Below are positions 1 to 64,000 of a DNA stretch of 64,000 nucleotides, one piece after another. Source of the stretch: Candidatus Bathyarchaeota archaeon (GTDB taxonomy: Archaea; Thermoproteota; Bathyarchaeia; Bathyarchaeales; Bathycorpusculaceae); NCBI GenBank assembly GCA_963832745.1, contig CAWHVC010000001.1, positions 672,001 to 736,000 of the forward strand, written 5' to 3'. Under the pieces are notes generated by a model, which had not been told where the DNA came from, did no database searches, and saw only the letters and a program-made list of their open reading frames with translations. The position numbers and the translations under genes are program-made. Position 1 is the stretch's first letter. Each line of letters begins with the position of its first letter.

Positions 1-165
1 TATTGCTTCTCCAGAGCGTTTCTACATGCCTGTGAAACGTTCAAACCCATCTCAAAAGACATGTTTACCAACTCAGGATTACAAATCTACTGCATTTATT
101 CGTATGGTCACATTGCAGAGCTCAGAGAAATTTTTAGTGACTCTAAAAAAAGGTCAGACTGTACA

Positions 166-1185
166 TTACTCTCGCACAACGCGTTCATTATTAGACGTGT
201 CTGCGCTACATGAATCTATGTCGTTAGGAGATGCCACAATTTCTGTGATATATAACCAAGAGTTGCGCCAACCTTTTGAGGATTTACTGAGGTACTCTTG
301 GGGGTATTGATAGATAACTCTACAATCAGGATGTTCTATTGCAAAAAAGCAACTACCCAATGACATGGGTTTTGTCCCGAGCGGTGCAATTGAGAAATTA
401 TATTTCTCGTTATATTCATAATATATGTCTTCTAAAACATCTCTTGTCTCGAAGGGGTCTATTGCTGGAGCATAAGTCAAATTCTTAAAAATTTCTTCAT
501 CAATCAATAATTCCTTGTTGTTCAAAATACTCATGTCTTTGAAAATCGGTTGATACGCTGGGAATCCGTTAATAGGGATTGTTAGATCAGGGTTAATTTC
601 ATTGTTAATAGCTACGGACCTACTTCCTTCAAAACCAATGAGTATAGCTAAGGCATCTTTTTTACGAGGAGTTCGCTTGCCTGAGTAACTGGGCAGGTCT
701 TTTGTATCTACTGTACCTTTGGTAAGGTTACTATATGTTTCAGGCTCTGTATAAATGAATCCAAGTCTATTTGTAGTAACGGTTGATAAGTGCTTAATTA
801 GTAGGAAAAAATAAGGTTTTACCATAACCGAAAAGTCAACAACAATGTTTTTGTGGTCAAATTTTTCATAATTAGCAACAAGATACCGTTTGAACTCTAA
901 TAAACCACTTATTTCATTGTACAGATCGACTTTAAGCTTTAAGTCCGAGGGCTTAATTTTAAACGATTCATCGAATTCGTCCTCACTTGGTGTTTTACCC
1001 GATGCTAAAACTTCGTTAAAATAGAACAAAATTTTGGTTGTAGGACGAATGCCACATTCTTCCAGAATTTTCAATCCCCGAATGTATCGCTCTTCACCGC
1101 TAATTGCGCCGATAAAAACATCGACCGTTTCGAAGTATGAACTTAACTTATTTGCAGAATCGTAAACACCATTTATATGAACCAT
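166..1185 (-). CDS. Hypothetical protein with two CARF-like Rossmann domains (partner of PRTase/STAND ATPase)
   Basis: 339 aa ORF starting 1 nt after the ATPase stop; repeated motifs ISGEER...IVVDFSVMVKP...FIYTEP and LIGFEGSR...IAPLGTKP...VIYQYP. Confidence 0.6.
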   Translation of the reverse strand: MVHINGVYDSANKLSSYFETVDVFIGAISGEERYIRGLKILEECGIRPTTKILFYFNEVLASGKTPSEDEFDESFKIKPSDLKLKVDLYNEISGLLEFKRYLVANYEKFDHKNIVVDFSVMVKPYFFLLIKHLSTVTTNRLGFIYTEPETYSNLTKGTVDTKDLPSYSGKRTPRKKDALAILIGFEGSRSVAINNEINPDLTIPINGFPAYQPIFKDMSILNNKELLIDEEIFKNLTYAPAIDPFETRDVLEDIYYEYNEKYNFSIAPLGTKPMSLGSCFFAIEHPDCRVIYQYPQEYLSKSSKGWRNSWLYITEIVASPNDIDSCSADTSNNERVVRE

Positions 1186-1186
1186 T

Positions 1187-3226
1187 TTATTCCCCTACGA
1201 AATCCATTATCGAGGCATTTAAGCTCAAGTTTATTCGACTTTCTCGGCTCAGTCTATTTCGTGTAACCTCTTTTTCCCTCTCGGTTCCAAAAATTAACGT
1301 TTCAAGATCTTCCTTGCTGAATTGACGAATCCTTCCTCTTAATCTATAAGAAATACTGAAATAAGGTGCCAAAATATGGTTTAGGACATAAACATTGATC
1401 AAGGGGTCGGTTGTTGCTTTTCCTTTCATTGCCTTTTTCGGTTGGAGAACTGACCATTGAACTGCACAATTCAGAACTTTTCTAGCCTTTTCTGATAACG
1501 CCTCATTGTCAACGCAGAAATATGTAACTTCAGGTTCAGAAAGAACAGGGTCATTTTGCCATGAGTAAAATATTGCACCAAGCTGTTTAACAAGCGATTT
1601 TATCTCGTTTCCCCATTCTGGTATCCGTTCTATCATATCCATGTATCTTTCAGCACGAATAGTTGCACCATCCGTTTGAGCTTCAAACGACATCTTTCCA
1701 TCTTTTATTAATGAGGTTCGATCCGAGAATAGCGCAATATTAAAACTCTGATAGCATAGTTCAAGAAAATTACGAATGATTCCAGATGATAGCATGCAAT
1801 AAACGTTGAAACCGGCGTATTGCTTTTGGGTGGGTTTATTTAAACTGACTAATTGAAAAAGCAATGATAACTTGTTTTTGTCGTAAAGATTGGCATACTT
1901 TTTAAATTCCAAAGATTCCCTTTTCCCGCTAATATAAGAGGCGAACATTTTAGCGATAACTTCTGGCTCATAATTCCTACGCAGCAATAACAGGTTTAGC
2001 ATTTCCAACAGTGGTTTTTTGTCTATTAGACTATTGAATATGGCGTCTAAGGATTCGTCAAGACGATGTTTTTTATTTAAAACTTTTCCAATTTCAACGA
2101 CATGTTTTGTTTTAAGATATTGATCTAATGGATATTGATCAATTTCATTTTGAGTTAACTTTTTGTTAAATACAATTATTGTCGCTTCATCCTCTACAGG
2201 AAACTCGCCAAGAATACTTTCAATATCAGTAAACCCTTTTTCCTGCAATTCTGGAATATGTTCCAAGCGTCGCTTAGCAATCATCTTCAACAAATTTCTA
2301 TACTCTTCATTATGGGACATTAGCACATCTTCAAATCTTATCCGCCTATAATCGGCGTCTTCCATCAAAAATTCGCCCACGTTCAAGGTATCACATGTTT
2401 TAAAACCCTTTAATCTCGTGCCTATTCTAAAGGTAACAAAATTTTTGGTATGCTTGAATAATGTATTAATAATTTTCTGCTGTTGGTACTGCAAATTTTC
2501 ATACTCATCTAGTAATAATATTATTCTTTTTCCATGAAATTCGGGAAGATTTTCTTGCAAAATTTCAGGAATACCAAAAATTAGCTTCCCTGAACGGATG
2601 GGGTGCCCAGAGAAAGTTGTTTCCGTAGAAAGTGCAGCACAGTTAATAAAATCAAAGATTCTTTCAAGCTCTCGTTGGAAAAAGTCAATAGCAAAATCTA
2701 ATGAAGGCTCTTCTTGGATGATAATAGATTCATCCACTAACTTTAGAATTTCAGTGAGTATTTTTATTTCTTTACTTTTCTCGATATCGATGCACTGATT
2801 TTCCTTAAGATTCTGCCACAACATAATCATTTTTTGCCCGATAGTCAATTCAAAATAATGTTTGAATAATGTCTCCCAACCTTCGGGACTTGTATGTCTT
2901 GAATCAAAACTTGCCAGACTAGGCCCATCAAATCTATGGTAAATACCAACGTAAAGGGTTTGATTTAGAAATCCTTTGCCATCACTATTTTCACTGACAT
3001 ACTCTTTAATTTTAATCTCATTTGACATCCATTTTAGAAGCATTGTTTTGCCTGTACCTCGACCGCCCTCAAAGATTACGGGAGTATCTCCGGTGAGGTC
3101 TATACCCATCGCTTGTACACCAAATACAATTTCAGGTTGTATCCAGTACTTCAAAACATCGTCATCACCCATCAAACTCGCGTTGAATGCAGCGAAGGGA
3201 TTTCTTAGGTTAAGTTCTTCTTTCAT
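1187..3226 (-). CDS. ORC/CDC6-like STAND-class P-loop ATPase
   Basis: 679 aa; N-terminal NPF, Walker A GGRGTGKT, Walker B LLLDEYEN, C-terminal SSGIIRNFLELC and LAPYFSISYRLR motifs. Confidence 0.8.
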   Translation of the reverse strand: MKEELNLRNPFAAFNASLMGDDDVLKYWIQPEIVFGVQAMGIDLTGDTPVIFEGGRGTGKTMLLKWMSNEIKIKEYVSENSDGKGFLNQTLYVGIYHRFDGPSLASFDSRHTSPEGWETLFKHYFELTIGQKMIMLWQNLKENQCIDIEKSKEIKILTEILKLVDESIIIQEEPSLDFAIDFFQRELERIFDFINCAALSTETTFSGHPIRSGKLIFGIPEILQENLPEFHGKRIILLLDEYENLQYQQQKIINTLFKHTKNFVTFRIGTRLKGFKTCDTLNVGEFLMEDADYRRIRFEDVLMSHNEEYRNLLKMIAKRRLEHIPELQEKGFTDIESILGEFPVEDEATIIVFNKKLTQNEIDQYPLDQYLKTKHVVEIGKVLNKKHRLDESLDAIFNSLIDKKPLLEMLNLLLLRRNYEPEVIAKMFASYISGKRESLEFKKYANLYDKNKLSLLFQLVSLNKPTQKQYAGFNVYCMLSSGIIRNFLELCYQSFNIALFSDRTSLIKDGKMSFEAQTDGATIRAERYMDMIERIPEWGNEIKSLVKQLGAIFYSWQNDPVLSEPEVTYFCVDNEALSEKARKVLNCAVQWSVLQPKKAMKGKATTDPLINVYVLNHILAPYFSISYRLRGRIRQFSKEDLETLIFGTEREKEVTRNRLSRESRINLSLNASIMDFVGE

Positions 3227-3240
3227 GGTTTATTCATCTT

Positions 3241-4140
3241 TCAGAATTTGTGCTTTCTTTTGAAAAGGGGATACCACTTCTCACCAGAGGTTTGTCTTTC
3301 ACCCCAAATCACTGGTAGGGTATTATCAGGTATGTTGTGGTGAAAACCAACAAGCGCTTGTGAGTCTTTATAGCCCAACGCATCTTCACCCTTAAAGATA
3401 TTGTTTCCATAATAACCACAAATTGATTTTGCAGAATTGCGCTCAGTAGGGTCCTGGAATACCCATGATGTGGAATCAAATACACGGTAGCTATTGTCCA
3501 GTACTTGAGGGCAAATGACGTCAAGCCCCGTATGGTTTTTAACTTTTTCAATTGCTTTCTGTAGTGCTATGAGCGCAATAAAATGAAATTTCGTCTGAGG
3601 ACATCGATTTTTAATTGCTAGCACTTTTTTGTCCCAAAAGTCGCATGTAGTTTTACCCGTTCCCAAAAAATCGTCGATAAAAACGATATTTAGAGTGGCT
3701 AATTCGTTTGGTGAATACTCGTTTGTCAGAAACGCGTTTGGTTCTACGAATTGCATGTATGACAGTCTGTTTTCTTGTCTAAAATTATACGTTAGCATAG
3801 CGCCACTTTCGCTTAAACGACCTATGCATGAAAACCGACAACTACTCGCAAATTGAGTTATTGCGCGCTCTGTATTTAACGAGGCGTATTGAGAAGGATT
3901 ATCGATAATCCTTTGGCGCTTAAGGAGAGAAAAAGCCGCTCTGCAAAGGTAGTTTATTTCCTTTTCACCATAGTAAATGAAATTTCTGAGTAATTGTATG
4001 GCAGTCTGTTTTTCAATCGCTGACTCACAATGTTGACCTTTGAAATTTTCCATCCATGCGTCAAATATAGCATTGGTCAACCTCTTTTCCCATAGGTAAT
4101 TGTTTTTATCAACGATTTCCATAAGCAATTTTTCGGGCAT
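3241..4140 (-). CDS. Phosphoribosyltransferase-like protein (conflict-system PRTase)
   Basis: PRPP-binding loop IVFIDDFLGTGKT, SESG motif, C-terminal GY...FHHNIPDNTLPVIW...WYPLFKR; likely ATG at 4140, 1 nt after the methylase stop. Confidence 0.8.
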   Translation of the reverse strand: MPEKLLMEIVDKNNYLWEKRLTNAIFDAWMENFKGQHCESAIEKQTAIQLLRNFIYYGEKEINYLCRAAFSLLKRQRIIDNPSQYASLNTERAITQFASSCRFSCIGRLSESGAMLTYNFRQENRLSYMQFVEPNAFLTNEYSPNELATLNIVFIDDFLGTGKTTCDFWDKKVLAIKNRCPQTKFHFIALIALQKAIEKVKNHTGLDVICPQVLDNSYRVFDSTSWVFQDPTERNSAKSICGYYGNNIFKGEDALGYKDSQALVGFHHNIPDNTLPVIWGERQTSGEKWYPLFKRKHKF

Positions 4141-4141
4141 T

Positions 4142-5235
4142 TCAAGATTCCCCCAAAGCAGTCTGCAATTGCATTCCAATCGCTTTTGCCATAATCGGCG
4201 GGACAGCGTTCGCAATTTGTTGTTGTTGTGCTCCCAAGTTTCCGTAGAAAATGTAATCGTCTGGAAAAGATTGTAACCTTGCGGCTTCTCTGACGGACAA
4301 CCCTCTGTGCTCTTCTGGATGAATTAGCATGTTCTTACGGAAATTACTTATTACTATCGAAGGCTCGTCCCATTTTAGTCTGTAGTAAATCCATCCATGA
4401 CAATTTTCAAGATTCTTGTAATTACTCATCATGGATTTTGGGAGACTTCGCCAATTGCCTCCTTGCGGTATCAACTTATACCTTGTTATGGCTAGTTCTC
4501 TATTTTTTGAAACTTTATTATTTGTGACAGAAGATACAGAATTTTTTTGTCTCATTAATTTTTGGTAATCTGAAAGATTAGTAGTCTTTTTATAAGCGAG
4601 AACTTCAGTCGGGTTCCCATTCTCCAATGACGGCAAATCGTCTATTGCCTGCCTAACTGTCACTAAGGGTTTCCCTAATGAATCAATTAGAGAAAAATAG
4701 CCACCCTTTGCGCCTACGAATATCACGCGCTTTCTTCTTTGAGGAACGCCAAAATTCTCACTATTAATCAACCAGTAGTTTGTCTGATAACCAAGCTTTT
4801 TACTAATTTCTAAAATATCTTGTAATACCGATCCATTTGCTAAGGATTTATCCCCTCAACATTCTCAAAAATGAACATTTTTGGAGATAAGTCAGCGACG
4901 ATTCGAAAATAATGTTGATACAAGTGATTTAGAGGATTCTGGAGGTTTCTACTTTTTCTGTTGGATGTAGAAAAACCCCTACAAGGAGGACCGCCAGCAA
5001 CTAAAGAAATTTCGGAATGTCGTAAACCGCCAATCTTGAGAATTTCTGTTGAATCCACTTTTGTTATGTCGGATTCTATTACGTGCATTTTTTCATGATT
5101 CATTCCAAGCGTTGTAGCCGCTTCATGATCAATCTCAACGCCAACTCTTAGGTCAAAACCTGCTTCTGACAAGCCATGTGATAACCCCCCAGCACCAGCA
5201 AATAAATCTACAGCTATAGGTTGCGAGTTAGCCAT
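4142..5235 (-). CDS. dcm: C5 DNA cytosine methyltransferase, split by one frameshift near 4848
   Basis: Motif I DLFAGAGG, IV GGPPC, VI ENV in 4840-5235; VIII PQRRKR, IX SVREAARLQSFPD, X QIANAVPP in 4142-4771; adding one A to an AAA run gives ENVEGIKSLANG... Confidence 0.9.
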
Positions 5236-5324
5236 GGCATGATCCCGGATGAAACATCAATATACACGACAATCCTTTTATCGTTTTTTATGAGCATAAT
5301 AATCAAGATCATTAGGGTATTCTA

Positions 5325-5729
5325 ATGACCGACAAATTTAGTAAAGAGAAAAGAAGTCAAATAATGTCAAAAATAAGATCGAAAAATACAGACATTGAAA
5401 TTACCTTAAGAAATGGATTGGAAAAAAACTGCATAAAATTCGAATACCAGCCAAAGCTTTTCGGTAAACCGGATTTTCTTATACCCCCTAAAATAATTGT
5501 TTTTTGCGATAGCTCATTTTGGCATGGAAGAAACTGGCAGGAACTAGACAAAAAATTACCAAAAGGTTATTGGCATGAGCATATAAAACGTAACAAAGAA
5601 AGGGATGTATTAGTCAACAAGCAGCTTACTGATCAGAACTTCGTCGTTCTTAGGTTTTGGGATTTTCAGATTAAAAAGGAAACGGAGTCTTGCATTAACA
5701 AAATTAAAGACACCCTTAGCGCCCTCTAA
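5325..5729 (+). CDS. vsr: Very short patch repair endonuclease
   Basis: MTDKFSKEKRSQIMSKIRSKNT N-terminus, GKPDF, FCDSSFWHG, NKERD, LRFW motifs; divergent from dcm. Confidence 0.93.
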   Translation: MTDKFSKEKRSQIMSKIRSKNTDIEITLRNGLEKNCIKFEYQPKLFGKPDFLIPPKIIVFCDSSFWHGRNWQELDKKLPKGYWHEHIKRNKERDVLVNKQLTDQNFVVLRFWDFQIKKETESCINKIKDTLSAL

Positions 5730-5966
5730 AACTTGATGCAAGAATGTAAATGACCATTAAAGGGGGTTTAAAATCACCAGTTTATTGCGCTACTCATTTT
5801 AGTACATGTGGGTACGTTGAAATTCGATAGGCAAAAAAGCTGTATAGGGAAAATCTTCCAACCATAAAAAACATTTTTTTGAAGTCTGTTAGGAATCAGA
5901 TAGCGGGATTTTTCTAACCAGTTTAAATATTGGAAGCAAGCAAGTAAATTAAAAGAGGGGCTGGGT

Positions 5967-7148
5967 ATGGGATTTGATGAATACCAATTTTTACGATATT
6001 TTATTCCAGGCAGTCTTGCTGTTATTTATATTGCCTTTTTCTTGGCCCCTTTTATAGGTGATGGGGTAATCAATAATTTTAAAGCAAGTCCAGAGGGCTT
6101 ATTAGGAATAGTGGGGGCTGCTTTTGGAGCAAGTTTAGCTATTGGATATGTTATTTACACGTTCTATGATACGTGCAGTTATAATAAAGCTGCTATGGAT
6201 TCGACGAAGCGACGAATACTACACTATCTTGAAAAACAAAAACCAGATTGGAAAAAACTTTCAGAATTTGAAAAGAAGGCGACATTGGATATGCTTTATG
6301 ATGCTTTTGATGATAGTTCAGTAAGTAATAGGGTTGCTTCAAAAGCACGCGGTATGTGGTCTCATTTCAATGCAAGAAAAGTTTGTGCAATATATGTTCC
6401 ATCTTTTTCAATTGTGTTTTCTGTTATCATAATTTTGTTTGCACATCTTATTAAACCAAATATTTTTGACTTTTCTAACTTGTATCGTTTCCTTTTACTA
6501 ATTCCTATCTGTTTGATAGTAGGTGCTGTCTCATATGTTTTGTATTATGGTGCGAATCGTCCCTATAGCGAGGCTACCACATTAGAGTATTTGTATATGC
6601 GAAGAGTTCTATCGAAATATGATAATGAATTCAACACAATGGTTGTTAATCTTAAGAAAGAAACCGATAGTAAGAATAATAACCAAGTAGAGTCTAATGA
6701 CAAAAATATGAGCTTAACTAAAAATGAAGAAATCGCAACGTATAGAATCGATTGGGCTCATCAAAGACAATTAGTAATTGTTGCTTCTTTGCTGGGTCTT
6801 GGCTTAGCGGTAGTTGAGCTTTTGTCTAATGGGTATAATGTTTTTGATAATATTGTCCTTAGAATGCTTTACTATACATTGTCAGCGCTCTTTTCAATTG
6901 GGGTTTATTCATTTTTTAAATTTGAAAAAGAAATTTTAAATTGGCAGTTTAAGCTTAGCGATGAGTGGAAAATAAAATTCGAAGATACTACATTCAAATT
7001 TTTCTTTTCAAAGGAAGGCTCTGATGTTAATTTGAAAAAAATAACAGTATTTTTGCTCTGTATAATTTGTTTATTTATTCTTATTGCATTACCCTACGCT
7101 GGGTATTTTTGTAAAAATCATTTGAATAATTTTTTATGGTTCACCTAA
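5967..7148 (+). CDS. Polytopic membrane protein of unknown function
   Basis: 393 aa ORF with about 7 hydrophobic segments in two blocks. Confidence 0.7.
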   Translation: MGFDEYQFLRYFIPGSLAVIYIAFFLAPFIGDGVINNFKASPEGLLGIVGAAFGASLAIGYVIYTFYDTCSYNKAAMDSTKRRILHYLEKQKPDWKKLSEFEKKATLDMLYDAFDDSSVSNRVASKARGMWSHFNARKVCAIYVPSFSIVFSVIIILFAHLIKPNIFDFSNLYRFLLLIPICLIVGAVSYVLYYGANRPYSEATTLEYLYMRRVLSKYDNEFNTMVVNLKKETDSKNNNQVESNDKNMSLTKNEEIATYRIDWAHQRQLVIVASLLGLGLAVVELLSNGYNVFDNIVLRMLYYTLSALFSIGVYSFFKFEKEILNWQFKLSDEWKIKFEDTTFKFFFSKEGSDVNLKKITVFLLCIICLFILIALPYAGYFCKNHLNNFLWFT

Positions 7149-7149
7149 A

Positions 7150-7404
7150 CTAATTTTTCTCTGCTTGCGTTTCTCTTTCTTCTTTATCCCATTTTGCTTG
7201 GTCTTTTTCTGCTTGCTCAAAATCATCCTCAGTCAAATGCCTATGTGCATGAACCGAACAATTATAGGAATTAAGTTCTATACCATTGCATCTGAAAACT
7301 TCAATCAACTGCTTGTAAGTATAATGATGAACATGAAGTAGTAGGGTAAACGACTTGATTAAGCAGTCTGGGCTGGAACATATTTTGCAATTCTTCTGTT
7401 TCCT
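7150..7404 (-). pseudogene. Small CxxC...HxxxH zinc-binding/HTH-like protein with lost start codon
   Basis: Open frame RKQKNCKICSSPDCLIKS...SVHAHRHLTEDD...; GGAGGTGA RBS at ~7411-7418 is followed by TAG where a start is expected. Confidence 0.45.
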
Positions 7405-7476
7405 CTAGAATCACCTCCATTTTAGAAAAACACTTGAGGGAGCGGCGCTGGTAGAGAACCGTCTGTTTCCAACCGG

Positions 7477-8830
7477 TCATTTGAGAGGTTGGGGGACAGA
7501 CTGGGGCTCTACCAAAGCTGCTCCTAATCCTAACTGTTCTATTGGAATGATTATGTCTGAAGATGTTTCAGTGATGGGTTGGTTTTCTTTGTTTTTAGAC
7601 TCAGCTTTTACTTCATCGTATGTTTTGCGCAGGGTTATAATTTGGGGTTTACTTCCTGCGATTGTTATCATTTCGCAGTCTCTTGCGGTCGTCAGGATAT
7701 CGGTCAACTGTTTTGATGTCAAATGCATTCTTGTGATTAGCACTTGACGTTCTATTTGTTTCTCTGAACATCCATCTAATATTCTGCTGAGCTTTGCTAA
7801 GTTTATGCTAAGCCAGTCTGAAGTTTGCATCTTAGCATACTTAGCACTTAGCATACTAAGCAGATTATTCATGAATTCCCTTGATTTGATTGCAGATTCT
7901 TTTGATATTTCGATTGTATTCTTATCTCTAAGTTTGCTAAGTTGCAAAGTATCCGCTTCATAAAGTGCAGCTATTTTGACTAAATAGGTATCAGCTCGAC
8001 CATTGATTGCTCCAATAAATTCCTTCTCTTCTTCTGCACTATCTCTAAACGCTTTATGATGTTTGATTATTTCTTGATTGATTATTTCTTCAGCGTCTTT
8101 GCTTAGGTTAAATCTGAATGTGTTACTTCCACTTCTTGGATGAAAAATGTCCCAGATACCTTCAGATTGTTCTTTGCCAATTCACCTTTTGCTTTAACTT
8201 CGGTTCTTTGTTGACCATTCAACAGTTGTATTTTTTCACATTCGTCCCGAAGATTATTATAAATCTTGCAAGGAACCCAGAAGAAACTGGTCTTGCTTAA
8301 CATACTTAGCAAAGTTAACTTTCGTTGTTGCCCACAGCATGTTAAAGCAAGGTTCTGTTACCGTGAATTTTCCGCTTCTAAGGTCTTTAGTTCTGCCTTG
8401 ACCATTGTATAGTGCCATAACGGTGTCATCGATTCCACTGAGGTAGCTTCTTGGATTATCAATTTGTTTCAGTACTGGCGCGCATTCATCCCAAATATTG
8501 AGACCATTACTATTTTGTGACAACTCCGCAAAGAAGGCTTCTTTAGTAAATTCGTCTGCATACACGTTAGCTTCTTCCGGAAGCATTGCTCTTGCTTCAT
8601 CGAGTAATGTGCTTTTTCGGCTGTATGTACTATAACTCTACAAGCATAGTCCACAAATTTGGTAACAGATTAGCGAAGTTGGTGTCAATAAATACTCTAC
8701 CAACAGCTAAGCTTACAAGATTGAGAGCAACTGCTTCTTGAAAGAGCGCATAGACATCACTTTTAGTAGTGATATAGTCTTTGAACGCGTCAATAAAACT
8801 GTGACTTGGATTTTCAGTTGTTGTCGTCAA
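7477..8830 (-). pseudogene. DUF3987/YfjI-like (MCM-related) ATPase/helicase of integrated element, multiply frameshifted
   Basis: Fragments join into PNLWTMLV..STYSRKST (Walker A-like), NIWDEC (Walker B-like), GFLARF (Arg finger), GRADTYLVKIAAL, and a C-terminal wHTH-like region. Confidence 0.65.
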
Positions 8831-9011
8831 AGTTCTTCACTTCTCTCTTCACAGTTAATTTAACGCCGTTAGGCGCTCTTTGAACAAAGATCATTTTACA
8901 ATTCTCGTTAAGGAACTGCTCGATTTTGTGCCATGATTTTTTTGCTTCAACATTTAGCACAATTGCAACATTGAAGATTTGATTAGTTTCATTCTTCATT
9001 TGTTTATCCAC
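8814..9011 (-). CDS. Small hypothetical protein
   Basis: 65 aa ORF overlapping the DUF3987-like start; AGGTGG RBS-like sequence at its 5' end. Confidence 0.5.
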   Translation of the reverse strand: MDKQMKNETNQIFNVAIVLNVEAKKSWHKIEQFLNENCKMIFVQRAPNGVKLTVKREVKNFDDNN

Positions 9012-9292
9012 CTGTTCTCTTAAGAAAGAGGGTTTGAGTGCTCGGTTAGGAGCGCTCTACCAAAACAGTGTTTAATTCAAACAGTTTCATTAGACCCCAT
9101 TCTTATTCTCAGACCTTCCATTCTTCGTAACTTTTTTCATATCCCGATAATATTACTACCCCACCGCTTTTTTTCAAGTAGTATAGGCACTACATTTTTT
9201 GATTTCTGTTCTTATCAGATATACACTTACTTTATCGTTTTTTATTTCCGAATTTTTTTGACTTTTTTTCATTTTTTCCTTCCGAGGAGGAA

Positions 9293-9913
9293 TCATTTGA
9301 TGACTTCTTCCTCAAGGATATTAGTGACATTTGATGGAGAAGTGTCACTTTTTGAAAACGGCATACTACCCAACCTACTCATTGAGGCTTTTTTTAGTGC
9401 TTTTTTGCTAATAAGAAGAGTAAGCAATTCTGGTTCTTCAATTTCATTGAGTGCTTTTGAAATTATCTTGTATTCTTTTAAATTGAAAGCGGGAGCGCCA
9501 ATGAGTTTATAGAGATTTGAGCGTGAATAGCCATTCAAACCACTTGCCTTAAGGAAGTTAGCGAGTTTTGTTCTGTTAAATCCAAAATATCTATCAAGCT
9601 CTAGAAGCAAATTTTGCCTAAGATTTATTTTGTCAAACCTATTCAGTATTTCAATTTCATGACTGGACAGCTTTCTCTCTTCAAAAGAGCATAATCTATG
9701 GCTTTCAGTTTTTACGATTTTATATTTCTCAAATTTTATCGCTCTATGTTTTAGGTTTATTCTTTTGTCTAACATTTTTTCAAATCTTGTTTTGGTATAT
9801 CCGTACCAAAACGAGCCGGGAGCGGTTTCTGCGCAGTCAAACCTAATGTAGTCTGACTGCCTAAAACATAGAGAAACCTCGAACGTACAAGCTAATGTCA
9901 TACGCCCCGGCAA
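9293..9913 (-). CDS. Hypothetical basic protein, possible HTH
   Basis: 206 aa ORF co-oriented with the element genes; NRTKLANFLKASGLNGYSRSNLYKL resembles an HTH. Confidence 0.45.
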   Translation of the reverse strand: MPGRMTLACTFEVSLCFRQSDYIRFDCAETAPGSFWYGYTKTRFEKMLDKRINLKHRAIKFEKYKIVKTESHRLCSFEERKLSSHEIEILNRFDKINLRQNLLLELDRYFGFNRTKLANFLKASGLNGYSRSNLYKLIGAPAFNLKEYKIISKALNEIEEPELLTLLISKKALKKASMSRLGSMPFSKSDTSPSNVTNILEEEVIK

Positions 9914-10207
9914 ACGTTGTTACCTGACACTACTATATCAAAGGCAATTTTGTTATTGCACGCAGTATTTCGTTCCATGTCTCGCTTGTGAGAACGGAGT
10001 AAGTTCTTGCCTCAGCGTTTGCTATAAAAGTTTTGCTTTCCCGAAAATATGGACTTTTCATGAGTAAATTAAATCAAAAAAAGATTGAGCAGTTTCTTCG
10101 GTAATTTATTTCTGCTTTGCGTCAACATGGTGATACTTTGTAGAAAAAGATAATCTAAAAGATGAAAACGATAAATTTAAACGTGAAAATGTCGAAATAA
10201 AACAAGC

Positions 10208-11077
10208 ATGTGCCCAAAGGAAATCTACACAAAAGATTTCATACTTACTAAAATAAGAGAGTTTTCGATTGAGAACGGGCGTCCGCCGCGTTATAATGAG
10301 TCCGGTTTTGAAAACATAACTTATGCTGCCAAAACTAAGTTCGGTTCTTGGACTTACGCTTTACAGATTGCTGGATTACAAACTTACAGGTCGTGGCATA
10401 AGAAAGACACGCGTGGTGGACGGCTTTGTACGCTACTCAATAATAATCCAATGACTCTAAAAGAAATTCGTGCTGAATTTAAAAAAGATGGTCTTTTTAA
10501 GCTCTCTTCAAATTCTGAAACATCGCTAAGCTTGCTTCAGGTAATTAAAAATACAAAACAAATAACATCGATTGGTCCCCGCCGAAGTACGGTCTATTTT
10601 TTGATTGGTCAAGAAGAAGCAGCTAAGAAGCATCTAAATCAACCAACATCTTCAGACAATAAACAAGACGTTATATTCTCGGCATTGGCTACTAAACCAA
10701 TGACTAAACCCGAAATAGTTAACTTATTTCCTTCAAGTTACCACAGTACCGAAAGATTGCTGAAAGAACTATTTTATGCACGACTTGTTGGAAGAATTCA
10801 TTTTATCGCTGGGTCGCACAAATATCGTGTTGATGACTTGTTCGGTTCGCTTGCTTGCAAGACCTACTATTTTAGATTTGATTACCCTGAGCCTTTAGCA
10901 ACCCTCATAGTGGAGAATATTCCATGGGAAAAAGCAGAAAAGAATCAATATGCAGTGATTTATTACTTGAAAAAAATTCTGCCAAGCGACTGCTTTGAAA
11001 TATTTGAACGGAAAAGGGCTCGGAGGAAAAGTATCGCAGCTACTTCTGGGTCTATTGATGATTTCCTTCCATCGTAA
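10208..11077 (+). CDS. Homing-endonuclease-associated repeat plus winged-helix-like protein
   Basis: N-terminal ILTKIREFSIENGRPP...KTKFGSWTYALQIAGL is the typical HNH-associated repeat; two PMTxxEI wHTH-like segments follow. Confidence 0.6.
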   Translation: MCPKEIYTKDFILTKIREFSIENGRPPRYNESGFENITYAAKTKFGSWTYALQIAGLQTYRSWHKKDTRGGRLCTLLNNNPMTLKEIRAEFKKDGLFKLSSNSETSLSLLQVIKNTKQITSIGPRRSTVYFLIGQEEAAKKHLNQPTSSDNKQDVIFSALATKPMTKPEIVNLFPSSYHSTERLLKELFYARLVGRIHFIAGSHKYRVDDLFGSLACKTYYFRFDYPEPLATLIVENIPWEKAEKNQYAVIYYLKKILPSDCFEIFERKRARRKSIAATSGSIDDFLPS

Positions 11078-12532
11078 TATCTTGAAGCATCATACTTTGA
11101 TATTGATTGACAAACTCTGTTAATGAATCACCTGAAATAGTTCTGGCTATTTCAAATATTATTACGCGTCTGAAATGATGCGGAAGAGACCCTTCTCTTC
11201 TTGAGAACGCATATTGAGGGTGGTCAGTGTTGATAGAGAATGCAGCTTTTCCGCTATCGAGAACGCATTCATAACCTTCTTTACCTAAAGGTTCAAGCTC
11301 AAATTTGTATCTACTATTGCCATTCTTAATTAACCTTGGAGGCTGTTCTTTTTTCTTTTCGTTGTGTTTTATCAGGATTTTCTTCACGTTCTTTCTTTTC
11401 TTTCTGCGTTCTTCAATTTCTTTAATTGCACTCATTACTTCTTTTGCATCCGTTTCGTTTCGTGGCACGAACCAAGAAAATCCTCCCGTAATTCAGCTCC
11501 TTTCAACATATTATCTATCTGATGTCTAATAACATCATCCAAAATTCTTTTCTCCGAAACTTAACTCCTCATGGGATTGGGAAGTTTGGATTTCTTTTGT
11601 AATTTCACGGATTTTGCGTAGAATCGCTTCCTTAAATTCAATAAACTTGGGTGCTTCCTCAGAAAAACCATTCCGGGTAGCAAGAACTATGTCATCTAAT
11701 CCATCTGCGTAAAGAACACAGTATTAGCCTTGCAAGAAAGCTACCGGGACTTGTTAAGACCCTTGCTAAATCAAATATATTAGGGTCATCTGCATTAACA
11801 GTTCGCCCATGAACCTTCACATAAACACCAGCAAACTCTCCTAAAGGGCTTATCAGAATGAATTATTTTTCCTTTGATTTTTTCCAGTCAAATGCAAGTC
11901 TAAATCAATCGGAAGATTCTCTTCCACTTACTAAATCTTCTGGCCTGAGCTCTTCGTTGTTCACTGTTACTTTAAACTCGGGACTCAGCGGCATGTTTCT
12001 TGCAATTCGTCTTATTGCTTTTTATTCATGAAGGTCTTTTTTAATCCAAAAAGCATTATAGTTGTTCCATTAGGTAAGTCAGTCGATGATTCAGCTACAT
12101 TTATTCTTTTTATCACCAATAGACTTATGTGAAAATATTTTTTCAAAATCCAACATTAGAATTCTCTGAATGCCCTTTTTTCTTGTGATAATTTTGCATC
12201 TGTTACACATTACATGCATCGACAGTTTTCCGATTCCAAATTTTCCGATGGTGTATTCTTCTGAGGTTGCTTGTTTTTTTGTCTTCTCGTTTCTCGCTAT
12301 AGCCCAGCCATAGATAGTTTTCTAAGTCCTTTCTATCCATGCCGACTCCATCATCTCTAATCGTCAAACGTGCTTGAGAAAAATCAATGTCCACTTTAGT
12401 GGCATCCGCATCATAAGAATTTGATACCAATTCGTCGAGGACATAATATGCATTTTCATACAGACTTGAACTCAATGTCTGGATTAATTCCGCTCTTGCT
12501 TTGAAGGACGTACAATATTCTCTTATCGACAT
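11052..12532 (-). pseudogene. GHKL (MORC/HATPase_c_3-type) ATPase, multiply frameshifted
   Basis: ELVSNSYDA, DDGVGM and, after a frameshift, YTIGKFGIGKLS Bergerat motifs; later GVYVKVHGR and ADGLDD...TRNGF fragments; C-terminus INTDHPQY in 11052-11468. Confidence 0.75.
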
Positions 12533-12539
12533 TTAGGAA

Positions 12540-13680
12540 TCTCTGACAGCTCGAAATCTAAAAACCTATGACTTCTTTACCATATGATGTCAGAGAGTAT
12601 ATGTAACATCTACGCCATTTCTTGATCCATCGATAACTCCGAGTTCACTCTAATCTCCTTATTGCTCCTGCTCTAATTGTGCTTATCATCGCTTCGGACT
12701 CATCCTCTTGATAATGGGGAAAATAGCTTTGTTTAACTGAGCAGGTGAACAACTTTTTTCATCGATTGCCCGTAAATTCCTATGTTAAGCGACCCATTCT
12801 CTATCAAGGTTATGAAAAATGTGGTCGATATAAAACGAAGCTTTCTCTCTTTGCTTAATCTTTTTGCTATAGTTTTCTTCATCCAAAACAGTGTTTGATA
12901 AAGCGGCGAATTTTAGGCCTTTTTCAGTTATTCCGATTCTTGTCGTTTATTTTCTTCATCTTCAGAGAATATTCAAGAACTTCAAAGCACTGGGTGCCCC
13001 TTCACTTCTTCTTCCAGCTCTTGTGTAATAGCCGACAAAATGGTTGATGAACCGTTTTTCTGTCTTCTGAATGCTTTTTCCTGTTGGTCAACGCAGAAGC
13101 AAGTACTTCTTCGCCATATTTCCTCCTATTTTTTTTATCATCTTCTCTTCAATGACAAGCCAATTTCTCTGGCTGAATTGACTGCTTCTGTTTGCAGCAA
13201 GCTTAACTCAATCGATTCGTTTTCTTGAAGAATGTTCGCAAGAACTCTAAGTGTTATTTTTATGGAAAATAACCTGTTATATTGCCCCCATAAAGATTCA
13301 TTTGGTATTTTGTTAGATTCGGGGGGTGACATTTGTTCTAATTGATTCAGGTGCAAATGGTTTAGCCAAAATTGAAGTTGACTGTTGAATTTTTGTAGAT
13401 TTTGTTTTTACGAAGTTAATGTCTTTCGCTTCCAAACAGTATTTGAAAAATGTTTCTTTAGAACTTTTCTTCAAGGAAAAACTGATTTTGAAAAGCTATA
13501 TTCGCAAATTGTGAGACTGATTCGAACTCTGCATTGGTTGATTAAATTATTGACTTTTTTTGCCAATTCTGGCGATATCTCGATGATTAATTTCAAACAA
13601 TTGCGATTCGCCATTAATTTATGTGAATTAATATATAAAATCTTTTCGATTATTCCATTATTTTGTGTATATTATCATTA
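12540..13680 (-). pseudogene. Fragmented hypothetical protein directly upstream of the GHKL ATPase
   Basis: Coding-like fragments in shifting frames: LWGQYNRLFSIKITLRVL, RFINHFVGYY..EGAP, GITEKGLKFAAL, FYIDHI; boundaries approximate. Confidence 0.5.
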
Positions 13681-13849
13681 AATAAATTGAATTAATAGGG
13701 TGTTAGAAAGAAATGTTTAAAAAAAACTTTAATCGCAAATAGTGGATTGAGGTTTAATATGCCAGAAATAAAGAAAACTACCGAAATTTCTGATGTTCAC
13801 GAAAGTTCGAATCTCTCCCGGGCTATATCTACCCAGGCGCGAATTTGTA

Positions 13850-14880
13850 CTATTTTCAAATTGACTCTCACGTAGCTCCTTAATCATCTGTTGTTTAAGA
13901 GCGGTTGTAATTTGCATAATCTGCGACTGCTCATACTGCTTCTGGTCGAAAATAGATGTTAGATTGTAGCTGTGCTTCTCTTGAGAGAATTTGTTCAGGA
14001 TTTAGTCCAATGAACGAGTAAATTCTTTTAGGATTTCAATCTTGTTTAGGTGTGTCTTTGGTTTTATGCTTAAGCCTGCGGAAATATAGACTCCACGAAG
14101 GATTTGATGCCTTTCATGCGTATATCATGATAAGTGCTGATTGTGTGTCCCATCATGTATTCGATGTAGTCTGTTTGAATGTCCAAAGATGCTAGCTGAG
14201 TTTGGAAGTATTTTCGTAGGCTGTGTGCGCGTAGGTCATAGCGTCGGCATCTGGGTTTTTCGGTTACTAGTCCAGCTTTTACGTAGAGGTTGTGGACGAT
14301 GGAATGAATTCTGCCGGTGGTTATGGGTCTGACGGTGTTGCTTTGTCCATCTCGAATTAGTGGTGAGTCATCGTTGATGATTTCGGGATGTTTTCTGCCT
14401 GTTGGGCTGCCGTGTCTACGCATGTCAAAGTAAGTTTTTAGGTATTCACTGCTTCTTGTCCAAGAAATGTATTATAGTCGTGGTATTTGCCTTGAGACAG
14501 GCTGGTACAAACCAACACCTGAACTAATTCTAAACGCTATAGCAAGATTGGGAGAGGTTTTGGTTTGTGCAGCAAGAATCAAGCAAAAGCTTGTGGCTGA
14601 AGATGGCAAATCAGAAAACTTTGGTTTGATGAGGAAGCGGGAATTGTTGAGGAGGCCAAGGGTTTTCTTAAGAATTATCCGCAACTCTTGCCCATATTAA
14701 TTGCTGATGGAGATAAAGTGGACGTTTGGAGCCAAGAAGCATTAAGACTGCTTGGAGATAACTATGTTCCCCTGGACAGATTTAGGCCATTTCTCGTTGT
14801 TGTACGCCGGTAACATTAACCGAGAAGTAGTCGTCCTTTAGGGCTACCAGACGACTACTACCATTATTCCAGATGCATTA
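13850..14880 (-). pseudogene. Tyrosine recombinase/integrase, decayed
   Basis: 14070-14423 encodes RAHSLRKYF...YIEYMMGHTISTYHD (H-x-x-R, H, Y catalytic residues); C-terminal KPKT...NPEQILSREA fragment in other frames; N-terminal half disrupted. Confidence 0.8.
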
Positions 14881-14992
14881 GAAAGTCCTTTATGCGTTTT
14901 AATGTAGGTATAGCGCAGATTATAAAAAGGCAAAATTAGAGTCTATGACAAAACACGCCTCAAATAAGTGGTGAGAGAGTCTGTATGACAGG

Positions 14993-15160
14993 TTAGGATT
15001 TTTTGACCTGGATTAGTTTATCTCTTACGGCTTCTGCTACAAACTCGCCTCGGCTTCTGTATCCCAGGAGCTTCTTTTCAATTATTTTATCGACTTCGTC
15101 TGCCAATTCGACTGGGAGTTTTACGTTAACGTAGCTTTTTGGCAAGGGTATCCTCTGCAT
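14993..15160 (-). CDS. Ribbon-helix-helix (CopG-like) protein, 55 aa, not in ORF track
   Basis: Translated by hand: ...YVNVKLPVELADEVDKIIEKKLLGYRSRGEFVAEAVRDKL..., a classic archaeal RHH pattern; start may be the internal TTG. Confidence 0.75.
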   Translation of the reverse strand: MQRIPLPKSYVNVKLPVELADEVDKIIEKKLLGYRSRGEFVAEAVRDKLIQVKKS

Positions 15161-15266
15161 GGTAGTTTACCGTAAATCTTAATAGAGTAATGGATAACAT
15201 ATGATCCATGTATGCACCACAGATGGGAGAAGTCAAATCGAATGTAAGAGGTTTAGGGTGGAAAAA

Positions 15267-16444
15267 ATGAAGGCAAAACAAAGCAAACGCGCGCTATTCG
15301 TATTAGCTCTGATATACTGTATTCTGGCCGCTAGCCTAATTGGCATATTTGCAGTGTATTCGTCTTTTGCGACTGAAACTGATGATAAAATAAAAGATCA
15401 GCAAGAAATTATCAACGATTTAACCCCAACTAATTCAGAGCAGGCAAATCTATTATCGGCAAACAATGAGAAAATTGAAGATTTGACAAATCAGGTTAGC
15501 TCTTTAAAATCAAATATTTCTGCCCAAGCTAACCAAAAGCACGCTTATGAATCAACAATTGCCAGCCTTCAAAACCAATTAGCTTCTGCAAACGCCCAAA
15601 TAAACCGTTTAAATTCTAAAGCGGAAGAGCTACAACAACAAGTAAACAACCTTATTCAAGGCAATCAGGAAAGCCTTCCAGCGCTTGTTTTTCATGTTTG
15701 CGAAAAAGGAGAAAAGTACGCTTGGGGACACCTGCCGGATACCAATTCAACGTATAACCAAATTCTTAGCCTGCTCCCAGACTACCAGGTACTAATGCTT
15801 CCCGAGTATCAAGGCAATGCTAATTGGACTGAAGAAATCACGTGGATCAGCAATAATTTTGGAGGTAAAGAGGGTATCCCGTTAATGCTTGATGTTTTTG
15901 GCGGCGGAGATGGCACAAGTCCAACGCCCATGCTTAGCACATCAGACATTTCAGCGGCAATGGCGGCTTCTAATGTTCAGTATTTGAGGGTTGCAGAAGT
16001 GATAAGCTGGCACCAAGAACACCCAGACCAACCCTTCCCCACTGACTACATCAAGAGCATTTTTGAGTTCTGCAGAACCAACAATCTAAAGCTGTTTTGG
16101 ACTGAATGGAGAATCGAAACCTTCCCAATGCTACAGACTTACCTTGAGGGTTATGAAGACATAGCAGTAGTGTCTTTCTCAACCAACTCGGAGACGCTGA
16201 GCCATCAGAGGGTTTTATGCAAATTAGCCAGACGTTTGAGCATTGGGGCGGATCAGTTCAAGCCTGGTACTGGGACACAAGAGGCAAGGATTTAATGGAT
16301 ATGCCTGCATCCTTACTTGGAGAGCACGCATTATTCGCAAAACACTTGGGCGCACAAATAATAGAGTTCGAACCCTACTGGTACTTCTTTAACAACGGAC
16401 AAGCCAATGACAACCTCAGACTATTGAAGGGTTTCTTGATTTGA
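15267..16444 (+). CDS. Membrane-anchored coiled-coil protein with C-terminal globular domain; frameshift near 16190
   Basis: N-terminal TM helix, heptad-rich region; adding one G (NSG-DAEPSEGF) joins it to ORF 16217-16444. Confidence 0.65.
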
Positions 16445-16784
16445 GGTACATTTTTCAATTATTAAGGCGGGTTTGGAGTTTAGTAGTAGCAACAACAACT
16501 GCCAACTGAAACTGTAAAGAATGCTTGAGCAAAGATAATTAATTTGAGCAAGTAAGAGCTAAGGGTTTCATGTGACTATCGATAATATGCTGCTCCAACT
16601 TGTGTCTGACTTTAGAAATAATTTAGATAATCATAAAGAACAAATCAAGTGCTTCTGCAATAAAGGCGATACACATTTTTTCGATGGTACTAAATAGGTT
16701 GATGCGCATCGATCAACCCTGAAAAAATATTTAGAAGAACCGTTAAAAAGCAAGACAACGCTATACTGTACAACGGTAGAACAA

Positions 16785-18662
16785 ATGAGGCTTTTTGCAG
16801 GCAGCTCCCAACAGTTCGTCCAGGACACTATACAAAATCAAATCGCTGAAAAACTAAAGCTCGCATTCTTCAATTACTTCCGTTATTACCCTTCACCCAG
16901 CGAAATTAACTCTTGGCGAAACTCGCTAAGGGCAATCTCACTTGTCTTTACCCATGCCCGCTTAACAGACCAAGGAGTCATCCTCGAGTACCAGCTGCCC
17001 ATGACTTCTAAACGACTTGACATCTTAATTTGCGGAAAAGATGCCAATACCCGGGACAACGCAGTGATTATTGAGCTTAAGCAGTGGGATCGCTGTGAAG
17101 ATGCACTGGGCAAAAACGAAGTAATCACTTGGGTGGGTGGCAGAAAAGAACTGCTCCATCCTTCAGTTCAGGTGCAACAATACCAGCGCTACTTAGAAGA
17201 TACGCACACCGCATTCTATGAAGGACCAAATCCTGTAATCTTAAACGCTTGCGCCTATCTGCATAACTACAATGTTTATTCAGATGATGTTCTGTTTTCC
17301 AATAAATTTATTGACGCGCTTTCGAATTCACCTCTTTTCACCGCTGATGATGTCAACAAGTTGTCAGGGTACTTAACCACAAAGTTGGATATGGGCGCTG
17401 GCATGGATGTGCTAAAACGCATTGAAGAAAGTAAGTATCGTCCCAGCAAGAAACTCATGGATCATGTAGGCAACGTGATTAAGGGCATCCCTGAGTACAT
17501 TCTGTTAGATGAGCAACAAATTGTCTATGATAGCGTGTTCTCTTGTGCCAGAGCAGGTTATCATGATAAGCAAAAAACTGTGTTGATAATCAAGGGTGGA
17601 CCGGGAACAGGCAAATCCGTTATAGCAATCAACCTTATGGCTGATCTGCTGTTGCAAGGCTACAACACTCAGTACGCAACGGGGTCAAGAGCATTTACGG
17701 AAACGCTTAAGCGGATAGTTAAATCGCGAGGCGCTGCTCAATTCAAGTATTTTAATAGCTACACCGAAGCTCAGGATAACGAAATCGACGTGTTAATTGC
17801 CGACGAAGCCCACCGCCTTAGGCAAACCAGCTTTAACAGGTTCACACCCAAAGAAAAACGCACAAACGTTCCCCAAATTGAGGAATTGCTAAAAGCCTCA
17901 AAGGTCGCTGCATTCTTCATCGACGATGACCAAATCGTGCGGCCAGGCGAAATAGGCTCCGTCCAATACATCAAAGAATACGCCAATCGAAATAACTGCA
18001 AAGTTTTTGAGTACGAGCTTGAAGCCCAATTCCGCTGTAACGGTTCAGACGCGTTTGTCAACTGGATAAACAACACGTTAGGCATCAAACGGACAGCTAA
18101 TGTCATCTGGGACCAACATGAAGAATTCGACCTTAAAATAATGCAAAGCCCCCAAGAACTTGAAGATGCAATAAGAGAAAAAGTCCAAGCCGGCTACACA
18201 GGAAGGCTAATGGCTGGCTTCTGCTGGCCATGGTCAGACCCAGACAAAGAAGGAAACCTTCAAAACGACGTAAAAATCGGCGACTACCAACGCCCATGGA
18301 ACGCCAAACCAGAATCAAAAATACTCGCCGCTGGAATCCCAAAATCAAACCTCTGGGCATACGACCCAAACGGCATAGACCAAATAGGCTGCGTATACAC
18401 CGCCCAAGGATTCGAATTCGACTACGCAGGCATAATAATTGGCAAAGACCTCACCTACAACTTTGACAAGCAACAATGGACAGGAAACCCAGCCTACTCA
18501 GCAGATGGCGTTGTAAGACGAGCAAAAGAAAGATTCACAGACTTAGTCAAGAACACGTACAGGGTCTTATTGTCAAGAGGCATGAAAGGATGCTACATCT
18601 ACTTCATGGACAAAGACACAGAACGATTCTTCAAATCAAGAATAGAAAAGGGATTAAAATGA
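16785..18662 (+). CDS. DUF2075 (Schlafen group 3-like) SF1 helicase with N-terminal PD-(D/E)xK-like nuclease
   Basis: LEY...RLD...IIELKQW, HPSVQ, Walker A GGPGTGKS, DEAHR, QFRC, GCVYTAQGFEFDY, NTYRVLLSRG. Confidence 0.88.
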   Translation: MRLFAGSSQQFVQDTIQNQIAEKLKLAFFNYFRYYPSPSEINSWRNSLRAISLVFTHARLTDQGVILEYQLPMTSKRLDILICGKDANTRDNAVIIELKQWDRCEDALGKNEVITWVGGRKELLHPSVQVQQYQRYLEDTHTAFYEGPNPVILNACAYLHNYNVYSDDVLFSNKFIDALSNSPLFTADDVNKLSGYLTTKLDMGAGMDVLKRIEESKYRPSKKLMDHVGNVIKGIPEYILLDEQQIVYDSVFSCARAGYHDKQKTVLIIKGGPGTGKSVIAINLMADLLLQGYNTQYATGSRAFTETLKRIVKSRGAAQFKYFNSYTEAQDNEIDVLIADEAHRLRQTSFNRFTPKEKRTNVPQIEELLKASKVAAFFIDDDQIVRPGEIGSVQYIKEYANRNNCKVFEYELEAQFRCNGSDAFVNWINNTLGIKRTANVIWDQHEEFDLKIMQSPQELEDAIREKVQAGYTGRLMAGFCWPWSDPDKEGNLQNDVKIGDYQRPWNAKPESKILAAGIPKSNLWAYDPNGIDQIGCVYTAQGFEFDYAGIIIGKDLTYNFDKQQWTGNPAYSADGVVRRAKERFTDLVKNTYRVLLSRGMKGCYIYFMDKDTERFFKSRIEKGLK

Positions 18663-19069
18663 AGCACTTAGAAGTCGTAGGTGGAATTCTGATTTTCCAA
18701 GGCAAAATCTTGTGTATGCAGCGTAATATTGGAAAATATGACTATCTGAATTTCAAATACGAGTTTCCTGGGGGAAAAGTCGAAGCAGGAGAGAATCAAC
18801 CCCAAGCACTAATGCGTGAATTAAAAGAGGAGATGGATCTCGAGATCCATGTTTCTGAAACTGATTATTTCGGTGAAGTAAGTTACCAATATCCTGATTT
18901 TGAAATCACCATGTACTGTTATCTTTGCCATCTTACCACGAATCATTTCAAACAAAAGGAGCATGCAAACTATAAATGGCTGAATCAAAATGAACTGCAC
19001 ACCTTAGATTGGGCTCCTGCAGATTATCCAATAGTAAAAAAATTAGAAAAGGTGGCCTCTCTTAAATAA
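18659..19069 (+). CDS. Nudix (MutT-like) (d)NTP pyrophosphohydrolase
   Basis: Nudix box EFPGGKVEAGENQPQALMRELKEEM and LDWAPAD; ATGA overlap with the DUF2075 stop. Confidence 0.92.
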   Translation: MKHLEVVGGILIFQGKILCMQRNIGKYDYLNFKYEFPGGKVEAGENQPQALMRELKEEMDLEIHVSETDYFGEVSYQYPDFEITMYCYLCHLTTNHFKQKEHANYKWLNQNELHTLDWAPADYPIVKKLEKVASLK

Positions 19070-19136
19070 CATAGATGTAATTCCCGAACTGCAAAAGAGC
19101 CTAATTACGGGATGCATTGATGGTTCTTCTAAATCA

Positions 19137-21963
19137 TTGGAAGAATACCAACCAAAATTACTTCTTAATAGTCCAGGATCAAAAGTCCTTTCAACCATTA
19201 TAGCAGAATTGAAAAAATGTGATGAATTCTTCTTTTCAGTTGCATTTGTTACAAATGGCGGGGTCGCCGTTCTTATTGAAACACTCAAAGAATTAGAAGC
19301 GAAGGGAGTTCGTGGGAAAATAATTGTATCTGAATACCAATATTTTACAGAACCGCGAGCTTTAGAACGCCTAATTGTTTTTAAGAACCTCGACATTCGA
19401 ATTATTAGCGAAGAACAGCATCTTCATTCAAAAGGTTATGTTTTACGAAATAACAAAACATTCTCTCTTATTATTGGAAGCAGTAATTTAACACAAGAAG
19501 CTCTTTGCAAGAATCAAGAATGGAACATGAAAATTATAACGTCGTCTCATGGATCGTTAATAGTAGATACTTTTGAAGAATTTAATCGACTCTACAAATG
19601 CTCAACTCCAGTAACTCTAGAATGGCTCGATACCTACAAAGAACTATACAAAAAACGACACGAAATCGAAAGGAGAATCTTGAATAAATTTGAAGAGGAT
19701 TCAACTGTACCTGTTAGACCAGTTGTTCCGAACAAAATGCAGAGTTCAGCATTAAAATCTTTGAAGTTACTCAGGTCGGAAGGTCATAAAAAGGCGCTTC
19801 TAATCTCTGCAACCGGAACAGGTAAAACTTACCTTTCGACTTTTGATGCAAAGATAGTTAATCCAAAGAGATTTCTGTTTGTTGTTCATCGTGAAAATAT
19901 TGCCAGAACTGTAATGAAATCTTTCAAGAGAATTTTTGGTGCAAGTAAAAATATGGGTATTCTGATTGGATCAGAGAAGAACTTTTCAGCCGAATATATT
20001 TTTTCAACAATTCAAACGCTTTCAAAACCTGAGATCCTTAAAAAATTCTCCTCTGATTATTTCGACTACATAGTAATTGATGAAGTCCATCGGTCAGGAG
20101 CAAAATCTTACAGAACAATCCTCGATTACTTCAATCCAAACTTCTTGCTCGGAATGACAGCAACCCCCGAAAGAACAGACGGTTATGATATTTTTAAAGC
20201 ATTTAATTACAAAATCGCTTACGAAATTAGACTTCATATAGCCTTAGAAGAGGATATGCTCTCACCTTTCCATTATTATGGAGTTACAGATATTTCGATA
20301 GATGGGAAATTATTGGACGATTATACAGAATTTAGTAAGCTTGTCTCAAATGAACGCGTTGAATCTATTATTAAAAATTCAAAGTTTTACGGATGCGACC
20401 GGGGAAGAATCAAAGGATTAATTTTCTGTAGTAGGGTTGAAGAAGCAAGGGACCTTTCAGAAAAACTCAATCTCAAAGGTTATCACACAATTGCACTATC
20501 AGGTGAAAACGATGAAAAAGAAAGAGAAGCGTGTATTGAGCGCCTTGAATCCAATAAACGAGAGGATTACCTCGACTATATTTTGACAGTTGATATTTTC
20601 AATGAAGGTGTTGACATACCATCAGTCAATCAGATCATTATGCTCCGCCCGACTCAGTCAGCCATAGTATTTGTTCAGCAACTTGGACGAGGATTACGAA
20701 AGGCTGAAGATAAGGACTTTTTGACAGTTATCGACTTCATAGGGAATTATTCCAACAACTATCTCGTACCAATCGCTCTCTATGGTGACAGTTCCTATAA
20801 CAAAGATACACTTCGGAAACTAATTTCAACGGGAAGTAACTTAATCCCGGGTGTATCTACAGTTAATTTTGACATAGTATCAAAACAAAGGATCTACGAA
20901 GCAATCGATACAGCTAAAGTTAACAGTTACAAAGAATTAAAAGACGATTATACGCTTTTAAAATACAAATTGGGACGTATTCCCTCCATGATGGATTTCG
21001 TTGAACATGGAAGCAGAGATCCGATGACGTACGTTAAAAAAGACGGTTCGTTATACGCATTTATCGATAAGCAAGAGAACATCGGCGTATTATCTCCCTT
21101 ACAAATTGGAAAGCTTAGTTTCTTTGCAAAAGAAGTATGTGATGGCAAACGATTAGAGGAAGCCCTTCTATTGAAATTGCTTATAGAAAAAGGTCAGATT
21201 TCCATAGATGAATTTACAAAAATATTAGACGAAGAACATCAGATAAAATCCCATTCAATCAACTCTGCTATTGATTACATAAATGGTAAATTCCACCAAC
21301 CGAGAGATTATGAAAAATACGGTTCAACAAAGTATATTGAATTATCTGATAAGGGAATTATCTCGAAAATAAAGGAATTTAACGAATTATTATCAATTCC
21401 AACATTCTATTTGAATTTGATGGATTCAATCAATTTTGCAATTTATAGATTCACGCATTCATTTGATTCAAAACGCTATTTCAACGGATTTTCTCTATAT
21501 AGCAAAATACTCCCGAAAAGATGTTTGCCGAATTCTAAACTGGAAGAAAGATGAACATTCCACGATCTATGGATACCAAATCAAACACAATACCTGCCCG
21601 ATTTTCGTGACTTACTCAAAAAGTGAAGATATTAATGCGAGTACAAAATATCAAGATCATTTCCTAAGTAACAGAAATTTCCATTGGATGACTAGGAATA
21701 ATAGAACAGTTGACTCCCAAGATGTTCTAAAAATTCAAAAGTATAAGGAAACAGGATTAAGAATTTGCTTATTTTTGAAAAAATCCGATGCAGAAAGCGA
21801 TGATTTCTATTATATTGGTGATTTAACCCCTTACGAATATAATTCACAAACAATCAAAGATGATTCAGGTGCTAACCGCCCGATAGTCAACATCAATTTT
21901 GAAATAACCACCCCTGTTGCTGAAAATATTTACAACTATTTGATAGCAGAAGAAAGAAATTAA
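19137..21963 (+). CDS. PLD nuclease - SF2 helicase - DUF3427 protein (SauUSI-like type IV restriction enzyme); frameshift at ~21505
   Basis: LHSKGY..IIGSSNLT..NQEWN (PLD), SATGTGKT, DEVH, MTATPERTD, QQLGRGLR; removing one A from AAAA 21504-21507 fuses YSRKDV...YQDHF...FHWMTR (DUF3427); frame is open upstream to 19047. Confidence 0.85.
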
Positions 21964-22109
21964 GTATGTTAACTTCATTTATTTAATGCATTAATTTTTT
22001 CAATAATTTAAACCAGCAAGCGTCAAATTAATTTCTGAAGTAATAACTTGTATGGCAATAAACCGATTCTTGATGTTACTGGATGACTAACCACCGTTGA
22101 TGGCTTCAA

Positions 22110-22330
22110 TTCAATTAAAATCACTGAATCGACGTGAAGAAGCGTAGAGGTGGATTTTGCCTTTTGGAATCCAAAATACCTTGTAGTCTTTGAGTAGTTG
22201 TTTTAGTGCCCAGCGAACGGTGTTGCAGTTGAGGTCAAGTTCTTCTGCTATTAGTTTGGGCACCAGTAGGCGTCGCTTAATGGTTTTTGCTCCAAGAAAT
22301 CCAAGACACTATAGTATGCGTTGGCAGACG
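22110..22330 (-). pseudogene. Winged-helix protein remnant
   Basis: Across one frameshift: VLDFLEQKP...PKLIAEELDLNCNTVRWALKQLLKDYKV. Confidence 0.45.
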
Positions 22331-22544
22331 TGTTGGTCGTGTTGGCGCTTGAAGCCTCAGGTTGTCTTTTCGCAGATATAGCCAAGGCTAAAGCGCCTCT
22401 GTGCCGGTGTTACTGTGAAAAAGCAGGTTGGCTTGTTGCCTTCTTATTAAAAAATGTTTACAAAAATAGAAAAAGGAGAGAATGTGCTATGTCTCCGAGG
22501 CCTCTTTTCATACAGATCACGCCTGGGCACCTGTAACTCCCGGG

Positions 22545-23486
22545 CTACTTGATTCTTTTAGTCAATTGTAAGTTTTCTTGGGTCACTTTTTGTTTAGCTT
22601 TGTTTGTATGTTTTGTCCAGATGCGGTGGATATTTTTTTGGAGAAAATTATCTAAAATATAGAACATGAATCCGAAAATCATAGTCAAAGTAATGTACCA
22701 TGCTATCGCCCACTCGAAACCTAACCCGAATTGAATAGGCGGCAAATAATGTAAAAATATTGCATGTACAAGATAAACATAAAAGCTCAACGCTCCCCCG
22801 GCTGCTAACCATATCGGGGCTTTGGATTTCCAGTATAGCCCTTGCCTTATAATAAATATGCCCAGACCAAAAGTGAATATTTCGCAAAGTGGAAACCAGT
22901 CAGTTATTCCGGTGTATTGTGGAAAGCAATACCACGTTACAGCTTTAGAGGCAATGAATATGGCAAATAGTGCAGTGATGCTCACATTTGGACGCTTTTT
23001 TATTGCAGTATAAACTATTGGGAACAATAAGTAAAGTGAAACTATCAACCCAATGAACCAATAAGTGCTGTTAATTTTTTGCCAACTGTCATCAGTTATA
23101 AAGAATATTTGAAATCCACTAAAATTTCGAAGATAATCCGTTATCGTCAACGGAGATGAAATAGGCATTGTAAGTATGCTGAAAAGAACCGCTACCCAGT
23201 AGATAGGATAAATCCTTAAAAGCCGATTAACGTAGAACTTGCCCACATTTTTTAGCGAACCAAAATTGTAATCTCTAAGTGCCAAAGAAGCACCACTTGC
23301 AAAAATAAACAGCCATACTCCGATGCTTCCAAGATCAATATGAAAAGCTGGATGAGAAACAGGATAAATAATGTAAGAATAAAGCCACGGGAAAAAAGTG
23401 AAGCCACCATTGTATTGAAGATGATGAATAATAATAAATAATATACCGATTACTCGAAGGGAATCAATAAAGGCTATTCGAGGCAT
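22545..23486 (-). CDS. Acyltransferase-3 (OafA-like) membrane acyltransferase
   Basis: IDSLRVIGILFIIIHH, GVWLFIFASG, FYVNRLLRIYPIYW, YWFI, LSFYVYLVH. Confidence 0.88.
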   Translation of the reverse strand: MPRIAFIDSLRVIGILFIIIHHLQYNGGFTFFPWLYSYIIYPVSHPAFHIDLGSIGVWLFIFASGASLALRDYNFGSLKNVGKFYVNRLLRIYPIYWVAVLFSILTMPISSPLTITDYLRNFSGFQIFFITDDSWQKINSTYWFIGLIVSLYLLFPIVYTAIKKRPNVSITALFAIFIASKAVTWYCFPQYTGITDWFPLCEIFTFGLGIFIIRQGLYWKSKAPIWLAAGGALSFYVYLVHAIFLHYLPPIQFGLGFEWAIAWYITLTMIFGFMFYILDNFLQKNIHRIWTKHTNKAKQKVTQENLQLTKRIK

Positions 23487-23569
23487 TCGTGCAATTATCA
23501 GCGTCTGTTAATTATAAATCTTAGGTGAACACCTATCTAACAACTGTAGAGAATAGTTTGGGATAAGAT

Positions 23570-23815
23570 ATGCCGTTAACAAATGAACAACAAGAAAAAA
23601 TCCGCGCCTGGCTGACATCTAAAAACGCTAACTCGAAATGTCCAATGTGTGGCAAAAATCAGTGGGCTTTTGGAGAAATCATCACCGCCAACTTAGTTAA
23701 TGAAAAAGGCAAAACAGAACCAGACCAATATAGTCCAGCCATGGTTCAAATTGTTTGTACTAACTGTGGCTTTCTAAGACTACACTTAATTCACAAAGAC
23801 ATAGGCATATTCTAA
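23570..23815 (+). CDS. Small zinc-ribbon protein
   Basis: CPMCG and CTNCG pairs in 81 aa. Confidence 0.7.
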   Translation: MPLTNEQQEKIRAWLTSKNANSKCPMCGKNQWAFGEIITANLVNEKGKTEPDQYSPAMVQIVCTNCGFLRLHLIHKDIGIF

Positions 23816-23849
23816 AGCAGCCTTTTTGCCTTTAGGGAAAAATAAGGGG

Positions 23850-25283
23850 TTATGAAAGGCTATGTATAAAGCCTCTTATCACTTCTGACGCTGACTTGAC
23901 CAGAGGATGATCTATTTGGTAAGACTGCGGCAGACTACGCAAACGGGCGATTCTAAAGTAAATGGGTGGATGAGGATCCGCGCTTAACCACTCTTGAAAA
24001 CGAAAAGAAGGCGTACGTTCAAATAGTAATCTTTGAAAACCTATCTTTTCCAGTGCATCAGCTAAAATGTTAGGATTACCTATGACCATTGCTGAAATCA
24101 AGTCTGCTCTAGCTTCGAAAAATTTGGCGATAAAATAGGTCAACGTCAACAAAGCCCACAAATAGATGAATAATAGTAGAAAAGAAGTCGTAGGCAAAAA
24201 TGTAAAAATCACAAAGAACCAAAAGAGGTACTGCACTGCTGATAAACCGTATAGCCATAGAGGGTCACGTCCTCTTAAATGGCCAAATTCGTGCCCCAGA
24301 ACACTTATTATTTCCTCATCTTTAAGCTGCAAAAACGTTCCCGTTGTTATCAAAACTACGCCTCGACTAGGACTTGGACCAGAAGCAGCCGCATTAGGAA
24401 GCAGAGTATTTGAAACAACGATTTCAGGCACCTTGTAACCAAACTTGTCAGCGGTAACCCTTACAATCTCATACACGTTTACTTTGCGAGCAATTAAATT
24501 TTCAGATTTGCAGTCAATCCCAAACTGGGAAAAGATAGCGTGTGCTTTTTGGCAATCAAGTTCACCTCGTTCAGCTATTGTTTCTTGATAAATTTGTTTC
24601 TTTAAGCTGGCTATGTCTTTAGGATTCATTTTTTTGACGGGATTATCTTCTCCAGAAGAGAGGGGATACTGCAGGATATGTATGTAAGGGTTTTCTTTTG
24701 TGATGTGCCAGTCTGCGGTTCTAGCAATTATTTTGTTTGAGTAGAAAACGAAGATGAACTGGATGGCAAGCAATACTACCACAACCAATGGCCCAATAAT
24801 TAGAAAAAGAAATACCCCAAGAACCATAAAAACTGCAATTAACGCAATCTGAGTTTCCAATAAAATGCGGCGTAATGACTTGTTTTCTTTTCCTGTAACA
24901 GTTTCAGGTAAAATTGATTCGCCCTCGCGCCAAGCAAAAAACAAACTATTCTGCCTAATTTGAGTCTCGAAAAGGTTTACCGCAATATCAATGTCTTCTT
25001 TAGCCTTAGTAATTTCAGTTTCTAAAACGTCTTCTGTAAGGGAAGTTATTTTTAGGTTAACATTTTTTTCGCCTGAGGCTTGAACAGCAAGCACTCGTTT
25101 CCCTGAAGCATCTTTAATTGAAAAAGCTACAAAAAAGCTACTTTGAGAAATATCAGCAAATCGGTCTTTTTGAGGAACAAGGTAAAATCGGTATATGTAC
25201 TCATAAAGTTTGCCCATGTAGCTTTGGGGAACCTCAGGATTGATTGTGTAAGAATACGTTTTTATCGACAAACCATTCACCAT
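23850..25283 (-). CDS. M48 family zinc metalloprotease (HtpX-like) with N-terminal extension
   Basis: PNAAASG, HEFGH, EARAD, HPP motifs; TM segments. Confidence 0.88.
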   Translation of the reverse strand: MVNGLSIKTYSYTINPEVPQSYMGKLYEYIYRFYLVPQKDRFADISQSSFFVAFSIKDASGKRVLAVQASGEKNVNLKITSLTEDVLETEITKAKEDIDIAVNLFETQIRQNSLFFAWREGESILPETVTGKENKSLRRILLETQIALIAVFMVLGVFLFLIIGPLVVVVLLAIQFIFVFYSNKIIARTADWHITKENPYIHILQYPLSSGEDNPVKKMNPKDIASLKKQIYQETIAERGELDCQKAHAIFSQFGIDCKSENLIARKVNVYEIVRVTADKFGYKVPEIVVSNTLLPNAAASGPSPSRGVVLITTGTFLQLKDEEIISVLGHEFGHLRGRDPLWLYGLSAVQYLFWFFVIFTFLPTTSFLLLFIYLWALLTLTYFIAKFFEARADLISAMVIGNPNILADALEKIGFQRLLFERTPSFRFQEWLSADPHPPIYFRIARLRSLPQSYQIDHPLVKSASEVIRGFIHSLS

Positions 25284-25429
25284 TCGGGTTACCTAACAAC
25301 TAAAATTTTTGAACAAATAAACAAGCGTTATTGTTCTTATTAATTTAGAGGTTTATTGCTTTTACCTTTTTCTGTTCTACCATACTTTAATGCACACTTA
25401 ATCTTTCGACTCAGCAAGAAAGATTACGT

Positions 25430-26413
25430 TTAGTTTTGCTCTGGAGCAAGCATCGATGGATAAGAAGCGGCAGGATACTTTTCATGCAAAAGAAGCAGCA
25501 AACCCAAAACCGAACTATGCCAGTTTGAACCCTCAACTGTAATGTTTGAAGCCTGCCAGCCACCATCAATGTTTTGTGCTGCAACCACGTTTTGAATAAA
25601 TTGAGGGTTAACCATAAAGTTTTGCCCTGCCATACAAAGGAAGGCTGCAGCTTCAAGCTCCAAATCTGTAACCACAACATCATTGTTGATTAACGCCGCG
25701 TTTGCGAGATAAATAGCAGTATAAAAACCGTCTGGCACATACAGGTCAACACCGTTTTCGTGTACCCAAATTGTTGCCAGCAAAGCGTGAGTAACCATGT
25801 AGTCTTGGCTGCTTGCCACCTGAGCAAGCTTTTCTGCATAATTTGATGGCAATCCATAGCGGTTACAGTACAATGCAGGAACGGTTAGTTTATCAGTTTC
25901 TGAAGTTACAGCCTGCAAATCCCCACTCTGTACAGGGTTATTGTAGTCTGCGATTCGGCGAAACAGACGAAACATGGGCAAGTTTTCTTGTGGACTTTGA
26001 GTTAAGCTCTGGTCATAACGCTGTAGCGTGTCATTGAACAGTGTAATGTTGAAGCGTCGGTAGGCTACGTTTAGCCATAAAAGAGCATACGGTTCAGTTG
26101 TGTTTTGCAAGTACATTGTTGCGTTCGCTATTGCTTGGTCTAAAGTTCGATTTGATACATGTATAGAAGGTTCAGGGGTTGTTTGGGAGTTTGTTTGTTG
26201 TGTTGGTTGAGGCGTGTTTGTTGGTTTAGTAATTGGCGTGTTTTGTGGTGTTGTCTTAGGTATATTTACTGGTGTTTGTGTTGGAGGTTGTATTGTTTGT
26301 CTAGGTAGAAAGTCACCTTGAGATGCCCAAGGATACTGCAGCAATATAGGTACTGCCAAAACACTGCAAAACAAAAGAAATAAGCCAACGGCAACAAATT
26401 GTTTCTTCAACAA
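25430..26413 (-). CDS. Secreted/anchored hypothetical protein with P/T/Q-rich linker
   Basis: N-terminal hydrophobic helix, low-complexity linker, QNIDGGW prenyltransferase-repeat-like motif. Confidence 0.7.
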   Translation of the reverse strand: MLKKQFVAVGLFLLFCSVLAVPILLQYPWASQGDFLPRQTIQPPTQTPVNIPKTTPQNTPITKPTNTPQPTQQTNSQTTPEPSIHVSNRTLDQAIANATMYLQNTTEPYALLWLNVAYRRFNITLFNDTLQRYDQSLTQSPQENLPMFRLFRRIADYNNPVQSGDLQAVTSETDKLTVPALYCNRYGLPSNYAEKLAQVASSQDYMVTHALLATIWVHENGVDLYVPDGFYTAIYLANAALINNDVVVTDLELEAAAFLCMAGQNFMVNPQFIQNVVAAQNIDGGWQASNITVEGSNWHSSVLGLLLLLHEKYPAASYPSMLAPEQN

Positions 26414-26523
26414 CTCTTTTTCCTTGATACCTGTTTTGCTTATTTTGCATTAATATTTTGCGAGAGAATCAGGGCTTGGTTAAATTTATAAACAAACAAA
26501 AACATGTACAGTTGTGATTTAAA

Positions 26524-27336
26524 TTGCCTTATTGCGAAAAATGTGGTACACAAGTTAACCCTGACGCTAACTTCTGCAAAAACTGCGGAGCAAAACTAAA
26601 CCCCATCCAAACGCCCAGACAAGTTCAAACAGCACCTGTTCAGCCAACCGCCTTTGTGCCGCCGCCAACGCCCGTACAGTCACAGGCCCAAGCTGCACCC
26701 GTGTATCAAGCTCCACCAACATACCAACCAACTCAAGCACCTCCAGCGGCAAAGTATCAAGAGCCAACATCTGCCCCACAGCCAGCACCAAATGTTCAAC
26801 CTGAAATACCTCAACAGAGAACAAACGCAACACAGACTATCGGCGCTATCGCCTTAAGAAGACCTAAATCTTTTGGAAGATACGACAGTTTCACGGGAGT
26901 ATTGACGACTGAACAGTTTATTATTGCACAAATGACAAGCGACATGGTTAAAGATGCAGCGATGCAAGCACGTGACGAAGCAAAAGCAAATGGAAAAGGT
27001 TTTTTTGGTCAATGGTCAGAGCAGCTTAAAGCATCCTTTGGCTACACAAAAAAATATCTCACAATGGAGCCTGCAGCGATTATTGCTGAGACACCTGGCA
27101 ACTTTGCCATAGATAACAATTCAATATCAGAAATTAAGTTAAAAAACAGGTACTTGGACCAGGATAACAGTAGACAAGAATGGGAAATACAGATTCATTC
27201 ATTTAGCGGCAAATATGAATTCAGAATGGACGATAATAGCAATTTTGTGGAAATGTTAAAGCAGGCTTATCCTGACAGGGTTAAATTTCCGTTTGGATAC
27301 TTCTCTAAAGGTGGAGTAAAGCTAAAACTTTTCTAA
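26524..27336 (+). CDS. Zinc-ribbon domain protein with proline-rich linker
   Basis: YCEKCG...FCKNCGAKL N-terminus. Confidence 0.8.
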   Translation: MPYCEKCGTQVNPDANFCKNCGAKLNPIQTPRQVQTAPVQPTAFVPPPTPVQSQAQAAPVYQAPPTYQPTQAPPAAKYQEPTSAPQPAPNVQPEIPQQRTNATQTIGAIALRRPKSFGRYDSFTGVLTTEQFIIAQMTSDMVKDAAMQARDEAKANGKGFFGQWSEQLKASFGYTKKYLTMEPAAIIAETPGNFAIDNNSISEIKLKNRYLDQDNSRQEWEIQIHSFSGKYEFRMDDNSNFVEMLKQAYPDRVKFPFGYFSKGGVKLKLF

Positions 27337-27654
27337 ACTTTTTTTTCTATAAAAAATTAAACAAGCATTTTGGGTTAATTTATTATTTACATGTAGCTTA
27401 AAACCAGTTGAAATAAAGTAACTACCTTGCCTCCTCGTGCTGGAATTCCTATCAAAAGTTAGGCTTGCAGGCGTTGCAGTAACAGGGGCAGTCATGCTTT
27501 ATATGGTCTCAGCAAAGCAGAACTGGATTATATCGAGTGGTTCCCTGCTAGAAGTGACAAAATACAAATAAATTTAGTCCATCATGTTAAACTTAAACAA
27601 AAAGTAGGATAAATTAAGGGATTCAAAGCTTTACGCTAAGCTAATAACAAGTGA

Positions 27655-27927
27655 TCAAAACCGTTCGAGCAGAGAAGATCTAGAAGGAATATTGTTTATA
27701 GCAATTGAATAGTCTATGGGGGCACCCTGATTTGTTGAGGTAGTTGAAGGGGACGGCGTTGTGGTGTTGTCTGGCGATGGACTTACGTTGGCGCCCGGGT
27801 TTACTGGATGCGTCGGAATAGGAGGTCCCAAAGATATCCCAATAACAACTATGAAAACTATCGCGATTACTAAAACAACTGCAAGAATAGATCTACGTCT
27901 TCGATGAAATGGTACATTTTCTGTCAA
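27655..27927 (-). CDS. Membrane-anchored hypothetical protein, probably truncated
   Basis: RRRR followed by TM helix and P/S/T linker, then an early stop; AGGTGA RBS upstream. Confidence 0.45.
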   Translation of the reverse strand: MTENVPFHRRRRSILAVVLVIAIVFIVVIGISLGPPIPTHPVNPGANVSPSPDNTTTPSPSTTSTNQGAPIDYSIAINNIPSRSSLLERF

Positions 27928-28026
27928 ACTATTTCACCTAACTGCGTTTTAACCAAAACAAACATGAAAGTTTAAAGGTGTGTGACTGAAACAGCTCAAT
28001 CACAAAAAAAGCCGGTCTATTTGGAG

Positions 28027-28054
28027 CCTATTATAAATTCATTGCAGAAACCTA
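28027..28054 (-). repeat. Dispersed 28-bp intergenic repeat, copy 1
   Basis: Reverse complement reads TAGGTTTCTGCAATGAATTTATAATAGG. Confidence 0.85.
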
Positions 28055-28189
28055 TAGGGTAGGTTCTTATGGGCAGAAAAAGCGCCAAAAAGTATGTCGA
28101 AATTCAGTGCTAATTTGGTTTTGTTTTTGGCGATTTTTTTATAAGCTTCAAGTGGGCGTATTATTTTTCTGTAGGAGTACTGACTTGCG

Positions 28190-29212
28190 TTGACTGTTTA
28201 TTTTGTACCTTGGAATGCTGACAAAAACTTGCTTTTGGAGGCCGAGCGGCTGTACAAAAAAGCTGGAACCTTTGACTGCATACACAAAGGCGATTTAGTC
28301 GCCGTTAAACTGCACGTTGGAGAACTTGGAAACCCCAGTTACGTACAACCCTTCTTTGTTCACCACATCATCCAAAAAATCAAAGAAGCAGGCGGAAAAC
28401 CGTTTCTCACCGACTCAAACACGTACTATCTGGCGCAAAGACACAATGCTGTCGACCACATACATACCGCGCTCATGAACGGTTTCAACATGGCACCCTT
28501 CATCGTTGCAGACGGCCTACAAAGTGAAAACTACCGCACAGTCAAAACCAAAGGCATCCTCAACGAAATCGAGGTTTCAGGCGCCATAGCCGAAGCAGAT
28601 ACAATGATCGTTATATCCCACTGCAAAGGTCATGAACTCAGCGGGTTCGGAGGAGCCATCAAAAACTTGGGCATGGGCTGCACTTCACGCACAGGAAAAC
28701 TGCGTCAGCACCGAGTTATCGGATTGGAAATTGACCAGTCAAAATGCACGGGATGTGGGAAATGCAAAACAGTTTGCGCCTTTGACGTGCCAGAGATTAT
28801 TGAAGGAAAAGCCCACAACACTTCGCCCCTGTGCATGCGGTGTCCCGTCTGCAGAAGCGAATGCCCAATGGAGGCCATTAAGTTTGTCAATCAAGAGAAC
28901 ATTTGCAAAGCACTCGCATCAGCAGCTTTCGGTGTCCTTGAAACCTTTAAACCGGGAAAGGTCTCGTACGTCAACTTCGCCAAAGACATCACCCAGTACT
29001 GCGATTGTCTACCAAGCCCTGGAGCGCCAATAATGAATGACATCGGCATTTTCGCATCCGGCTCACCGATTTCAGCAGACGCCGCTTTCTTACAAAAAGC
29101 CAATTACCAAATCTTCAACAAGCTTTCCGGCGTGGACTGTATGACACAAATCACCGAAGCCCTAAACCTTGGTATACCGGGCGAAGCTAAACCTGAAATA
29201 CAGACAGTTTAA
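28190..29212 (+). CDS. DUF362 family Fe-S protein
   Basis: VKLHVGELGN, PFLTDSNT, SHCKGH..GGAIKNLGMGC, two ferredoxin-type Cys clusters, CDC motif. Confidence 0.88.
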   Translation: MTVYFVPWNADKNLLLEAERLYKKAGTFDCIHKGDLVAVKLHVGELGNPSYVQPFFVHHIIQKIKEAGGKPFLTDSNTYYLAQRHNAVDHIHTALMNGFNMAPFIVADGLQSENYRTVKTKGILNEIEVSGAIAEADTMIVISHCKGHELSGFGGAIKNLGMGCTSRTGKLRQHRVIGLEIDQSKCTGCGKCKTVCAFDVPEIIEGKAHNTSPLCMRCPVCRSECPMEAIKFVNQENICKALASAAFGVLETFKPGKVSYVNFAKDITQYCDCLPSPGAPIMNDIGIFASGSPISADAAFLQKANYQIFNKLSGVDCMTQITEALNLGIPGEAKPEIQTV

Positions 29213-29964
29213 CCCTTATTTCCTTTTTTGGTTGCTTGACGCCAGTAATAATCAAAAACATCCTGTACCCAGCCCAAAAACGTTGGGTCATCCCCAAGAA
29301 AACCTGTGTAATCCACTTTACCGTCAACCTGCAAAAAACAGACACAACCAAACCCTTCAGTTAAAACCAGAATCAACGGCAACTCTGGAATTCCGTATCC
29401 TTCAACGTTTGGCGTTTTGATTGCCTCGTCAGGCTTAGGCAGGCGATTTTGTGGAACGAGGAATTTAAATTTTAAGCCTTCACGCATTTTCTGGTCCATT
29501 TTAGATATCATGTGTTCAGGAATTGTGCCTTCGGCTATGCCGCAGCCGAAACTTTTAGCGTTAACGTATGCTTGCTCTGCCCTGTTTAAGTTTGCAATGG
29601 TGTCCAAACTCAGTTGTGCCCCAGAAAGCTCGCTTAACCGGTTAATGAATTGGGGAGGAAGTAGCATAATGTTGTGCGTAGAAAAGTAATCTTTGTTTTT
29701 TGAAACAAAATCCAATGATGACGATGCTTGCAGCACTATTTTTCCATACTCTGAAACGGTGAAGGCGCCGTCTGGTTGCCTTTTAACAAGCCCTGCCGTG
29801 CTTAACCGTTCCAGTTGCCTGAAAGCTTCAGTCGCAGTCACGTTTAATCGGCGGGCGATTTCCTGCATCTTCAAACTGTCCTTTTGAAGCAACCGTAAAA
29901 TTGAAACCCTACTCTGGCTTGCAAGCTCAAAAAACAGTTTCTCTAAACCTAACTCTTCGCCCAA
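29209..29964 (-). CDS. ArsR-like winged-helix transcription regulator (archaeal DUF1724-type)
   Basis: LFFELASQSRVSIL...EAFRQLERL N-terminal wHTH; WVQDVFDYYW C-terminus. Confidence 0.8.
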   Translation of the reverse strand: MGEELGLEKLFFELASQSRVSILRLLQKDSLKMQEIARRLNVTATEAFRQLERLSTAGLVKRQPDGAFTVSEYGKIVLQASSSLDFVSKNKDYFSTHNIMLLPPQFINRLSELSGAQLSLDTIANLNRAEQAYVNAKSFGCGIAEGTIPEHMISKMDQKMREGLKFKFLVPQNRLPKPDEAIKTPNVEGYGIPELPLILVLTEGFGCVCFLQVDGKVDYTGFLGDDPTFLGWVQDVFDYYWRQATKKGNKG

Positions 29965-30070
29965 ACTTTAAGCACCTAACCTAAACATTTCACACTGTTG
30001 CTAACAACTAAGCAACCGCGTCAAATAAAACTAATCACAAATCCTGCACTAATATTTTTGAGGAAAAAAT

Positions 30071-30343
30071 ATGAATAATCAAAACAGCAAAGCTCGCGTC
30101 TTCACGGTTGAACTGAAATCAAAAAGAAGCCTCAAAAACGTGATGTTAACAAACGGCTCAGAAGACAATGTTCTTTTGGAGGGAACAATCGGTGAATTTG
30201 TAGCCGCAAAATTTGCTGAAGGCATAATTTTTGAAGTTACAGGCACAGAAGGCGTTCTCCGGGTCGACCTGTCCGCGGAAGAAATACAAACAACTCTCCA
30301 AAACGGTTTGAAATCAAAACAGGAGGTGACAATTGATGGATAA
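30071..30343 (+). CDS. Hypothetical protein
   Basis: 90 aa ORF with GAGG RBS, overlapping the flavodoxin start. Confidence 0.7.
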   Translation: MNNQNSKARVFTVELKSKRSLKNVMLTNGSEDNVLLEGTIGEFVAAKFAEGIIFEVTGTEGVLRVDLSAEEIQTTLQNGLKSKQEVTIDG

Positions 30344-30890
30344 AGCCTTAATTGTTTACGGAACCCGTTACGGTGCAGCAGCTAGTACAGCGGCAGAAAT
30401 CGCAAGAATCTTCCGTCAAGAAGGCTTAGACACAAGAATTGTTGATGCTGAAAAAGAAAAAATCCAAGACTTAACCATGTACGGTTTGGTTGTGGTTGGT
30501 AGCGGTATACAAATTAACCGTTGGACAAGCGGGCCAGAAAAATTTCTTAAAAAACACCAAAAAGAACTTAGGCACAAAAAAGTTGCCCTCTATGTATGCT
30601 GCGGCGCCGCAACAATAACTGACTCAGAGAAAGCTGTTGAAACAGAAAAGATGAAAAACAAGTATCTTGATGAAAAAGCCGCCAAGTACGGTTTAGAACC
30701 TGTTGCATTAGGTTTCTTTGGTGGAGTCTATAATTATAACAAGGTACCGTGGTGGGCTAAGAAGGCTTTGGACACTGAAAGACCAAAAGTTGAAGCAACC
30801 GCTAAACAGACTAACCCCGGAGTGTACGACACTCGCGACTGGACCGCCATAAGGGAATGGGCAAAAGAGTTAACAGAAAAAACGGTTTAA
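30336..30890 (+). CDS. Flavodoxin-domain protein (HemG-like)
   Basis: LIVYGTRYGA, VVVGSGI, DTRDWTAIREWA; GGAGGTGA RBS. Confidence 0.85.
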   Translation: MDKALIVYGTRYGAAASTAAEIARIFRQEGLDTRIVDAEKEKIQDLTMYGLVVVGSGIQINRWTSGPEKFLKKHQKELRHKKVALYVCCGAATITDSEKAVETEKMKNKYLDEKAAKYGLEPVALGFFGGVYNYNKVPWWAKKALDTERPKVEATAKQTNPGVYDTRDWTAIREWAKELTEKTV

Positions 30891-31099
30891 ACCAAATCGG
30901 AACTACTATACCAACCATTGTCAAAATTGCTACGGACTTCTTCGGGGTTAACCATCCTTTTTGTCTCAAAAATGTTCTTGGGTTTACTATTTTTTGTTAA
31001 CCGCAGAATAGTATCCGAGAGGGTTTCGTTGCCTTTTCTTTCTTTAATCAGGGCGCTGTAGGCTTCTTGTGTAACCGTAATATTTTTACCGTTAAACAT
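30887..31099 (-). CDS. VapB-like archaeal antitoxin family protein (orphan)
   Basis: KNITVTQEAYSALIKERKGNETLSDTILRL pattern. Confidence 0.7.
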   Translation of the reverse strand: MFNGKNITVTQEAYSALIKERKGNETLSDTILRLTKNSKPKNIFETKRMVNPEEVRSNFDNGWYSSSDLV

Positions 31100-31228
31100 A
31101 AAATAAACTATGAAGCTTTAAAATAAAAAAGCTTACTCAACCTTGCAACCCAGTTTTTCTGCAAATCCAAAATGCTACCTTCTTATACCCCTGTATAAAC
31201 AAACATTAGACAACAGGAGCGCCAAAGC

Positions 31229-32209
31229 TTGCCTAAACTAGCCCAACCATTACAAATTAAAGGATACACTTTACGGAACCGGATTGTTTTTCCGCCGATG
31301 CAAAGCGGACGCGCAGACTTTGATGGCTCAATAACAAATAAACTCATCAACTTTTACGTTCGTCGTTCTGAAAACGTCGGATTGCCCATAGTAGAACACG
31401 CATATATTGACTTGTTGGGCAAAATTGGGCCAAAACAACTCGGCATATACAACGACTCCCTTATCGATGGATACGAAAAACTTGCCTCTGCCATCCACAG
31501 CGTCGGCGCACCCGCAATAGTTCAAATCTCACATGCAGGCGGAGTGGCAAACAGAAAAGTCATCCATAACCAACCTGCCGGACCATCTTCAGCGGGAAAA
31601 ACACGTATGCTCGAAGTTTGCGAGCTTCATGCAATTACTGAGCAGTTCACGGCGGCGGCTGAACGTGCAATAAAAGCCGGATTTGACGGTGTCGAACTTC
31701 ATGGCGCCCACGGTTACCTGCTTAACCAATTCTTTTCACCGCTGCTAAACAAACGCGAAGATGAATACGGTGGTAATCTGGAAAAGCGTATGCATTTCCC
31801 CCTGCAAGTTACTGAAGCGGTACGTCAACGCATAGGAAATGATAAGTTGTTGCTTTACCGGTTGGGCTCTGACGATTTAGCGCCTCATGGCACGCATATT
31901 GAGGACGCGATTGTTTTTGCACGGAAACTTGAGGCGGCAGGAGTAGATATTTTGGACGTGTCAGGTGGCATGTGCGGCAGCAACCCTAAACAGTTCAAGC
32001 AAGTAAAAGGTTATTTTGTTGCGCAGGCTGAGGCAGTTAAACAAGCAGTACATGTTCCAGTTATCGGTGTAGGTGGCATTACTGAGCCAGAGTTTGCTGA
32101 CAGGCTGGTGCGGGAGGGCAAGGTGGATTTGGTTGCGGTTGGCCGAGCCTTATGGCGTGACGTAGATTGGGCAAAAAATGCCCTTGACGTAGTTAGCAAA
32201 ACAGTTTGA
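31229..32209 (+). CDS. NADH:flavin oxidoreductase (old yellow enzyme family)
   Basis: LRNRIVFPPM, QISHAG, AGFDGVELHGAHGYLLNQF, DLVAVGR. Confidence 0.92.
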   Translation: MPKLAQPLQIKGYTLRNRIVFPPMQSGRADFDGSITNKLINFYVRRSENVGLPIVEHAYIDLLGKIGPKQLGIYNDSLIDGYEKLASAIHSVGAPAIVQISHAGGVANRKVIHNQPAGPSSAGKTRMLEVCELHAITEQFTAAAERAIKAGFDGVELHGAHGYLLNQFFSPLLNKREDEYGGNLEKRMHFPLQVTEAVRQRIGNDKLLLYRLGSDDLAPHGTHIEDAIVFARKLEAAGVDILDVSGGMCGSNPKQFKQVKGYFVAQAEAVKQAVHVPVIGVGGITEPEFADRLVREGKVDLVAVGRALWRDVDWAKNALDVVSKTV

Positions 32210-32292
32210 AACACAAATTTTTTGTTGCTTCACTTCTGCACCAACATACATTTTTTACAAAGCTTCAACCGCCAATATAGCGGTGAACTTTT

Positions 32293-32847
32293 TTGTCTGA
32301 AGAAGAAAAAAAGAAAATGAATTATTATTATGCTGGAAAAGAAAAGAAAGCTGAGGAAATCAAAAAAGCGCCAGAGGAACCCTCGGATGAGATGATTCCG
32401 TATTTTTCTAAGGATTTTCAACGTGACTTTAACCGTATGATGGATCGATTTCAGCGGGAGTTTGAAGGTTTTTGGGGGCAACCGCCAAAGGTACATTATG
32501 AACGGTTTATGCGTCCATTTAAAACGATGATGCCGTCGGTGGATGTGGAAGACCGCGGAAAAGACTTCAGGTTAACAGTGGACCTACCGGGATTTAGCAA
32601 AGAAAACGTTGATGTCGAAGTCGTTGAAGACGCCGTAACCATTCAAGCTAAACAGACAAAGGCTGTGGAGGAGACGCAGAAAAACTTTATACGCCATGAA
32701 AGAGCCGCTCAAACTTACTACCGCAGAGTTCCGTTACCCGAAGCTGTGCTTTCTGACGAGGCAAAGGCAAATTTGAACAACGGCATACTTGAAATTGTTT
32801 TGCCAAAGAAGGCGCCTAAAGAAACCAAAAAGCTTCAAATCGACTAA
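32293..32847 (+). CDS. Small heat shock protein Hsp20
   Basis: PSVDVED..VDLPG..RRVPLPE..ANLNNGILEIVLPK alpha-crystallin domain. Confidence 0.92.
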   Translation: MSEEEKKKMNYYYAGKEKKAEEIKKAPEEPSDEMIPYFSKDFQRDFNRMMDRFQREFEGFWGQPPKVHYERFMRPFKTMMPSVDVEDRGKDFRLTVDLPGFSKENVDVEVVEDAVTIQAKQTKAVEETQKNFIRHERAAQTYYRRVPLPEAVLSDEAKANLNNGILEIVLPKKAPKETKKLQID

Positions 32848-32978
32848 TCTCTCTTTTCGTTTCTCTTTTTTCATAATCAAACTTCCAATTTTTCAACATA
32901 CTAATGATCAAAATTTCAACCATTATCACCTACTTCTTCTGTCGTTTCCGAAAAAGGCTTGTTTTGATCTACCTCCTA

Positions 32979-33006
32979 TAGGTTTCTGCAATTAATTTTT
33001 AATAGG
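32979..33006 (+). repeat. Dispersed 28-bp intergenic repeat, copy 2
   Basis: TAGGTTTCTGCAATTAATTTTTAATAGG. Confidence 0.85.
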
Positions 33007-33156
33007 ATCTCCTAATAGACGCCAAATAGGTTGACAGCAACATAGAACAGCACCAAATTAAGTTGTCAACTAACTTACAAATGTAAAATCGGGGTACTTT
33101 GTGCTCGTTGAATAATTGTGGGCTGTTTTAAATAAGCAGGGAACAATAGGTGGATT

Positions 33157-33685
33157 ATGCAGAAAATGAATGTTCATAGTTCTCGCTTGTTTGCGGTTAT
33201 GCTTGTGTTTGTTCTTTTTGTAGCGGGGGTTTTTGGGATTTTTATCTATTTTACCAGTTTATGGGACAATGGTGATGTAGAAATTTCGCAGCCAGATGAA
33301 ACCGCCAATATTGCCACCGCTTTAGGTTGCAAGGAGATTGGACAGGATTACTTTTATCGTGCTCCTTGGCCCTACAATTACCTGTACATAACTGGAACAG
33401 TAAGCAACGCTGGAAACGGTACCGCTTACAATGCTGGACTCAAAGTTGTTGCCTATAATTCTACCGGCAGCGTCCTAGTGGATATGACGTTTCCTTTGGG
33501 TAACGTCACTTTTGGGACAACCCCCGAAATCAGCGCTTATCTAAAACAGTACTCGAACATTGATTATTCTTTGGCTCTTGGAATTGATGGCAAGTGGACA
33601 AAATGATACAATTGTTTTGGGGATTGCTCACGAAGGTGTTGCTTCAAACTGGACACTAACTCCTGTATGGACAAACCTGCCATAA
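33157..33685 (+). CDS. Membrane-anchored FxLYD-like domain protein; frameshift near 33585
   Basis: TM helix, ITGTVSNAG...VVAYNSTG; alternative frame continues SGQNDTIVLGI...WTLTPVWTNLP to TAA 33685. Confidence 0.6.
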
Positions 33686-33692
33686 TCGGTTG

Positions 33693-33947
33693 TTAAAGGG
33701 TTAATCCTCCAAATATTCCACTGAGAAACATGCTATCAAACGTTCCTGCGTCTTGATACTGGATACTGAGGTGCCGAGTTCGGGGGTGTTTAGGGTAAGG
33801 CAGAGCGCTGTGAGGGTAGTGGATTATTTTTGTGTTTGATAATTTTTGCGTTTTTTTGAGGGTTTTGTGCTTGCTTGCTGTGCAGCGGATGGGGTTATTT
33901 GTTATTAATCGTTTGGAAGAGGAAGGTTTTTTATTGTTTTTCTGCAT
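33693..33947 (-). CDS. Possible small hypothetical protein divergent from lrp
   Basis: 84 aa ORF with AGGTGA RBS, but low-complexity composition. Confidence 0.3.
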   Translation of the reverse strand: MQKNNKKPSSSKRLITNNPIRCTASKHKTLKKTQKLSNTKIIHYPHSALPYPKHPRTRHLSIQYQDAGTFDSMFLSGIFGGLTL

Positions 33948-34062
33948 TATTTTTCACCTAAAAATATTTTTAGTAAACGTTTGTACAGTTTTTCGATTTT
34001 GCCCTATTCAAACGGGTAATCTTAAATACTTGAGTGTAGTGATTGTGCAGTATTAAATCATA

Positions 34063-34638
34063 ATGTCCGACAAACGTAAAGAGGAGCGCAAAATATTGCA
34101 ACAAACAAACACAAAAAACCCGCAAAACACTGCACAAATAACAGGCGCTCCTACGCACTCTTTTGAAGAATACAAACGTCCCCCAGCAACAATCAGTCTC
34201 GACCAAATGGACATAAAAATCCTCAGCATCCTGCAAGACAACTGCCAACTAAGCTACAGAAAACTTGGAACAATGCTTGGCGTCTCTGGCGTGATTGTTG
34301 CTAGCCGCATAAAAGCTCTTGAAGACAAGGGTATTTTGGAGGGTTATACGGTGATTTTGGATCCGGTGAAGTTGGGTTATGATTTGACTGCGATTTTGTA
34401 TGTTCAGGTTGAAAGTGGTTTTTTGGTTGATGTTGAGGCTGAGTTGTCGCGGACTTCTGGCGTGATTGGGGTGTATGAGGTTACTGGGGATTTTGATGTT
34501 ATTGCGGTGACTAAGCTTCGGGATCGGGATTGTTTGAATACTTTGATTAAGAATTTGTTGTTGACTCCGCATGTTAAACGGACTTTGACTAATATTACCT
34601 TGAATGTTGTTAAGGAAGATTTCAAGATTCCTTTTTAG
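34063..34638 (+). CDS. Lrp/AsnC family transcription regulator
   Basis: LDQMDIKILSILQDN...RIKALEDKGIL HTH; VYEVTGDFD RAM domain. Confidence 0.92.
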   Translation: MSDKRKEERKILQQTNTKNPQNTAQITGAPTHSFEEYKRPPATISLDQMDIKILSILQDNCQLSYRKLGTMLGVSGVIVASRIKALEDKGILEGYTVILDPVKLGYDLTAILYVQVESGFLVDVEAELSRTSGVIGVYEVTGDFDVIAVTKLRDRDCLNTLIKNLLLTPHVKRTLTNITLNVVKEDFKIPF

Positions 34639-34736
34639 CCTTTAAGCTTCTCCTGACGTTTTGCATCTGACTAGTAAACCCCACAATTTTAAAACATATG
34701 CTAAGTTTTTTCACTTAAAAATGTATATTTTTCCAG

Positions 34737-34778
34737 TTTTTCATAAAAGTTATGAACAAATCACAATTAGGTTTATAT
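34737..34778 (+). promoter_or_regulatory. Palindromic operator plus TATA box upstream of amt1
   Basis: TTCATAA-AAG-TTATGAA (34740-34756) inside a 27-bp block identical to 36530-36556; TTTATAT at 34772. Confidence 0.75.
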
Positions 34779-34894
34779 TGCCTGTTATCCACGCTTCCTA
34801 TAAAACGGTGAAAAACAACATGAGAAAGGGAAAAATACTAACAAAAATCTCAAACACAGCTGAGAAAGCATTAACAAAACACTCAGAACTCTTC

Positions 34895-36382
34895 ATGAAA
34901 AAGAAATTCTACATACTCGCAGGCATACTACTAACTTGCTTAGCAATCAGCGTAGGACAAGTATTTGCACAATCAACCGACCCCCTCGTAGACACAGGCG
35001 CAGCAGTCAGCATCGCATGGACACTAGTCATGGGTGGCTTAGTCTGGTTCATGCAGCTTGGCTTCGCGTTCCTCGGCGCTGGCTTTATCCGGCAGAAAAA
35101 CCAGGTCAACTACTGGACAAAGAGCTACCTTGACTTCAGCGTTGGTGTAGTCATCTTTGCATTAGTAGGCTTCGGTTTAATGTTCGGTGGCTCCGGAGCA
35201 GCATTCCCCGCAGGATTTGATGCAACCGGAACACAAGTCTTTGTTACATTACCCGGTCTAGACGCAGGCAACTCATTCATAGGCTATAGTGGCTTTCTCC
35301 TCGCAGGTCAAGCAACTAACACGTTCACACTAGTGTATTTCTTCTGGCAAGCAGTCTTCGCAGCCACTTCAGTAACAATCGTTGCAGGTATGGTTGCCGA
35401 AAGAATGAAGTTCCAGGCGTACTTCTTATACACAGTACTGATTAACATCCTAATCTATCCAGTCTATGGTCACTGGGTTTGGGGTGGCGGTTGGCTCGCA
35501 ACATTACCTTTCGGTGTCGGTGTCCGCGACTTTGCAGGTTCAGGTGTCGTCCACGCAGTCGGTGGCTTTACAGGTTTAGCGGCTTGTTGGCTCATTGGTC
35601 CAAGAATCGGCAAATACGGTAAAAATGGTGAAGTTCGCAGTTTCGGCTACACAAACGTGCCATACATCGTTATCGGCACCATGATTCTGTTCCTCGGCTG
35701 GTTCGGCTTCAACCCAGGCAGCACACTCAGCACACTTGACGGCGTAACTCCACTAGTTTCAGTAAACACTTATCTTGCAGGCGGTGTCGGTGCAGTAATT
35801 GGCATAATAATCAGCTATCTTGACCGTAAACACTTCGCAGGACCAGACATTCAAGCAGTCTGCACAGGCGCTCTTGGTGGCCTAGTAGCAATCACAGCAC
35901 CATGCGCTTACGTTGACCCATGGGCCGCATTAATCATCGGTGTCATCGCAGCTCCACTAGCACTCTACGGCAACATATTCGTTGAACGCAAACTAAAAAT
36001 TGACGACCCAGTCGGCGCATTCGGTATCCACGGCATCAACGGTCTCTTTGGTTTACTAGCAGTCGGTCTATTTGCAAACGGTCTATACGGCGGCGTTAAC
36101 GGTGTACTAATCAACGGCGGTGCAGGTACAGGGCAGCTAATTGCACAGTTAATTGACTGTGCGGTCGTTGCAGGCTTTAGTTTCGGTATGGGCTTGTTGA
36201 TCTTTGGTATGATCAAATACACCATCGGCTTAAGAGCTCATCATAAAGAAGAGATTGAGGGCTTAGACCTTACCGAACACGGATTCAGTGCATACCCAGA
36301 AATCGTTATGAAGCCTGAAGCAAAAGAGTGGGTTACTCCAGAAGCTAAAGACAAAGAGCTCCTTGACAAGAAAGGCGAATAA
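34895..36382 (+). CDS. amtB: Ammonium transporter (copy 1, with signal peptide)
   Basis: FMQLGFA, FWQAVFAAT, AERMKF, HWVWGGGW, DFAGSGVVH, WFGFN, DDPVGAFGIHG, EIEGLD; start may be 34820. Confidence 0.95.
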   Translation: MKKKFYILAGILLTCLAISVGQVFAQSTDPLVDTGAAVSIAWTLVMGGLVWFMQLGFAFLGAGFIRQKNQVNYWTKSYLDFSVGVVIFALVGFGLMFGGSGAAFPAGFDATGTQVFVTLPGLDAGNSFIGYSGFLLAGQATNTFTLVYFFWQAVFAATSVTIVAGMVAERMKFQAYFLYTVLINILIYPVYGHWVWGGGWLATLPFGVGVRDFAGSGVVHAVGGFTGLAACWLIGPRIGKYGKNGEVRSFGYTNVPYIVIGTMILFLGWFGFNPGSTLSTLDGVTPLVSVNTYLAGGVGAVIGIIISYLDRKHFAGPDIQAVCTGALGGLVAITAPCAYVDPWAALIIGVIAAPLALYGNIFVERKLKIDDPVGAFGIHGINGLFGLLAVGLFANGLYGGVNGVLINGGAGTGQLIAQLIDCAVVAGFSFGMGLLIFGMIKYTIGLRAHHKEEIEGLDLTEHGFSAYPEIVMKPEAKEWVTPEAKDKELLDKKGE

Positions 36383-36407
36383 TCGCCTTCACCATTTTCT
36401 TTTTTTT
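36372..36407 (+). terminator. Hairpin plus T-tract after amt1
   Basis: AAGGCGA-ATAA-TCGCCTT followed by a T run. Confidence 0.5.
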
Positions 36408-36529
36408 GTTTAGTGTCTTTTTAACCAGTTTATTGTTGTGAATGTTGCTTTTCTTATAAATGTCCAGAATATTATTCAAAATTAGTACAATCGCAAAGTT
36501 TTTTTACATTTTTACGTTAACTTTTTCAA

Positions 36530-36571
36530 TTTTTCATAAAAGTTATGAACAAATCATAACAGCCTTTATAT
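36530..36571 (+). promoter_or_regulatory. Second copy of palindromic operator plus TATA box
   Basis: TTTTTCATAAAAGTTATGAACAAATCA then TTTATAT at 36565, the same 35-nt offset as copy 1. Confidence 0.75.
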
Positions 36572-36624
36572 CCGTTAGGGCTCATCGGAAAGCAAATATT
36601 GAACATAAAGAGGATTGATTAGCC

Positions 36625-37878
36625 CTGCCAATAGACGCACAAATCTTAATACTGCCAATATTCATAGCCTGCTACGCACTAGCACTTAGCAGAAAAGTCA
36701 AACTAGCCTACACGTCAGTAATCTCCCTAATCGCATTAATCGTACTCGGCATAGTATCTTGGCAGGACACCATCTTTTTAGCCATACAGTGGGATGTGCT
36801 CGCTGTAATCTGGGGCTTCATGATGGTCTCATTCATATTTTCAGAAAGCCAAATGCCCGAACTAATAGCAAACAAAATCCTAACCCACATAAAAATAGAA
36901 AAATATGCTCTATTAGCACTTTGCGCCGTTGCAGCATTCCTCTCCGCTTTCATGGCAAACGTTGCAGTACTCTTTCTAATGGCGCCTGTAGCAATACAGA
37001 TGGCACGAAAACTTGGCTCACCACTTTTTCCCTACATAGTTTCCGTCGGTGTATGCTCAAACATGGTCACCACAACCACAATGATCGCTGACCCCCCAGC
37101 ATTGATTTTGGCAATACAGACTGGCATGACCCCACTTGATTTCTACTGGTTCCAGGGCAGAATAGGCCTAGGTGCAATAACTGCTGTGGGTGTAACCGCT
37201 GCTTTACTAACACTGCTTGTGCTCTTCCGTAAAATGAACAAGAAAATCGATATTGAGCCAGAAAAAATCAAAGTAACCAAACTGCCAACAATCCTGTTCC
37301 TTGTCGGCATAATCGTGCTTGCGTTGGCTCCAGAAATCAACCTCAGCTTAGGAGTAGTAGGCTTGGGTGTGGGTATCATTGCGTTAATAATTGGACACAA
37401 AAAAGCTAAACGCATGATTGTAGAGTTCGACTGGGACTCCTTAATCTTCCTAGCAGGCATATTTGGAGTAATCTTTGCGCTGTCAACATCCGGTTTACTT
37501 ACTGACTTCGCTCAAGGCATCATCGGCATGGGCATCGGCAACCCCACTATACTACTGGCCTTCCTTGTCTGGCTTTCAGTTGGCTTATCTTCCTTCATTG
37601 ACCCCAACGCTTACACTGTCCTGATGATTCCAGTATGCCAACAATTAGCAACTTTCACTGGAATTAGTGCATTTCCACTACTCTTCGGTACACTAATCGG
37701 TACAGGAAGCGGCGCCAACATATTGCCAATGGGTGCAGCCACAAACGTGTTTGCCTGCGGACTGCTGGAGAAAAACAACTGTCTAGTCAGCACTAAAGAG
37801 TACATCAAGATAGGTTTGCCCTTATCCATAGTTGCGGTTGGCGTTGCAAACTTGCTCTTGTGGATGTTCTGGGTGTAA
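36625..37878 (+). CDS. IT-superfamily permease (ArsB/NhaD/SLC13-like)
   Basis: FLSAFMANVA, TMIADPPAL, DWDSLIFLAGIF, LSSFIDPNAY, GANILPMGAATN; frame open upstream of ORF-track start to a CTG at 36625. Confidence 0.85.
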   Translation: MPIDAQILILPIFIACYALALSRKVKLAYTSVISLIALIVLGIVSWQDTIFLAIQWDVLAVIWGFMMVSFIFSESQMPELIANKILTHIKIEKYALLALCAVAAFLSAFMANVAVLFLMAPVAIQMARKLGSPLFPYIVSVGVCSNMVTTTTMIADPPALILAIQTGMTPLDFYWFQGRIGLGAITAVGVTAALLTLLVLFRKMNKKIDIEPEKIKVTKLPTILFLVGIIVLALAPEINLSLGVVGLGVGIIALIIGHKKAKRMIVEFDWDSLIFLAGIFGVIFALSTSGLLTDFAQGIIGMGIGNPTILLAFLVWLSVGLSSFIDPNAYTVLMIPVCQQLATFTGISAFPLLFGTLIGTGSGANILPMGAATNVFACGLLEKNNCLVSTKEYIKIGLPLSIVAVGVANLLLWMFWV

Positions 37879-37930
37879 CAAAATTAATAAACTAAAAAAT
37901 GTGAGGTTGAATGGAAAAGTGTCAAATGAA

Positions 37931-38230
37931 ATGGGTTTGCGGATAAAAAAAGGCAAGAACTTTAAAGATGTTATTGCCGAAGAGAAAAACAAGGGTCGAT
38001 ACTTTAAACTAATGATGAAGAGGCTAACCAGTATTAATTCATCCTTACTGTATAGCGGTTCTTTCCTGCTACTCTTCATTGTTATTGATGTTGCAGTTTA
38101 CGCTTTGCTTGAACCAACCGTTTTAATTTGGGCTGGCATACTTGTGGCTTCAGCCCTTGTGAGCTCGATATTCGCATCTAAAGTAACAAATATGCTCAAG
38201 AAACAGCAGTGGAAATACGCTTCACTTTAA
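37931..38230 (+). CDS. Small two-TM membrane protein
   Basis: Two hydrophobic helices; start uncertain. Confidence 0.55.
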   Translation: MGLRIKKGKNFKDVIAEEKNKGRYFKLMMKRLTSINSSLLYSGSFLLLFIVIDVAVYALLEPTVLIWAGILVASALVSSIFASKVTNMLKKQQWKYASL

Positions 38231-38399
38231 CTATATATTCCTTTTTTTGACTATTGTTTTTCTGTAGTACACTTTTTTCGACGTTCTCACAGCAACTTTA
38301 CCCTTTTTTCAACTTTCACGTTAGCTCTGATTGTTTTAATGGACAATTAAAGGCTAAATTAGAGAAAATTTAAATGTCCAATCTAATACTAAAGATTCA

Positions 38400-39863
38400 A
38401 TGAAATCCACTATCGCAGTCTTGCTTGCTAACATGGGTTTTGTCCTTCAACTATCAGGGATTTTCATCCTTGTGCCTATTGTTGTTTCTTTCATGCTTAA
38501 CGAAACAAATGCCACTGTTGCATTATTCATTTCCGCAACCGCATTCATGGCGTTAGGTTTTCTAACAAATGCACTATGTGAGAAAAAAGAAATGACCTAC
38601 AGACAATCATGCATATTGATTGTTTCGGTTTTCATAATTCTAAGCTTGATTGGCGCAATACCTTACTTGTACTTGAGTCTTCCCAGCTCAAATATAATCC
38701 AAACTGTAACTGACAGCGTTTTTGAATCTGTTTCAGGATTCACCACAACAGGCTTCTCAGTAATCCCTGACCTATCGGCGCTTCCACAATCAATAATTCT
38801 GTACAGGTCACTGACACAATTCATCGGTGGCATCGGCGTCGTTATCGTTTTGCTTTCCTTCTTCTATCCTGAGGCGAAACTGAAAGAGTTTGCAAAAAGC
38901 ATGGGTTTAGGCAACGGAAACTACAAGATTAAGAAAACCTTCCTGTTTATCGTTTCACTCTACTGTGCCTTTACAATCGCAATGGTTGTTATCGGCTACT
39001 TAGGTGGTTATCATGACCTGCTTAATTTAAGCTCAATTGTCTTTTCCTCAATCAGCACTGGTGGCTTCTCGCCTGCAGTTGATTTAGCAACCCTTGTATC
39101 TCAAACACCGTTCAACTTTATCGTTCCGATAAGCATGATTTTCGGTGCAACAAACTTTCTTATATTTCCTAGTCTTTTCAAGGGAAAAATTAAAGAATTC
39201 TTCAATTCCGAATTTATCGTTTTCCTGATTGTAGCAGCGGTTTCAACTTTTATCCTGTTCCAATTCTTTAATGTTGACACATACACTGCAATGTTCCATG
39301 TTGTAAGTGCCATGTCAACAACTGGCTTTAACACGATACCCATACAAAGTATGGCTGATTCGCTCAAATTATTCCTGGTTGCGTTGATGTTCATCGGCGG
39401 CTGCAGCTTTTCCACTGCCGGCGGCATCAAAATTTACCGCTTATTGTTGATGCTGAAAAGTGTCAAGAAAAGTGTAACTTTTGCAGTTGTAGGTAAAGAT
39501 GAGAAAGTAAAAGTGCTGGGCAAGGAATACTCAAACTCTGATGTAATCCAAAGCGCAGCTTTAGTGTTTCTCACAGCGCTTCTGATCTTTGTTTCAGCGT
39601 TAATTGTAAGTTACTATGGCTTTAGGCCTATAGATGCGCTTTTTGATTGTACCTCTGCAATGGCAACGACTGGTTTAAGCACTGGTGTAGTTGGTCCAAG
39701 TTTGGCTATCGAATTAAAATGGCTGTTTATGTTCCTGATGCTTCTTGGGCGTGTTGAAATTATCTCCTTCCTTGTCATTTTTACAAGAGGAAAAGAACGT
39801 CCTATGCTTGCATCACAGTCTTACGAAGAGCCTGCAGTGATTACAATTACTGATGAGGAATAG
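38400..39863 (+). CDS. trkH: TrkH family potassium uptake protein
   Basis: Pore loops FESVSGFTTTGFS, ISTGGFS, MSTTGFN, MATTGLS; STAGGIKIYR; LGRVE. Confidence 0.92.
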   Translation: MKSTIAVLLANMGFVLQLSGIFILVPIVVSFMLNETNATVALFISATAFMALGFLTNALCEKKEMTYRQSCILIVSVFIILSLIGAIPYLYLSLPSSNIIQTVTDSVFESVSGFTTTGFSVIPDLSALPQSIILYRSLTQFIGGIGVVIVLLSFFYPEAKLKEFAKSMGLGNGNYKIKKTFLFIVSLYCAFTIAMVVIGYLGGYHDLLNLSSIVFSSISTGGFSPAVDLATLVSQTPFNFIVPISMIFGATNFLIFPSLFKGKIKEFFNSEFIVFLIVAAVSTFILFQFFNVDTYTAMFHVVSAMSTTGFNTIPIQSMADSLKLFLVALMFIGGCSFSTAGGIKIYRLLLMLKSVKKSVTFAVVGKDEKVKVLGKEYSNSDVIQSAALVFLTALLIFVSALIVSYYGFRPIDALFDCTSAMATTGLSTGVVGPSLAIELKWLFMFLMLLGRVEIISFLVIFTRGKERPMLASQSYEEPAVITITDEE

Positions 39864-40156
39864 GCTTCTTTTTTTTCTGTTTTTTCTTTATCTTTGTGTA
39901 TGTTTAGGTGTTTTGCTGGTTGTTGTTGGCCTGTTCTTTTGGTTTGTTATGGGTGGTTTTTTTGGATGATTTTCTAGTTATTGCCCTTTTAGCGCCGTTA
40001 AGATTGAACAAATAGTTGCGATTTGGCATGTTGATTCGATGTTTGGTCAAAAAAGTGGTCATTAGTGTAGCAAGTGGATACTTTTATATACTTGGATGAA
40101 ATAATTGCACAGGTAACAAGGCAATAAGGTGACATTTGTCAAGAGGTACATGAAAA

Positions 40157-41428
40157 ATGACAGCAGGAGATATAGCATGGGTAATAACATCAACCGCACT
40201 TGTAATGATAATGACGCCAGCACTAGGATTCTTTTACGGAGGCTTAGTTCGAAAGAAAAACTTGGTATCAACAATCGTCCAATGCGTCGTCATATTCGCA
40301 GTCATAAGCATAATCTGGTCACTCTATGGTTACGCACTCGTTTTCGGTGACAGCTTAGGCGGCGTAATAGGCTTCAATTTCGGCTTATTAGGGATGGCCA
40401 AACTTGGCATAGACACAGTTAATCCATTGCTTGCACCACAAATCCCTGAAATGCTCTTCTTCGCTTTTCAACTTAAATTCGCAGCCATCACACCAGCACT
40501 AATCATCGGTGCTTGCGCAGAAAGAGTCCGCTTCAAATCACTACTAATCTTCATCATAATCTGGTCCACACTAATCTACATGCCAATAGCCCATTGGGTT
40601 TGGAATCCAGACGGCTGGCTAAGAGCATTAGGCGCAATTGACTTCGCAGGGGGCATCGTCGTACACATTTCCGCTGGACTCTCAGCACTTGCAGCTGCAT
40701 TAGTAGTTGGCAGAAGAAAAGGTTGTGCTATCCCTTGGAGGAAACACATGGAAGCACTTGACCACAAAGACAGCGCCACAGAATTCAAACCCACAAACAT
40801 TCCCTACGTGCTACTGGGTGCAGCACTATTGTGGTTTGGATGGTTCGGATTTAACGCTGGAAGCGCACTCGCAGCAAACGACCTTGCAGTTGAAGCATTA
40901 GTTACCACAAACATTGGAGCAGCGGCAGCAGCAGTAAGCTGGATGATTGCTGATTGGCTTCGCAAGGGAAAACCCTCAGCAGTCGGCATCGCAGTTGGAG
41001 CAGTCGTTGGCTTAGTTGCAATCACACCAGCAGCAGGATACGTAAGCGTTTCATCAGCCCTAATCATCGGGTTAGCTGCAGGAGTAATTAGTAACTTTGT
41101 AGCAAACTGGAGAGCAGGACGTTCAAAAATTGATGACACCCTAGATGTTTTCGCTTGCCATGGTGTGGGTGGACTTTGGGGTTCAATCGCTGTTGGATTG
41201 TTCGCTTCAGCGGCTATTAACGGTGTGAACGGTTTGTTCTTTGGAAACCCAGCGCAGTTCGTCGCACAATTAATCGCCATTGCAGTTGTAGCGCCGTTCT
41301 CGTTCTTTGGTTCATACGCGTTGCTGAAATTGGTTAACGTGTTCTCGCCGTTGCGTGTAAGTGAAGAAGCTGAAGATGCAGGTTTGGACCTAAGTGAGCA
41401 CGGTGAAGAAGCCTACCAACTGGACTAG
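40157..41428 (+). CDS. amtB: Ammonium transporter (copy 2)
   Basis: MTPALGFFYGGLVRKKN, FQLKFAAITPAL, DFAGGIVVH, DDTLDVFACHG. Confidence 0.96.
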   Translation: MTAGDIAWVITSTALVMIMTPALGFFYGGLVRKKNLVSTIVQCVVIFAVISIIWSLYGYALVFGDSLGGVIGFNFGLLGMAKLGIDTVNPLLAPQIPEMLFFAFQLKFAAITPALIIGACAERVRFKSLLIFIIIWSTLIYMPIAHWVWNPDGWLRALGAIDFAGGIVVHISAGLSALAAALVVGRRKGCAIPWRKHMEALDHKDSATEFKPTNIPYVLLGAALLWFGWFGFNAGSALAANDLAVEALVTTNIGAAAAAVSWMIADWLRKGKPSAVGIAVGAVVGLVAITPAAGYVSVSSALIIGLAAGVISNFVANWRAGRSKIDDTLDVFACHGVGGLWGSIAVGLFASAAINGVNGLFFGNPAQFVAQLIAIAVVAPFSFFGSYALLKLVNVFSPLRVSEEAEDAGLDLSEHGEEAYQLD

Positions 41429-41684
41429 CGTAAACCCAACCTTTCCCTTTTTGTTTTATTTTTAAGAAATTTTTTTCTAGACAGTTTATACATTTTTGGA
41501 CGTATTTTTGGACATTCTTTCTTTAATGGCAAATTTAAGATTGATTTGTTGAACAAACGCATTTTTTAGATTAATGTGTTTTAATGATTGTTTAATTTTA
41601 CTTCAATAATTGACGCATCTGCATAGTTTAAATATTTGTTTAGCAAGAAAACTGGATAAACACTTACTTAAAAGAGGGAAAGCT

Positions 41685-42971
41685 ATGGCAATCAATCCCG
41701 CAGACGTCGCATGGGTCCTAATGTCAACAGCACTCGTTATGCTAATGACCCCCGCATTAAGCTTCTTCTATGGAGGCTTAGTCCGAAAGAAAAACTTGGT
41801 ATCAACACTTGTCCAATGCTTAATCATCTTCGCAGTAGTAAGCCTAATCTGGTTCGGCTGGGGCTACAGCCTCGTTTACGCTCCAAGCTTCCACGGCTTA
41901 ATCGGCGATTTCTCACTTGTAGGCCTTAACCATTTAGACCTAAACACTACCAGCGTTTATGCCCCCGCGATACCTGAAGCACTATTTTTCGCTTTCCAAT
42001 TAAAATTCGCCGCAATCACCCCCGCTCTTATCATCGGCGCTTGTGCAGAAAGAATCCGCTTCAAATCCCTCTTAATCTTCGTTGCCTTATGGTCAACCCT
42101 CATTTACTGCCCAATCGCCCATTGGGTATGGAACACCGATGGCTGGCTCCACATTTTAGGCGCCTACGACTTTGCAGGCGGCATAGTAGTCCATGTTGCA
42201 GCCGGCTTATCCGCACTTGCAGCGGCACTAGTAATTGGCAGACGAAAAGGCTGCATTTACTGGAAAGACCAACTAAAATCCCTAAACCATCAAAACCCAC
42301 AAGCCCCCGCAATGGGAACCGAATTTAAACCAACAAACATCCCCTACGTCATATTAGGAGCTGGGCTTCTATGGTTTGGCTGGTTTGGTTTCAACGGTGG
42401 TAGCGCGCTTGCAGCCGACAGCATCGCGGTCGCAGCTGTAGTCTCAACCAATCTGGCAGCCGCAGCAGCCGCAGTCAGTTGGATGCTTGTTGACTGGGTA
42501 ACCAAAGGCAAACCATCAGCGGTCGGCATCTCGGTTGGTGCAGTCTGTGGAATGGCAGCGGTTACGGCAGCGGCAGGTTACATCAACTTTTCAGAAGCTG
42601 TCCTCATTGGGTTAGTTGCGGGTGTAGTTTCAAACCTAATCGCGAACTGGCGTTTAGGCAGGTCAAGAATTGACGATACCCTTGACGTGTTTGCTTGCCA
42701 CGGCATCGGCGGTATCATCGGCGCAATTGCAGTCGGCTTATTCGCTAATACACTGGTGAATCCAACGGTGTCTGGTCTATTCTATGGAAACCCTATGCAG
42801 TTGGGCATTCAAGCCTTGGCAGTTGTGGTGGTAGCAGTGTTTGCTTTCGTTGGCTCCTACCTGCTCTTACGATTGGTCGATGTGTTCTCGCCTTTACGTG
42901 TTAGCCCTGAAGAAGAAGATGCAGGTTTAGACCTCAGTCAACACGGCGAAGAAGCATACCAACTCGATTAA
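41685..42971 (+). CDS. amtB: Ammonium transporter (copy 3, close paralog of copy 2)
   Basis: Same motifs as copy 2; near-identical C-terminus GLDLSQHGEEAYQLD. Confidence 0.96.
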   Translation: MAINPADVAWVLMSTALVMLMTPALSFFYGGLVRKKNLVSTLVQCLIIFAVVSLIWFGWGYSLVYAPSFHGLIGDFSLVGLNHLDLNTTSVYAPAIPEALFFAFQLKFAAITPALIIGACAERIRFKSLLIFVALWSTLIYCPIAHWVWNTDGWLHILGAYDFAGGIVVHVAAGLSALAAALVIGRRKGCIYWKDQLKSLNHQNPQAPAMGTEFKPTNIPYVILGAGLLWFGWFGFNGGSALAADSIAVAAVVSTNLAAAAAAVSWMLVDWVTKGKPSAVGISVGAVCGMAAVTAAAGYINFSEAVLIGLVAGVVSNLIANWRLGRSRIDDTLDVFACHGIGGIIGAIAVGLFANTLVNPTVSGLFYGNPMQLGIQALAVVVVAVFAFVGSYLLLRLVDVFSPLRVSPEEEDAGLDLSQHGEEAYQLD

Positions 42972-43074
42972 CCCGTCTTTTCTTTTTGACGTATTTTTTG
43001 CTTTTTTCCGTTTACGGTCGTCTTTTTCTGTAGTTTAGGCAAGCGTTATAAGATTTAAAATATGATAGTAGCCC

Positions 43075-44694
43075 ATGCGAGGGCAATTTAGGCAACGTAC
43101 GTTTCTTTGCTTGACCCTCATTGTTACGGTTTGTCTACTTTTAGGAAGTTCTCATCAGGCTAACGCCTGTTATGGCCCGCATATAATGGGGGAAATAGAC
43201 AAAACGGAAGTAGACCTAAATGATACAATAACCGTTAATGGTTGGGTTTGTCCCCCTGAATACAACAAATCTGTACGCATAGACTTCACACGACCCGACT
43301 ACACCTACATTGATATTTGGTTAACAACCGATGAAAACGGCAATTTTAGTTACACACAAAAACTTGACATGATAGGCTACTGGAACGTATTCGTTATTGA
43401 CGGGCACATGTGTGACCGGCTGCATGCAATCGTTAGTGACCCTACAGACCCTGCCGCGCCCGTTCCAACACCAATACCCTTACCGCCTTACCGACCCAAT
43501 TATTCGGTTATCGCATTAGCTTCCGTCAGTATAGCAGGCGCAGTTGCAGCATTAGCCGTGGGCAGAACCAATCGCACAAGAAAAATTAGTGGACTCCGCC
43601 TGTTTATACAAGTAACTTTCGTGTTTCTGATTTTCACAGGCATCTTTATCGACCACCAAAACCTACCAATCCCCGCAGAGCAAATCTCACCCCACGAAGT
43701 ATTAATAGCCAATCAACTATTCGGCGTTCACTTGCCCGACGGCATCCCCGTGCCCTTTTACGGCTGCTATTATCCATGCGGTAAAACTGTAACCTGTGCG
43801 CTTTGGGAGCTTCAAACAAACATTTACCCATTCTGGGACGTGGGTAAAGGTTGGGGAGTAGCCTATGATTCTACTGGGTTGGCGCGGTTGGCAGTCTTGT
43901 TTGGCATTTTAATCTTTTCCGCCGTTCTGCTTGGCAGAGCCTTCTGCGGTTGGATATGTCCCTTTGGATTATACACTGACCTCATGACCCGACTGCGGAA
44001 AGCCCTGAGAATTCGTCACCGCAAATTCAGTGACAGATTCAACACGCGTTTCCACCAGTTAAGCTACGTTATCTTAGCATTAATCATAGTTTTATGCGTC
44101 GTTTTTGGTTCCCAAGCATTAGCAGGAACCCAACTTGTCGAAGGCACCGAACAAGGCGGCTTTATCTACAACAATTTTGCTGCCCCATTCTGTCAAGTAT
44201 GCCCCATGAAACCCCTATGTCTGCTAACTCAAACCAGCCTCGGCTTAATGCGTCCCGAATGGCTCGTGGAAAGTACAACAGGCGTCTTCTATCAACTGGG
44301 TTACTACATAACCTCAACAAACGTCATAATTCTCGGCGTCGTCACGGCAGCGGCATTCTTCTTTAGGCGTTCATGGTGCCAAATTTGCCCCTTGGGCGCG
44401 TTAATTGCCCTTTTTAACAGGTTTCCGCCGTTCAAATGGATAAGCGGTGTGCGGCTTGAAAAGGCAGAGGAGAAATGCACCAAATGTGGCATCTGCAAAC
44501 GTGTCTGCCCCACCCAAGTTAAAGAAGTATATGAACAGAAAAGTGGTGACGTCGCTTCTTCCCAATGCATCTACTGCTTGCGGTGCGTGGAAATGTGTCC
44601 GTATGAGGATTGCCTTAAATTCAAGTTTGCAGGCAAAACAGTTTGCAAATCTCGCAACTGGTTAAATAGGTCTGATAGGAAAGTGATTGATTAA
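43075..44694 (+). CDS. Membrane 4Fe-4S polyferredoxin (NapH/MauN-like) with N-terminal exported domain
   Basis: GRAFCGWICPFG, FCQVCP, WCQICPLG and two CxxCxxCxxxCP clusters. Confidence 0.85.
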   Translation: MRGQFRQRTFLCLTLIVTVCLLLGSSHQANACYGPHIMGEIDKTEVDLNDTITVNGWVCPPEYNKSVRIDFTRPDYTYIDIWLTTDENGNFSYTQKLDMIGYWNVFVIDGHMCDRLHAIVSDPTDPAAPVPTPIPLPPYRPNYSVIALASVSIAGAVAALAVGRTNRTRKISGLRLFIQVTFVFLIFTGIFIDHQNLPIPAEQISPHEVLIANQLFGVHLPDGIPVPFYGCYYPCGKTVTCALWELQTNIYPFWDVGKGWGVAYDSTGLARLAVLFGILIFSAVLLGRAFCGWICPFGLYTDLMTRLRKALRIRHRKFSDRFNTRFHQLSYVILALIIVLCVVFGSQALAGTQLVEGTEQGGFIYNNFAAPFCQVCPMKPLCLLTQTSLGLMRPEWLVESTTGVFYQLGYYITSTNVIILGVVTAAAFFFRRSWCQICPLGALIALFNRFPPFKWISGVRLEKAEEKCTKCGICKRVCPTQVKEVYEQKSGDVASSQCIYCLRCVEMCPYEDCLKFKFAGKTVCKSRNWLNRSDRKVID

Positions 44695-45647
44695 TGAACA
44701 AAAAAACAATGTATAGTGCTTTGATTGTTTTCTTACTAGTAAGTATACCCTTAGCAATCTTTACTGTACCAGCCTTAGGGGATGATGATGCTGTAATTCG
44801 GTATACAATCGTGATTCAGGAAAACGGCAAAATCTACCCCGCAGACGCGCCTATACAAATCGACGGCGACACCTACGTTTTAACCCAAGACATCAACGAC
44901 CCCATCCTGATTGAGAAAAGCAACATCATCTTCAACGGCGCCGGTCACGCTCTTATTGGTCCACTTACCGAGGCGCAACATAAATATGGACAAGTAACAG
45001 GGTGGGGTCCTGACTACGAGGAAGAGGTGCCGTACATTATCGGCATAGACGTTAACGATGACGTGTCAGGTGTAGTTATCACTGATTTAACTGTTTACAA
45101 TTTCTCTATCGGCGCATACATCCGTTCAATAAATAACACCTTGCAGGACTGCAGCATTTACAACAACATTGTCGGTATACTGCTTTCAGGTTCAGGAAAC
45201 CACATAACCTACAACAACATCACCGGCAACCAGCAGGGATTATTTTTCGGGTTTGAAACCGTTAACGACATGGGAAACATTCCTTCTGACATCCTAATCA
45301 GCCATAACTGTTTTATCAGCAATAATCAACAGCTTAGCGGCTGCGTTTGCAAAGAATACAACATGACTGAGGAGCGGCATTCTTGGGATGACGGCAAAGA
45401 AGGCAACTACTGGAGCGACTATAATGGCATCGATGCAGACGGCGACGGCATAGGTGATACGCCTTATGTGGTTGACATTTTAAACCAAGACAGTTACCCC
45501 TTAATGCAGATTCCTGTTGCGCAAGCCAACGAAGAAACACCGTTTCCTTCCTACCTAAACCTGATAATTTTCATTGCAGCTTTCATAGCAATCGCAGTTG
45601 TTGCACGTCTTGCTTGGCCTCGTTTACATCGGAAAGTTAGCGCTTAG
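44694..45647 (+). CDS. NosD/CASH parallel beta-helix cell-surface protein
   Basis: Signal peptide, GNYWSDYNGIDADGDGIGDTPY motif, C-terminal TM anchor. Confidence 0.85.
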   Translation: MNKKTMYSALIVFLLVSIPLAIFTVPALGDDDAVIRYTIVIQENGKIYPADAPIQIDGDTYVLTQDINDPILIEKSNIIFNGAGHALIGPLTEAQHKYGQVTGWGPDYEEEVPYIIGIDVNDDVSGVVITDLTVYNFSIGAYIRSINNTLQDCSIYNNIVGILLSGSGNHITYNNITGNQQGLFFGFETVNDMGNIPSDILISHNCFISNNQQLSGCVCKEYNMTEERHSWDDGKEGNYWSDYNGIDADGDGIGDTPYVVDILNQDSYPLMQIPVAQANEETPFPSYLNLIIFIAAFIAIAVVARLAWPRLHRKVSA

Positions 45648-45700
45648 TCGTACGCTACTTTTTTATCATTATCTTCGTAACCTTTAACTGGCGATTTACA

Positions 45701-46276
45701 ATGAAAGTTGTTGCTTTTAACGGAAGCCCAAGAACAGATGGAAACACCTCCATCCTAATCAAACATGCCCTAAAAGCCCTACAAGAAGAAGGCATAGAAA
45801 CCGAATTCATCCAGCTCGGTGGCCAAATGATTCACGGCTGCATGGCCTGTGGAACATGCGCAAAACTGCAAAACAAAGAATGCAAAATCGTAAACGACAA
45901 CGTTAACCTTTACATTCAAAAGATGACTGAAGCAGACGGCATAATTTTGGGGTCTCCAACGTATTTTTCGATGATGACTCCTGAACTCAAAGCCCTAATT
46001 GACCGGGCAGGCTATGTCGGCATGTACAATGGTCACCTGTTTAAACGCAAAATCGGCGCCGCCGTAGTAGCCGTACGCAGAACAGGTGCCATGCCAACCT
46101 TTGATGCCATTAACCACTTCTTCCTTATCAGCGAAATGATTGTTCCCGGCTCCATCTACTGGAATGTCGGCATCGGGCGCAAAGCAGGTGAAGTAGAACA
46201 AGACGAGGAAGGTCTCAAAACAATGGACGCTTTAGGAAAAAATATGGCTTGGCTGCTAAAGAAACTAAACCCTTAA
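45701..46276 (+). CDS. Iron-sulfur flavoprotein (Isf/multimeric flavodoxin)
   Basis: NGSPRTDGNT, GCMACGTC...C, GSPTYF, LKALIDR. Confidence 0.9.
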   Translation: MKVVAFNGSPRTDGNTSILIKHALKALQEEGIETEFIQLGGQMIHGCMACGTCAKLQNKECKIVNDNVNLYIQKMTEADGIILGSPTYFSMMTPELKALIDRAGYVGMYNGHLFKRKIGAAVVAVRRTGAMPTFDAINHFFLISEMIVPGSIYWNVGIGRKAGEVEQDEEGLKTMDALGKNMAWLLKKLNP

Positions 46277-46297
46277 TCTGCTTTGGTAGGTTACTTT

Positions 46298-47422
46298 ATG
46301 CTTACTCGTAACTTAGGCAAGTCTGGAATAAAAGTCGGGGAAATCGGGTTAGGCACAGAGCACCTAAAAACTGCTAGCCCCAAAGTTGTAAAGTCTGTTG
46401 TTGATTTTGCTGTGCAGGAAGGCATTAACTATTTTGACCTCCTGTTTAACTTAACTGGTTACTTACAAAGTTTTGGTGAAGTCTTCAAGCCGCACAGAGA
46501 CCAACTTGTGCTCACAACGCATATTGGTTCATCCGAACGGGAAGGTCAATACTTTAAAACCCGCAACGTTGATGAATGCGAAAAAACCTTCAACCACACC
46601 CTAAAACAGCTTAACACGAGCTACGCAGACATCGCTAACATACACTACATAAAAGACATGAAGGAATACAACGAAATAGCCAAAACCGGCGGCGTTCTCG
46701 AGTTAGTTGAACGTTTAAAATCTCAAGGAAAAGCACGGCTAATTGGCATAAGCACTCACGACGTTCAAGTGGTTCAGGAAATTGCCCAGAATGGGCCATT
46801 TGATGTAGTGACTTTTCACATTAACTTTGCAAACAATGCCTTGCCAAACAGGAACGAAGCATTGGCAGCTTGCGCTCGTAATGGCGTGGCTGTTGTGGCG
46901 ATGAAGCCTTTTGCTGGTGGTACATTGCTTATGAAAAATGAAACTGTCCGCATCAGCGCCATTAGAAAAGGCGGAGGAAAAACCGTTAAATTCCAAATTC
47001 CGCAAGAAATGACAACCACTCGCTGCCTCGCATATGCCTTATCGCAAATTGGTGTCTCAACAGTAATCCCCGGGGTCAAAAACCTTCAGGAACTAAAAGA
47101 AATAACGGCTTACCAAACCGCAACCTCCGAGCAGAAAGATTATTCTGAAATTATCGCTGGTTTTAAAGAGTACAATACTGGGCATTGCGTTTATTGTAAT
47201 CATTGTCTTCCATGCCCCTTAAAAATTGATGTAGGACAGGTAACACGTTTGCTTGACAGCGCAGAAGGAATCCCGAACAGTAGTGTCCAAGCTGAATATG
47301 CTAAACTTGAAGTCAAAGCGTCTAAATGCTCTAAATGCGGTTCATGCATGACACGGTGTCCCTTTGGTGTTAACATCGTCGGTAATATGGAAAAAGCTAG
47401 GGTTGCTTTTGAAAAATATTAA
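46298..47422 (+). CDS. Aldo/keto reductase with C-terminal 4Fe-4S domain
   Basis: RNLGKSG..IGLG, IGISTH, AMKPFAGG, CVYCNHCLPCP, CSKCGSCMTRCP. Confidence 0.88.
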   Translation: MLTRNLGKSGIKVGEIGLGTEHLKTASPKVVKSVVDFAVQEGINYFDLLFNLTGYLQSFGEVFKPHRDQLVLTTHIGSSEREGQYFKTRNVDECEKTFNHTLKQLNTSYADIANIHYIKDMKEYNEIAKTGGVLELVERLKSQGKARLIGISTHDVQVVQEIAQNGPFDVVTFHINFANNALPNRNEALAACARNGVAVVAMKPFAGGTLLMKNETVRISAIRKGGGKTVKFQIPQEMTTTRCLAYALSQIGVSTVIPGVKNLQELKEITAYQTATSEQKDYSEIIAGFKEYNTGHCVYCNHCLPCPLKIDVGQVTRLLDSAEGIPNSSVQAEYAKLEVKASKCSKCGSCMTRCPFGVNIVGNMEKARVAFEKY

Positions 47423-47650
47423 AACATCAATTTTTTGCTTGGTCAGACTTATGGTACTTTCTTTTTCTTAATTTTTATTACCTCTGGGTTGAAGGTTTTG
47501 TTTTTCGTTGCTTTTTTGTAATAGCGTTAGGTTTGTTTGCTGCTTGCATCAGATTGCGTCACTATGAGTCGTTTGGCGTCATAAATAGTCAACAGAATTT
47601 AACTTACTTAAAAAATGAAAAGAAGAGAGCGTTTAACTCTCTGCGCCTGT

Positions 47651-49268
47651 TTATTTCATGATGGCTTTTAGATCTTCGTCTGCAGTGGCGATTGGCATGA
47701 TGTTGAATTTCTCAACCAGAACTTTGAGGATGTTTGGCGTGATAAATGCGGGTAGGCTTGGTCCGATGCGTATGTCTTTTATGCCCAAGTACAGCAGCGA
47801 TAGGAGTATGGCTACCGCTTTTTGTTCATACCATGACAACACAATCGAAAGTGGCAGGTCATTAACGCCAACATGGAATGCGTCAGCTAAAGCTTGAGCG
47901 ATTTTTACTGCAGAGTACGCGTCATTGCATTGACCGATATCGAGCAGTCGCGGAATTTCGTCGATTGTGCCAAGGTCTTTGTCGAAGAATCGGAATTTGC
48001 CGCATGCCAATGTGAGGATTACTGTGTTTTTTGGTGCCTTTTCTACGAGTTCCGTGTAGTAGCCTCTGGAGCCTTTTGCGCCGTCACATCCACCGACGAG
48101 CAGGAACTTTTTGATGTGTCCATCTTTTACGCTTTGAATCACCTTGTCAGCGACGCTTAAGACTGCATTTCTGCCGAATCCGACCATGACGGTTTTGCCT
48201 TCGGTGTCAGCTGGGAAACCAGGCATTTCAAGAGCTTTCTGAATGACTTGCGAGAAGTCACTGTTTTCGATGTGTTTGACCCCTGGCCAACCTACTGGTC
48301 CAGCGGTGAAGATATTGCTGCTGTAGCTGTCCATGGGTTTTTGGATGCAGTTTGTAGTCATCACTATTGGGCCTGGGAACTGAGCGAATTCTTTTTGTTG
48401 GTTAAACCATGCTGTGCCGTAGTGTCCGTAGAAGTGTGGGTAAGCTTTGAGTTTGGGGTAACCGTGGGTTGGAAGCATTTCGCCGTGAGTGTAAACGTAG
48501 ATTCCTTTGCCTTCTGATTGCTTGAGAATTTCTTCGAGGTCGGCAAGGTCGTGTCCTGAAACAAGAATCGCTTTGCCCTTCTTTGCGCCCAGCGGCACTT
48601 TTGTTGGGATTGGATGACCATAAGTTTCTGTGTTGCCGGCGTCAAGTAGTTCCATGGCGCGAATGTTGACTTCTCCGCACTTGAAAACTAAGCCTACAAA
48701 ATCGTTAACGCCAAGGGACTTGTCTAAGGGGGCTGCTAAGCCTTGATAAATAAAGTTGAAGACTGCTTCATCCTTCTTGCCCAAAATGTAAGCGTGATAC
48801 GCGTAAGCGGCGACTCCTTTTAATCCGTAGGTTAGAAGCCACTGTAGTGAATGCAGGTCAGGGTCAATGGTTGTGTTAGCGTTTATTCCAACTTTTTTGC
48901 CCTGAGCAATTAAGCCCTCCATTGAAGCGTTCAACTGGCTGAAATGCTGTTTCTATTTTGAGTTGCTTTTCAACTTGTCCCTGAAGTTCCTCAGACTCTC
49001 TTAGATACTTAACTATCGAGTCGGGATCAAAATTTACGTTAGTCAGCGTTACAAATAGAGCTTCGGCGATGAAAACGTCGATTTTTTCGTCTTTGAAACC
49101 AGATTCTTTTGCTTTATTCATAAGCTGGCTTAATTCGCGTAGCTTGTAAACCAAAAGGTCTTGGAGTGTGGCTACCTGCGGGTTTTTGCCGCACACACCC
49201 ATAATGGTGCAGCCTTGTCCTTTGGCTGTTTGTTCACATTGGTAACAGAACATTTGATTTTGGCTCAT
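47651..49268 (-). CDS. hcp: Hydroxylamine reductase (hybrid cluster protein); frameshift near 48935
   Basis: MFCYQCEQT..GC..GVCGK; SGHDL, YTHGEMLP, TTNC, GGCDG, DIGQCND, SWYEQKA. Confidence 0.93.
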
Positions 49269-49384
49269 TAATAATCACTGAAAATAATATAGGTGATTTT
49301 TGTAGATAGATATTTCCCCTTACTAGTATGGGATTAGGTTTTTTTGGAAAAATTAACAAGCCAGACTGCACTTCTTTTTCCAAC

Positions 49385-50083
49385 ATGAAACGATTAGGAA
49401 TAATCATTCCATCATCAAACACAACAGTCGAACCCGAATTCTCCAAAACCCTGCAAAGTTTTGATGTTACACTACATTTTGCAAGAATTCACCTAAACAA
49501 CGTTACTGTAAAAGACCTACAAGACATGGAAAAAGAAACAGAGACAGCCACCAAACTCTTGAGTGATGCCGCAGTCGACCTAATCGTGTTTGCCTGCACA
49601 TCCGGCAGTCTCATCAACGGGTTAGGTTATGACAAAGCTATTGCAGAAAAAATAGCCAAAACTGCCGGGTGTCCAGCAGTTACAACTTCGAGCGCTGTAA
49701 TTGACGCGTTAAACGCTTTGAAAGTCCAAAAGATTGCTTTAGCAACGCCCTACATTGCTGAAGTTGCCGAAAAAGAGGCAGATTTTCTTACAAAAAACGG
49801 TTTTACCATAGTAAACCACCAATCTTTGGGTATTAAAGAAAACCTGAAAATTGGCAAACTTGATCCAAACGACGCTCAAAAACTTACTCAAAAAGCCGAT
49901 TCCCCGCTTGCCCAAGCCGTCTTCATTAGCTGCACAAACTTCCAAACATTTGAGACGCTGCCATTTCTTGAAGCGCAACTTAACAAGCCTGTAGTCAGCA
50001 GCAACTCCGCTACGCTTTGGGCAGCTCTAGGAATGCTAAAAGTGACTGTGCAGGTTAATCTTGGTAGGCTGTTTAAGGTTTAG
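49385..50083 (+). CDS. Maleate cis-trans isomerase / Asp-Glu racemase family protein
   Basis: LGIIIPSSNTTVEPE, FACTSGS, FISCTN, PVVSSN. Confidence 0.88.
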   Translation: MKRLGIIIPSSNTTVEPEFSKTLQSFDVTLHFARIHLNNVTVKDLQDMEKETETATKLLSDAAVDLIVFACTSGSLINGLGYDKAIAEKIAKTAGCPAVTTSSAVIDALNALKVQKIALATPYIAEVAEKEADFLTKNGFTIVNHQSLGIKENLKIGKLDPNDAQKLTQKADSPLAQAVFISCTNFQTFETLPFLEAQLNKPVVSSNSATLWAALGMLKVTVQVNLGRLFKV

Positions 50084-50709
50084 AGTTCTTCTTTAAAGTA
50101 GTGCTCCAGAAGTCTACGGGTACCTCGGCGCATTATTTCTGAAAGCGTCGCTGGGCTAATGCCAAGTTTTTTGGCGAGTTGGGTCATGTCTACCTGTCTT
50201 GGGTAATCAAAAAAGCCGCTTTTTAGCGCAAGCCAGAAAATGCGTTCCTGATTTTCGGTTAAGATACCTATTTGCTGTTCGAATTTACCAATTTTACGCA
50301 CGTATACTTTGTGACCAGTTTTTTCCAGCTCTGCAAGGATGGCTTGGTAGGCTTCAAAAGTGGGAACCATAAAACTGTAAGTTATCATGTTGTCTTCCAA
50401 GCTTTTGCCGGAAACCAAGAAAGCGTCGTGAGCCAGAATAGCGTTACAAACTTCACAGCCTTCACTTTCCATCCAAACTGCCGACTTGTTTTCCACACGT
50501 TTATGCGTGACGAGTTCTTTAGGCACCTTTTTGGCTTGCTCCTCGCCTATGTCCATTAAATGTTTAACTGAGCCTTTGGTTGAGCTGCGTACATCTACAA
50601 CTTTTAGGTGCTTTAAACCTAAGGCGGTAAGTTTTTTGACCATTTTGCATTGTTTGTTTTCAACCTCAAGTACAACATGGTATGGTTCACGCCAAGCAGA
50701 CGACATCAA
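50080..50709 (-). CDS. HTH_10 (Bat-like) DNA-binding protein
   Basis: LTENQERIFWLALKSGFFDYPRQ...LAKKLGISPATLSEIMRR. Confidence 0.88.
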   Translation of the reverse strand: MMSSAWREPYHVVLEVENKQCKMVKKLTALGLKHLKVVDVRSSTKGSVKHLMDIGEEQAKKVPKELVTHKRVENKSAVWMESEGCEVCNAILAHDAFLVSGKSLEDNMITYSFMVPTFEAYQAILAELEKTGHKVYVRKIGKFEQQIGILTENQERIFWLALKSGFFDYPRQVDMTQLAKKLGISPATLSEIMRRGTRRLLEHYFKEEL

Positions 50710-50768
50710 ATCAACCCTTACAATTTAGGGTTACATAGATAGCCATAGTTAAAATTGTTTATAAAAAA

Positions 50769-51920
50769 TTAGGAAAAAACGTTTAGGTTATTGGTGCGGG
50801 TCTTTCTCCCAACACAACCGTGGCATGTATTGCTTACATTATCTCTCATAACCGTTACTTCCACGCTTTGACCCGGCAAAGTTTTTTCTTCAAGATAACT
50901 TGCTAAATCGTCATTGTTTTTGATTTTAACATCGTTTAAGGCTATGATTATGTCGCCGACTTGAAGCTTGCCATCTGAGGGGCCACCGTTAACAACTAAA
51001 TTGACTCGCCAGCCATACGTAACGCTTGAACCAATCTCTTGAGCTACGCCGTAATTCATATCATTGCCATTTATTCCTAAATAAGAGTGACCCGTGTATG
51101 TGCCTGTTGTTATCAAAGCACCAATTTCTCTAAGAATCGTGTTTGAAGGAATCGCAAAAGCTAATCCCTGTGAATCAGAAACAACCGCCGTCGTCACACC
51201 TATAACTTCGCCAGCCGCATTTAACATTGGACCGCCAGAGTTGCCTGGATTAATTGGCGTGCTGGTTTGGATAATGTTTGCAATAGAAAAACGGTTTGAT
51301 GTATCTTCATTAATGGACCTGCCAAGTGCACTGATAACACCTGTAGTTAAAGAGCCCACAAGCCCATAGGGGTTTCCAATCGCGATTACCTGTTCACCAA
51401 CACGTAGAGTGGATGAACTTGCTATTTGAAGAGGCTTAAATTCTTCTGTTGGAGCGTTAACGGAGACTATTGCAAGATCTGCGTATGGGTCTGATCCAAG
51501 AACAGTTGCTGAGTAACCGTTGCCGTTTTGGAATGTGACACTTAACTGATCTGTTCCTTGAACAACATGATAATTGGTGATTACAACGTTACGTCCTTGA
51601 TAATTGTAAACAAAACCTGAAGCTTGCACGGTTCCGTCACTGGTTGTTCCTTGAACCAAAACCACTGAATCTTTAACTTGCTGGTACAATTCGGCAAGCG
51701 AGGTGCCATTCTGGTAGATTGTAATGTTTTGGTAAGTTGCATTCTGAAAACCCTGCAGTTCAGAAACCTGCGCCTGTAAACCTGAAACTTGAGCCTCTAA
51801 ACCGCTTGTATCGCTTATTGTTACGAAAAATATTGTAATTCCGCCGACAAGTATTCCTGCAACAAAAAGCATAATGAGTAAACTTGTCATCGCTTTATTG
51901 TGACCCTTAATTAGACTCAT
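50769..51920 (-). CDS. htrA: HtrA/DegP-like serine protease with PDZ domain; probable 3' frameshift near 50825
   Basis: ITNYHVV, DLAIV, INPGNSGGP triad, PDZ domain; alternative frame ends ATVVLGERPAPIT. Confidence 0.88.
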   Translation of the reverse strand: MSLIKGHNKAMTSLLIMLFVAGILVGGITIFFVTISDTSGLEAQVSGLQAQVSELQGFQNATYQNITIYQNGTSLAELYQQVKDSVVLVQGTTSDGTVQASGFVYNYQGRNVVITNYHVVQGTDQLSVTFQNGNGYSATVLGSDPYADLAIVSVNAPTEEFKPLQIASSSTLRVGEQVIAIGNPYGLVGSLTTGVISALGRSINEDTSNRFSIANIIQTSTPINPGNSGGPMLNAAGEVIGVTTAVVSDSQGLAFAIPSNTILREIGALITTGTYTGHSYLGINGNDMNYGVAQEIGSSVTYGWRVNLVVNGGPSDGKLQVGDIIIALNDVKIKNNDDLASYLEEKTLPGQSVEVTVMRDNVSNTCHGCVGRKTRTNNLNVFS

Positions 51921-51970
51921 GTAAGTACCCTTCTAAAAAACAAGTAAAAAGATAGAGAAATAAAAGTTTG

Positions 51971-52975
51971 CTATTGACGTCTATCGATAATATCCAGCGC
52001 GTCAGGACCTGTACCTATCAATGTAACGGGCACGCCGGTTCTTGTTTCAACTTCTTTAACGAAATCTTTAGCTTCAACCGGCAAGTCTTCAAACTTACGA
52101 ACGGCATTACATTTTGGGAATAAGCAGTCAAGTTTTGTAAGCGCCGCCTGAGTTGCCCCGTTAATTCTGGCTGTTTTCTTTGCTAAATCAAAATCAAACG
52201 GTGCACTGCGTCGGTCTCTACCGGTGCCTGCTGCAGTTTCAAACCAGCCACGTTTTACGGCTTCTTCTTTGCTGATTTCGCCTGGCAACGGTCCGCCGCC
52301 AACGCGGGTAATAAAAGATTTGTAAACAATCATTACATCATCGACTCTTGTTGGGCCTACGCCTGCTTCTGAAGCTATTGCGGATGCACCTGTGTCTCTA
52401 CCTGTAACGTATGGGTAGTCGCCGCTTAGGAACAGTGACAACATAAAGCCTTGAGTACCTTCAAGCAACACGTTTTTGCCTGCGTCTAAGCCGTCGTTTA
52501 CTTCTGCTATGCCGTCAGTAATGAACGGTTTGAGTTCTGGAATGTCTTTTGCAAGTTTAGCGGTTCTTCTAACGCGTTCTTCTAAGGCTGGCCCGACTCC
52601 CCAACCGGTTGTGCCGATGCCCTTGTTAACGGCACTGGCTTTGTCTTGCATGCTGTGTTTTTCTTCGATAATTGAAGCCATCTGGTCGATGCCTATTCGG
52701 CTTTTGTCAACTTGAGTTAATTCGAGTTCTTTAAAGAATTGGCCGACATGCACGTTCGCGCCTGCAGAAATCAGGAGCCGACATTTCGCATAAATGAAGC
52801 CTGCTGGAACCATGTGCAGAGCATATTTTTTGCCTTCATGCCAAACTGTGTGTGCCGCATTGACCGAACCTGTGCGGACGCAAAAGTCAAGCTTGTCTTT
52901 AAGTGCTAAGTACGAAATTATTTTTCCTTTGCCTTCGTCTCCCCAGAAGGCACCTACAATAACCGTGCAAGGCAT
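51971..52975 (-). CDS. purA: Adenylosuccinate synthetase (short archaeal form)
   Basis: GAFWGDEGKGK, EGTQG, YPYVT, TRVGGGP, TGRDRR, LTKLD, GTGP. Confidence 0.96.
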   Translation of the reverse strand: MPCTVIVGAFWGDEGKGKIISYLALKDKLDFCVRTGSVNAAHTVWHEGKKYALHMVPAGFIYAKCRLLISAGANVHVGQFFKELELTQVDKSRIGIDQMASIIEEKHSMQDKASAVNKGIGTTGWGVGPALEERVRRTAKLAKDIPELKPFITDGIAEVNDGLDAGKNVLLEGTQGFMLSLFLSGDYPYVTGRDTGASAIASEAGVGPTRVDDVMIVYKSFITRVGGGPLPGEISKEEAVKRGWFETAAGTGRDRRSAPFDFDLAKKTARINGATQAALTKLDCLFPKCNAVRKFEDLPVEAKDFVKEVETRTGVPVTLIGTGPDALDIIDRRQ

Positions 52976-53040
52976 AACAATTCACCTTTGAAAGGTTCAC
53001 TTATGAATTATTTAAAACTGTTGGAGCAACAATTATGACG

Positions 53041-53418
53041 TTAACGTCTGGCTTTTGCTTCTGCATCTATAACTTCTAAAAGTTTGATTACAGCTTTGCC
53101 TTTCGCTTCTTTTTCTTCAGAGGTTATTGTGGATTTTTCGGGACAAATATCATCAATTATTACACCTGTTTCTTCATCTAAAATCACGGGGTAAACGCCA
53201 CAACCTGCAGGCTTATCATTGTAAACGCTGCATTGACGTTTTTCTAAATCGTAAAAGACACAGTAGCCATTGCGGTTTTTGAGCTGCGCGTATCCTTGTT
53301 TGTCGATTTTCATGAAGTATTTTTTGTGGAACCCTTTTTTCTCTAAACGTTTGATATCCTCGTTTGATAGCAGCATTTCTGTTTCTGTGCAGCAGATTCC
53401 GCAATGTGAACAATGCAT
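53041..53418 (-). CDS. YkgJ/CxxCxxCC family cysteine-cluster protein
   Basis: CSHCGICC, CVFY...CSVYNDKPAGCGVYP. Confidence 0.85.
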   Translation of the reverse strand: MHCSHCGICCTETEMLLSNEDIKRLEKKGFHKKYFMKIDKQGYAQLKNRNGYCVFYDLEKRQCSVYNDKPAGCGVYPVILDEETGVIIDDICPEKSTITSEEKEAKGKAVIKLLEVIDAEAKARR

Positions 53419-53468
53419 AAACCTAAATTATTAAAAGGTTATTTTAGCCTTTATCCGGAGCCGGCAGT

Positions 53469-53708
53469 TTAGCTTTGTACCAGCATAATGTTTCGGTTAA
53501 GCATCTCGGCGTATGCAACGGTTCTTAATGGGATTCTTTCACTGTTAAGGTTTCCAAACGGAATATATTCTAACAGGTTTGCTTTACCCAATTCAGCTTT
53601 TTTGATGGCAGTTAATTGAACGTTTACTATTACTGCGCCGTCTTTTAGGTGTAGGTTGACGTTTTTTCCGATGTAGGATTTTGCACTGTTTAAACTAAAA
53701 TTTTCCAT
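53469..53708 (-). CDS. Small hypothetical protein, possible Sm/Lsm-like fold
   Basis: YIGKNVNLHLKDGAVIVNV resembles the Sm1 motif. Confidence 0.6.
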   Translation of the reverse strand: MENFSLNSAKSYIGKNVNLHLKDGAVIVNVQLTAIKKAELGKANLLEYIPFGNLNSERIPLRTVAYAEMLNRNIMLVQS

Positions 53709-53715
53709 GCTTTGG

Positions 53716-53865
53716 TCACCATTCATTGTCTTGATCGGCGATTTTGCTCCAGCAGTGCTCGCAGATTGGGATTATTTCTCCTTTAAATTGAATGTATAAT
53801 TTAATTTGTTCACTTTGGCAGGTTTCTTCCCACGGGTTTTTGCAATGTTCAATGTGATGTTCCAT
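53716..53865 (-). CDS. 49-aa zinc-binding microprotein, not in ORF track
   Basis: MEHHIEHCKNPWEETCQSEQIKLYIQFKGEIIPICEHCWSKIADQDNEW; GAGG RBS; ends 7 nt before the next ATG. Confidence 0.7.
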   Translation of the reverse strand: MEHHIEHCKNPWEETCQSEQIKLYIQFKGEIIPICEHCWSKIADQDNEW

Positions 53866-53998
53866 GATTTTGTTCCTCAAAAACTGCTATGTCGCTTTTT
53901 TGCTTTTAAATGGGCTGTTTGAACTGATAATATCGACTGGGGAGAGGTGAGTTAAAGTAAAACAGTGTGAATTATAATTTTAGAGGTATTGAATTTTT

Positions 53999-54427
53999 AT
54001 GGATTATTATTTTTTAGCGGCAACTGTTACCTTCGCTGTGCAGATTGTAGTTTTAGCCATGTTAATAGTTGGGTTTGGCTTAGAACGGCAGAAACGTTTT
54101 CGTCAACATGGATTTTTAATGGTGGCAGCTGTAATTTTGCATTTAATTACTATATTGGTAGTGATGGTTCCTGCTCTTGGCGTTATCGAATTTACGTTTA
54201 CGGGTCTACCAGTAACCGTCGTTGCTTTCTCGGCTGCTCATGCAGTTATTGGTTTAACCGCTCTAATGTTGGGCATCTGGCTTTCCGCTTCATGGCGACT
54301 TCGTCAGTCCCTGCAGTATTGCGCTCCCAAAAAAATTCCAATGCTCGTGACCTTCACAATTTGGATAATTGCTCTCGTAATGGGTATAACCTTGTTTTTT
54401 ATGCTCTATTTGCCCCTCATGGCTTAA
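53999..54427 (+). CDS. Four-TM membrane protein (DUF420-like)
   Basis: Four hydrophobic helices with spaced His residues (RQHG, ILH, AAH). Confidence 0.7.
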   Translation: MDYYFLAATVTFAVQIVVLAMLIVGFGLERQKRFRQHGFLMVAAVILHLITILVVMVPALGVIEFTFTGLPVTVVAFSAAHAVIGLTALMLGIWLSASWRLRQSLQYCAPKKIPMLVTFTIWIIALVMGITLFFMLYLPLMA

Positions 54428-54437
54428 CGCCTAAGGG

Positions 54438-54995
54438 TTAAATGTTAATTATTTCGGGGGTAATGCTGTCTTTTGTAATTTTTAGCAATGCAACAGTCGG
54501 CTTGTTTAGCAGGGACGAAGGGCTAGTGGGGCTTCCGGGATTAATGTAAAGTGTTTTTCCTTCCCATTTGATGTTAGCGTTATGCGTGTGCCCATAAACC
54601 AGTACGTCAAACCCGTTTTCTTTTGTTAACTCCCGCATTTTGTCCATGCCTGACATCGTATCTGGGTCATGTATTACCCCGATTTTTCTATCAAAAATTT
54701 TCAATGAATTCAGGTTTGGCAGGATTTCTTTAGTTTCTGGACCATCCATATTGCCGTGGACAGCTAAAACTGGTGCAATCTGTTCAAGTTCTTCAATTAC
54801 TGATAACTCGACTAGGTCTCCTGCATGAATAATGAAGTCAACGTTTTCAAAACTGGTGAAGACTTCTTTTGGAAGACTGTTTGCTCTTGACGGAATATGT
54901 GTGTCTGAAATTAAACCGATAGTTTTTGTGGCTGTCGCATTAGCCATCTCTTTAGACACCATTGTTTGTTCGCTAGTCAACTGTCTGGTCCTCAA
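54438..54995 (-). CDS. YfcE-family metallophosphoesterase
   Basis: ISDTH, HAGD, VHGNMD, YGHTH, INPGS; true start may be ~54947. Confidence 0.92.
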   Translation of the reverse strand: MRTRQLTSEQTMVSKEMANATATKTIGLISDTHIPSRANSLPKEVFTSFENVDFIIHAGDLVELSVIEELEQIAPVLAVHGNMDGPETKEILPNLNSLKIFDRKIGVIHDPDTMSGMDKMRELTKENGFDVLVYGHTHNANIKWEGKTLYINPGSPTSPSSLLNKPTVALLKITKDSITPEIINI

Positions 54996-55114
54996 GCAAT
55001 CGTTTAAACTGTATTTACCCTTATATGGATTCTAGTAAATGGGTATTTGATTTTAAGCTTAATCATCAAAAACAGCTTATTACTCCATAAATCACGTATT
55101 TACCGCAAACTTAA

Positions 55115-55400
55115 ATGCAAATCTTGTTGACGACAAAATCTACTCAATCGGTGGAATAAAATCGTTAAACAGTCATAGCGACCTAACAAGTGTTAACGCC
55201 CCTCAAATCTATGACCCGCAAACCGACACTTGACTACACCAGAAACTATTCCGACACCTGTAAATGCGCCAGCATGTATCAGTAGGACATCAAGTGATTC
55301 ACCGAAAATTTATGTTCTAGGCGGCAGCAGTACAGGTTTCAAAACAACATACAACTTAACACAAATTTATGATGTAAACGCAAACTCGTTGACGTCTTCA
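55115..55400 (+). pseudogene. Kelch-repeat protein remnant
   Basis: VDDKIYSIGG...QIYDPQTDT(stop) and PKIYVLGG...TQIYDVNANS Kelch repeats with a stop and a frameshift; no start. Confidence 0.7.
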
Positions 55401-55506
55401 ATTCTTTAGCCATTCTAAATCCTAATTTCTTTTTTGTCTCCTGTCATTTTTGGTTGCTTTAAACAATTTATTAATATAAGTGCGTTATAACAAACTGCGA
55501 TAATTC

Positions 55507-55863
55507 ATGGACCCGCAATGCGAAGTAATCGGCAAAATTGTGCTTCCAATCTTCAGGTCAATGCTTGCCAAAGAACTTGTACAAAAATATCACCTGTCGC
55601 AAACGCAAACCGCCAAAAAACTTGGCACAACACAAGCCGCAGTAAGCCAGTATCTTAGCAGTAAAAGGGCATACAAGGGCATGGAGCAGGCTGAAGAGTT
55701 TTTGCCTAAAATTCAGGTGATGGCTCAAGAAACCGCCAAAAAACTGGTTAATAATGAAATTAAATCGACTGAAGTAACAGCTGATTTTTGCGGGTTATGC
55801 TCAACTTTTTGCCGAAAAAAAACGCCAGTTGACAGTGCTCCTAACCTTGAGTACTATATTTGA
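55507..55863 (+). CDS. Archaeal HTH transcription regulator (COG2522-like)
   Basis: PQCE...LPIFRSMLAKEL...SQTQTAKKLGTTQAAVSQYLSSKR; CxxC. Confidence 0.85.
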   Translation: MDPQCEVIGKIVLPIFRSMLAKELVQKYHLSQTQTAKKLGTTQAAVSQYLSSKRAYKGMEQAEEFLPKIQVMAQETAKKLVNNEIKSTEVTADFCGLCSTFCRKKTPVDSAPNLEYYI

Positions 55864-55938
55864 ACTTCTTAGTTTATTTAGACTATATTAGTCAGCATCA
55901 AAAATAACCAAGCACTTTTCAGTTTAGGAGAAGACAAA

Positions 55939-56232
55939 ATGTCAAAGCTACAATTGATAGTTTTAGAGCCCCATGCCATCAGTAGTAAACCTTCGCAAAA
56001 AGAATCCGCAAACCAGCAAACCGTCAAAGTTAAGCTTGAATGCCCAAGATGTTACTGGATTTTTGAAACCCAAATACCAGACGGTAAACATCCAGAACAC
56101 ACATACAAAAAACAAGAAACCAATCCTGCCCTTGGCGACGTTATTGAAGAGCCTCGAGTCTGTAGAAACCCAAAATGCAACAAACACTTCACCATCTACT
56201 GGTGCAAAAGCGGGGTCACCAGCAAAGTCTAA
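55939..56232 (+). CDS. Small zinc-finger protein
   Basis: CPRC and CRNPKC motifs; AGGAG RBS. Confidence 0.65.
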   Translation: MSKLQLIVLEPHAISSKPSQKESANQQTVKVKLECPRCYWIFETQIPDGKHPEHTYKKQETNPALGDVIEEPRVCRNPKCNKHFTIYWCKSGVTSKV

Positions 56233-56402
56233 AAACAGTGTTTTTTTAACAGTTTAATCCTGTTATCAGATTAGTCTTCAACCAAATGTATTTGTCCTCA
56301 TACCAATTTTTTGGGTTTTAACATGCTTTTTTCTTGTTTTTTAACCATTTGGATTTAATCCTTAGGATTTTCTGAAAAAAGCTGGTTTTACTCCTACCCA
56401 CT

Positions 56403-56430
56403 TAGGTTTCTGCAATGAATTTCTAATAGG
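56403..56430 (+). repeat. Dispersed 28-bp intergenic repeat, copy 3
   Basis: TAGGTTTCTGCAATGAATTTCTAATAGG. Confidence 0.85.
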
Positions 56431-56559
56431 CTTCAAATAACAGGCAATCAATGGCAAATTCATGTTTATACTATTGTAACTATTTAGATTTGAATAAATA
56501 ATCTATAGACAACTCTTATTTAATATAGAAGCGCTTGCAGGGTTCAAAGTGAAAAACAA

Positions 56560-57399
56560 ATGAACCAAAAAACTTGGCGCCAACCAGCCACCCTAATCAT
56601 CGTAGCAACAGCCGTAAACGCTGCCCTCTACGCAGTAGGCTCCCTAACAACCGCATACATCCCTTCACCATGGGGCATAGGACAATTCCGCCCAGCAGTG
56701 GTTATTCCAAGCTTTTTTGCCATAATTTTTGGTCCATGGACAGGAGGCTTAGGCGCTGCTTTAGGAACATTGATAGCGGATTCAATTAAGCATGGTGGAA
56801 TTTACCCGGGAAGCCTGCTTTCAGCGGTGCCAGGCAACTTTATCGGCTTCTTCATAATGGGCTATTTTCTAAGAAAAAAATTCACTTGGTCCAGATTCAT
56901 AACATGGACAAACATTTCACTGCTAGTCGCTAACTCTGTAGTGGCATTCTTGTACGTGTACATTTACAAGTTTCTTTACGCTCAAACTTCAACGTTCATT
57001 CAAGCATCTAACGACACATTAATTGTACTATCAGCGGGACTTACAATATTTTGGTTTGTAACTATGCTACCTTTTGTACTCATTGTTACGCCGCCGCTAC
57101 TGGCTATTATCACCAAAGCGTTCCCTTCGATCGTTTCGCCGGAAATCAAAGAAGCAGGAATAAAGCCAATACCCAAACGCCTCTTAGGAACGTCAATGCT
57201 TGCACCCGGCATAATCATGATACTAATCGGGTTAGCCATCACTTTCACGCCACTGAACAGTTACATGTCAACTAACATGGTAGCAAGTTACTTGCCTATT
57301 ACAACGCTTAACCTGATTCAACTGTTACTGTACGCGGGCGGCTCAGTTCTTGCATTATTAGGCGCCGTTTTGTTTGTTAAGAAAAGCAGTATAACATAA
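56560..57399 (+). CDS. ECF transporter S-component family protein
   Basis: AALYA, FRPAVVIP..IIFGPWTGGLGAALGTLIAD. Confidence 0.8.
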   Translation: MNQKTWRQPATLIIVATAVNAALYAVGSLTTAYIPSPWGIGQFRPAVVIPSFFAIIFGPWTGGLGAALGTLIADSIKHGGIYPGSLLSAVPGNFIGFFIMGYFLRKKFTWSRFITWTNISLLVANSVVAFLYVYIYKFLYAQTSTFIQASNDTLIVLSAGLTIFWFVTMLPFVLIVTPPLLAIITKAFPSIVSPEIKEAGIKPIPKRLLGTSMLAPGIIMILIGLAITFTPLNSYMSTNMVASYLPITTLNLIQLLLYAGGSVLALLGAVLFVKKSSIT

Positions 57400-57437
57400 A
57401 GAGGTTAGTGCAGGCAAACTGCCGCTCACTTTTTCTT

Positions 57438-58298
57438 TTATTGGTTTAATGGTCGCATAAGGTTTAGTCGCCATTGTTGACCGTAAGCGTTGATTGTCGT
57501 CCAATAGCATTCTTTCTGCACTGTTTCGCCACCAGTAGCGTTTAAGGTAAAGCTGTATTTTCCATGCCCAGAACTCTCAGCTGCCACTCTGTGCCCTACC
57601 GCTAAAAGTTCAGTATATCCAGAGTACAGGGGGTCAGTGAAAAGGTTCTTTCCCTGCTGGGCAGGGTCAGTGTCATAGAGGGATAACCCGTCAGTCTGCA
57701 TAACCAAAGCTGAATAATCCTTACCGTTTAGCAGTGGTGCAATGGTTGTGTTGATTAACTGGTCAGGATGGAAAATGACGCTTACACTGCCGATTTGCTG
57801 GTCGTTTGAATTATAAACTGGGCAGGCTAAAGCTACCCCTTGTACGCCTTCAACAAGCAGCATTGCTGGAGTCATCATGGGCGTCAATTCGCCATGTGGA
57901 TTGGTATAGAGCCAAGCTTGTTCGCCAACGTTTTTGCCTTCTGAACTTTGGTATTTGCTTGGTTCAACAATTATCATGTTATTGTTTAGGTCCTGTGTTG
58001 CTCCATCAATAATGAATGAACTACTCAAAGCTAAATCGTTCACAACAGCACGGGCTTTGTCACCAGAAATTCCCGTTATTGAGAGTTGCTGGGAAGCGTA
58101 AATTAGGCTATCTCTAATTTGTTTAATCTGCGCGTCTATGCCTATTTGTGCCTGAGACAAAATTTGAGTCATTTCAAGCCGAGTTTCGGCATTGCTTTTT
58201 TGGCTACTTGATGTTTGATTAGCAAGATATAGATTGCAACCTATTGATACAATTAAAGCAACGGTTAACACAGCTACTAAGAGCTTTAAAGTATTCAA
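57438..58298 (-). CDS. Exported Cache-domain protein
   Basis: Signal peptide; LVEG..VALACPVY...GSVSV, VMQTDG..LYDTD..GKNLF; no cytoplasmic output domain. Confidence 0.7.
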   Translation of the reverse strand: MNTLKLLVAVLTVALIVSIGCNLYLANQTSSSQKSNAETRLEMTQILSQAQIGIDAQIKQIRDSLIYASQQLSITGISGDKARAVVNDLALSSSFIIDGATQDLNNNMIIVEPSKYQSSEGKNVGEQAWLYTNPHGELTPMMTPAMLLVEGVQGVALACPVYNSNDQQIGSVSVIFHPDQLINTTIAPLLNGKDYSALVMQTDGLSLYDTDPAQQGKNLFTDPLYSGYTELLAVGHRVAAESSGHGKYSFTLNATGGETVQKECYWTTINAYGQQWRLNLMRPLNQ

Positions 58299-58396
58299 TT
58301 AACATCAAATCTCCATAAGACATTACGGCTTAACGGTAAATAGAGGTTGTTAAGGGCAAAGCAAGATTAAAAATTCAGTGCAGAAAAACAAAAAAA

Positions 58397-58999
58397 TTAG
58401 GCTTTAACTGGAGCCTTTGTAACAACACGCGGGGGCTTTGTAACTACAATAGACGGTTTCGTGTCAGGTTTAACTGTATCCTCAATCTTAACCGGATACA
58501 CCGAGTAACCCACACTTAACCTATAAGGTGCCAAAAGCATGCCCCAAATCTTGCTTAACTCATCAACCGAAAGCGCATCAGGGACCACTTTTAGGTCCTC
58601 CCCAGCTTCGCTTATGCTGCCTTGAAGGTTTGAACCACGTATAATCGGCGTTTCATGGAACAGCTGCATAATTTTGCCCAAAACGATTTGGTCATTCTCG
58701 CCATTTTGGGTTATAGGCGTGATTAGGTAACGGAGGTTTAGGTAGAGTGGAGGCTTTGACGGGTTCTGGGTGGGTGTCGGCTGGTTGCGCATGCTGGCTA
58801 GTTCGGTGACGTTGTAAAGGTAAACTGAGATTTGTGGCGGTTTTAATTCGGCGGCGTCTTTAGGTGAAAGGAAATTGATTTGCTCAGGGTTTCTGATGAT
58901 GACGCTTGTTTGTTTGTCATCTTTGAAAGCGTTCCAGATTCGGTTGGCAAGAGTTTTGCTTGCACCGTTAATATTGTTAAAGCTCACCTGGTCTGTCAC
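58397..58999 (-). CDS. DUF4255 (Pvc16/Afp16-like tail terminator/cap)
   Basis: ISVYLYNV...RN, PPLYLNLRYLITP, DQIVLGKIMQLFH, LSKIW, PYRLSVGY. Confidence 0.85.
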   Translation of the reverse strand: MTDQVSFNNINGASKTLANRIWNAFKDDKQTSVIIRNPEQINFLSPKDAAELKPPQISVYLYNVTELASMRNQPTPTQNPSKPPLYLNLRYLITPITQNGENDQIVLGKIMQLFHETPIIRGSNLQGSISEAGEDLKVVPDALSVDELSKIWGMLLAPYRLSVGYSVYPVKIEDTVKPDTKPSIVVTKPPRVVTKAPVKA

Positions 59000-59005
59000 C
59001 TAAGC

Positions 59006-59440
59006 TTATTTTACGCGTTGCATTGTTTCGAAAACGATTTCTAAGGTTTCAATGGCTACTTCGTTGGCTTTAGCGTTTAAGTCGGGTCCTTTGTATTTGC
59101 TTGGCCAAGCGTTTGTGAAGTCCCAGCGGGCTGCTTCAACGCCTTCCTCGTCAATAAGGATTACGGAAACGTTTTTGCGCATGGTGTTGATTTTTCCTTG
59201 TTCAATCATTTTCCGCCAATTATAAAGCTCCAATGAGTTAGTGATACCCCATTTCAGAATTAACGGGTTGTAGGCTGTGGCGCCGGGCAGTTTTTGAGTG
59301 GTAACTGATGTGCCTTCTCTGTGTTCGATTACTTCGCTTGCGGATTCAGGCACGATTACTTCACAAAAGTTTGCTTGTGCAACACCGGTTATTTCGATTC
59401 TGAAACGATGATTTCGAAAAGGGTCTTTTCTGGTTGACAT
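59006..59440 (-). CDS. T4 gp19-like tail tube protein (eCIS Afp1/5-like)
   Basis: DPFRNHRFRIEI, EHREG, KLPG, LILKWG, LYNW, RKNVSVIL, ARWDFTNAWPSKYKGPDLNA..NEVAIETLEI. Confidence 0.9.
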   Translation of the reverse strand: MSTRKDPFRNHRFRIEITGVAQANFCEVIVPESASEVIEHREGTSVTTQKLPGATAYNPLILKWGITNSLELYNWRKMIEQGKINTMRKNVSVILIDEEGVEAARWDFTNAWPSKYKGPDLNAKANEVAIETLEIVFETMQRVK

Positions 59441-59529
59441 GTTATCGTTAACTCCAAACATGTACTCAGATGAAGGAATTATTATGTTTTGCCAAAAACT
59501 GCAAAGGCAACGCCGTGGATTTAACGCGT

Positions 59530-59874
59530 TTAATTTTTGGTTATGAAATCGCGGAGGGCTTCTTTTACAGGCATATTAAAAAGCGCACGCAAACGGTCCA
59601 AAGATTCCATGCCGCTGGAGGTTATTGCGTAATATTTGGTGCGTCGCCTGCCTTTTTGTGTCCATTCTCCAACAATGAAGCCGTCTTTTTCCATCTCATA
59701 AAGAAGCGGGTAAACTATACCGGAAGGCAAATGCTGTCCAGTTAGATGTTCAAGTTCTTTGACAAGCCCGTAGCCTGACATGGGCTTCTGGTTAACAAGC
59801 CACAGAATAATGCCTCTGCTGAAGTTTGTTACGATGTTTCTTATCGCTTCCCTTTCAGCCTCATCCACTGTCAA
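59530..59874 (-). CDS. PadR family transcription regulator
   Basis: PMSGYGL, SGIVYPLLYEME..G, KYYAIT..G. Confidence 0.9.
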   Translation of the reverse strand: MTVDEAEREAIRNIVTNFSRGIILWLVNQKPMSGYGLVKELEHLTGQHLPSGIVYPLLYEMEKDGFIVGEWTQKGRRRTKYYAITSSGMESLDRLRALFNMPVKEALRDFITKN

Positions 59875-59947
59875 AACGCCCCACGTGCAGTTGAATGCTT
59901 ATTTAATCATCGTATTAAATCATTTTTAAGGGCTAAAGTCAAAAAGG

Positions 59948-59959
59948 TTGATATATCAA
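59948..59959. promoter_or_regulatory. Perfect 12-bp palindrome between divergent PadR genes
   Basis: TTGATATATCAA, 26 nt upstream of the second padR start. Confidence 0.4.
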
Positions 59960-59985
59960 AAAAAGAAACTCATAATAGTGGAATA

Positions 59986-60315
59986 ATGGTTGACGTAGTC
60001 TGTGCTTTCCAAAGAGGATTAGATAGGCCTCTTATTCTTTGGCTTATCTCTAAAGGACCTGTTCACGGATATGAAATCAACAATGAAGTAAAACGGTTAA
60101 CTGGTCGACGTCTTAAGCCTGCAACCTTGTATCCACTGCTTAACAAATTGGAAGATGACGGTTTTCTGGTAAGCGAATTGATTGAAAAAGGCCGCCGGAA
60201 ACTGCGATGCTACCGTTTGACGGAGAAGGGAGAAAAATTCCTGTGTAAAACGTCAGAATTGTTCAAGTTGCCCCTTAGACGGATAATTGCGGATTTGCTA
60301 GGCGAACAAGACTAA
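59986..60315 (+). CDS. PadR family transcription regulator
   Basis: PVHGYEI, ATLYPLLNKLE..G, YRLTEKG. Confidence 0.9.
   Translation: MVDVVCAFQRGLDRPLILWLISKGPVHGYEINNEVKRLTGRRLKPATLYPLLNKLEDDGFLVSELIEKGRRKLRCYRLTEKGEKFLCKTSELFKLPLRRIIADLLGEQD

Positions 60316-64000: not shown

Follow-up and report, generated by a model that had tools for sequence, protein, structure and literature searches.

The locus at the left end of the window (the whole 64,000-nucleotide stretch of Candidatus Bathyarchaeota archaeon DNA that was analysed) is one copy of a widespread gene cassette that encodes a DNA methylase, a PRTase-CE phosphoribosyltransferase-like protein, an ORC/Cdc6-like AAA+ ATPase and a tandem-CARF protein. 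The cassette looks like restriction-modification (R-M) logic without the nuclease, combining a methylase with an ATPase switch, a nucleotide sensor and a nucleotide-attacking enzyme. Its standing as a candidate conflict system is supported, and we tentatively read it as a methylation-gated, nuclease-less nucleotide-depletion defence that is R-M-like in the manner of BREX and DISARM, an interpretation that we hold at close to an even chance. The literature yielded neither experimental work on the cassette nor a characterised system matching it. The description "uncharacterised" in an earlier, sequence-only reading therefore stands for experiments, but Pfam models for both the PRTase and the ATPase family exist already, and the pair had thus been recognised computationally before. 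The predicted PRTase-CE/ORC-CDC6-like conflict systems, which reportedly go back to Nicastro et al. 2023, share with the window the families PF24390 (PRTase-CE, E 2.9e-57) and PF24389 (ORC-CDC6-like, E 1e-101).

Organisation and condition of the window copy

The four cassette genes lie on one strand (Table 1), with gaps of 1 nt between dcm and the PRTase gene (4141), 14 nt between the PRTase and ATPase genes (3227-3240) and 1 nt between the ATPase and CARF genes (1186). Order, strand and spacing are as the sequence-only reading gave them, but dcm is not a single open gene. It consists of ORFs at 5235..4840 (131 aa, PF00145 positions 4-114) and 4771..4142 (209 aa, positions 142-323), separated by one frameshift at a short A-run near 4849-4855. 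Searches by tblastn with the intact Dcm of three related loci (L002, L082 and L083) gave two HSPs, each in its own frame, that meet at this run, and over their whole length both halves match the intact Dcm of related loci at 53-61% identity; they also match the DrmMII and DruM models of PADLOC. The divergent vsr was recovered as described, by its match to PF03852, with a TIGR00632 score of 88.9 bits lying under the cut-off of 97.85. The role of Vsr is repair of 5mC deamination. That no restriction endonuclease (REase) accompanies the methylase holds for the ORFs up to 7947, searched with Pfam, PADLOC and NCBIfam, and for the 1.1 kb past the left edge, which holds nothing but a tRNA-Gln and remnants of an integrase-like gene. 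The four genes fill the locus, and neither a reverse transcriptase gene nor a cyclase was found there.

Table 1. Features of the cassette locus in window coordinates
Feature	Position	Strand	Remarks
Tandem-CARF protein, "CARF6" type	166..1185	-	339 aa, without fused effector domain
ORC/Cdc6-like AAA+ ATPase	1187..3226	-	679 aa; winged-helix-like region at C-terminus
PRTase-CE phosphoribosyltransferase-like protein	3241..4140	-	299 aa counted from ATG; putative effector
dcm, C5 cytosine DNA methylase	4142..5235	-	two ORFs, N- and C-terminal halves of PF00145
dcm/vsr divergent intergenic region	5236..5324	.	89 nt; presumed promoters
vsr, T:G mismatch endonuclease	5325..5729	+	PF03852 E 4.1e-17

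The cassette is carried on an island adjoined by this tRNA-Gln, with a GC content of about 36% versus about 41-42% in the genome's contigs. The integrase-like gene next to it is reduced to pieces in several frames (PF00589 at E 0.004 only), and the island's DUF3427 helicase gene is split. Because the island is low in GC, its integrase is degraded and dcm is frameshifted, the window copy may be partly decayed. Whether or not the family functions as proposed, these features and the split helicase gene are also what would be expected of a relic that no longer works. We find that stronger claim somewhat doubtful: the PRTase, ATPase and CARF genes (the triad) are open throughout their 4 kb and retain all family-invariant residues, and the housekeeping gene hcp is split in the same window, so that assembly indel errors are also possible. 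If unmethylated self DNA were the trigger, a broken dcm beside an intact 4-kb triad should be toxic. This counts against methylation gating unless the frameshift is a sequencing error, the operon is silent or another methylase provides cover. A second, distant dcm is present on contig C2.

Conservation of the cassette and its methylases

The comparison covered 160 related loci, 80 each from genomes and metagenomes, of which 143 carry a complete, co-oriented triad in the order PRTase, ATPase, CARF. Median gaps between successive cassette genes are -4, -17 and -4 nt (-4 and -17 nt within the triad), an arrangement far beyond chance. A DNA methylase lies no more than 1.5 kb from the triad in 139 of the loci (135 within 300 nt and 4 more within 1.5 kb), and most of these methylase genes share about 4 nt with the gene next to them. 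The recurrent methylase linkage for which the sequence-only reading had proposed a neighbourhood survey is thus much more general than supposed, and the system is not specifically archaeal, as that reading had it, since the majority of related loci are bacterial. A contig end lies within 1.1 kb in 17 of the 21 methylase-less loci. No methylase was detected in L075, L086, L106 and L118 although each is flanked on both sides by 2.2 kb of sequence or more, and these four count against the methylation-gated model.

The associated methylases belong to three classes: PF02384 N6-adenine (108 loci), PF01555 N4/N6 beta (16) and C5 Dcm (15). All full-length non-C5 methylases retain an intact catalytic motif IV (108/108, 13/13 and 6/6). 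Dcm-linked rows are confined to one 30-row clade of the ATPase tree (support 99), with the window in its Dcm subclades; Dcm is absent from all 114 rows on the opposite side of the tree, and clustering this tight arose in 0 of 500 label shuffles. Judged from these sequences, the ATPase tree shows non-homologous replacement of the methylase. That one sensor complex would have to couple to three unrelated methylase families is a further point against methylation gating. A Vsr or a Mig-type glycosylase, the latter with the G-T mismatch enzyme 1kea as its best PDB match (E 2.5e-41), stands alongside Dcm in 14 of the 15 Dcm-linked loci as well as in the window, and this company of T:G repair genes argues that Dcm modifies genomic DNA.

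The methylase could instead be a mere neighbour, such as the surviving half of an R-M system or a selfish stabiliser, mechanistically uncoupled from a triad that works as an autonomous STAND-like sensor-effector of the AVAST or RADAR type and responds to a phage protein or nucleic acid. In favour of this, orphan methylases occur widely, the position and orientation of Dcm relative to the triad vary between loci, the window pairs a broken dcm with an intact triad, and the modelled ATPase fold lies near RdrA and the STAND/ORC clade. Set against this are the adjacency and gene overlaps described above, as well as the presence of a methylase in every clade despite replacement by unrelated classes, and in a TIR-fused variant (below). 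A function that persists while non-homologous genes replace one another is usually one that the system requires, which argues that the methylase is needed; we regard an uncoupled triad as very unlikely.

Proposed sensor and effector components

Walker A (G54-G57-G59-K60-T61) and Walker B (D240-E241) residues of the ATPase are invariant in 43 homologues. Foldseek matched its AF2 model (pLDDT 88.4) to RdrA (8hr8, the top match; E 2.9e-4, TM about 0.2), Orc1/Cdc6 (2qby_B) and BrxC (9zdx_C), and a second structural comparison with VIA gave PAB2304 (2qen, Z 12.3, 330 aligned, residues 10-625), Cdc6/Orc (Z 10.8-11.4) and BrxC (Z 9.7-9.8). As modelled, the ATPase resembles Orc1/Cdc6, BrxC and RdrA. 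Its C-terminal winged-helix region is highly conserved between loci with differing methylases and cannot itself read the methylase's target site, another point against methylation gating.

The 339-aa protein has no Pfam match, but corresponds to PADLOC PDLC01922 "CARF6--CARF_CARF_CARF" (E 1.7e-60). The Rossmann protein previously called CARF-like is a tandem CARF by fold: in a wide VIA-align search its AF2 model (pLDDT 91.2) aligned with Can1 (6sce_A) at Z 14.3 (rmsd 3.6, 231 aligned, residues 21-299), with the CARF domains of Csm6, Can2, Cam1, Card1 and Csa3 at Z 9.7-13.1 (residues 175-296) and with SAVED domains at Z about 8.3-8.7 (residues 18-297). Near-invariant residues include R33, D117, Y145, Y151, G184, G270, T271 and K272, and R33, D117, Y145, E147, Y151, E186, R189, N223, T271, K272 and Y292 are identical between the m5C- and m6A-coupled clades. 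Since the polar residues are the same whether Dcm or an N6 methylase is coupled, the ligand is probably not the methylated base itself. Searches of the genome gave no Csm1, Cmr2 or SMODS cyclase, and the methylation-gated model does not account for a CARF ligand, which counts against it. The ATPase is predicted to bind the CARF protein, with complex scores of 0.63, 0.63 and 0.50 versus 0.00 for the best of three controls, contact agreement between runs of at least 83% and partner pLDDT of at least 81. In calibration, 58 out of 80 solved complexes attained the mark applied to such scores, as did 2 out of 110 mismatched pairs; because our own alignments were used, these counts hold only roughly.

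A methylase might also supply a signal precursor and no self label. Phage degradation of the host chromosome would then free methylated deoxynucleotides, which the CARF protein or another part would sense to turn on the PRTase or TIR. A preprint provides a direct precedent in PUA-Cal-HAD, where Dam-derived m6-dAMP from the phage-degraded chromosome activates the system and dNTPs are then depleted (bioRxiv 10.64898/2026.01.15.699771). Any methylase chemistry would serve, in keeping with the three classes, and methylase loss would be harmless, in keeping with the frameshifted dcm beside an intact triad and with the four methylase-less loci; that no CARF-feeding cyclase was found in the genome fits as well. 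We nevertheless consider this scheme unlikely, as the polar and aromatic residues shared by the m5C- and m6A-coupled clades argue against a CARF protein that reads different methylated bases, and a Pfam search found no modified-base reader of the PUA, EVE or SRA type.

The window PRTase matches PADLOC PRTase_III-A, from the models of retron type III-A effectors, at E 1.3e-44, and D156-D157 is invariant in 55 sequences, inside a PRPP-loop consensus of the VxFVDDFxGSGxQ type. The retron III-A effector belongs to the same PRTase family (PMC13712802), and "CE" stands for "conflict effector". Two loci (L174 and L175) encode a TIR-fused ATPase followed by CARF and methylase genes, without the PRTase, and by our count PF13676 occurs on 24 of 116 ATPase homologues. 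Because this variant keeps CARF and methylase, the PRTase appears to be a swappable effector or output; the earlier suggestion of a PRTase-made signal read by the CARF protein gains no support.

Proposed mechanism and relation to known systems

Under methylation gating, the methylase would mark the host genome, a step with indirect support; in the window's subclade the methylase is a C5 Dcm, with Vsr to repair 5mC deamination. The ATPase would act as a DNA-binding nucleotide switch in its predicted complex with the effector-less tandem-CARF protein. Unmarked invading DNA would set off the switch, probably read via the methylase itself, and a CARF-bound nucleotide ligand may serve as a second input or brake. 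Family context suggests that activation would free PRTase-CE, or the fused TIR in the sister variant, and that the effector would starve replication by attacking the glycosidic bond in nucleotides or NAD-type metabolites.

In DISARM, too, the methylase can be of the N6 or the C5 class. BREX, BREX-related systems and DISARM likewise combine a DNA methylase with an ORC/Cdc6-type AAA+ ATPase and lack a classical REase, and BrxC is among the structural neighbours of the window ATPase; the cassette, however, has no PglZ, BrxA/B/L or helicase, it would act through a nucleotide-directed PRTase or TIR, and its core includes a tandem-CARF protein. BREX and BREX-related systems are precedents for this methylase-ATPase pairing (PMC12839542). 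Retron type III-A (reverse transcriptase, msDNA and PRTase effector) shares the PRTase-CE effector family, whereas the cassette lacks a reverse transcriptase and its sensor would comprise ATPase, CARF protein and methylase. Can1 and the SAVED receptors of type III CRISPR and CBASS also have two CARF domains per chain, but the 339-aa protein has no fused nuclease or effector, and no Cas10 or CD-NTase was found at the locus or in the genome. PUA-Cal-HAD (Calcineurin-CE) is likewise a nucleotide-directed "conflict effector" system whose trigger depends on host DNA methylation, but it has a PUA sensor, other effectors and no ATPase, and uses the host's Dam rather than a methylase of its own. RADAR (RdrA ATPase and RdrB deaminase) similarly places a nucleotide-modifying enzyme under an ORC/STAND-like ATPase, although the RdrA match is weak, the cassette lacks a deaminase and RADAR lacks a methylase and CARF. 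Type II Dcm-Vsr and Dcm-Mig R-M modules pair a C5 methylase with a T:G repair enzyme as well, but no REase was detected here and the Dcm of the relatives is translationally coupled to the PRTase gene.

Genes for ThyX (15), trimeric dUTPase (14) or dimeric dUTPase_2 (6) lie within 3 kb in 35 of the 160 loci, 29 of the 35 within 300 nt, and the methylation-gated model does not predict them. They would suit a non-defence role in pyrimidine deoxynucleotide pool or base-repair control (for example uracil/thymine homeostasis), perhaps for a mobile element, as would the Mig-type glycosylase or Vsr, a Y-family polymerase gene near the L002 cassette, DCD-like and HAD genes near that of L087, and PDB profile matches of the PRTase that are to uracil PRTases only and weak (best E 0.016). 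Such a role seems to us very unlikely, given that PRTase-CE is a retron effector family and that the TIR swap, the CARF fold and the defence-island neighbours are typical of conflict systems. These neighbours, which we count in favour of defence, are an SLFN-type helicase and a PLD-helicase-DUF3427 gene in the window and type I R subunit, Mrr and AbiE genes in related loci. The distribution is also of the patchy, horizontally transferred kind typical of conflict systems: a full-length copy was found in none of the other 117 genomes of the family and in one of the four genomes of the genus.

Composition of the operon in the window

The arrangement proposed in the sequence-only reading, in which four co-oriented genes separated by gaps of 1, 14 and 1 nt stand beside a divergent vsr, is borne out by the gene coordinates. 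The CARF gene lies directly downstream of the ATPase gene and dcm adjoins the PRTase gene, each across a gap of 1 nt, and this layout (Dcm upstream and co-oriented, here with Vsr) is the commonest Dcm form of the cassette. The same reading placed dcm within the operon correctly but overlooked a single frameshift at a short run of A near 4849-4855; each half of the gene aligns over its full length to intact Dcm proteins from related loci.

Genes of the methylase–PRTase–ATPase–CARF cassette in the window
Gene	Coordinates	Strand	Length	Assignment or remark
Tandem-CARF protein	1185..166	-	339 aa	PADLOC 'CARF6--CARF_CARF_CARF', E 1.7e-60; no Pfam match
ORC-CDC6-like ATPase	3226..1187	-	679 aa	PF24389, E 1e-101
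PRTase-CE	4140..3241	-	299 aa	PF24390, E 2.9e-57
dcm (C5 methylase)	5235..4142	-		two ORFs with a single frameshift between them
vsr	5325..5729			divergent from the four genes

Conserved motifs are preserved in the PRTase and the ATPase: D156 and D157 of the PRPP-loop motif of the PRTase are invariant among homologues, as are G54, G57, G59, K60, T61, D240 and E241 of the intact Walker A and B motifs of the ATPase. Among the homologues, P0002 is 81% identical. The PRTase also matches PADLOC models for the effector of type III-A retrons (E 1.3e-44), and PADLOC has no model matching the ATPase. Assignment of the PRTase to the NCBIfam anti-phage family DS32_1 was rejected, as only a 29-residue tail matched (E 0.0037).

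Several known systems share parts with this locus, and most of them differ from it in a defining component. As noted from the sequence, no restriction endonuclease is visible beside the methylase; searches of the ORFs of 166-7947 with Pfam, PADLOC and NCBIfam returned no such family, although a novel endonuclease could be encoded by one of the small unannotated ORFs. A cognate enzyme beyond the left edge was also considered and rejected: the 1.1 kb separating the CARF gene from tRNA-Gln contain nothing but integrase-like fragments, and the genes further left are housekeeping ones. The locus thereby departs from type II restriction–modification (R-M), in which Dcm and Vsr stand with their cognate endonuclease. 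Unlike retron type III-A, it encodes no reverse transcriptase (no RVT match among the locus ORFs), and unlike type III CRISPR and CBASS it has neither a Cas10 nor a CD-NTase cyclase; their CARF or SAVED sensors are moreover fused to an effector domain, whereas the window CARF protein carries none. BREX and its relatives differ in their PglZ or helicase, which the operon lacks, and the BrxC likeness is at fold level only (Z 9.7-9.8). The window ATPase may or may not belong with STAND NTPases of the AVAST or NLR-like kind, in which TPR, WD40 or LRR sensor repeats follow the NTPase; Pfam detected no repeat family in it. RADAR is set apart by its RdrB adenosine deaminase, absent from the locus, and its RdrA resembles the window ATPase only weakly.

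The PRTase and ATPase families (Pfam models) and the CARF clade (PADLOC models) have been recognised computationally before, in keeping with the earlier remark that parts of the operon had been predicted. Our literature search found no description or test of the four-gene cassette, and earlier computational surveys may already cover the cassette or its methylase link. Overall, the cassette is real, widespread and modular, and of a computationally predicted kind.

Conservation and modularity of the cassette

Loci were drawn through an alignment of ATPase homologues, 80 from genomes and 80 from metagenomes, and the triad genes were recognised by profiles built iteratively from the window proteins. 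The cassette is spread over at least 160 loci in many bacterial and archaeal phyla. Cultured carriers include Paenibacillus qinlingensis (L008), Petrimonas sulfuriphila (L032) and Halopseudomonas aestusnigri (L072), while L002 and L082 exemplify the Dcm type. A complete, co-oriented PRTase>ATPase>CARF triad is present in 143 of the 160 loci listed, with median gaps of −4 and −17 nt, and contig ends cut most of the others.

A recurrent methylase linkage, the subject of one of the checks proposed from the sequence, was found: a DNA methylase lies near the cassette in 139 of the 160 loci listed, at a distance of up to 300 nt in 135 of them and of up to 1.5 kb in the other 4. In 17 of the 21 remaining loci the sequence on one side is shorter than 1.1 kb; the other four (L075, L086, L106 and L118) have room on both sides and still yielded no methylase. 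Clustering of all neighbours of the cassette revealed the non-Dcm enzymes, so that the listed loci comprise 108 with an N6-type methylase, a ~363-aa PF02384 enzyme encoded directly after the CARF gene, 16 with a PF01555-type methylase encoded directly before the PRTase gene, and 15 with Dcm. All full-length non-C5 methylases retain an intact catalytic motif IV, 108/108 of them reading NPPF/Y and 13/13 and 6/6 reading SPPF/Y, a form (SPP[FY]) characteristic of N4-cytosine enzymes. When 148 ATPases were placed in a tree, the Dcm-linked loci were confined to two subclades of a single 30-row clade (support 99), and none stood among the 114 rows on the other side of the split. Because the function is kept while unrelated enzyme classes replace one another, these neighbourhoods argue strongly for DNA methylation as part of the mechanism of the cassette.

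The Dcm gene itself takes several positions: it can lie upstream with an overlap into the PRTase gene, run divergently, or stand downstream in either convergent or co-oriented orientation. Vsr, a T:G mismatch endonuclease, and the Mig-type glycosylase represent two known routes for repairing 5mC deamination, and both accompany Dcm: five of the 15 Dcm-linked loci encode Vsr and nine encode an HhH-GPD/4Fe-4S glycosylase, the exception being a single 2970-nt contig. Among solved structures, this glycosylase is closest to 1kea, a G-T mismatch enzyme (E 2.5e-41). Since genes for repairing deaminated 5mC travel with Dcm, gene content implies that Dcm methylates genomic DNA. At one locus (L087:6193-9599), dcm, HAD phosphatase, dCTP-deaminase-like and Mig-type glycosylase genes follow one another beyond the downstream end of the cassette, on the other strand, and may constitute a second nucleotide-directed module.

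The effector also appears to vary. About two dozen of 116 ATPase homologues bear an N-terminal TIR domain, and at L174:6878-11471 and L175:1255-5039 a TIR-fused ATPase is followed by a tandem-CARF gene and then a PF01555-type methylase, with no PRTase. Because the TIR variant keeps CARF and methylase without the PRTase, the ATPase, CARF protein and methylase emerge from these gene orders as the putative constant core, with PRTase-CE or TIR as its exchangeable effector. The PRTase-CE family also provides the effector of retron III-A (PMC13712802). In a preprint (bioRxiv 10.64898/2026.01.15.699771), 'CE' denotes conflict effector, and the related Calcineurin-CE is shown to deplete nucleotides.

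A further recurrent association concerns nucleotide metabolism: no farther than 3 kb from the cassette, 35 of the 160 loci listed have a gene for ThyX (15 loci), for a trimeric dUTPase (14) or for the dimeric dUTPase_2 (6) (for example L090:9915-10832, L116:304-1236, L026:10877-11332 and L064:5289-5978). The distance is at most 300 nt in 29 of the 35. ThyX is encoded directly upstream of the PRTase gene in L086, L096 and L106, where no methylase was detected (L096 is cut by a contig end); it was not found in the window genome by tblastn with family Y proteins. ThyX, dUTPase and dUTPase_2 are unrelated enzymes of one route, from dUTP to dUMP to dTMP, and this shared pathway points to uracil and thymine deoxynucleotides as the pool touched by the system. 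A viral origin of the dcm/ThyX context was rejected as the main explanation, as only 4 loci were confirmed among 2.9 million IMG/VR contigs. In a few Bacteroidota loci (L019:4924-5580, L021:4275-5267 and relatives), AbiEi-like (DUF6088) and AbiEii toxin–antitoxin genes lie directly upstream of the cassette, neighbours consistent with a defence-island setting.

Predicted sensor complex and candidate mechanism

Structural models were used to examine the sensor parts. A PDB search with profiles of the CARF, PRTase and ATPase proteins gave no sequence-level relative below E 0.001. The CARF-like character first suggested for the 339-aa protein was upheld, with a model (pLDDT 91.2) whose best match is the two-CARF protein Can1 (Z 14.3 over 231 aligned residues), followed by many single CARF domains (Z 9.7-13.1) and SAVED domains (Z about 8). 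This likeness is visible only through a wide VIA-align search; Foldseek alone gave low-TM tandem-Rossmann matches only (USP, KaiC). The model consists of two CARF-like domains, with residues 326-339 disordered and no effector domain. For the ATPase (pLDDT 88.4), similar structures include the archaeal Walker ATPase 2qen (Z 12.3), Cdc6/Orc1 (Z 10.8-11.4) and BrxC (Z 9.7-9.8), and a Dark/Apaf-type match (Z 9.7) stands among many AAA+ matches; Foldseek returned RdrA (E 2.9e-4, TM about 0.2). The C-terminal half of the ATPase consists of helices, with a winged-helix-like unit at its end.

For the ATPase (residues 25-679) and the CARF protein, modelling predicted a complex with scores of 0.63, 0.63 and 0.50, against 0.00 for the best of three controls, and the runs share at least 83% of contacts with partner pLDDT of at least 81. 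The predicted interface involves residues 98-110 and 180-201 of the ATPase and 160-174 of the CARF protein. The mark for such scores is reached by 58/80 solved complexes and 2/110 mismatched pairs, counts that hold only roughly here because the prediction used our own alignments. As the cassette parts are without a solved homologue, the scores are not accounted for by reproduction of a known complex, and the model supports a putative binding of the CARF protein by the ATPase. The 99%-complete window genome gave no match to the cyclases Csm1, Cmr2 and SMODS (TIGR02578, TIGR02577 and PF18144), while control genomes were matched.

Two roles for the methyl mark were weighed. In the first, the mark labels self DNA and its absence is sensed, following the logic of R-M, BREX and DISARM. 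We favour this self-label role, at somewhat below an even chance, because the conserved polar CARF residues do not differ between m5C-coupled and m6A-coupled clades, which argues against a CARF protein that reads the methylated base. Two observations speak against the self-label role: in the window dcm is frameshifted while the triad is intact, and four loci have no detected methylase. Alternatively, the mark could be a stored alarm set free by chromosome breakdown, a behaviour shown for PUA-Cal-HAD (bioRxiv 10.64898/2026.01.15.699771); we rate this alternative as improbable.

Building on the self-label role, a methylase of any chemistry (m6A, m4C or m5C) would mark self DNA, and the CARF-bound ORC/Cdc6-like ATPase would sense the unlabelled state and integrate a nucleotide ligand made by no cyclase. 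The activated PRTase (or TIR) would then collapse a pyrimidine or NAD-type nucleotide pool, with the recurrent ThyX and dUTPase genes serving as a host safeguard against uracil in its own DNA. Taken together as one reading, such a nuclease-free R-M system, joining self-label methylase, ATPase–CARF sensor, effector-driven pool collapse and ThyX/dUTPase safeguard, is offered tentatively and is on balance doubtful. If true, it would link R-M logic (mark self, punish unmarked) to metabolic arrest or suicide rather than to the cutting of DNA. It would also be the first nucleotide-depletion system under epigenetic gating and the first immune pathway that depends on CARF yet lies outside cyclic-oligonucleotide signalling, with a CARF domain at work without a cyclic-oligonucleotide synthase. 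With three methylase classes and two effectors, the modular cassette is a well-defined system with clear mutational targets, and the dUTPase/ThyX link points to a specific, measurable nucleotide pool.

Genomic setting of the window copy

The window genome is archaeal, with a TFB gene just left of the window, and comprises 5 contigs, 3.02 Mb and 41-42% GC, against which the first 12 kb of the window stand at ~36% GC. A tRNA-Gln(ttg) lies 1.1 kb left of the window and is followed at once by tyrosine-recombinase-like fragments (13897-14860 of the left-flank locus L001, ~1.1-0.15 kb left) that are spread over several reading frames and match PF00589 only at E 0.004; these are probably the degraded integrase of a cassette-carrying island. 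The ATPase occurs in the window genome only among 4 genomes of the genus, and sampling of 117 other genomes of the family yielded one weak partial match. From the low GC, the tRNA-Gln with integrase fragments and the patchy ATPase distribution, we conclude that an old island, gained by horizontal transfer, carries the operon as cargo. No copy of the 26-nt tRNA-Gln 3' end, which would indicate a second attachment site, was found in the window with up to 3 mismatches allowed.

A membrane protein gene and small ORFs lie right of the operon; beyond them come the gene of an SLFN-type helicase, accompanied by a NUDIX gene, and a PLD-helicase-DUF3427 gene that is split. The 393-aa multi-pass membrane protein (5967-7148) adjoins vsr, matches NCBIfam BA5345_fam (E 3e-5) and PADLOC CARF_TM (E 0.004) weakly, and does not recur beside the cassette in related loci. 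Within the defence-type genes of 16785-21963, the SLFN-group-3 helicase gene (PF09848, E 1e-89) overlaps the NUDIX gene, and the DUF3427 part of the PLD-ResIII-helicase-DUF3427 gene is split off as a second ORF.

The housekeeping gene hcp (hybrid-cluster or prismane protein, 47651-49268) is likewise split, into two overlapping ORFs, which suggests that some frameshifts of the assembly may be sequencing errors. Because a housekeeping gene of the same window is affected, the dcm frameshift may be an assembly error; the window copy, of the Dcm+Vsr form, may also be decaying. The Mig-like genes of the window genome are confined to contigs other than that of the window. On the second contig, a distant C5-methylase-like gene directly precedes a Mig-type HhH-GPD glycosylase gene (G000:C2:101334-102893), and the glycosylase matches come in two frames.

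What the first reader, a model, noticed from the sequence alone, without database searches (positions are those of the whole stretch)
58397..59461. Isolated contractile-injection-system tube + cap gene pair in an archaeal core region
Seen: intact gp19-like tube and DUF4255 genes 6 nt apart, flanked by a Cache-domain gene and PadR regulators, with host-like composition. No sheath, spike, baseplate, tape-measure or eCIS ATPase gene is present anywhere in the 64 kb. Known: these two families are the inner tube (Afp1/5) and terminator cap (Afp16/Pvc16) of eCIS and normally occur in large clusters. Inference: either a split eCIS locus, an alternative tube/cap cassette for a locus elsewhere, or a domesticated sheath-less capped nanotube with a new function.
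Basis: partly seen in the sequence, partly recalled or inferred. Interest (0 to 1): 0.75.

Follow-up and report, generated by a model that had tools for sequence, protein, structure and literature searches.

The report
Baseplate-less tail tube, cap and sheath

Summary
On the minus strand, a gp19-type tube gene (59006-59461, Pfam E 9e-41) is followed by a short Pvc16_N/DUF4255 cap gene (58397-58999, E 4e-37), in host-like sequence between a Cache sensor and PadR genes.

The genome is a Bathyarchaeia MAG, 99% complete, and has no second CIS cluster. It does have one minimal sheath gene (359 aa) about 610 kb away on the same contig. Neither Pfam models nor 14 lineage-specific HMMs found gp25, Baseplate_J, hub, spike, PAAR or tube initiator.

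In a sample of 101 genomes of the genus, 12 carry the tube-cap pair. Eleven of those also have a sheath at another locus, none has Baseplate_J, and one has gp25. Pair tubes are sister to the tubes of complete eCIS clusters in congeners (62-64% identity). The lone sheaths form one clade that has lost the insertion domain.

All three genes are under purifying selection (dN/dS 0.04-0.27). One congener shows the same kind of cluster in mid-decay.

My reading: this is a reduced, baseplate-less tube/cap/sheath set derived from an eCIS and kept by selection. "Sheath-less nanotube" is wrong, and "split eCIS" is only half right. The function is inferred, not shown.

The parts
59006..59461 (-). Tube gene (gp19/Afp1-like inner tube). 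The longest ORF is 151 aa. The likely true start is ATG 59440 (144 aa).
   Evidence: ORF. (PF06841, E 9.4e-41). (phrog_4542 tail tube). (PDB: tubes of solved CIS 9r9h, AlgoCIS 7adz, Anabaena 7b5h, Afp1 6rao, Pvc1 6j0b). (start-codon argument).
58397..58999 (-). Cap / tube-sheath terminator gene (short Pvc16_N-only form). The longest ORF is 200 aa. The likely true start is GTG 58987 (196 aa). The C-terminal Lys/Pro/Val-rich tail (residues 175-200) is predicted disordered.
   Evidence: (PF14065, E 4.4e-37). (profile hits to PlPVC1 cap 9qgn, Pvc16 6j0f, Afp16 6rap, S. coelicolor cap 9gts, AlgoCIS cap 7adz_0A). (model pLDDT 79.4; six CIS caps at probability 1.00). (196-aa database copy).
59479..59492 (-). 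BRE/TATA-like promoter element (GCAAAACATAATAA) upstream of the tube gene.
   Evidence: sequence; an AAAAYATAATAG-like element recurs upstream of the tube gene in the 13 pair loci printed. This is read by eye and is not a statistical motif test.
58996..59001 (-). Shine-Dalgarno-like AGGTGA between the tube stop and the cap start, 8 nt before GTG 58987. It suggests translation of the cap from a bicistronic tube-cap mRNA.
   Evidence: sequence read directly. The function is an inference.
58384..58396 (-). T-run (TTTTTTTGTTTTT) directly after the cap stop codon, an archaeal-type terminator signal.
   Evidence: sequence read directly. The function is an inference from general knowledge of archaeal oligo-T termination.

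Best explanation
The tube-cap pair is one of two loci of a reduced, three-protein derivative of an archaeal contractile injection system. The two loci are a bicistronic tube->cap unit here and a monocistronic minimal sheath gene (359 aa, G000:C1 about 121.55-122.63 kb) roughly 610 kb away.

All three genes descend from the kind of complete eCIS cluster still found in a few congeners, in the order cap-X-sheath-tube ... tube initiator, hub, spike, PAAR, gp25, Baseplate_J, ATPase. In this lineage the baseplate, spike, initiator and length-control genes were lost, the sheath lost its surface insertion domain, and the tube gene came to lie directly upstream of the cap. The trio has since been inherited through at least 11 species-level lineages of one Bathyarchaeia genus under purifying selection.

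Shown: homology, genome-wide lack of detectable baseplate genes, co-occurrence, common descent, and selection.

Inferred: the three proteins still co-assemble. Tube hexamers would stack, the cap would close one end, and the sheath would polymerise through its retained N- and C-terminal arms. Without a baseplate or spike this polymer cannot be triggered to inject. It would therefore serve a non-injecting role, such as an intracellular rod or container, or a structure that interferes with foreign tails. The specific cellular role is unknown.
For: Identity of the parts.

Genome-wide content of G000 (99.0% complete, both loci on contig C1):
- Tube, cap and sheath each have exactly 1 hit.
- gp25, Baseplate_J, Phage_GPD, PAAR and CIS_tube have 0 hits at E<=0.1.
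- phmmer with all ORFs of the congeneric clusters (G224, G190, G174, G199, G006, G017) and the decaying G182 cluster hit only tube, cap, sheath, generic AAA+ genes and unrelated flank genes.
- Of 14 lineage HMMs, 4 hit (tube 2e-55, sheath 3.5e-133, cap 2e-56, AAA). The other 10, including the J, gp25, spike and hub families, gave no hit at E<=1.
- No HK97 capsid or TerL was found.

The sheath stands alone beside a Nuo-type operon.

Reference cluster: the ten G224 ORFs scanned carry Baseplate_J, gp25, PAAR, Phage_base_V, a weak Phage_GPD/YQBQ hub match and CIS_tube+LysM. Its cap, sheath and both tubes are assigned by blastp/phmmer to the window's genes and by the genus Pfam searches. Its ATPase is assigned only by a phmmer hit to G000's generic AAA+ genes.

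Descent:
- The G000 tube is 62.6-63.7% identical to the cluster tube next to the sheath, and the cap is 39-44% identical.
- The sheath is 49-52% identical in two blocks. An insertion after residue 90 is missing, while the N-terminal PGVY..GVSTST and C-terminal APVKPAEF segments are kept.
- Pair tubes form one side of a branch (support 73/81), sister to the cluster tubes.
- Ten of 11 sheaths from pair genomes, plus G203, form a clade with support 97/94.

Distribution in the genus sample of 101 genomes: cap 39, sheath 39, tube 45, Baseplate_J 7, gp25 10. The tube->cap pair occurs in 12. Of these, 11 have a sheath, always on another contig or 480-700 kb away; the exception, G217, is 56% complete. 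None has Baseplate_J and one (G207) has gp25. Thirty genomes have a sheath with neither baseplate marker. All 6 loci found in the species-representative collection also have the tube next to the cap.

Selection: NG86 dN/dS is 0.04-0.20 for the tube, 0.10-0.22 for the cap and 0.10-0.27 for the sheath, against 0.02-0.09 for flanking core genes.

Contrast case: the G182 cluster is visibly decaying, with Baseplate_J in at least 7 pieces, gp25 split and a tube gene with stop codons. Neutral loss therefore leaves recognisable wreckage, and G000 has none.

Expression signals: a conserved BRE/TATA-like element, an SD-like site and a poly-T run.
Against: - No expression or assembly data exist. No RNA run was listed.
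- In every studied contractile system a baseplate nucleates the extended sheath. By general knowledge of T4, T6SS and Afp, sheath alone forms contracted polysheath, so co-assembly of this trio has no experimental precedent.
- MAG bins can miss plasmids, so a baseplate on an unbinned replicon is not excluded.
- One of 12 pair genomes lacks a sheath hit. One (G175) has a sheath of a different lineage. One (G219) has its sheath split into two ORFs.
- Tube/cap and sheath trees disagree within the closest four genomes.
- Co-occurrence among kin is not independent evidence. The Fisher p of 9e-5 overstates it.
- No gene neighbour is shared across all pair or sheath loci that could hint at a role.
Confidence: 0.55

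Rival explanations
1. The genes are a defence or interference decoy. Host-made cap, tube and sheath subunits would co-assemble with, and poison or prematurely terminate, the tails of infecting myovirus-like viruses, or the CIS of invading elements or neighbours.
For: The trio evolves 3-5 times faster at the protein level than flanking core genes (67-86% against 85-99% identity). dS at these loci is often larger than at the flanks for the same genome pairs, and the tube/cap and sheath trees disagree among the closest genomes, as expected for loci exchanged between lineages. Complete eCIS clusters are patchy in the genus (Baseplate_J in 7 of 101), so foreign CIS do circulate. The distribution of the parts is itself patchy.
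Against: dN/dS is 0.04-0.27 with no sign of positive selection in the pairwise estimates; site tests were not run. In IMG/VR the best of the 80 kept loci (430 relatives confirmed) is 49% identical to the sheath over its best segment, and no cap relative was found. No tailed provirus was found in G000. NG86 dS above 1 is unreliable. I found no precedent in the papers searched.
Confidence: 0.15
2. The functions are separate. The tube-cap pair works without the sheath, for example as a capped hexamer stack that holds or chaperones small proteins as Hcp does, and the lone sheath has its own unrelated role. In this reading the co-occurrence reflects shared ancestry only.
For: The two loci are never adjacent in pair genomes. 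Their trees differ in detail. Minimal sheaths also occur in 28 of 89 genomes without the pair, many alongside a different partner set of tube plus CIS_tube. Stand-alone ~300-aa Pvc16_N genes occur in 16 genomes that have neither a tube nor a sheath hit. This shows that single CIS-derived parts can persist alone.
Against: 11 of 12 pair genomes keep a sheath, against 28 of 89 other genomes. The same subclades recur in all three trees. The sheath keeps the arms needed for polymerisation.
Confidence: 0.13
3. The genes are parts for a complete CIS whose baseplate module lies on a replicon missing from the bins (plasmid or virus), or is built from proteins unrelated to known baseplates.
For: MAGs often lack plasmids. 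In Halogeometricum borinquense, whose Cis2 is the closest solved relative of the lone sheath (E 3e-116), the CIS cluster lies on a 210-kb plasmid (PMC11566945, passages read).
Against: In the congeners examined with complete clusters, the cluster carries its own tube, cap and sheath and lies on large contigs of 385-945 kb. No cluster lacking those three genes was seen. Pair genomes include a single-contig 3.04-Mb assembly and a 100%-complete one, both without baseplate markers. A baseplate as diverged as the tube (about 63% identity) would have been found.
Confidence: 0.1
4. The genes are non-functional remnants of a decayed eCIS that merely have not yet been lost.
For: Decay of such clusters does happen in the genus (G182). 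Pseudogenised tubes exist in G177, G214 and G174. The G219 sheath is split.
Against: Open reading frames are intact in 12 pair genomes, and a further genome outside the sample (locus L033) carries the pair too, at up to 35-55% protein divergence. dN/dS is 0.04-0.27. Promoter-like elements are conserved. The rearranged gene order and the trimmed sheath are shared across the clade.
Confidence: 0.05

Closest known systems
Extracellular contractile injection systems of the Afp/PVC/AlgoCIS type (Afp1/Pvc1 tube, Afp2/Pvc2 sheath, Afp16/Pvc16 cap)
   Same: The tube, cap and sheath are clear homologues. The lone 359-aa sheath aligns end to end with Pvc2 (355 aa, E 2e-61) and Afp2 (354 aa, E 3.7e-50).
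   Different: No baseplate (gp25, Baseplate_J), hub, spike, PAAR, tube initiator, tape measure or dedicated ATPase was found. The genes lie at two loci 610 kb apart rather than in one operon of 15-28 genes. The set fails the operational definition used by eCIS surveys, which requires at least 4 linked core genes within 12 kb (PMC8213781, passages read).
Haloarchaeal T6SS-like CIS, clade IIa (Halogeometricum borinquense, PDB 9EZM; PMC11566945)
   Same: Its Cis2 is the closest solved relative of the lone sheath (E 3e-116, two aligned stretches). The host is also an archaeon.
   Different: That system has 14 structural genes in one cluster plus a membrane anchor and mediates contact-dependent killing (passages read). 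Here only three structural genes remain, and the sheath lacks the roughly 215-aa insertion. A homologue of the anchor Hbor_38620 was not searched for.
Complete eCIS clusters of congeneric Bathyarchaeia (G224:C6, G190:C7)
   Same: These are the nearest relatives of all three genes: tube 62.6-63.7% identity, cap 39-44%, sheath 49-52%. They have the same short cap type (203 aa).
   Different: They are full clusters with a tube initiator (CIS_tube+LysM), hub, Phage_base_V spike, PAAR, gp25, a 1069-aa Baseplate_J and an ATPase assigned only by similarity to generic AAA+ genes. Their gene order is cap-X-sheath-tube rather than tube-cap. Their sheaths are 696-817 aa with an extra domain and a C-terminal QWQGGS..TE tail that is absent from the lone sheaths.
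One-domain Bathyarchaeota sheath noted by Evseev et al. 2022 (PMC9230969)
   Same: That paper models a 321-aa one-domain sheath from a Bathyarchaeota MAG and calls it the shortest sheath modelled (passages read). It is probably the same kind of minimal sheath.
   Different: The passages read say nothing about gene context, missing baseplates, a partner tube-cap pair or selection.

Membership tests
Pfam PF06841 Phage_T4_gp19 (CIS/myovirus inner tube) | Whole-protein score above the curated cut-off over the full-length profile | tested here: met
   139.2 bits against a cut-off of 28.2, profile 2-133/134. The PDB tube hits are 9r9h, 7adz, 7b5h, Afp1 and Pvc1.
Pfam PF14065 Pvc16_N / DUF4255 (CIS cap, tail terminator) | Score above the cut-off and a terminator fold | tested here: met
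   128 bits against a cut-off of 27, profile 5-178/180. The model matches six solved CIS caps at probability 1.00, TM 0.44-0.63, followed by T4 gp15 and the T5 and Mu terminators.
eCIS (Afp/PVC-type system) | Sheath gene present | tested here: met
   One sheath (PF04984 + PF17482, 359 aa) lies at G000:C1:121.5-122.6 kb. It is not linked to the pair.
eCIS (Afp/PVC-type system) | Baseplate wedge: gp25-like and Baseplate_J-like proteins (Afp9, Afp11) | tested here: not met
   0 hits at E<=0.1 with PF04965 and PF04865. 0 hits with congeneric proteins. 0 hits with lineage HMMs at E<=1. The genome is 99% complete.
eCIS (Afp/PVC-type system) | Spike complex: VgrG/hub and PAAR (Afp8, Afp10) | tested here: not met
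   PF05954 and PF05488 give 0 hits. The cluster spike, hub and PAAR proteins give 0 hits. PF04717 itself was not searched as a family in the own genome.
eCIS (Afp/PVC-type system) | Tube initiator (Afp7-like CIS_tube+LysM) and tape measure | tested here: not met
   PF19266 gives 0 hits. No hit from any cluster ORF other than tube, cap, sheath and AAA, apart from unrelated flank genes. The tape measure was tested only through the cluster ORFs, not with a dedicated model.
eCIS (Afp/PVC-type system) | Dedicated AAA+ ATPase (Afp15-like) | tested here: inconclusive
   Cluster ATPases hit two AAA+ genes (C3:99837-102074 at E about 1e-36 to 6.5e-47, and C5:405341-406552). Neither is linked to the trio. 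I did not establish whether they are ordinary Cdc48-type housekeeping genes.
eCIS (Afp/PVC-type system) | Operational definition: at least 4 linked core genes of at least 3 families within 12 kb (Geller et al. 2021) | tested here: not met
   Only two core genes are linked here, and the third is 610 kb away. The definition was read.
Tailed provirus (myovirus tail module) | HK97 capsid and large terminase in the genome | tested here: not met
   PF05065 and PF03354 give 0 hits at E<=0.1. Portal was not searched.
Haloarchaeal T6SS-like CIS (clade IIa) | A cis1-16 cluster plus a conserved membrane anchor (Hbor_38620-like) | not tested
   The cluster is absent, as shown above.

The most novel reading that the evidence does not exclude
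Tube, cap and a trimmed sheath form a baseplate-independent polymer that this archaeal lineage has domesticated from an injection system. It would be a capped, sheathed rod that does something other than inject, such as an intracellular scaffold or container, or a decoy that blocks foreign tails. Sister configurations in the same genus (tube + initiator-like CIS_tube + sheath, and stand-alone caps) would make this a family of exapted tail parts. About 30 of 101 sampled species carry a sheath with no baseplate marker.
Probability: 0.35. Interest if true: 0.85.

Novelty: new variant of a known kind. Interest (0 to 1): 0.66.

Why it matters
Every contractile tail-like machine studied so far (phage tails, tailocins, eCIS, T6SS) depends on a baseplate to nucleate the extended sheath and to trigger it. 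CIS surveys define systems by clustered core genes, so dispersed reduced sets are invisible to them by design (definition read).

Here a whole clade of uncultured archaea keeps only the tube, its cap and a minimal sheath at two unlinked loci, under purifying selection. Congeners still show both the complete ancestor-like cluster and a cluster caught in decay.

If the three proteins act together, this is a natural minimal system for asking what sheath, tube and cap can do without a baseplate. It would also be an example of exaptation of virus-derived machinery in archaea. If they do not act together, it still shows which CIS parts are individually worth keeping.

The set is small: three genes of 144, 196 and 359 aa. 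It can be tested directly by co-expression and electron microscopy.

Tried and rejected
- Complex prediction of sheath (alignment A2) with cap (alignment A1) returned no verdict (score 0.00, controls not run). It is not evidence either way.
- Sequencing-run search listed no RNA holder. Four DNA runs were listed, three of them holding 0.10-0.13 of the sampled words and one next to none. Read laying was therefore not used, and nothing can be said about expression or habitat.
- Earlier findings of this scan gave nothing by place, sequence or words.
- A search for conserved neighbours that might hint at function found only lineage-local synteny. Near the pair: PadR, Cache, ECF-S, radical SAM, LPG synthase, heliorhodopsin, peptidase M16 and ABC genes. 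Near the sheath: fasciclin, NUDIX, zinc-ribbon and Nuo genes. No family is shared by all loci. I rejected PadR regulation of the pair as a general feature, because PadR is adjacent in only the four closest genomes.
- A shared specific regulatory motif between tube and sheath promoters was not established. Both carry generic BRE/TATA-like elements, which I did not count as evidence of co-regulation.
- Viral origin is not supported. Of 430 confirmed IMG/VR sheath relatives, the best 80 were kept, and the best of those is 49% identical over its best segment. No cap relative was found.
- Literature searches: 'contractile injection' + 'Bathyarchaeia' gave 0 papers. 'contractile injection' + 'archaea' + 'DUF4255' gave 4 papers, of which 3 were listed. 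'Bathyarchaeota' + 'tail sheath' gave 1 paper. 'contractile injection' / 'lack baseplate' / 'sheath' gave nothing describing baseplate-less sets among the 8 papers listed. Passages of PMC12210884 showed no mention of partial or orphan loci.
- One search was a formatting error (regions and files sent together) and was re-sent.
Full report
**1. What is at the coordinates**

One search lists two intact ORFs on the minus strand, 59006..59461 (151 aa) and 58397..58999 (200 aa). One search assigns the first to PF06841 Phage_T4_gp19 (E 9.4e-41, full-length profile) and the second to PF14065 Pvc16_N (E 4.4e-37, full-length profile). PHROGs calls the first a tail tube protein and has no family for the second.

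Sequence searches of solved structures agree. The tube matches the tubes of several solved CIS, among them AlgoCIS, the Anabaena system, Afp1 and Pvc1. A profile of the cap family matches the PlPVC1 cap, Pvc16, Afp16, the S. coelicolor cap and the 197-aa AlgoCIS cap.

An AlphaFold2 model of the cap (pLDDT 79.4) is ordered through residue 174, with residues 175-200 predicted disordered. It matches the six solved CIS caps at Foldseek probability 1.00, followed by phage tail terminators. A short, N-domain-only cap is therefore normal for part of the CIS world and is not a truncation.

The flanks are a Cache/HK-type sensor, two PadR genes, a B12/radical-SAM enzyme, an ECF S-component and an LPG-synthase-like membrane protein. 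GC content is the same as in the surroundings.

Reading the DNA and comparing orthologues gives these features:
- a BRE/TATA-like element at 59479-59492;
- a probable tube start at ATG 59440 (144 aa), preceded by GGAG;
- an AGGTGA 8 nt before GTG 58987, the probable cap start (196 aa, the length of the database copy);
- a T-run directly after the cap stop.

The pair therefore looks like a self-contained bicistronic unit. These signals are read from sequence, and their function is inferred.

**2. The rest of the genome**

The window is G000:C1:672001-736000 of a 3.02-Mb, 5-contig genome that is 99.0% complete. Titles of related loci name Candidatus Bathyarchaeia MAGs.

Family searches over all six frames give exactly one tube, one cap and one sheath. 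The sheath is at C1:121812-122291, about 610 kb from the pair on the same contig. It is a 359-aa ORF with both sheath domains. It stands alone beside a Nuo-type complex I operon, with fasciclin, DinB, zinc-ribbon and unannotated small genes around it.

GPW_gp25, Baseplate_J, Phage_GPD, PAAR and CIS_tube each give no hit at E<=0.1.

Pfam models could miss diverged archaeal proteins, so I used lineage-specific probes. Every ORF of the eCIS clusters of congeners G224, G190, G174, G199, G006 and G017, and of the decaying cluster of G182, was run by phmmer against all stop-to-stop frames of at least 50 aa in G000. Only the tube, cap and sheath, two generic AAA+ genes and unrelated flank genes were hit.

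I then built HMMs for the 14 gene families shared by at least three of those sources. Four found their target (tube 2e-55, sheath 3.5e-133, cap 2e-56, AAA). The other ten, including the Baseplate_J, gp25, spike and hub families, found nothing at E<=1. No HK97 capsid or large terminase is present.

The genome therefore holds a tube, a cap and a sheath, and no detectable machinery to nucleate, trigger or tip a contractile tail.

**3. Where the three genes come from**

G224:C6 carries a complete eCIS. The ten ORFs scanned carry these families:
- a CarboxypepD_reg protein;
- CIS_tube+LysM (Afp7-like initiator);
- a weak GPD/YQBQ hub match;
- Phage_base_V spike;
- PAAR;
- gp25;
- a 1069-aa Baseplate_J protein;
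- an Ig/MG2-domain protein.

One of the ten (316 aa) had no family. The cap, sheath and both tubes of this cluster were assigned by blastp/phmmer and by the genus Pfam searches. The ATPase was assigned only by a phmmer hit to G000's generic AAA+ genes. G190:C7 is colinear.

The G000 proteins compare with these clusters as follows:
- The tube is 62.6-63.7% identical to the cluster tube that sits next to the sheath.
- The cap is 39-44% identical to the 203-aa cluster caps.
- The sheath is 49-52% identical in two blocks to the 696-817-aa cluster sheaths.

An alignment shows that the lone sheaths lack one large insertion after residue 90. They keep the conserved N-terminal (PGVY..GVSTST..GET) and C-terminal (APVKPAEF) segments, and they have lost a C-terminal QWQGGS..TE tail.

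The closest solved sheath is Cis2 of the Halogeometricum borinquense T6SS-like CIS (9EZM, E 3e-116; paper identified, passages read).

In trees, the pair-linked tubes fall on one side of a branch (support 73/81), sister to the cluster tubes. Ten of the 11 sheaths from pair genomes, plus G203, form a supported clade (97/94) next to the cluster sheaths. The G175 sheath belongs to another lineage. The cap tree is poorly resolved, but a single origin is not excluded.

The gene order tube->cap differs from both cluster types seen: cap-X-sheath-tube in G224/G190/G182, and sheath-tube-X-X-cap in G174. The pair is therefore a rearranged arrangement, not a simple deletion product.

**4. How widespread it is**

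Family searches over a sample of 101 genomes of the genus (G000 included; the group is larger) gave the following counts:

| Family | Genomes with a hit (of 101) |
|---|---|
| Pvc16_N (cap) | 39 |
| Sheath | 39 |
| gp19 tube | 45 |
| Baseplate_J | 7 |
| gp25 | 10 |

From the coordinates, a tube gene lies immediately upstream of a ~195-208-aa cap frame in 12 genomes. Of these 12:
- 11 have a sheath hit, always on another contig or 480-700 kb away on the same one; the exception, G217, is 56% complete;
- none has Baseplate_J;
- one (G207) has gp25.

Sheath occurs in 28 of the 89 other genomes. The Fisher p of 9e-5 overstates the association because kin are not independent.

Thirty of the 101 genomes have a sheath but neither baseplate marker, and 25 of those also have a tube.

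In the species-representative collection, a cap profile found 6 loci, and all 6 have the tube directly upstream. The flanks are conserved only among the closest genomes.

At order level, Pvc16_N was found in 8 of 151 genomes. Seven of these, counting G000, are in the window's own family.

In the protein databases the short cap has 98 relatives at E<=1e-3 among 158 candidates. The minimal sheath has well over a hundred 90%-identity clusters of 357-360 aa at 55-79% identity.

**5. Are the genes maintained?**

Pairwise NG86 dN/dS values are:

| Gene set | dN/dS |
|---|---|
| Tube | 0.04-0.20 |
| Cap | 0.10-0.22 |
| Sheath | 0.10-0.27 |
| Flanking NuoCD, NuoH, radical-SAM and PadR genes, same genomes | 0.02-0.09 |

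Several distant pairs were saturated (dS undefined) and are not counted.

The three proteins are 67-86% identical among the four closest genomes, where the flanking core proteins compared there are 85-99% identical. They are constrained, but they evolve faster than the core.

G182 shows what decay looks like. It has a colinear cluster with Baseplate_J in at least seven ORF fragments, a split gp25 and a tube gene with stop codons, while the cap, its neighbour and a 550-aa sheath remain open. G207 keeps an intact spike-PAAR-gp25 triplet in addition to the pair and the sheath.

These look like intermediate stages between the full cluster and the trio. The order of events is inferred, not shown.

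**6. What it most likely is and does**

Shown: an eCIS-derived tube, cap and minimal sheath at two loci; no detectable baseplate module; conservation in a clade of species under purifying selection.

Inferred: the three proteins still work together. The grounds are co-occurrence, matching subclades in the three trees, and retention of the elements that each protein needs to polymerise.

I commit to a baseplate-independent, capped tube-and-sheath polymer with a non-injecting role, at about 0.55.

The main weaknesses are these:
- In all studied systems the extended sheath is nucleated on a baseplate (general knowledge of T4, T6SS and Afp).
- There are no expression data.
- MAGs can miss plasmids.
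- Tube/cap and sheath trees disagree among the four closest genomes.

The rivals, with confidences:
- a decoy that interferes with foreign tails (0.15), suggested by faster evolution and possibly deeper dS at these loci (noisy);
- separate functions for the pair and the sheath (0.13);
- parts for a baseplate on an unbinned replicon (0.10);
- neutral remnants (0.05).

**7. Comparison with what is known, and novelty**

The parts are ordinary members of the tube, cap and sheath families. The system fails the eCIS membership test on baseplate, spike, initiator and linkage.

eCIS surveys require clustered core genes (PMC8213781, passages read; PMC12210884, passages read). A one-domain Bathyarchaeota sheath was noted without context (PMC9230969, passages read). 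My searches found no description of dispersed, baseplate-less sets. Supplementary tables were closed and might list partial loci.

I rate this a new variant of a known kind.

Noticed in passing
L022-L027 (e.g. L023:8995-10259; G014:C1 about 2.599 Mb, with its sheath at C1 about 2.093 Mb): A second dispersed module occurs in the same genus. It is a 165-185-aa gp19 tube directly followed by a 225-255-aa PF19266 CIS_tube protein (initiator-like, no LysM found). In most such genomes a minimal sheath lies at a distant locus, and no cap, Baseplate_J or gp25 hit was found.
   Followed up: partly
L154:8205-9125, L155:8011-8925, L156:7801-8688, L157:8111-9031: Stand-alone Pvc16_N proteins of about 295-306 aa with no CIS gene nearby were inspected at four loci. 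In the genus sample, 16 genomes have a cap hit but neither a tube nor a sheath hit. Their role is unknown.
   Followed up: partly
L065 + L049 (G182:C9, about 36-65 kb): A complete eCIS cluster caught in decay, colinear with the G224 and G190 clusters. Baseplate_J is in at least 7 ORF pieces, gp25 is split, the hub is in 3 pieces and a tube gene has stop codons. The cap (193 aa), a 173-aa gene and a 550-aa sheath are still open.
   Followed up: yes
L066:9642-10957 (G207:C13): An intact three-gene remnant of spike (Phage_base_V-like, 206 aa), PAAR-like (96 aa) and gp25 (123 aa). It is 55-70% identical to the G224 proteins and has no Baseplate_J. This genome also has the tube-cap pair and a lone sheath.
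   Followed up: partly
L055:9508-10588 (G219:C11): The lone sheath is split into two ORFs of 87 and 291 aa. This could be a frameshift, an assembly error or a pseudogene.
   Followed up: no
window 58397-59461 and G000:C1 about 121.5-122.6 kb, compared with G008, G195 and G200: dS at the tube, cap and sheath (often 1.4-2.8) exceeds dS at flanking core genes (0.4-1.2) for the same genome pairs. Tube and cap group G000 with G195, whereas the sheath groups G000 with G200. This may reflect locus-specific exchange between species, but NG86 is unreliable at these distances.
   Followed up: partly
L019:9055-10257 (G002:C3): A 196-aa AAA fragment lies next to a 132-aa tube that clusters with the tubes of the complete clusters. 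It is another small eCIS remnant in a different context.
   Followed up: no
L021:9801-11398 (G012:C13): A sheath (382 aa) and tube (150 aa) form an adjacent pair set among four ~860-930-aa PQQ_2/Ig-domain surface proteins. No other CIS gene lies nearby.
   Followed up: no
L058:3580-4290 (G198:C12): A heliorhodopsin gene (PF18761, E 7.7e-79) lies directly upstream of the tube-cap pair in one congener.
   Followed up: no
window 1-14000: GC is 0.35-0.37 here, against 0.39-0.48 over most of the rest of the window. This was not examined.
   Followed up: no
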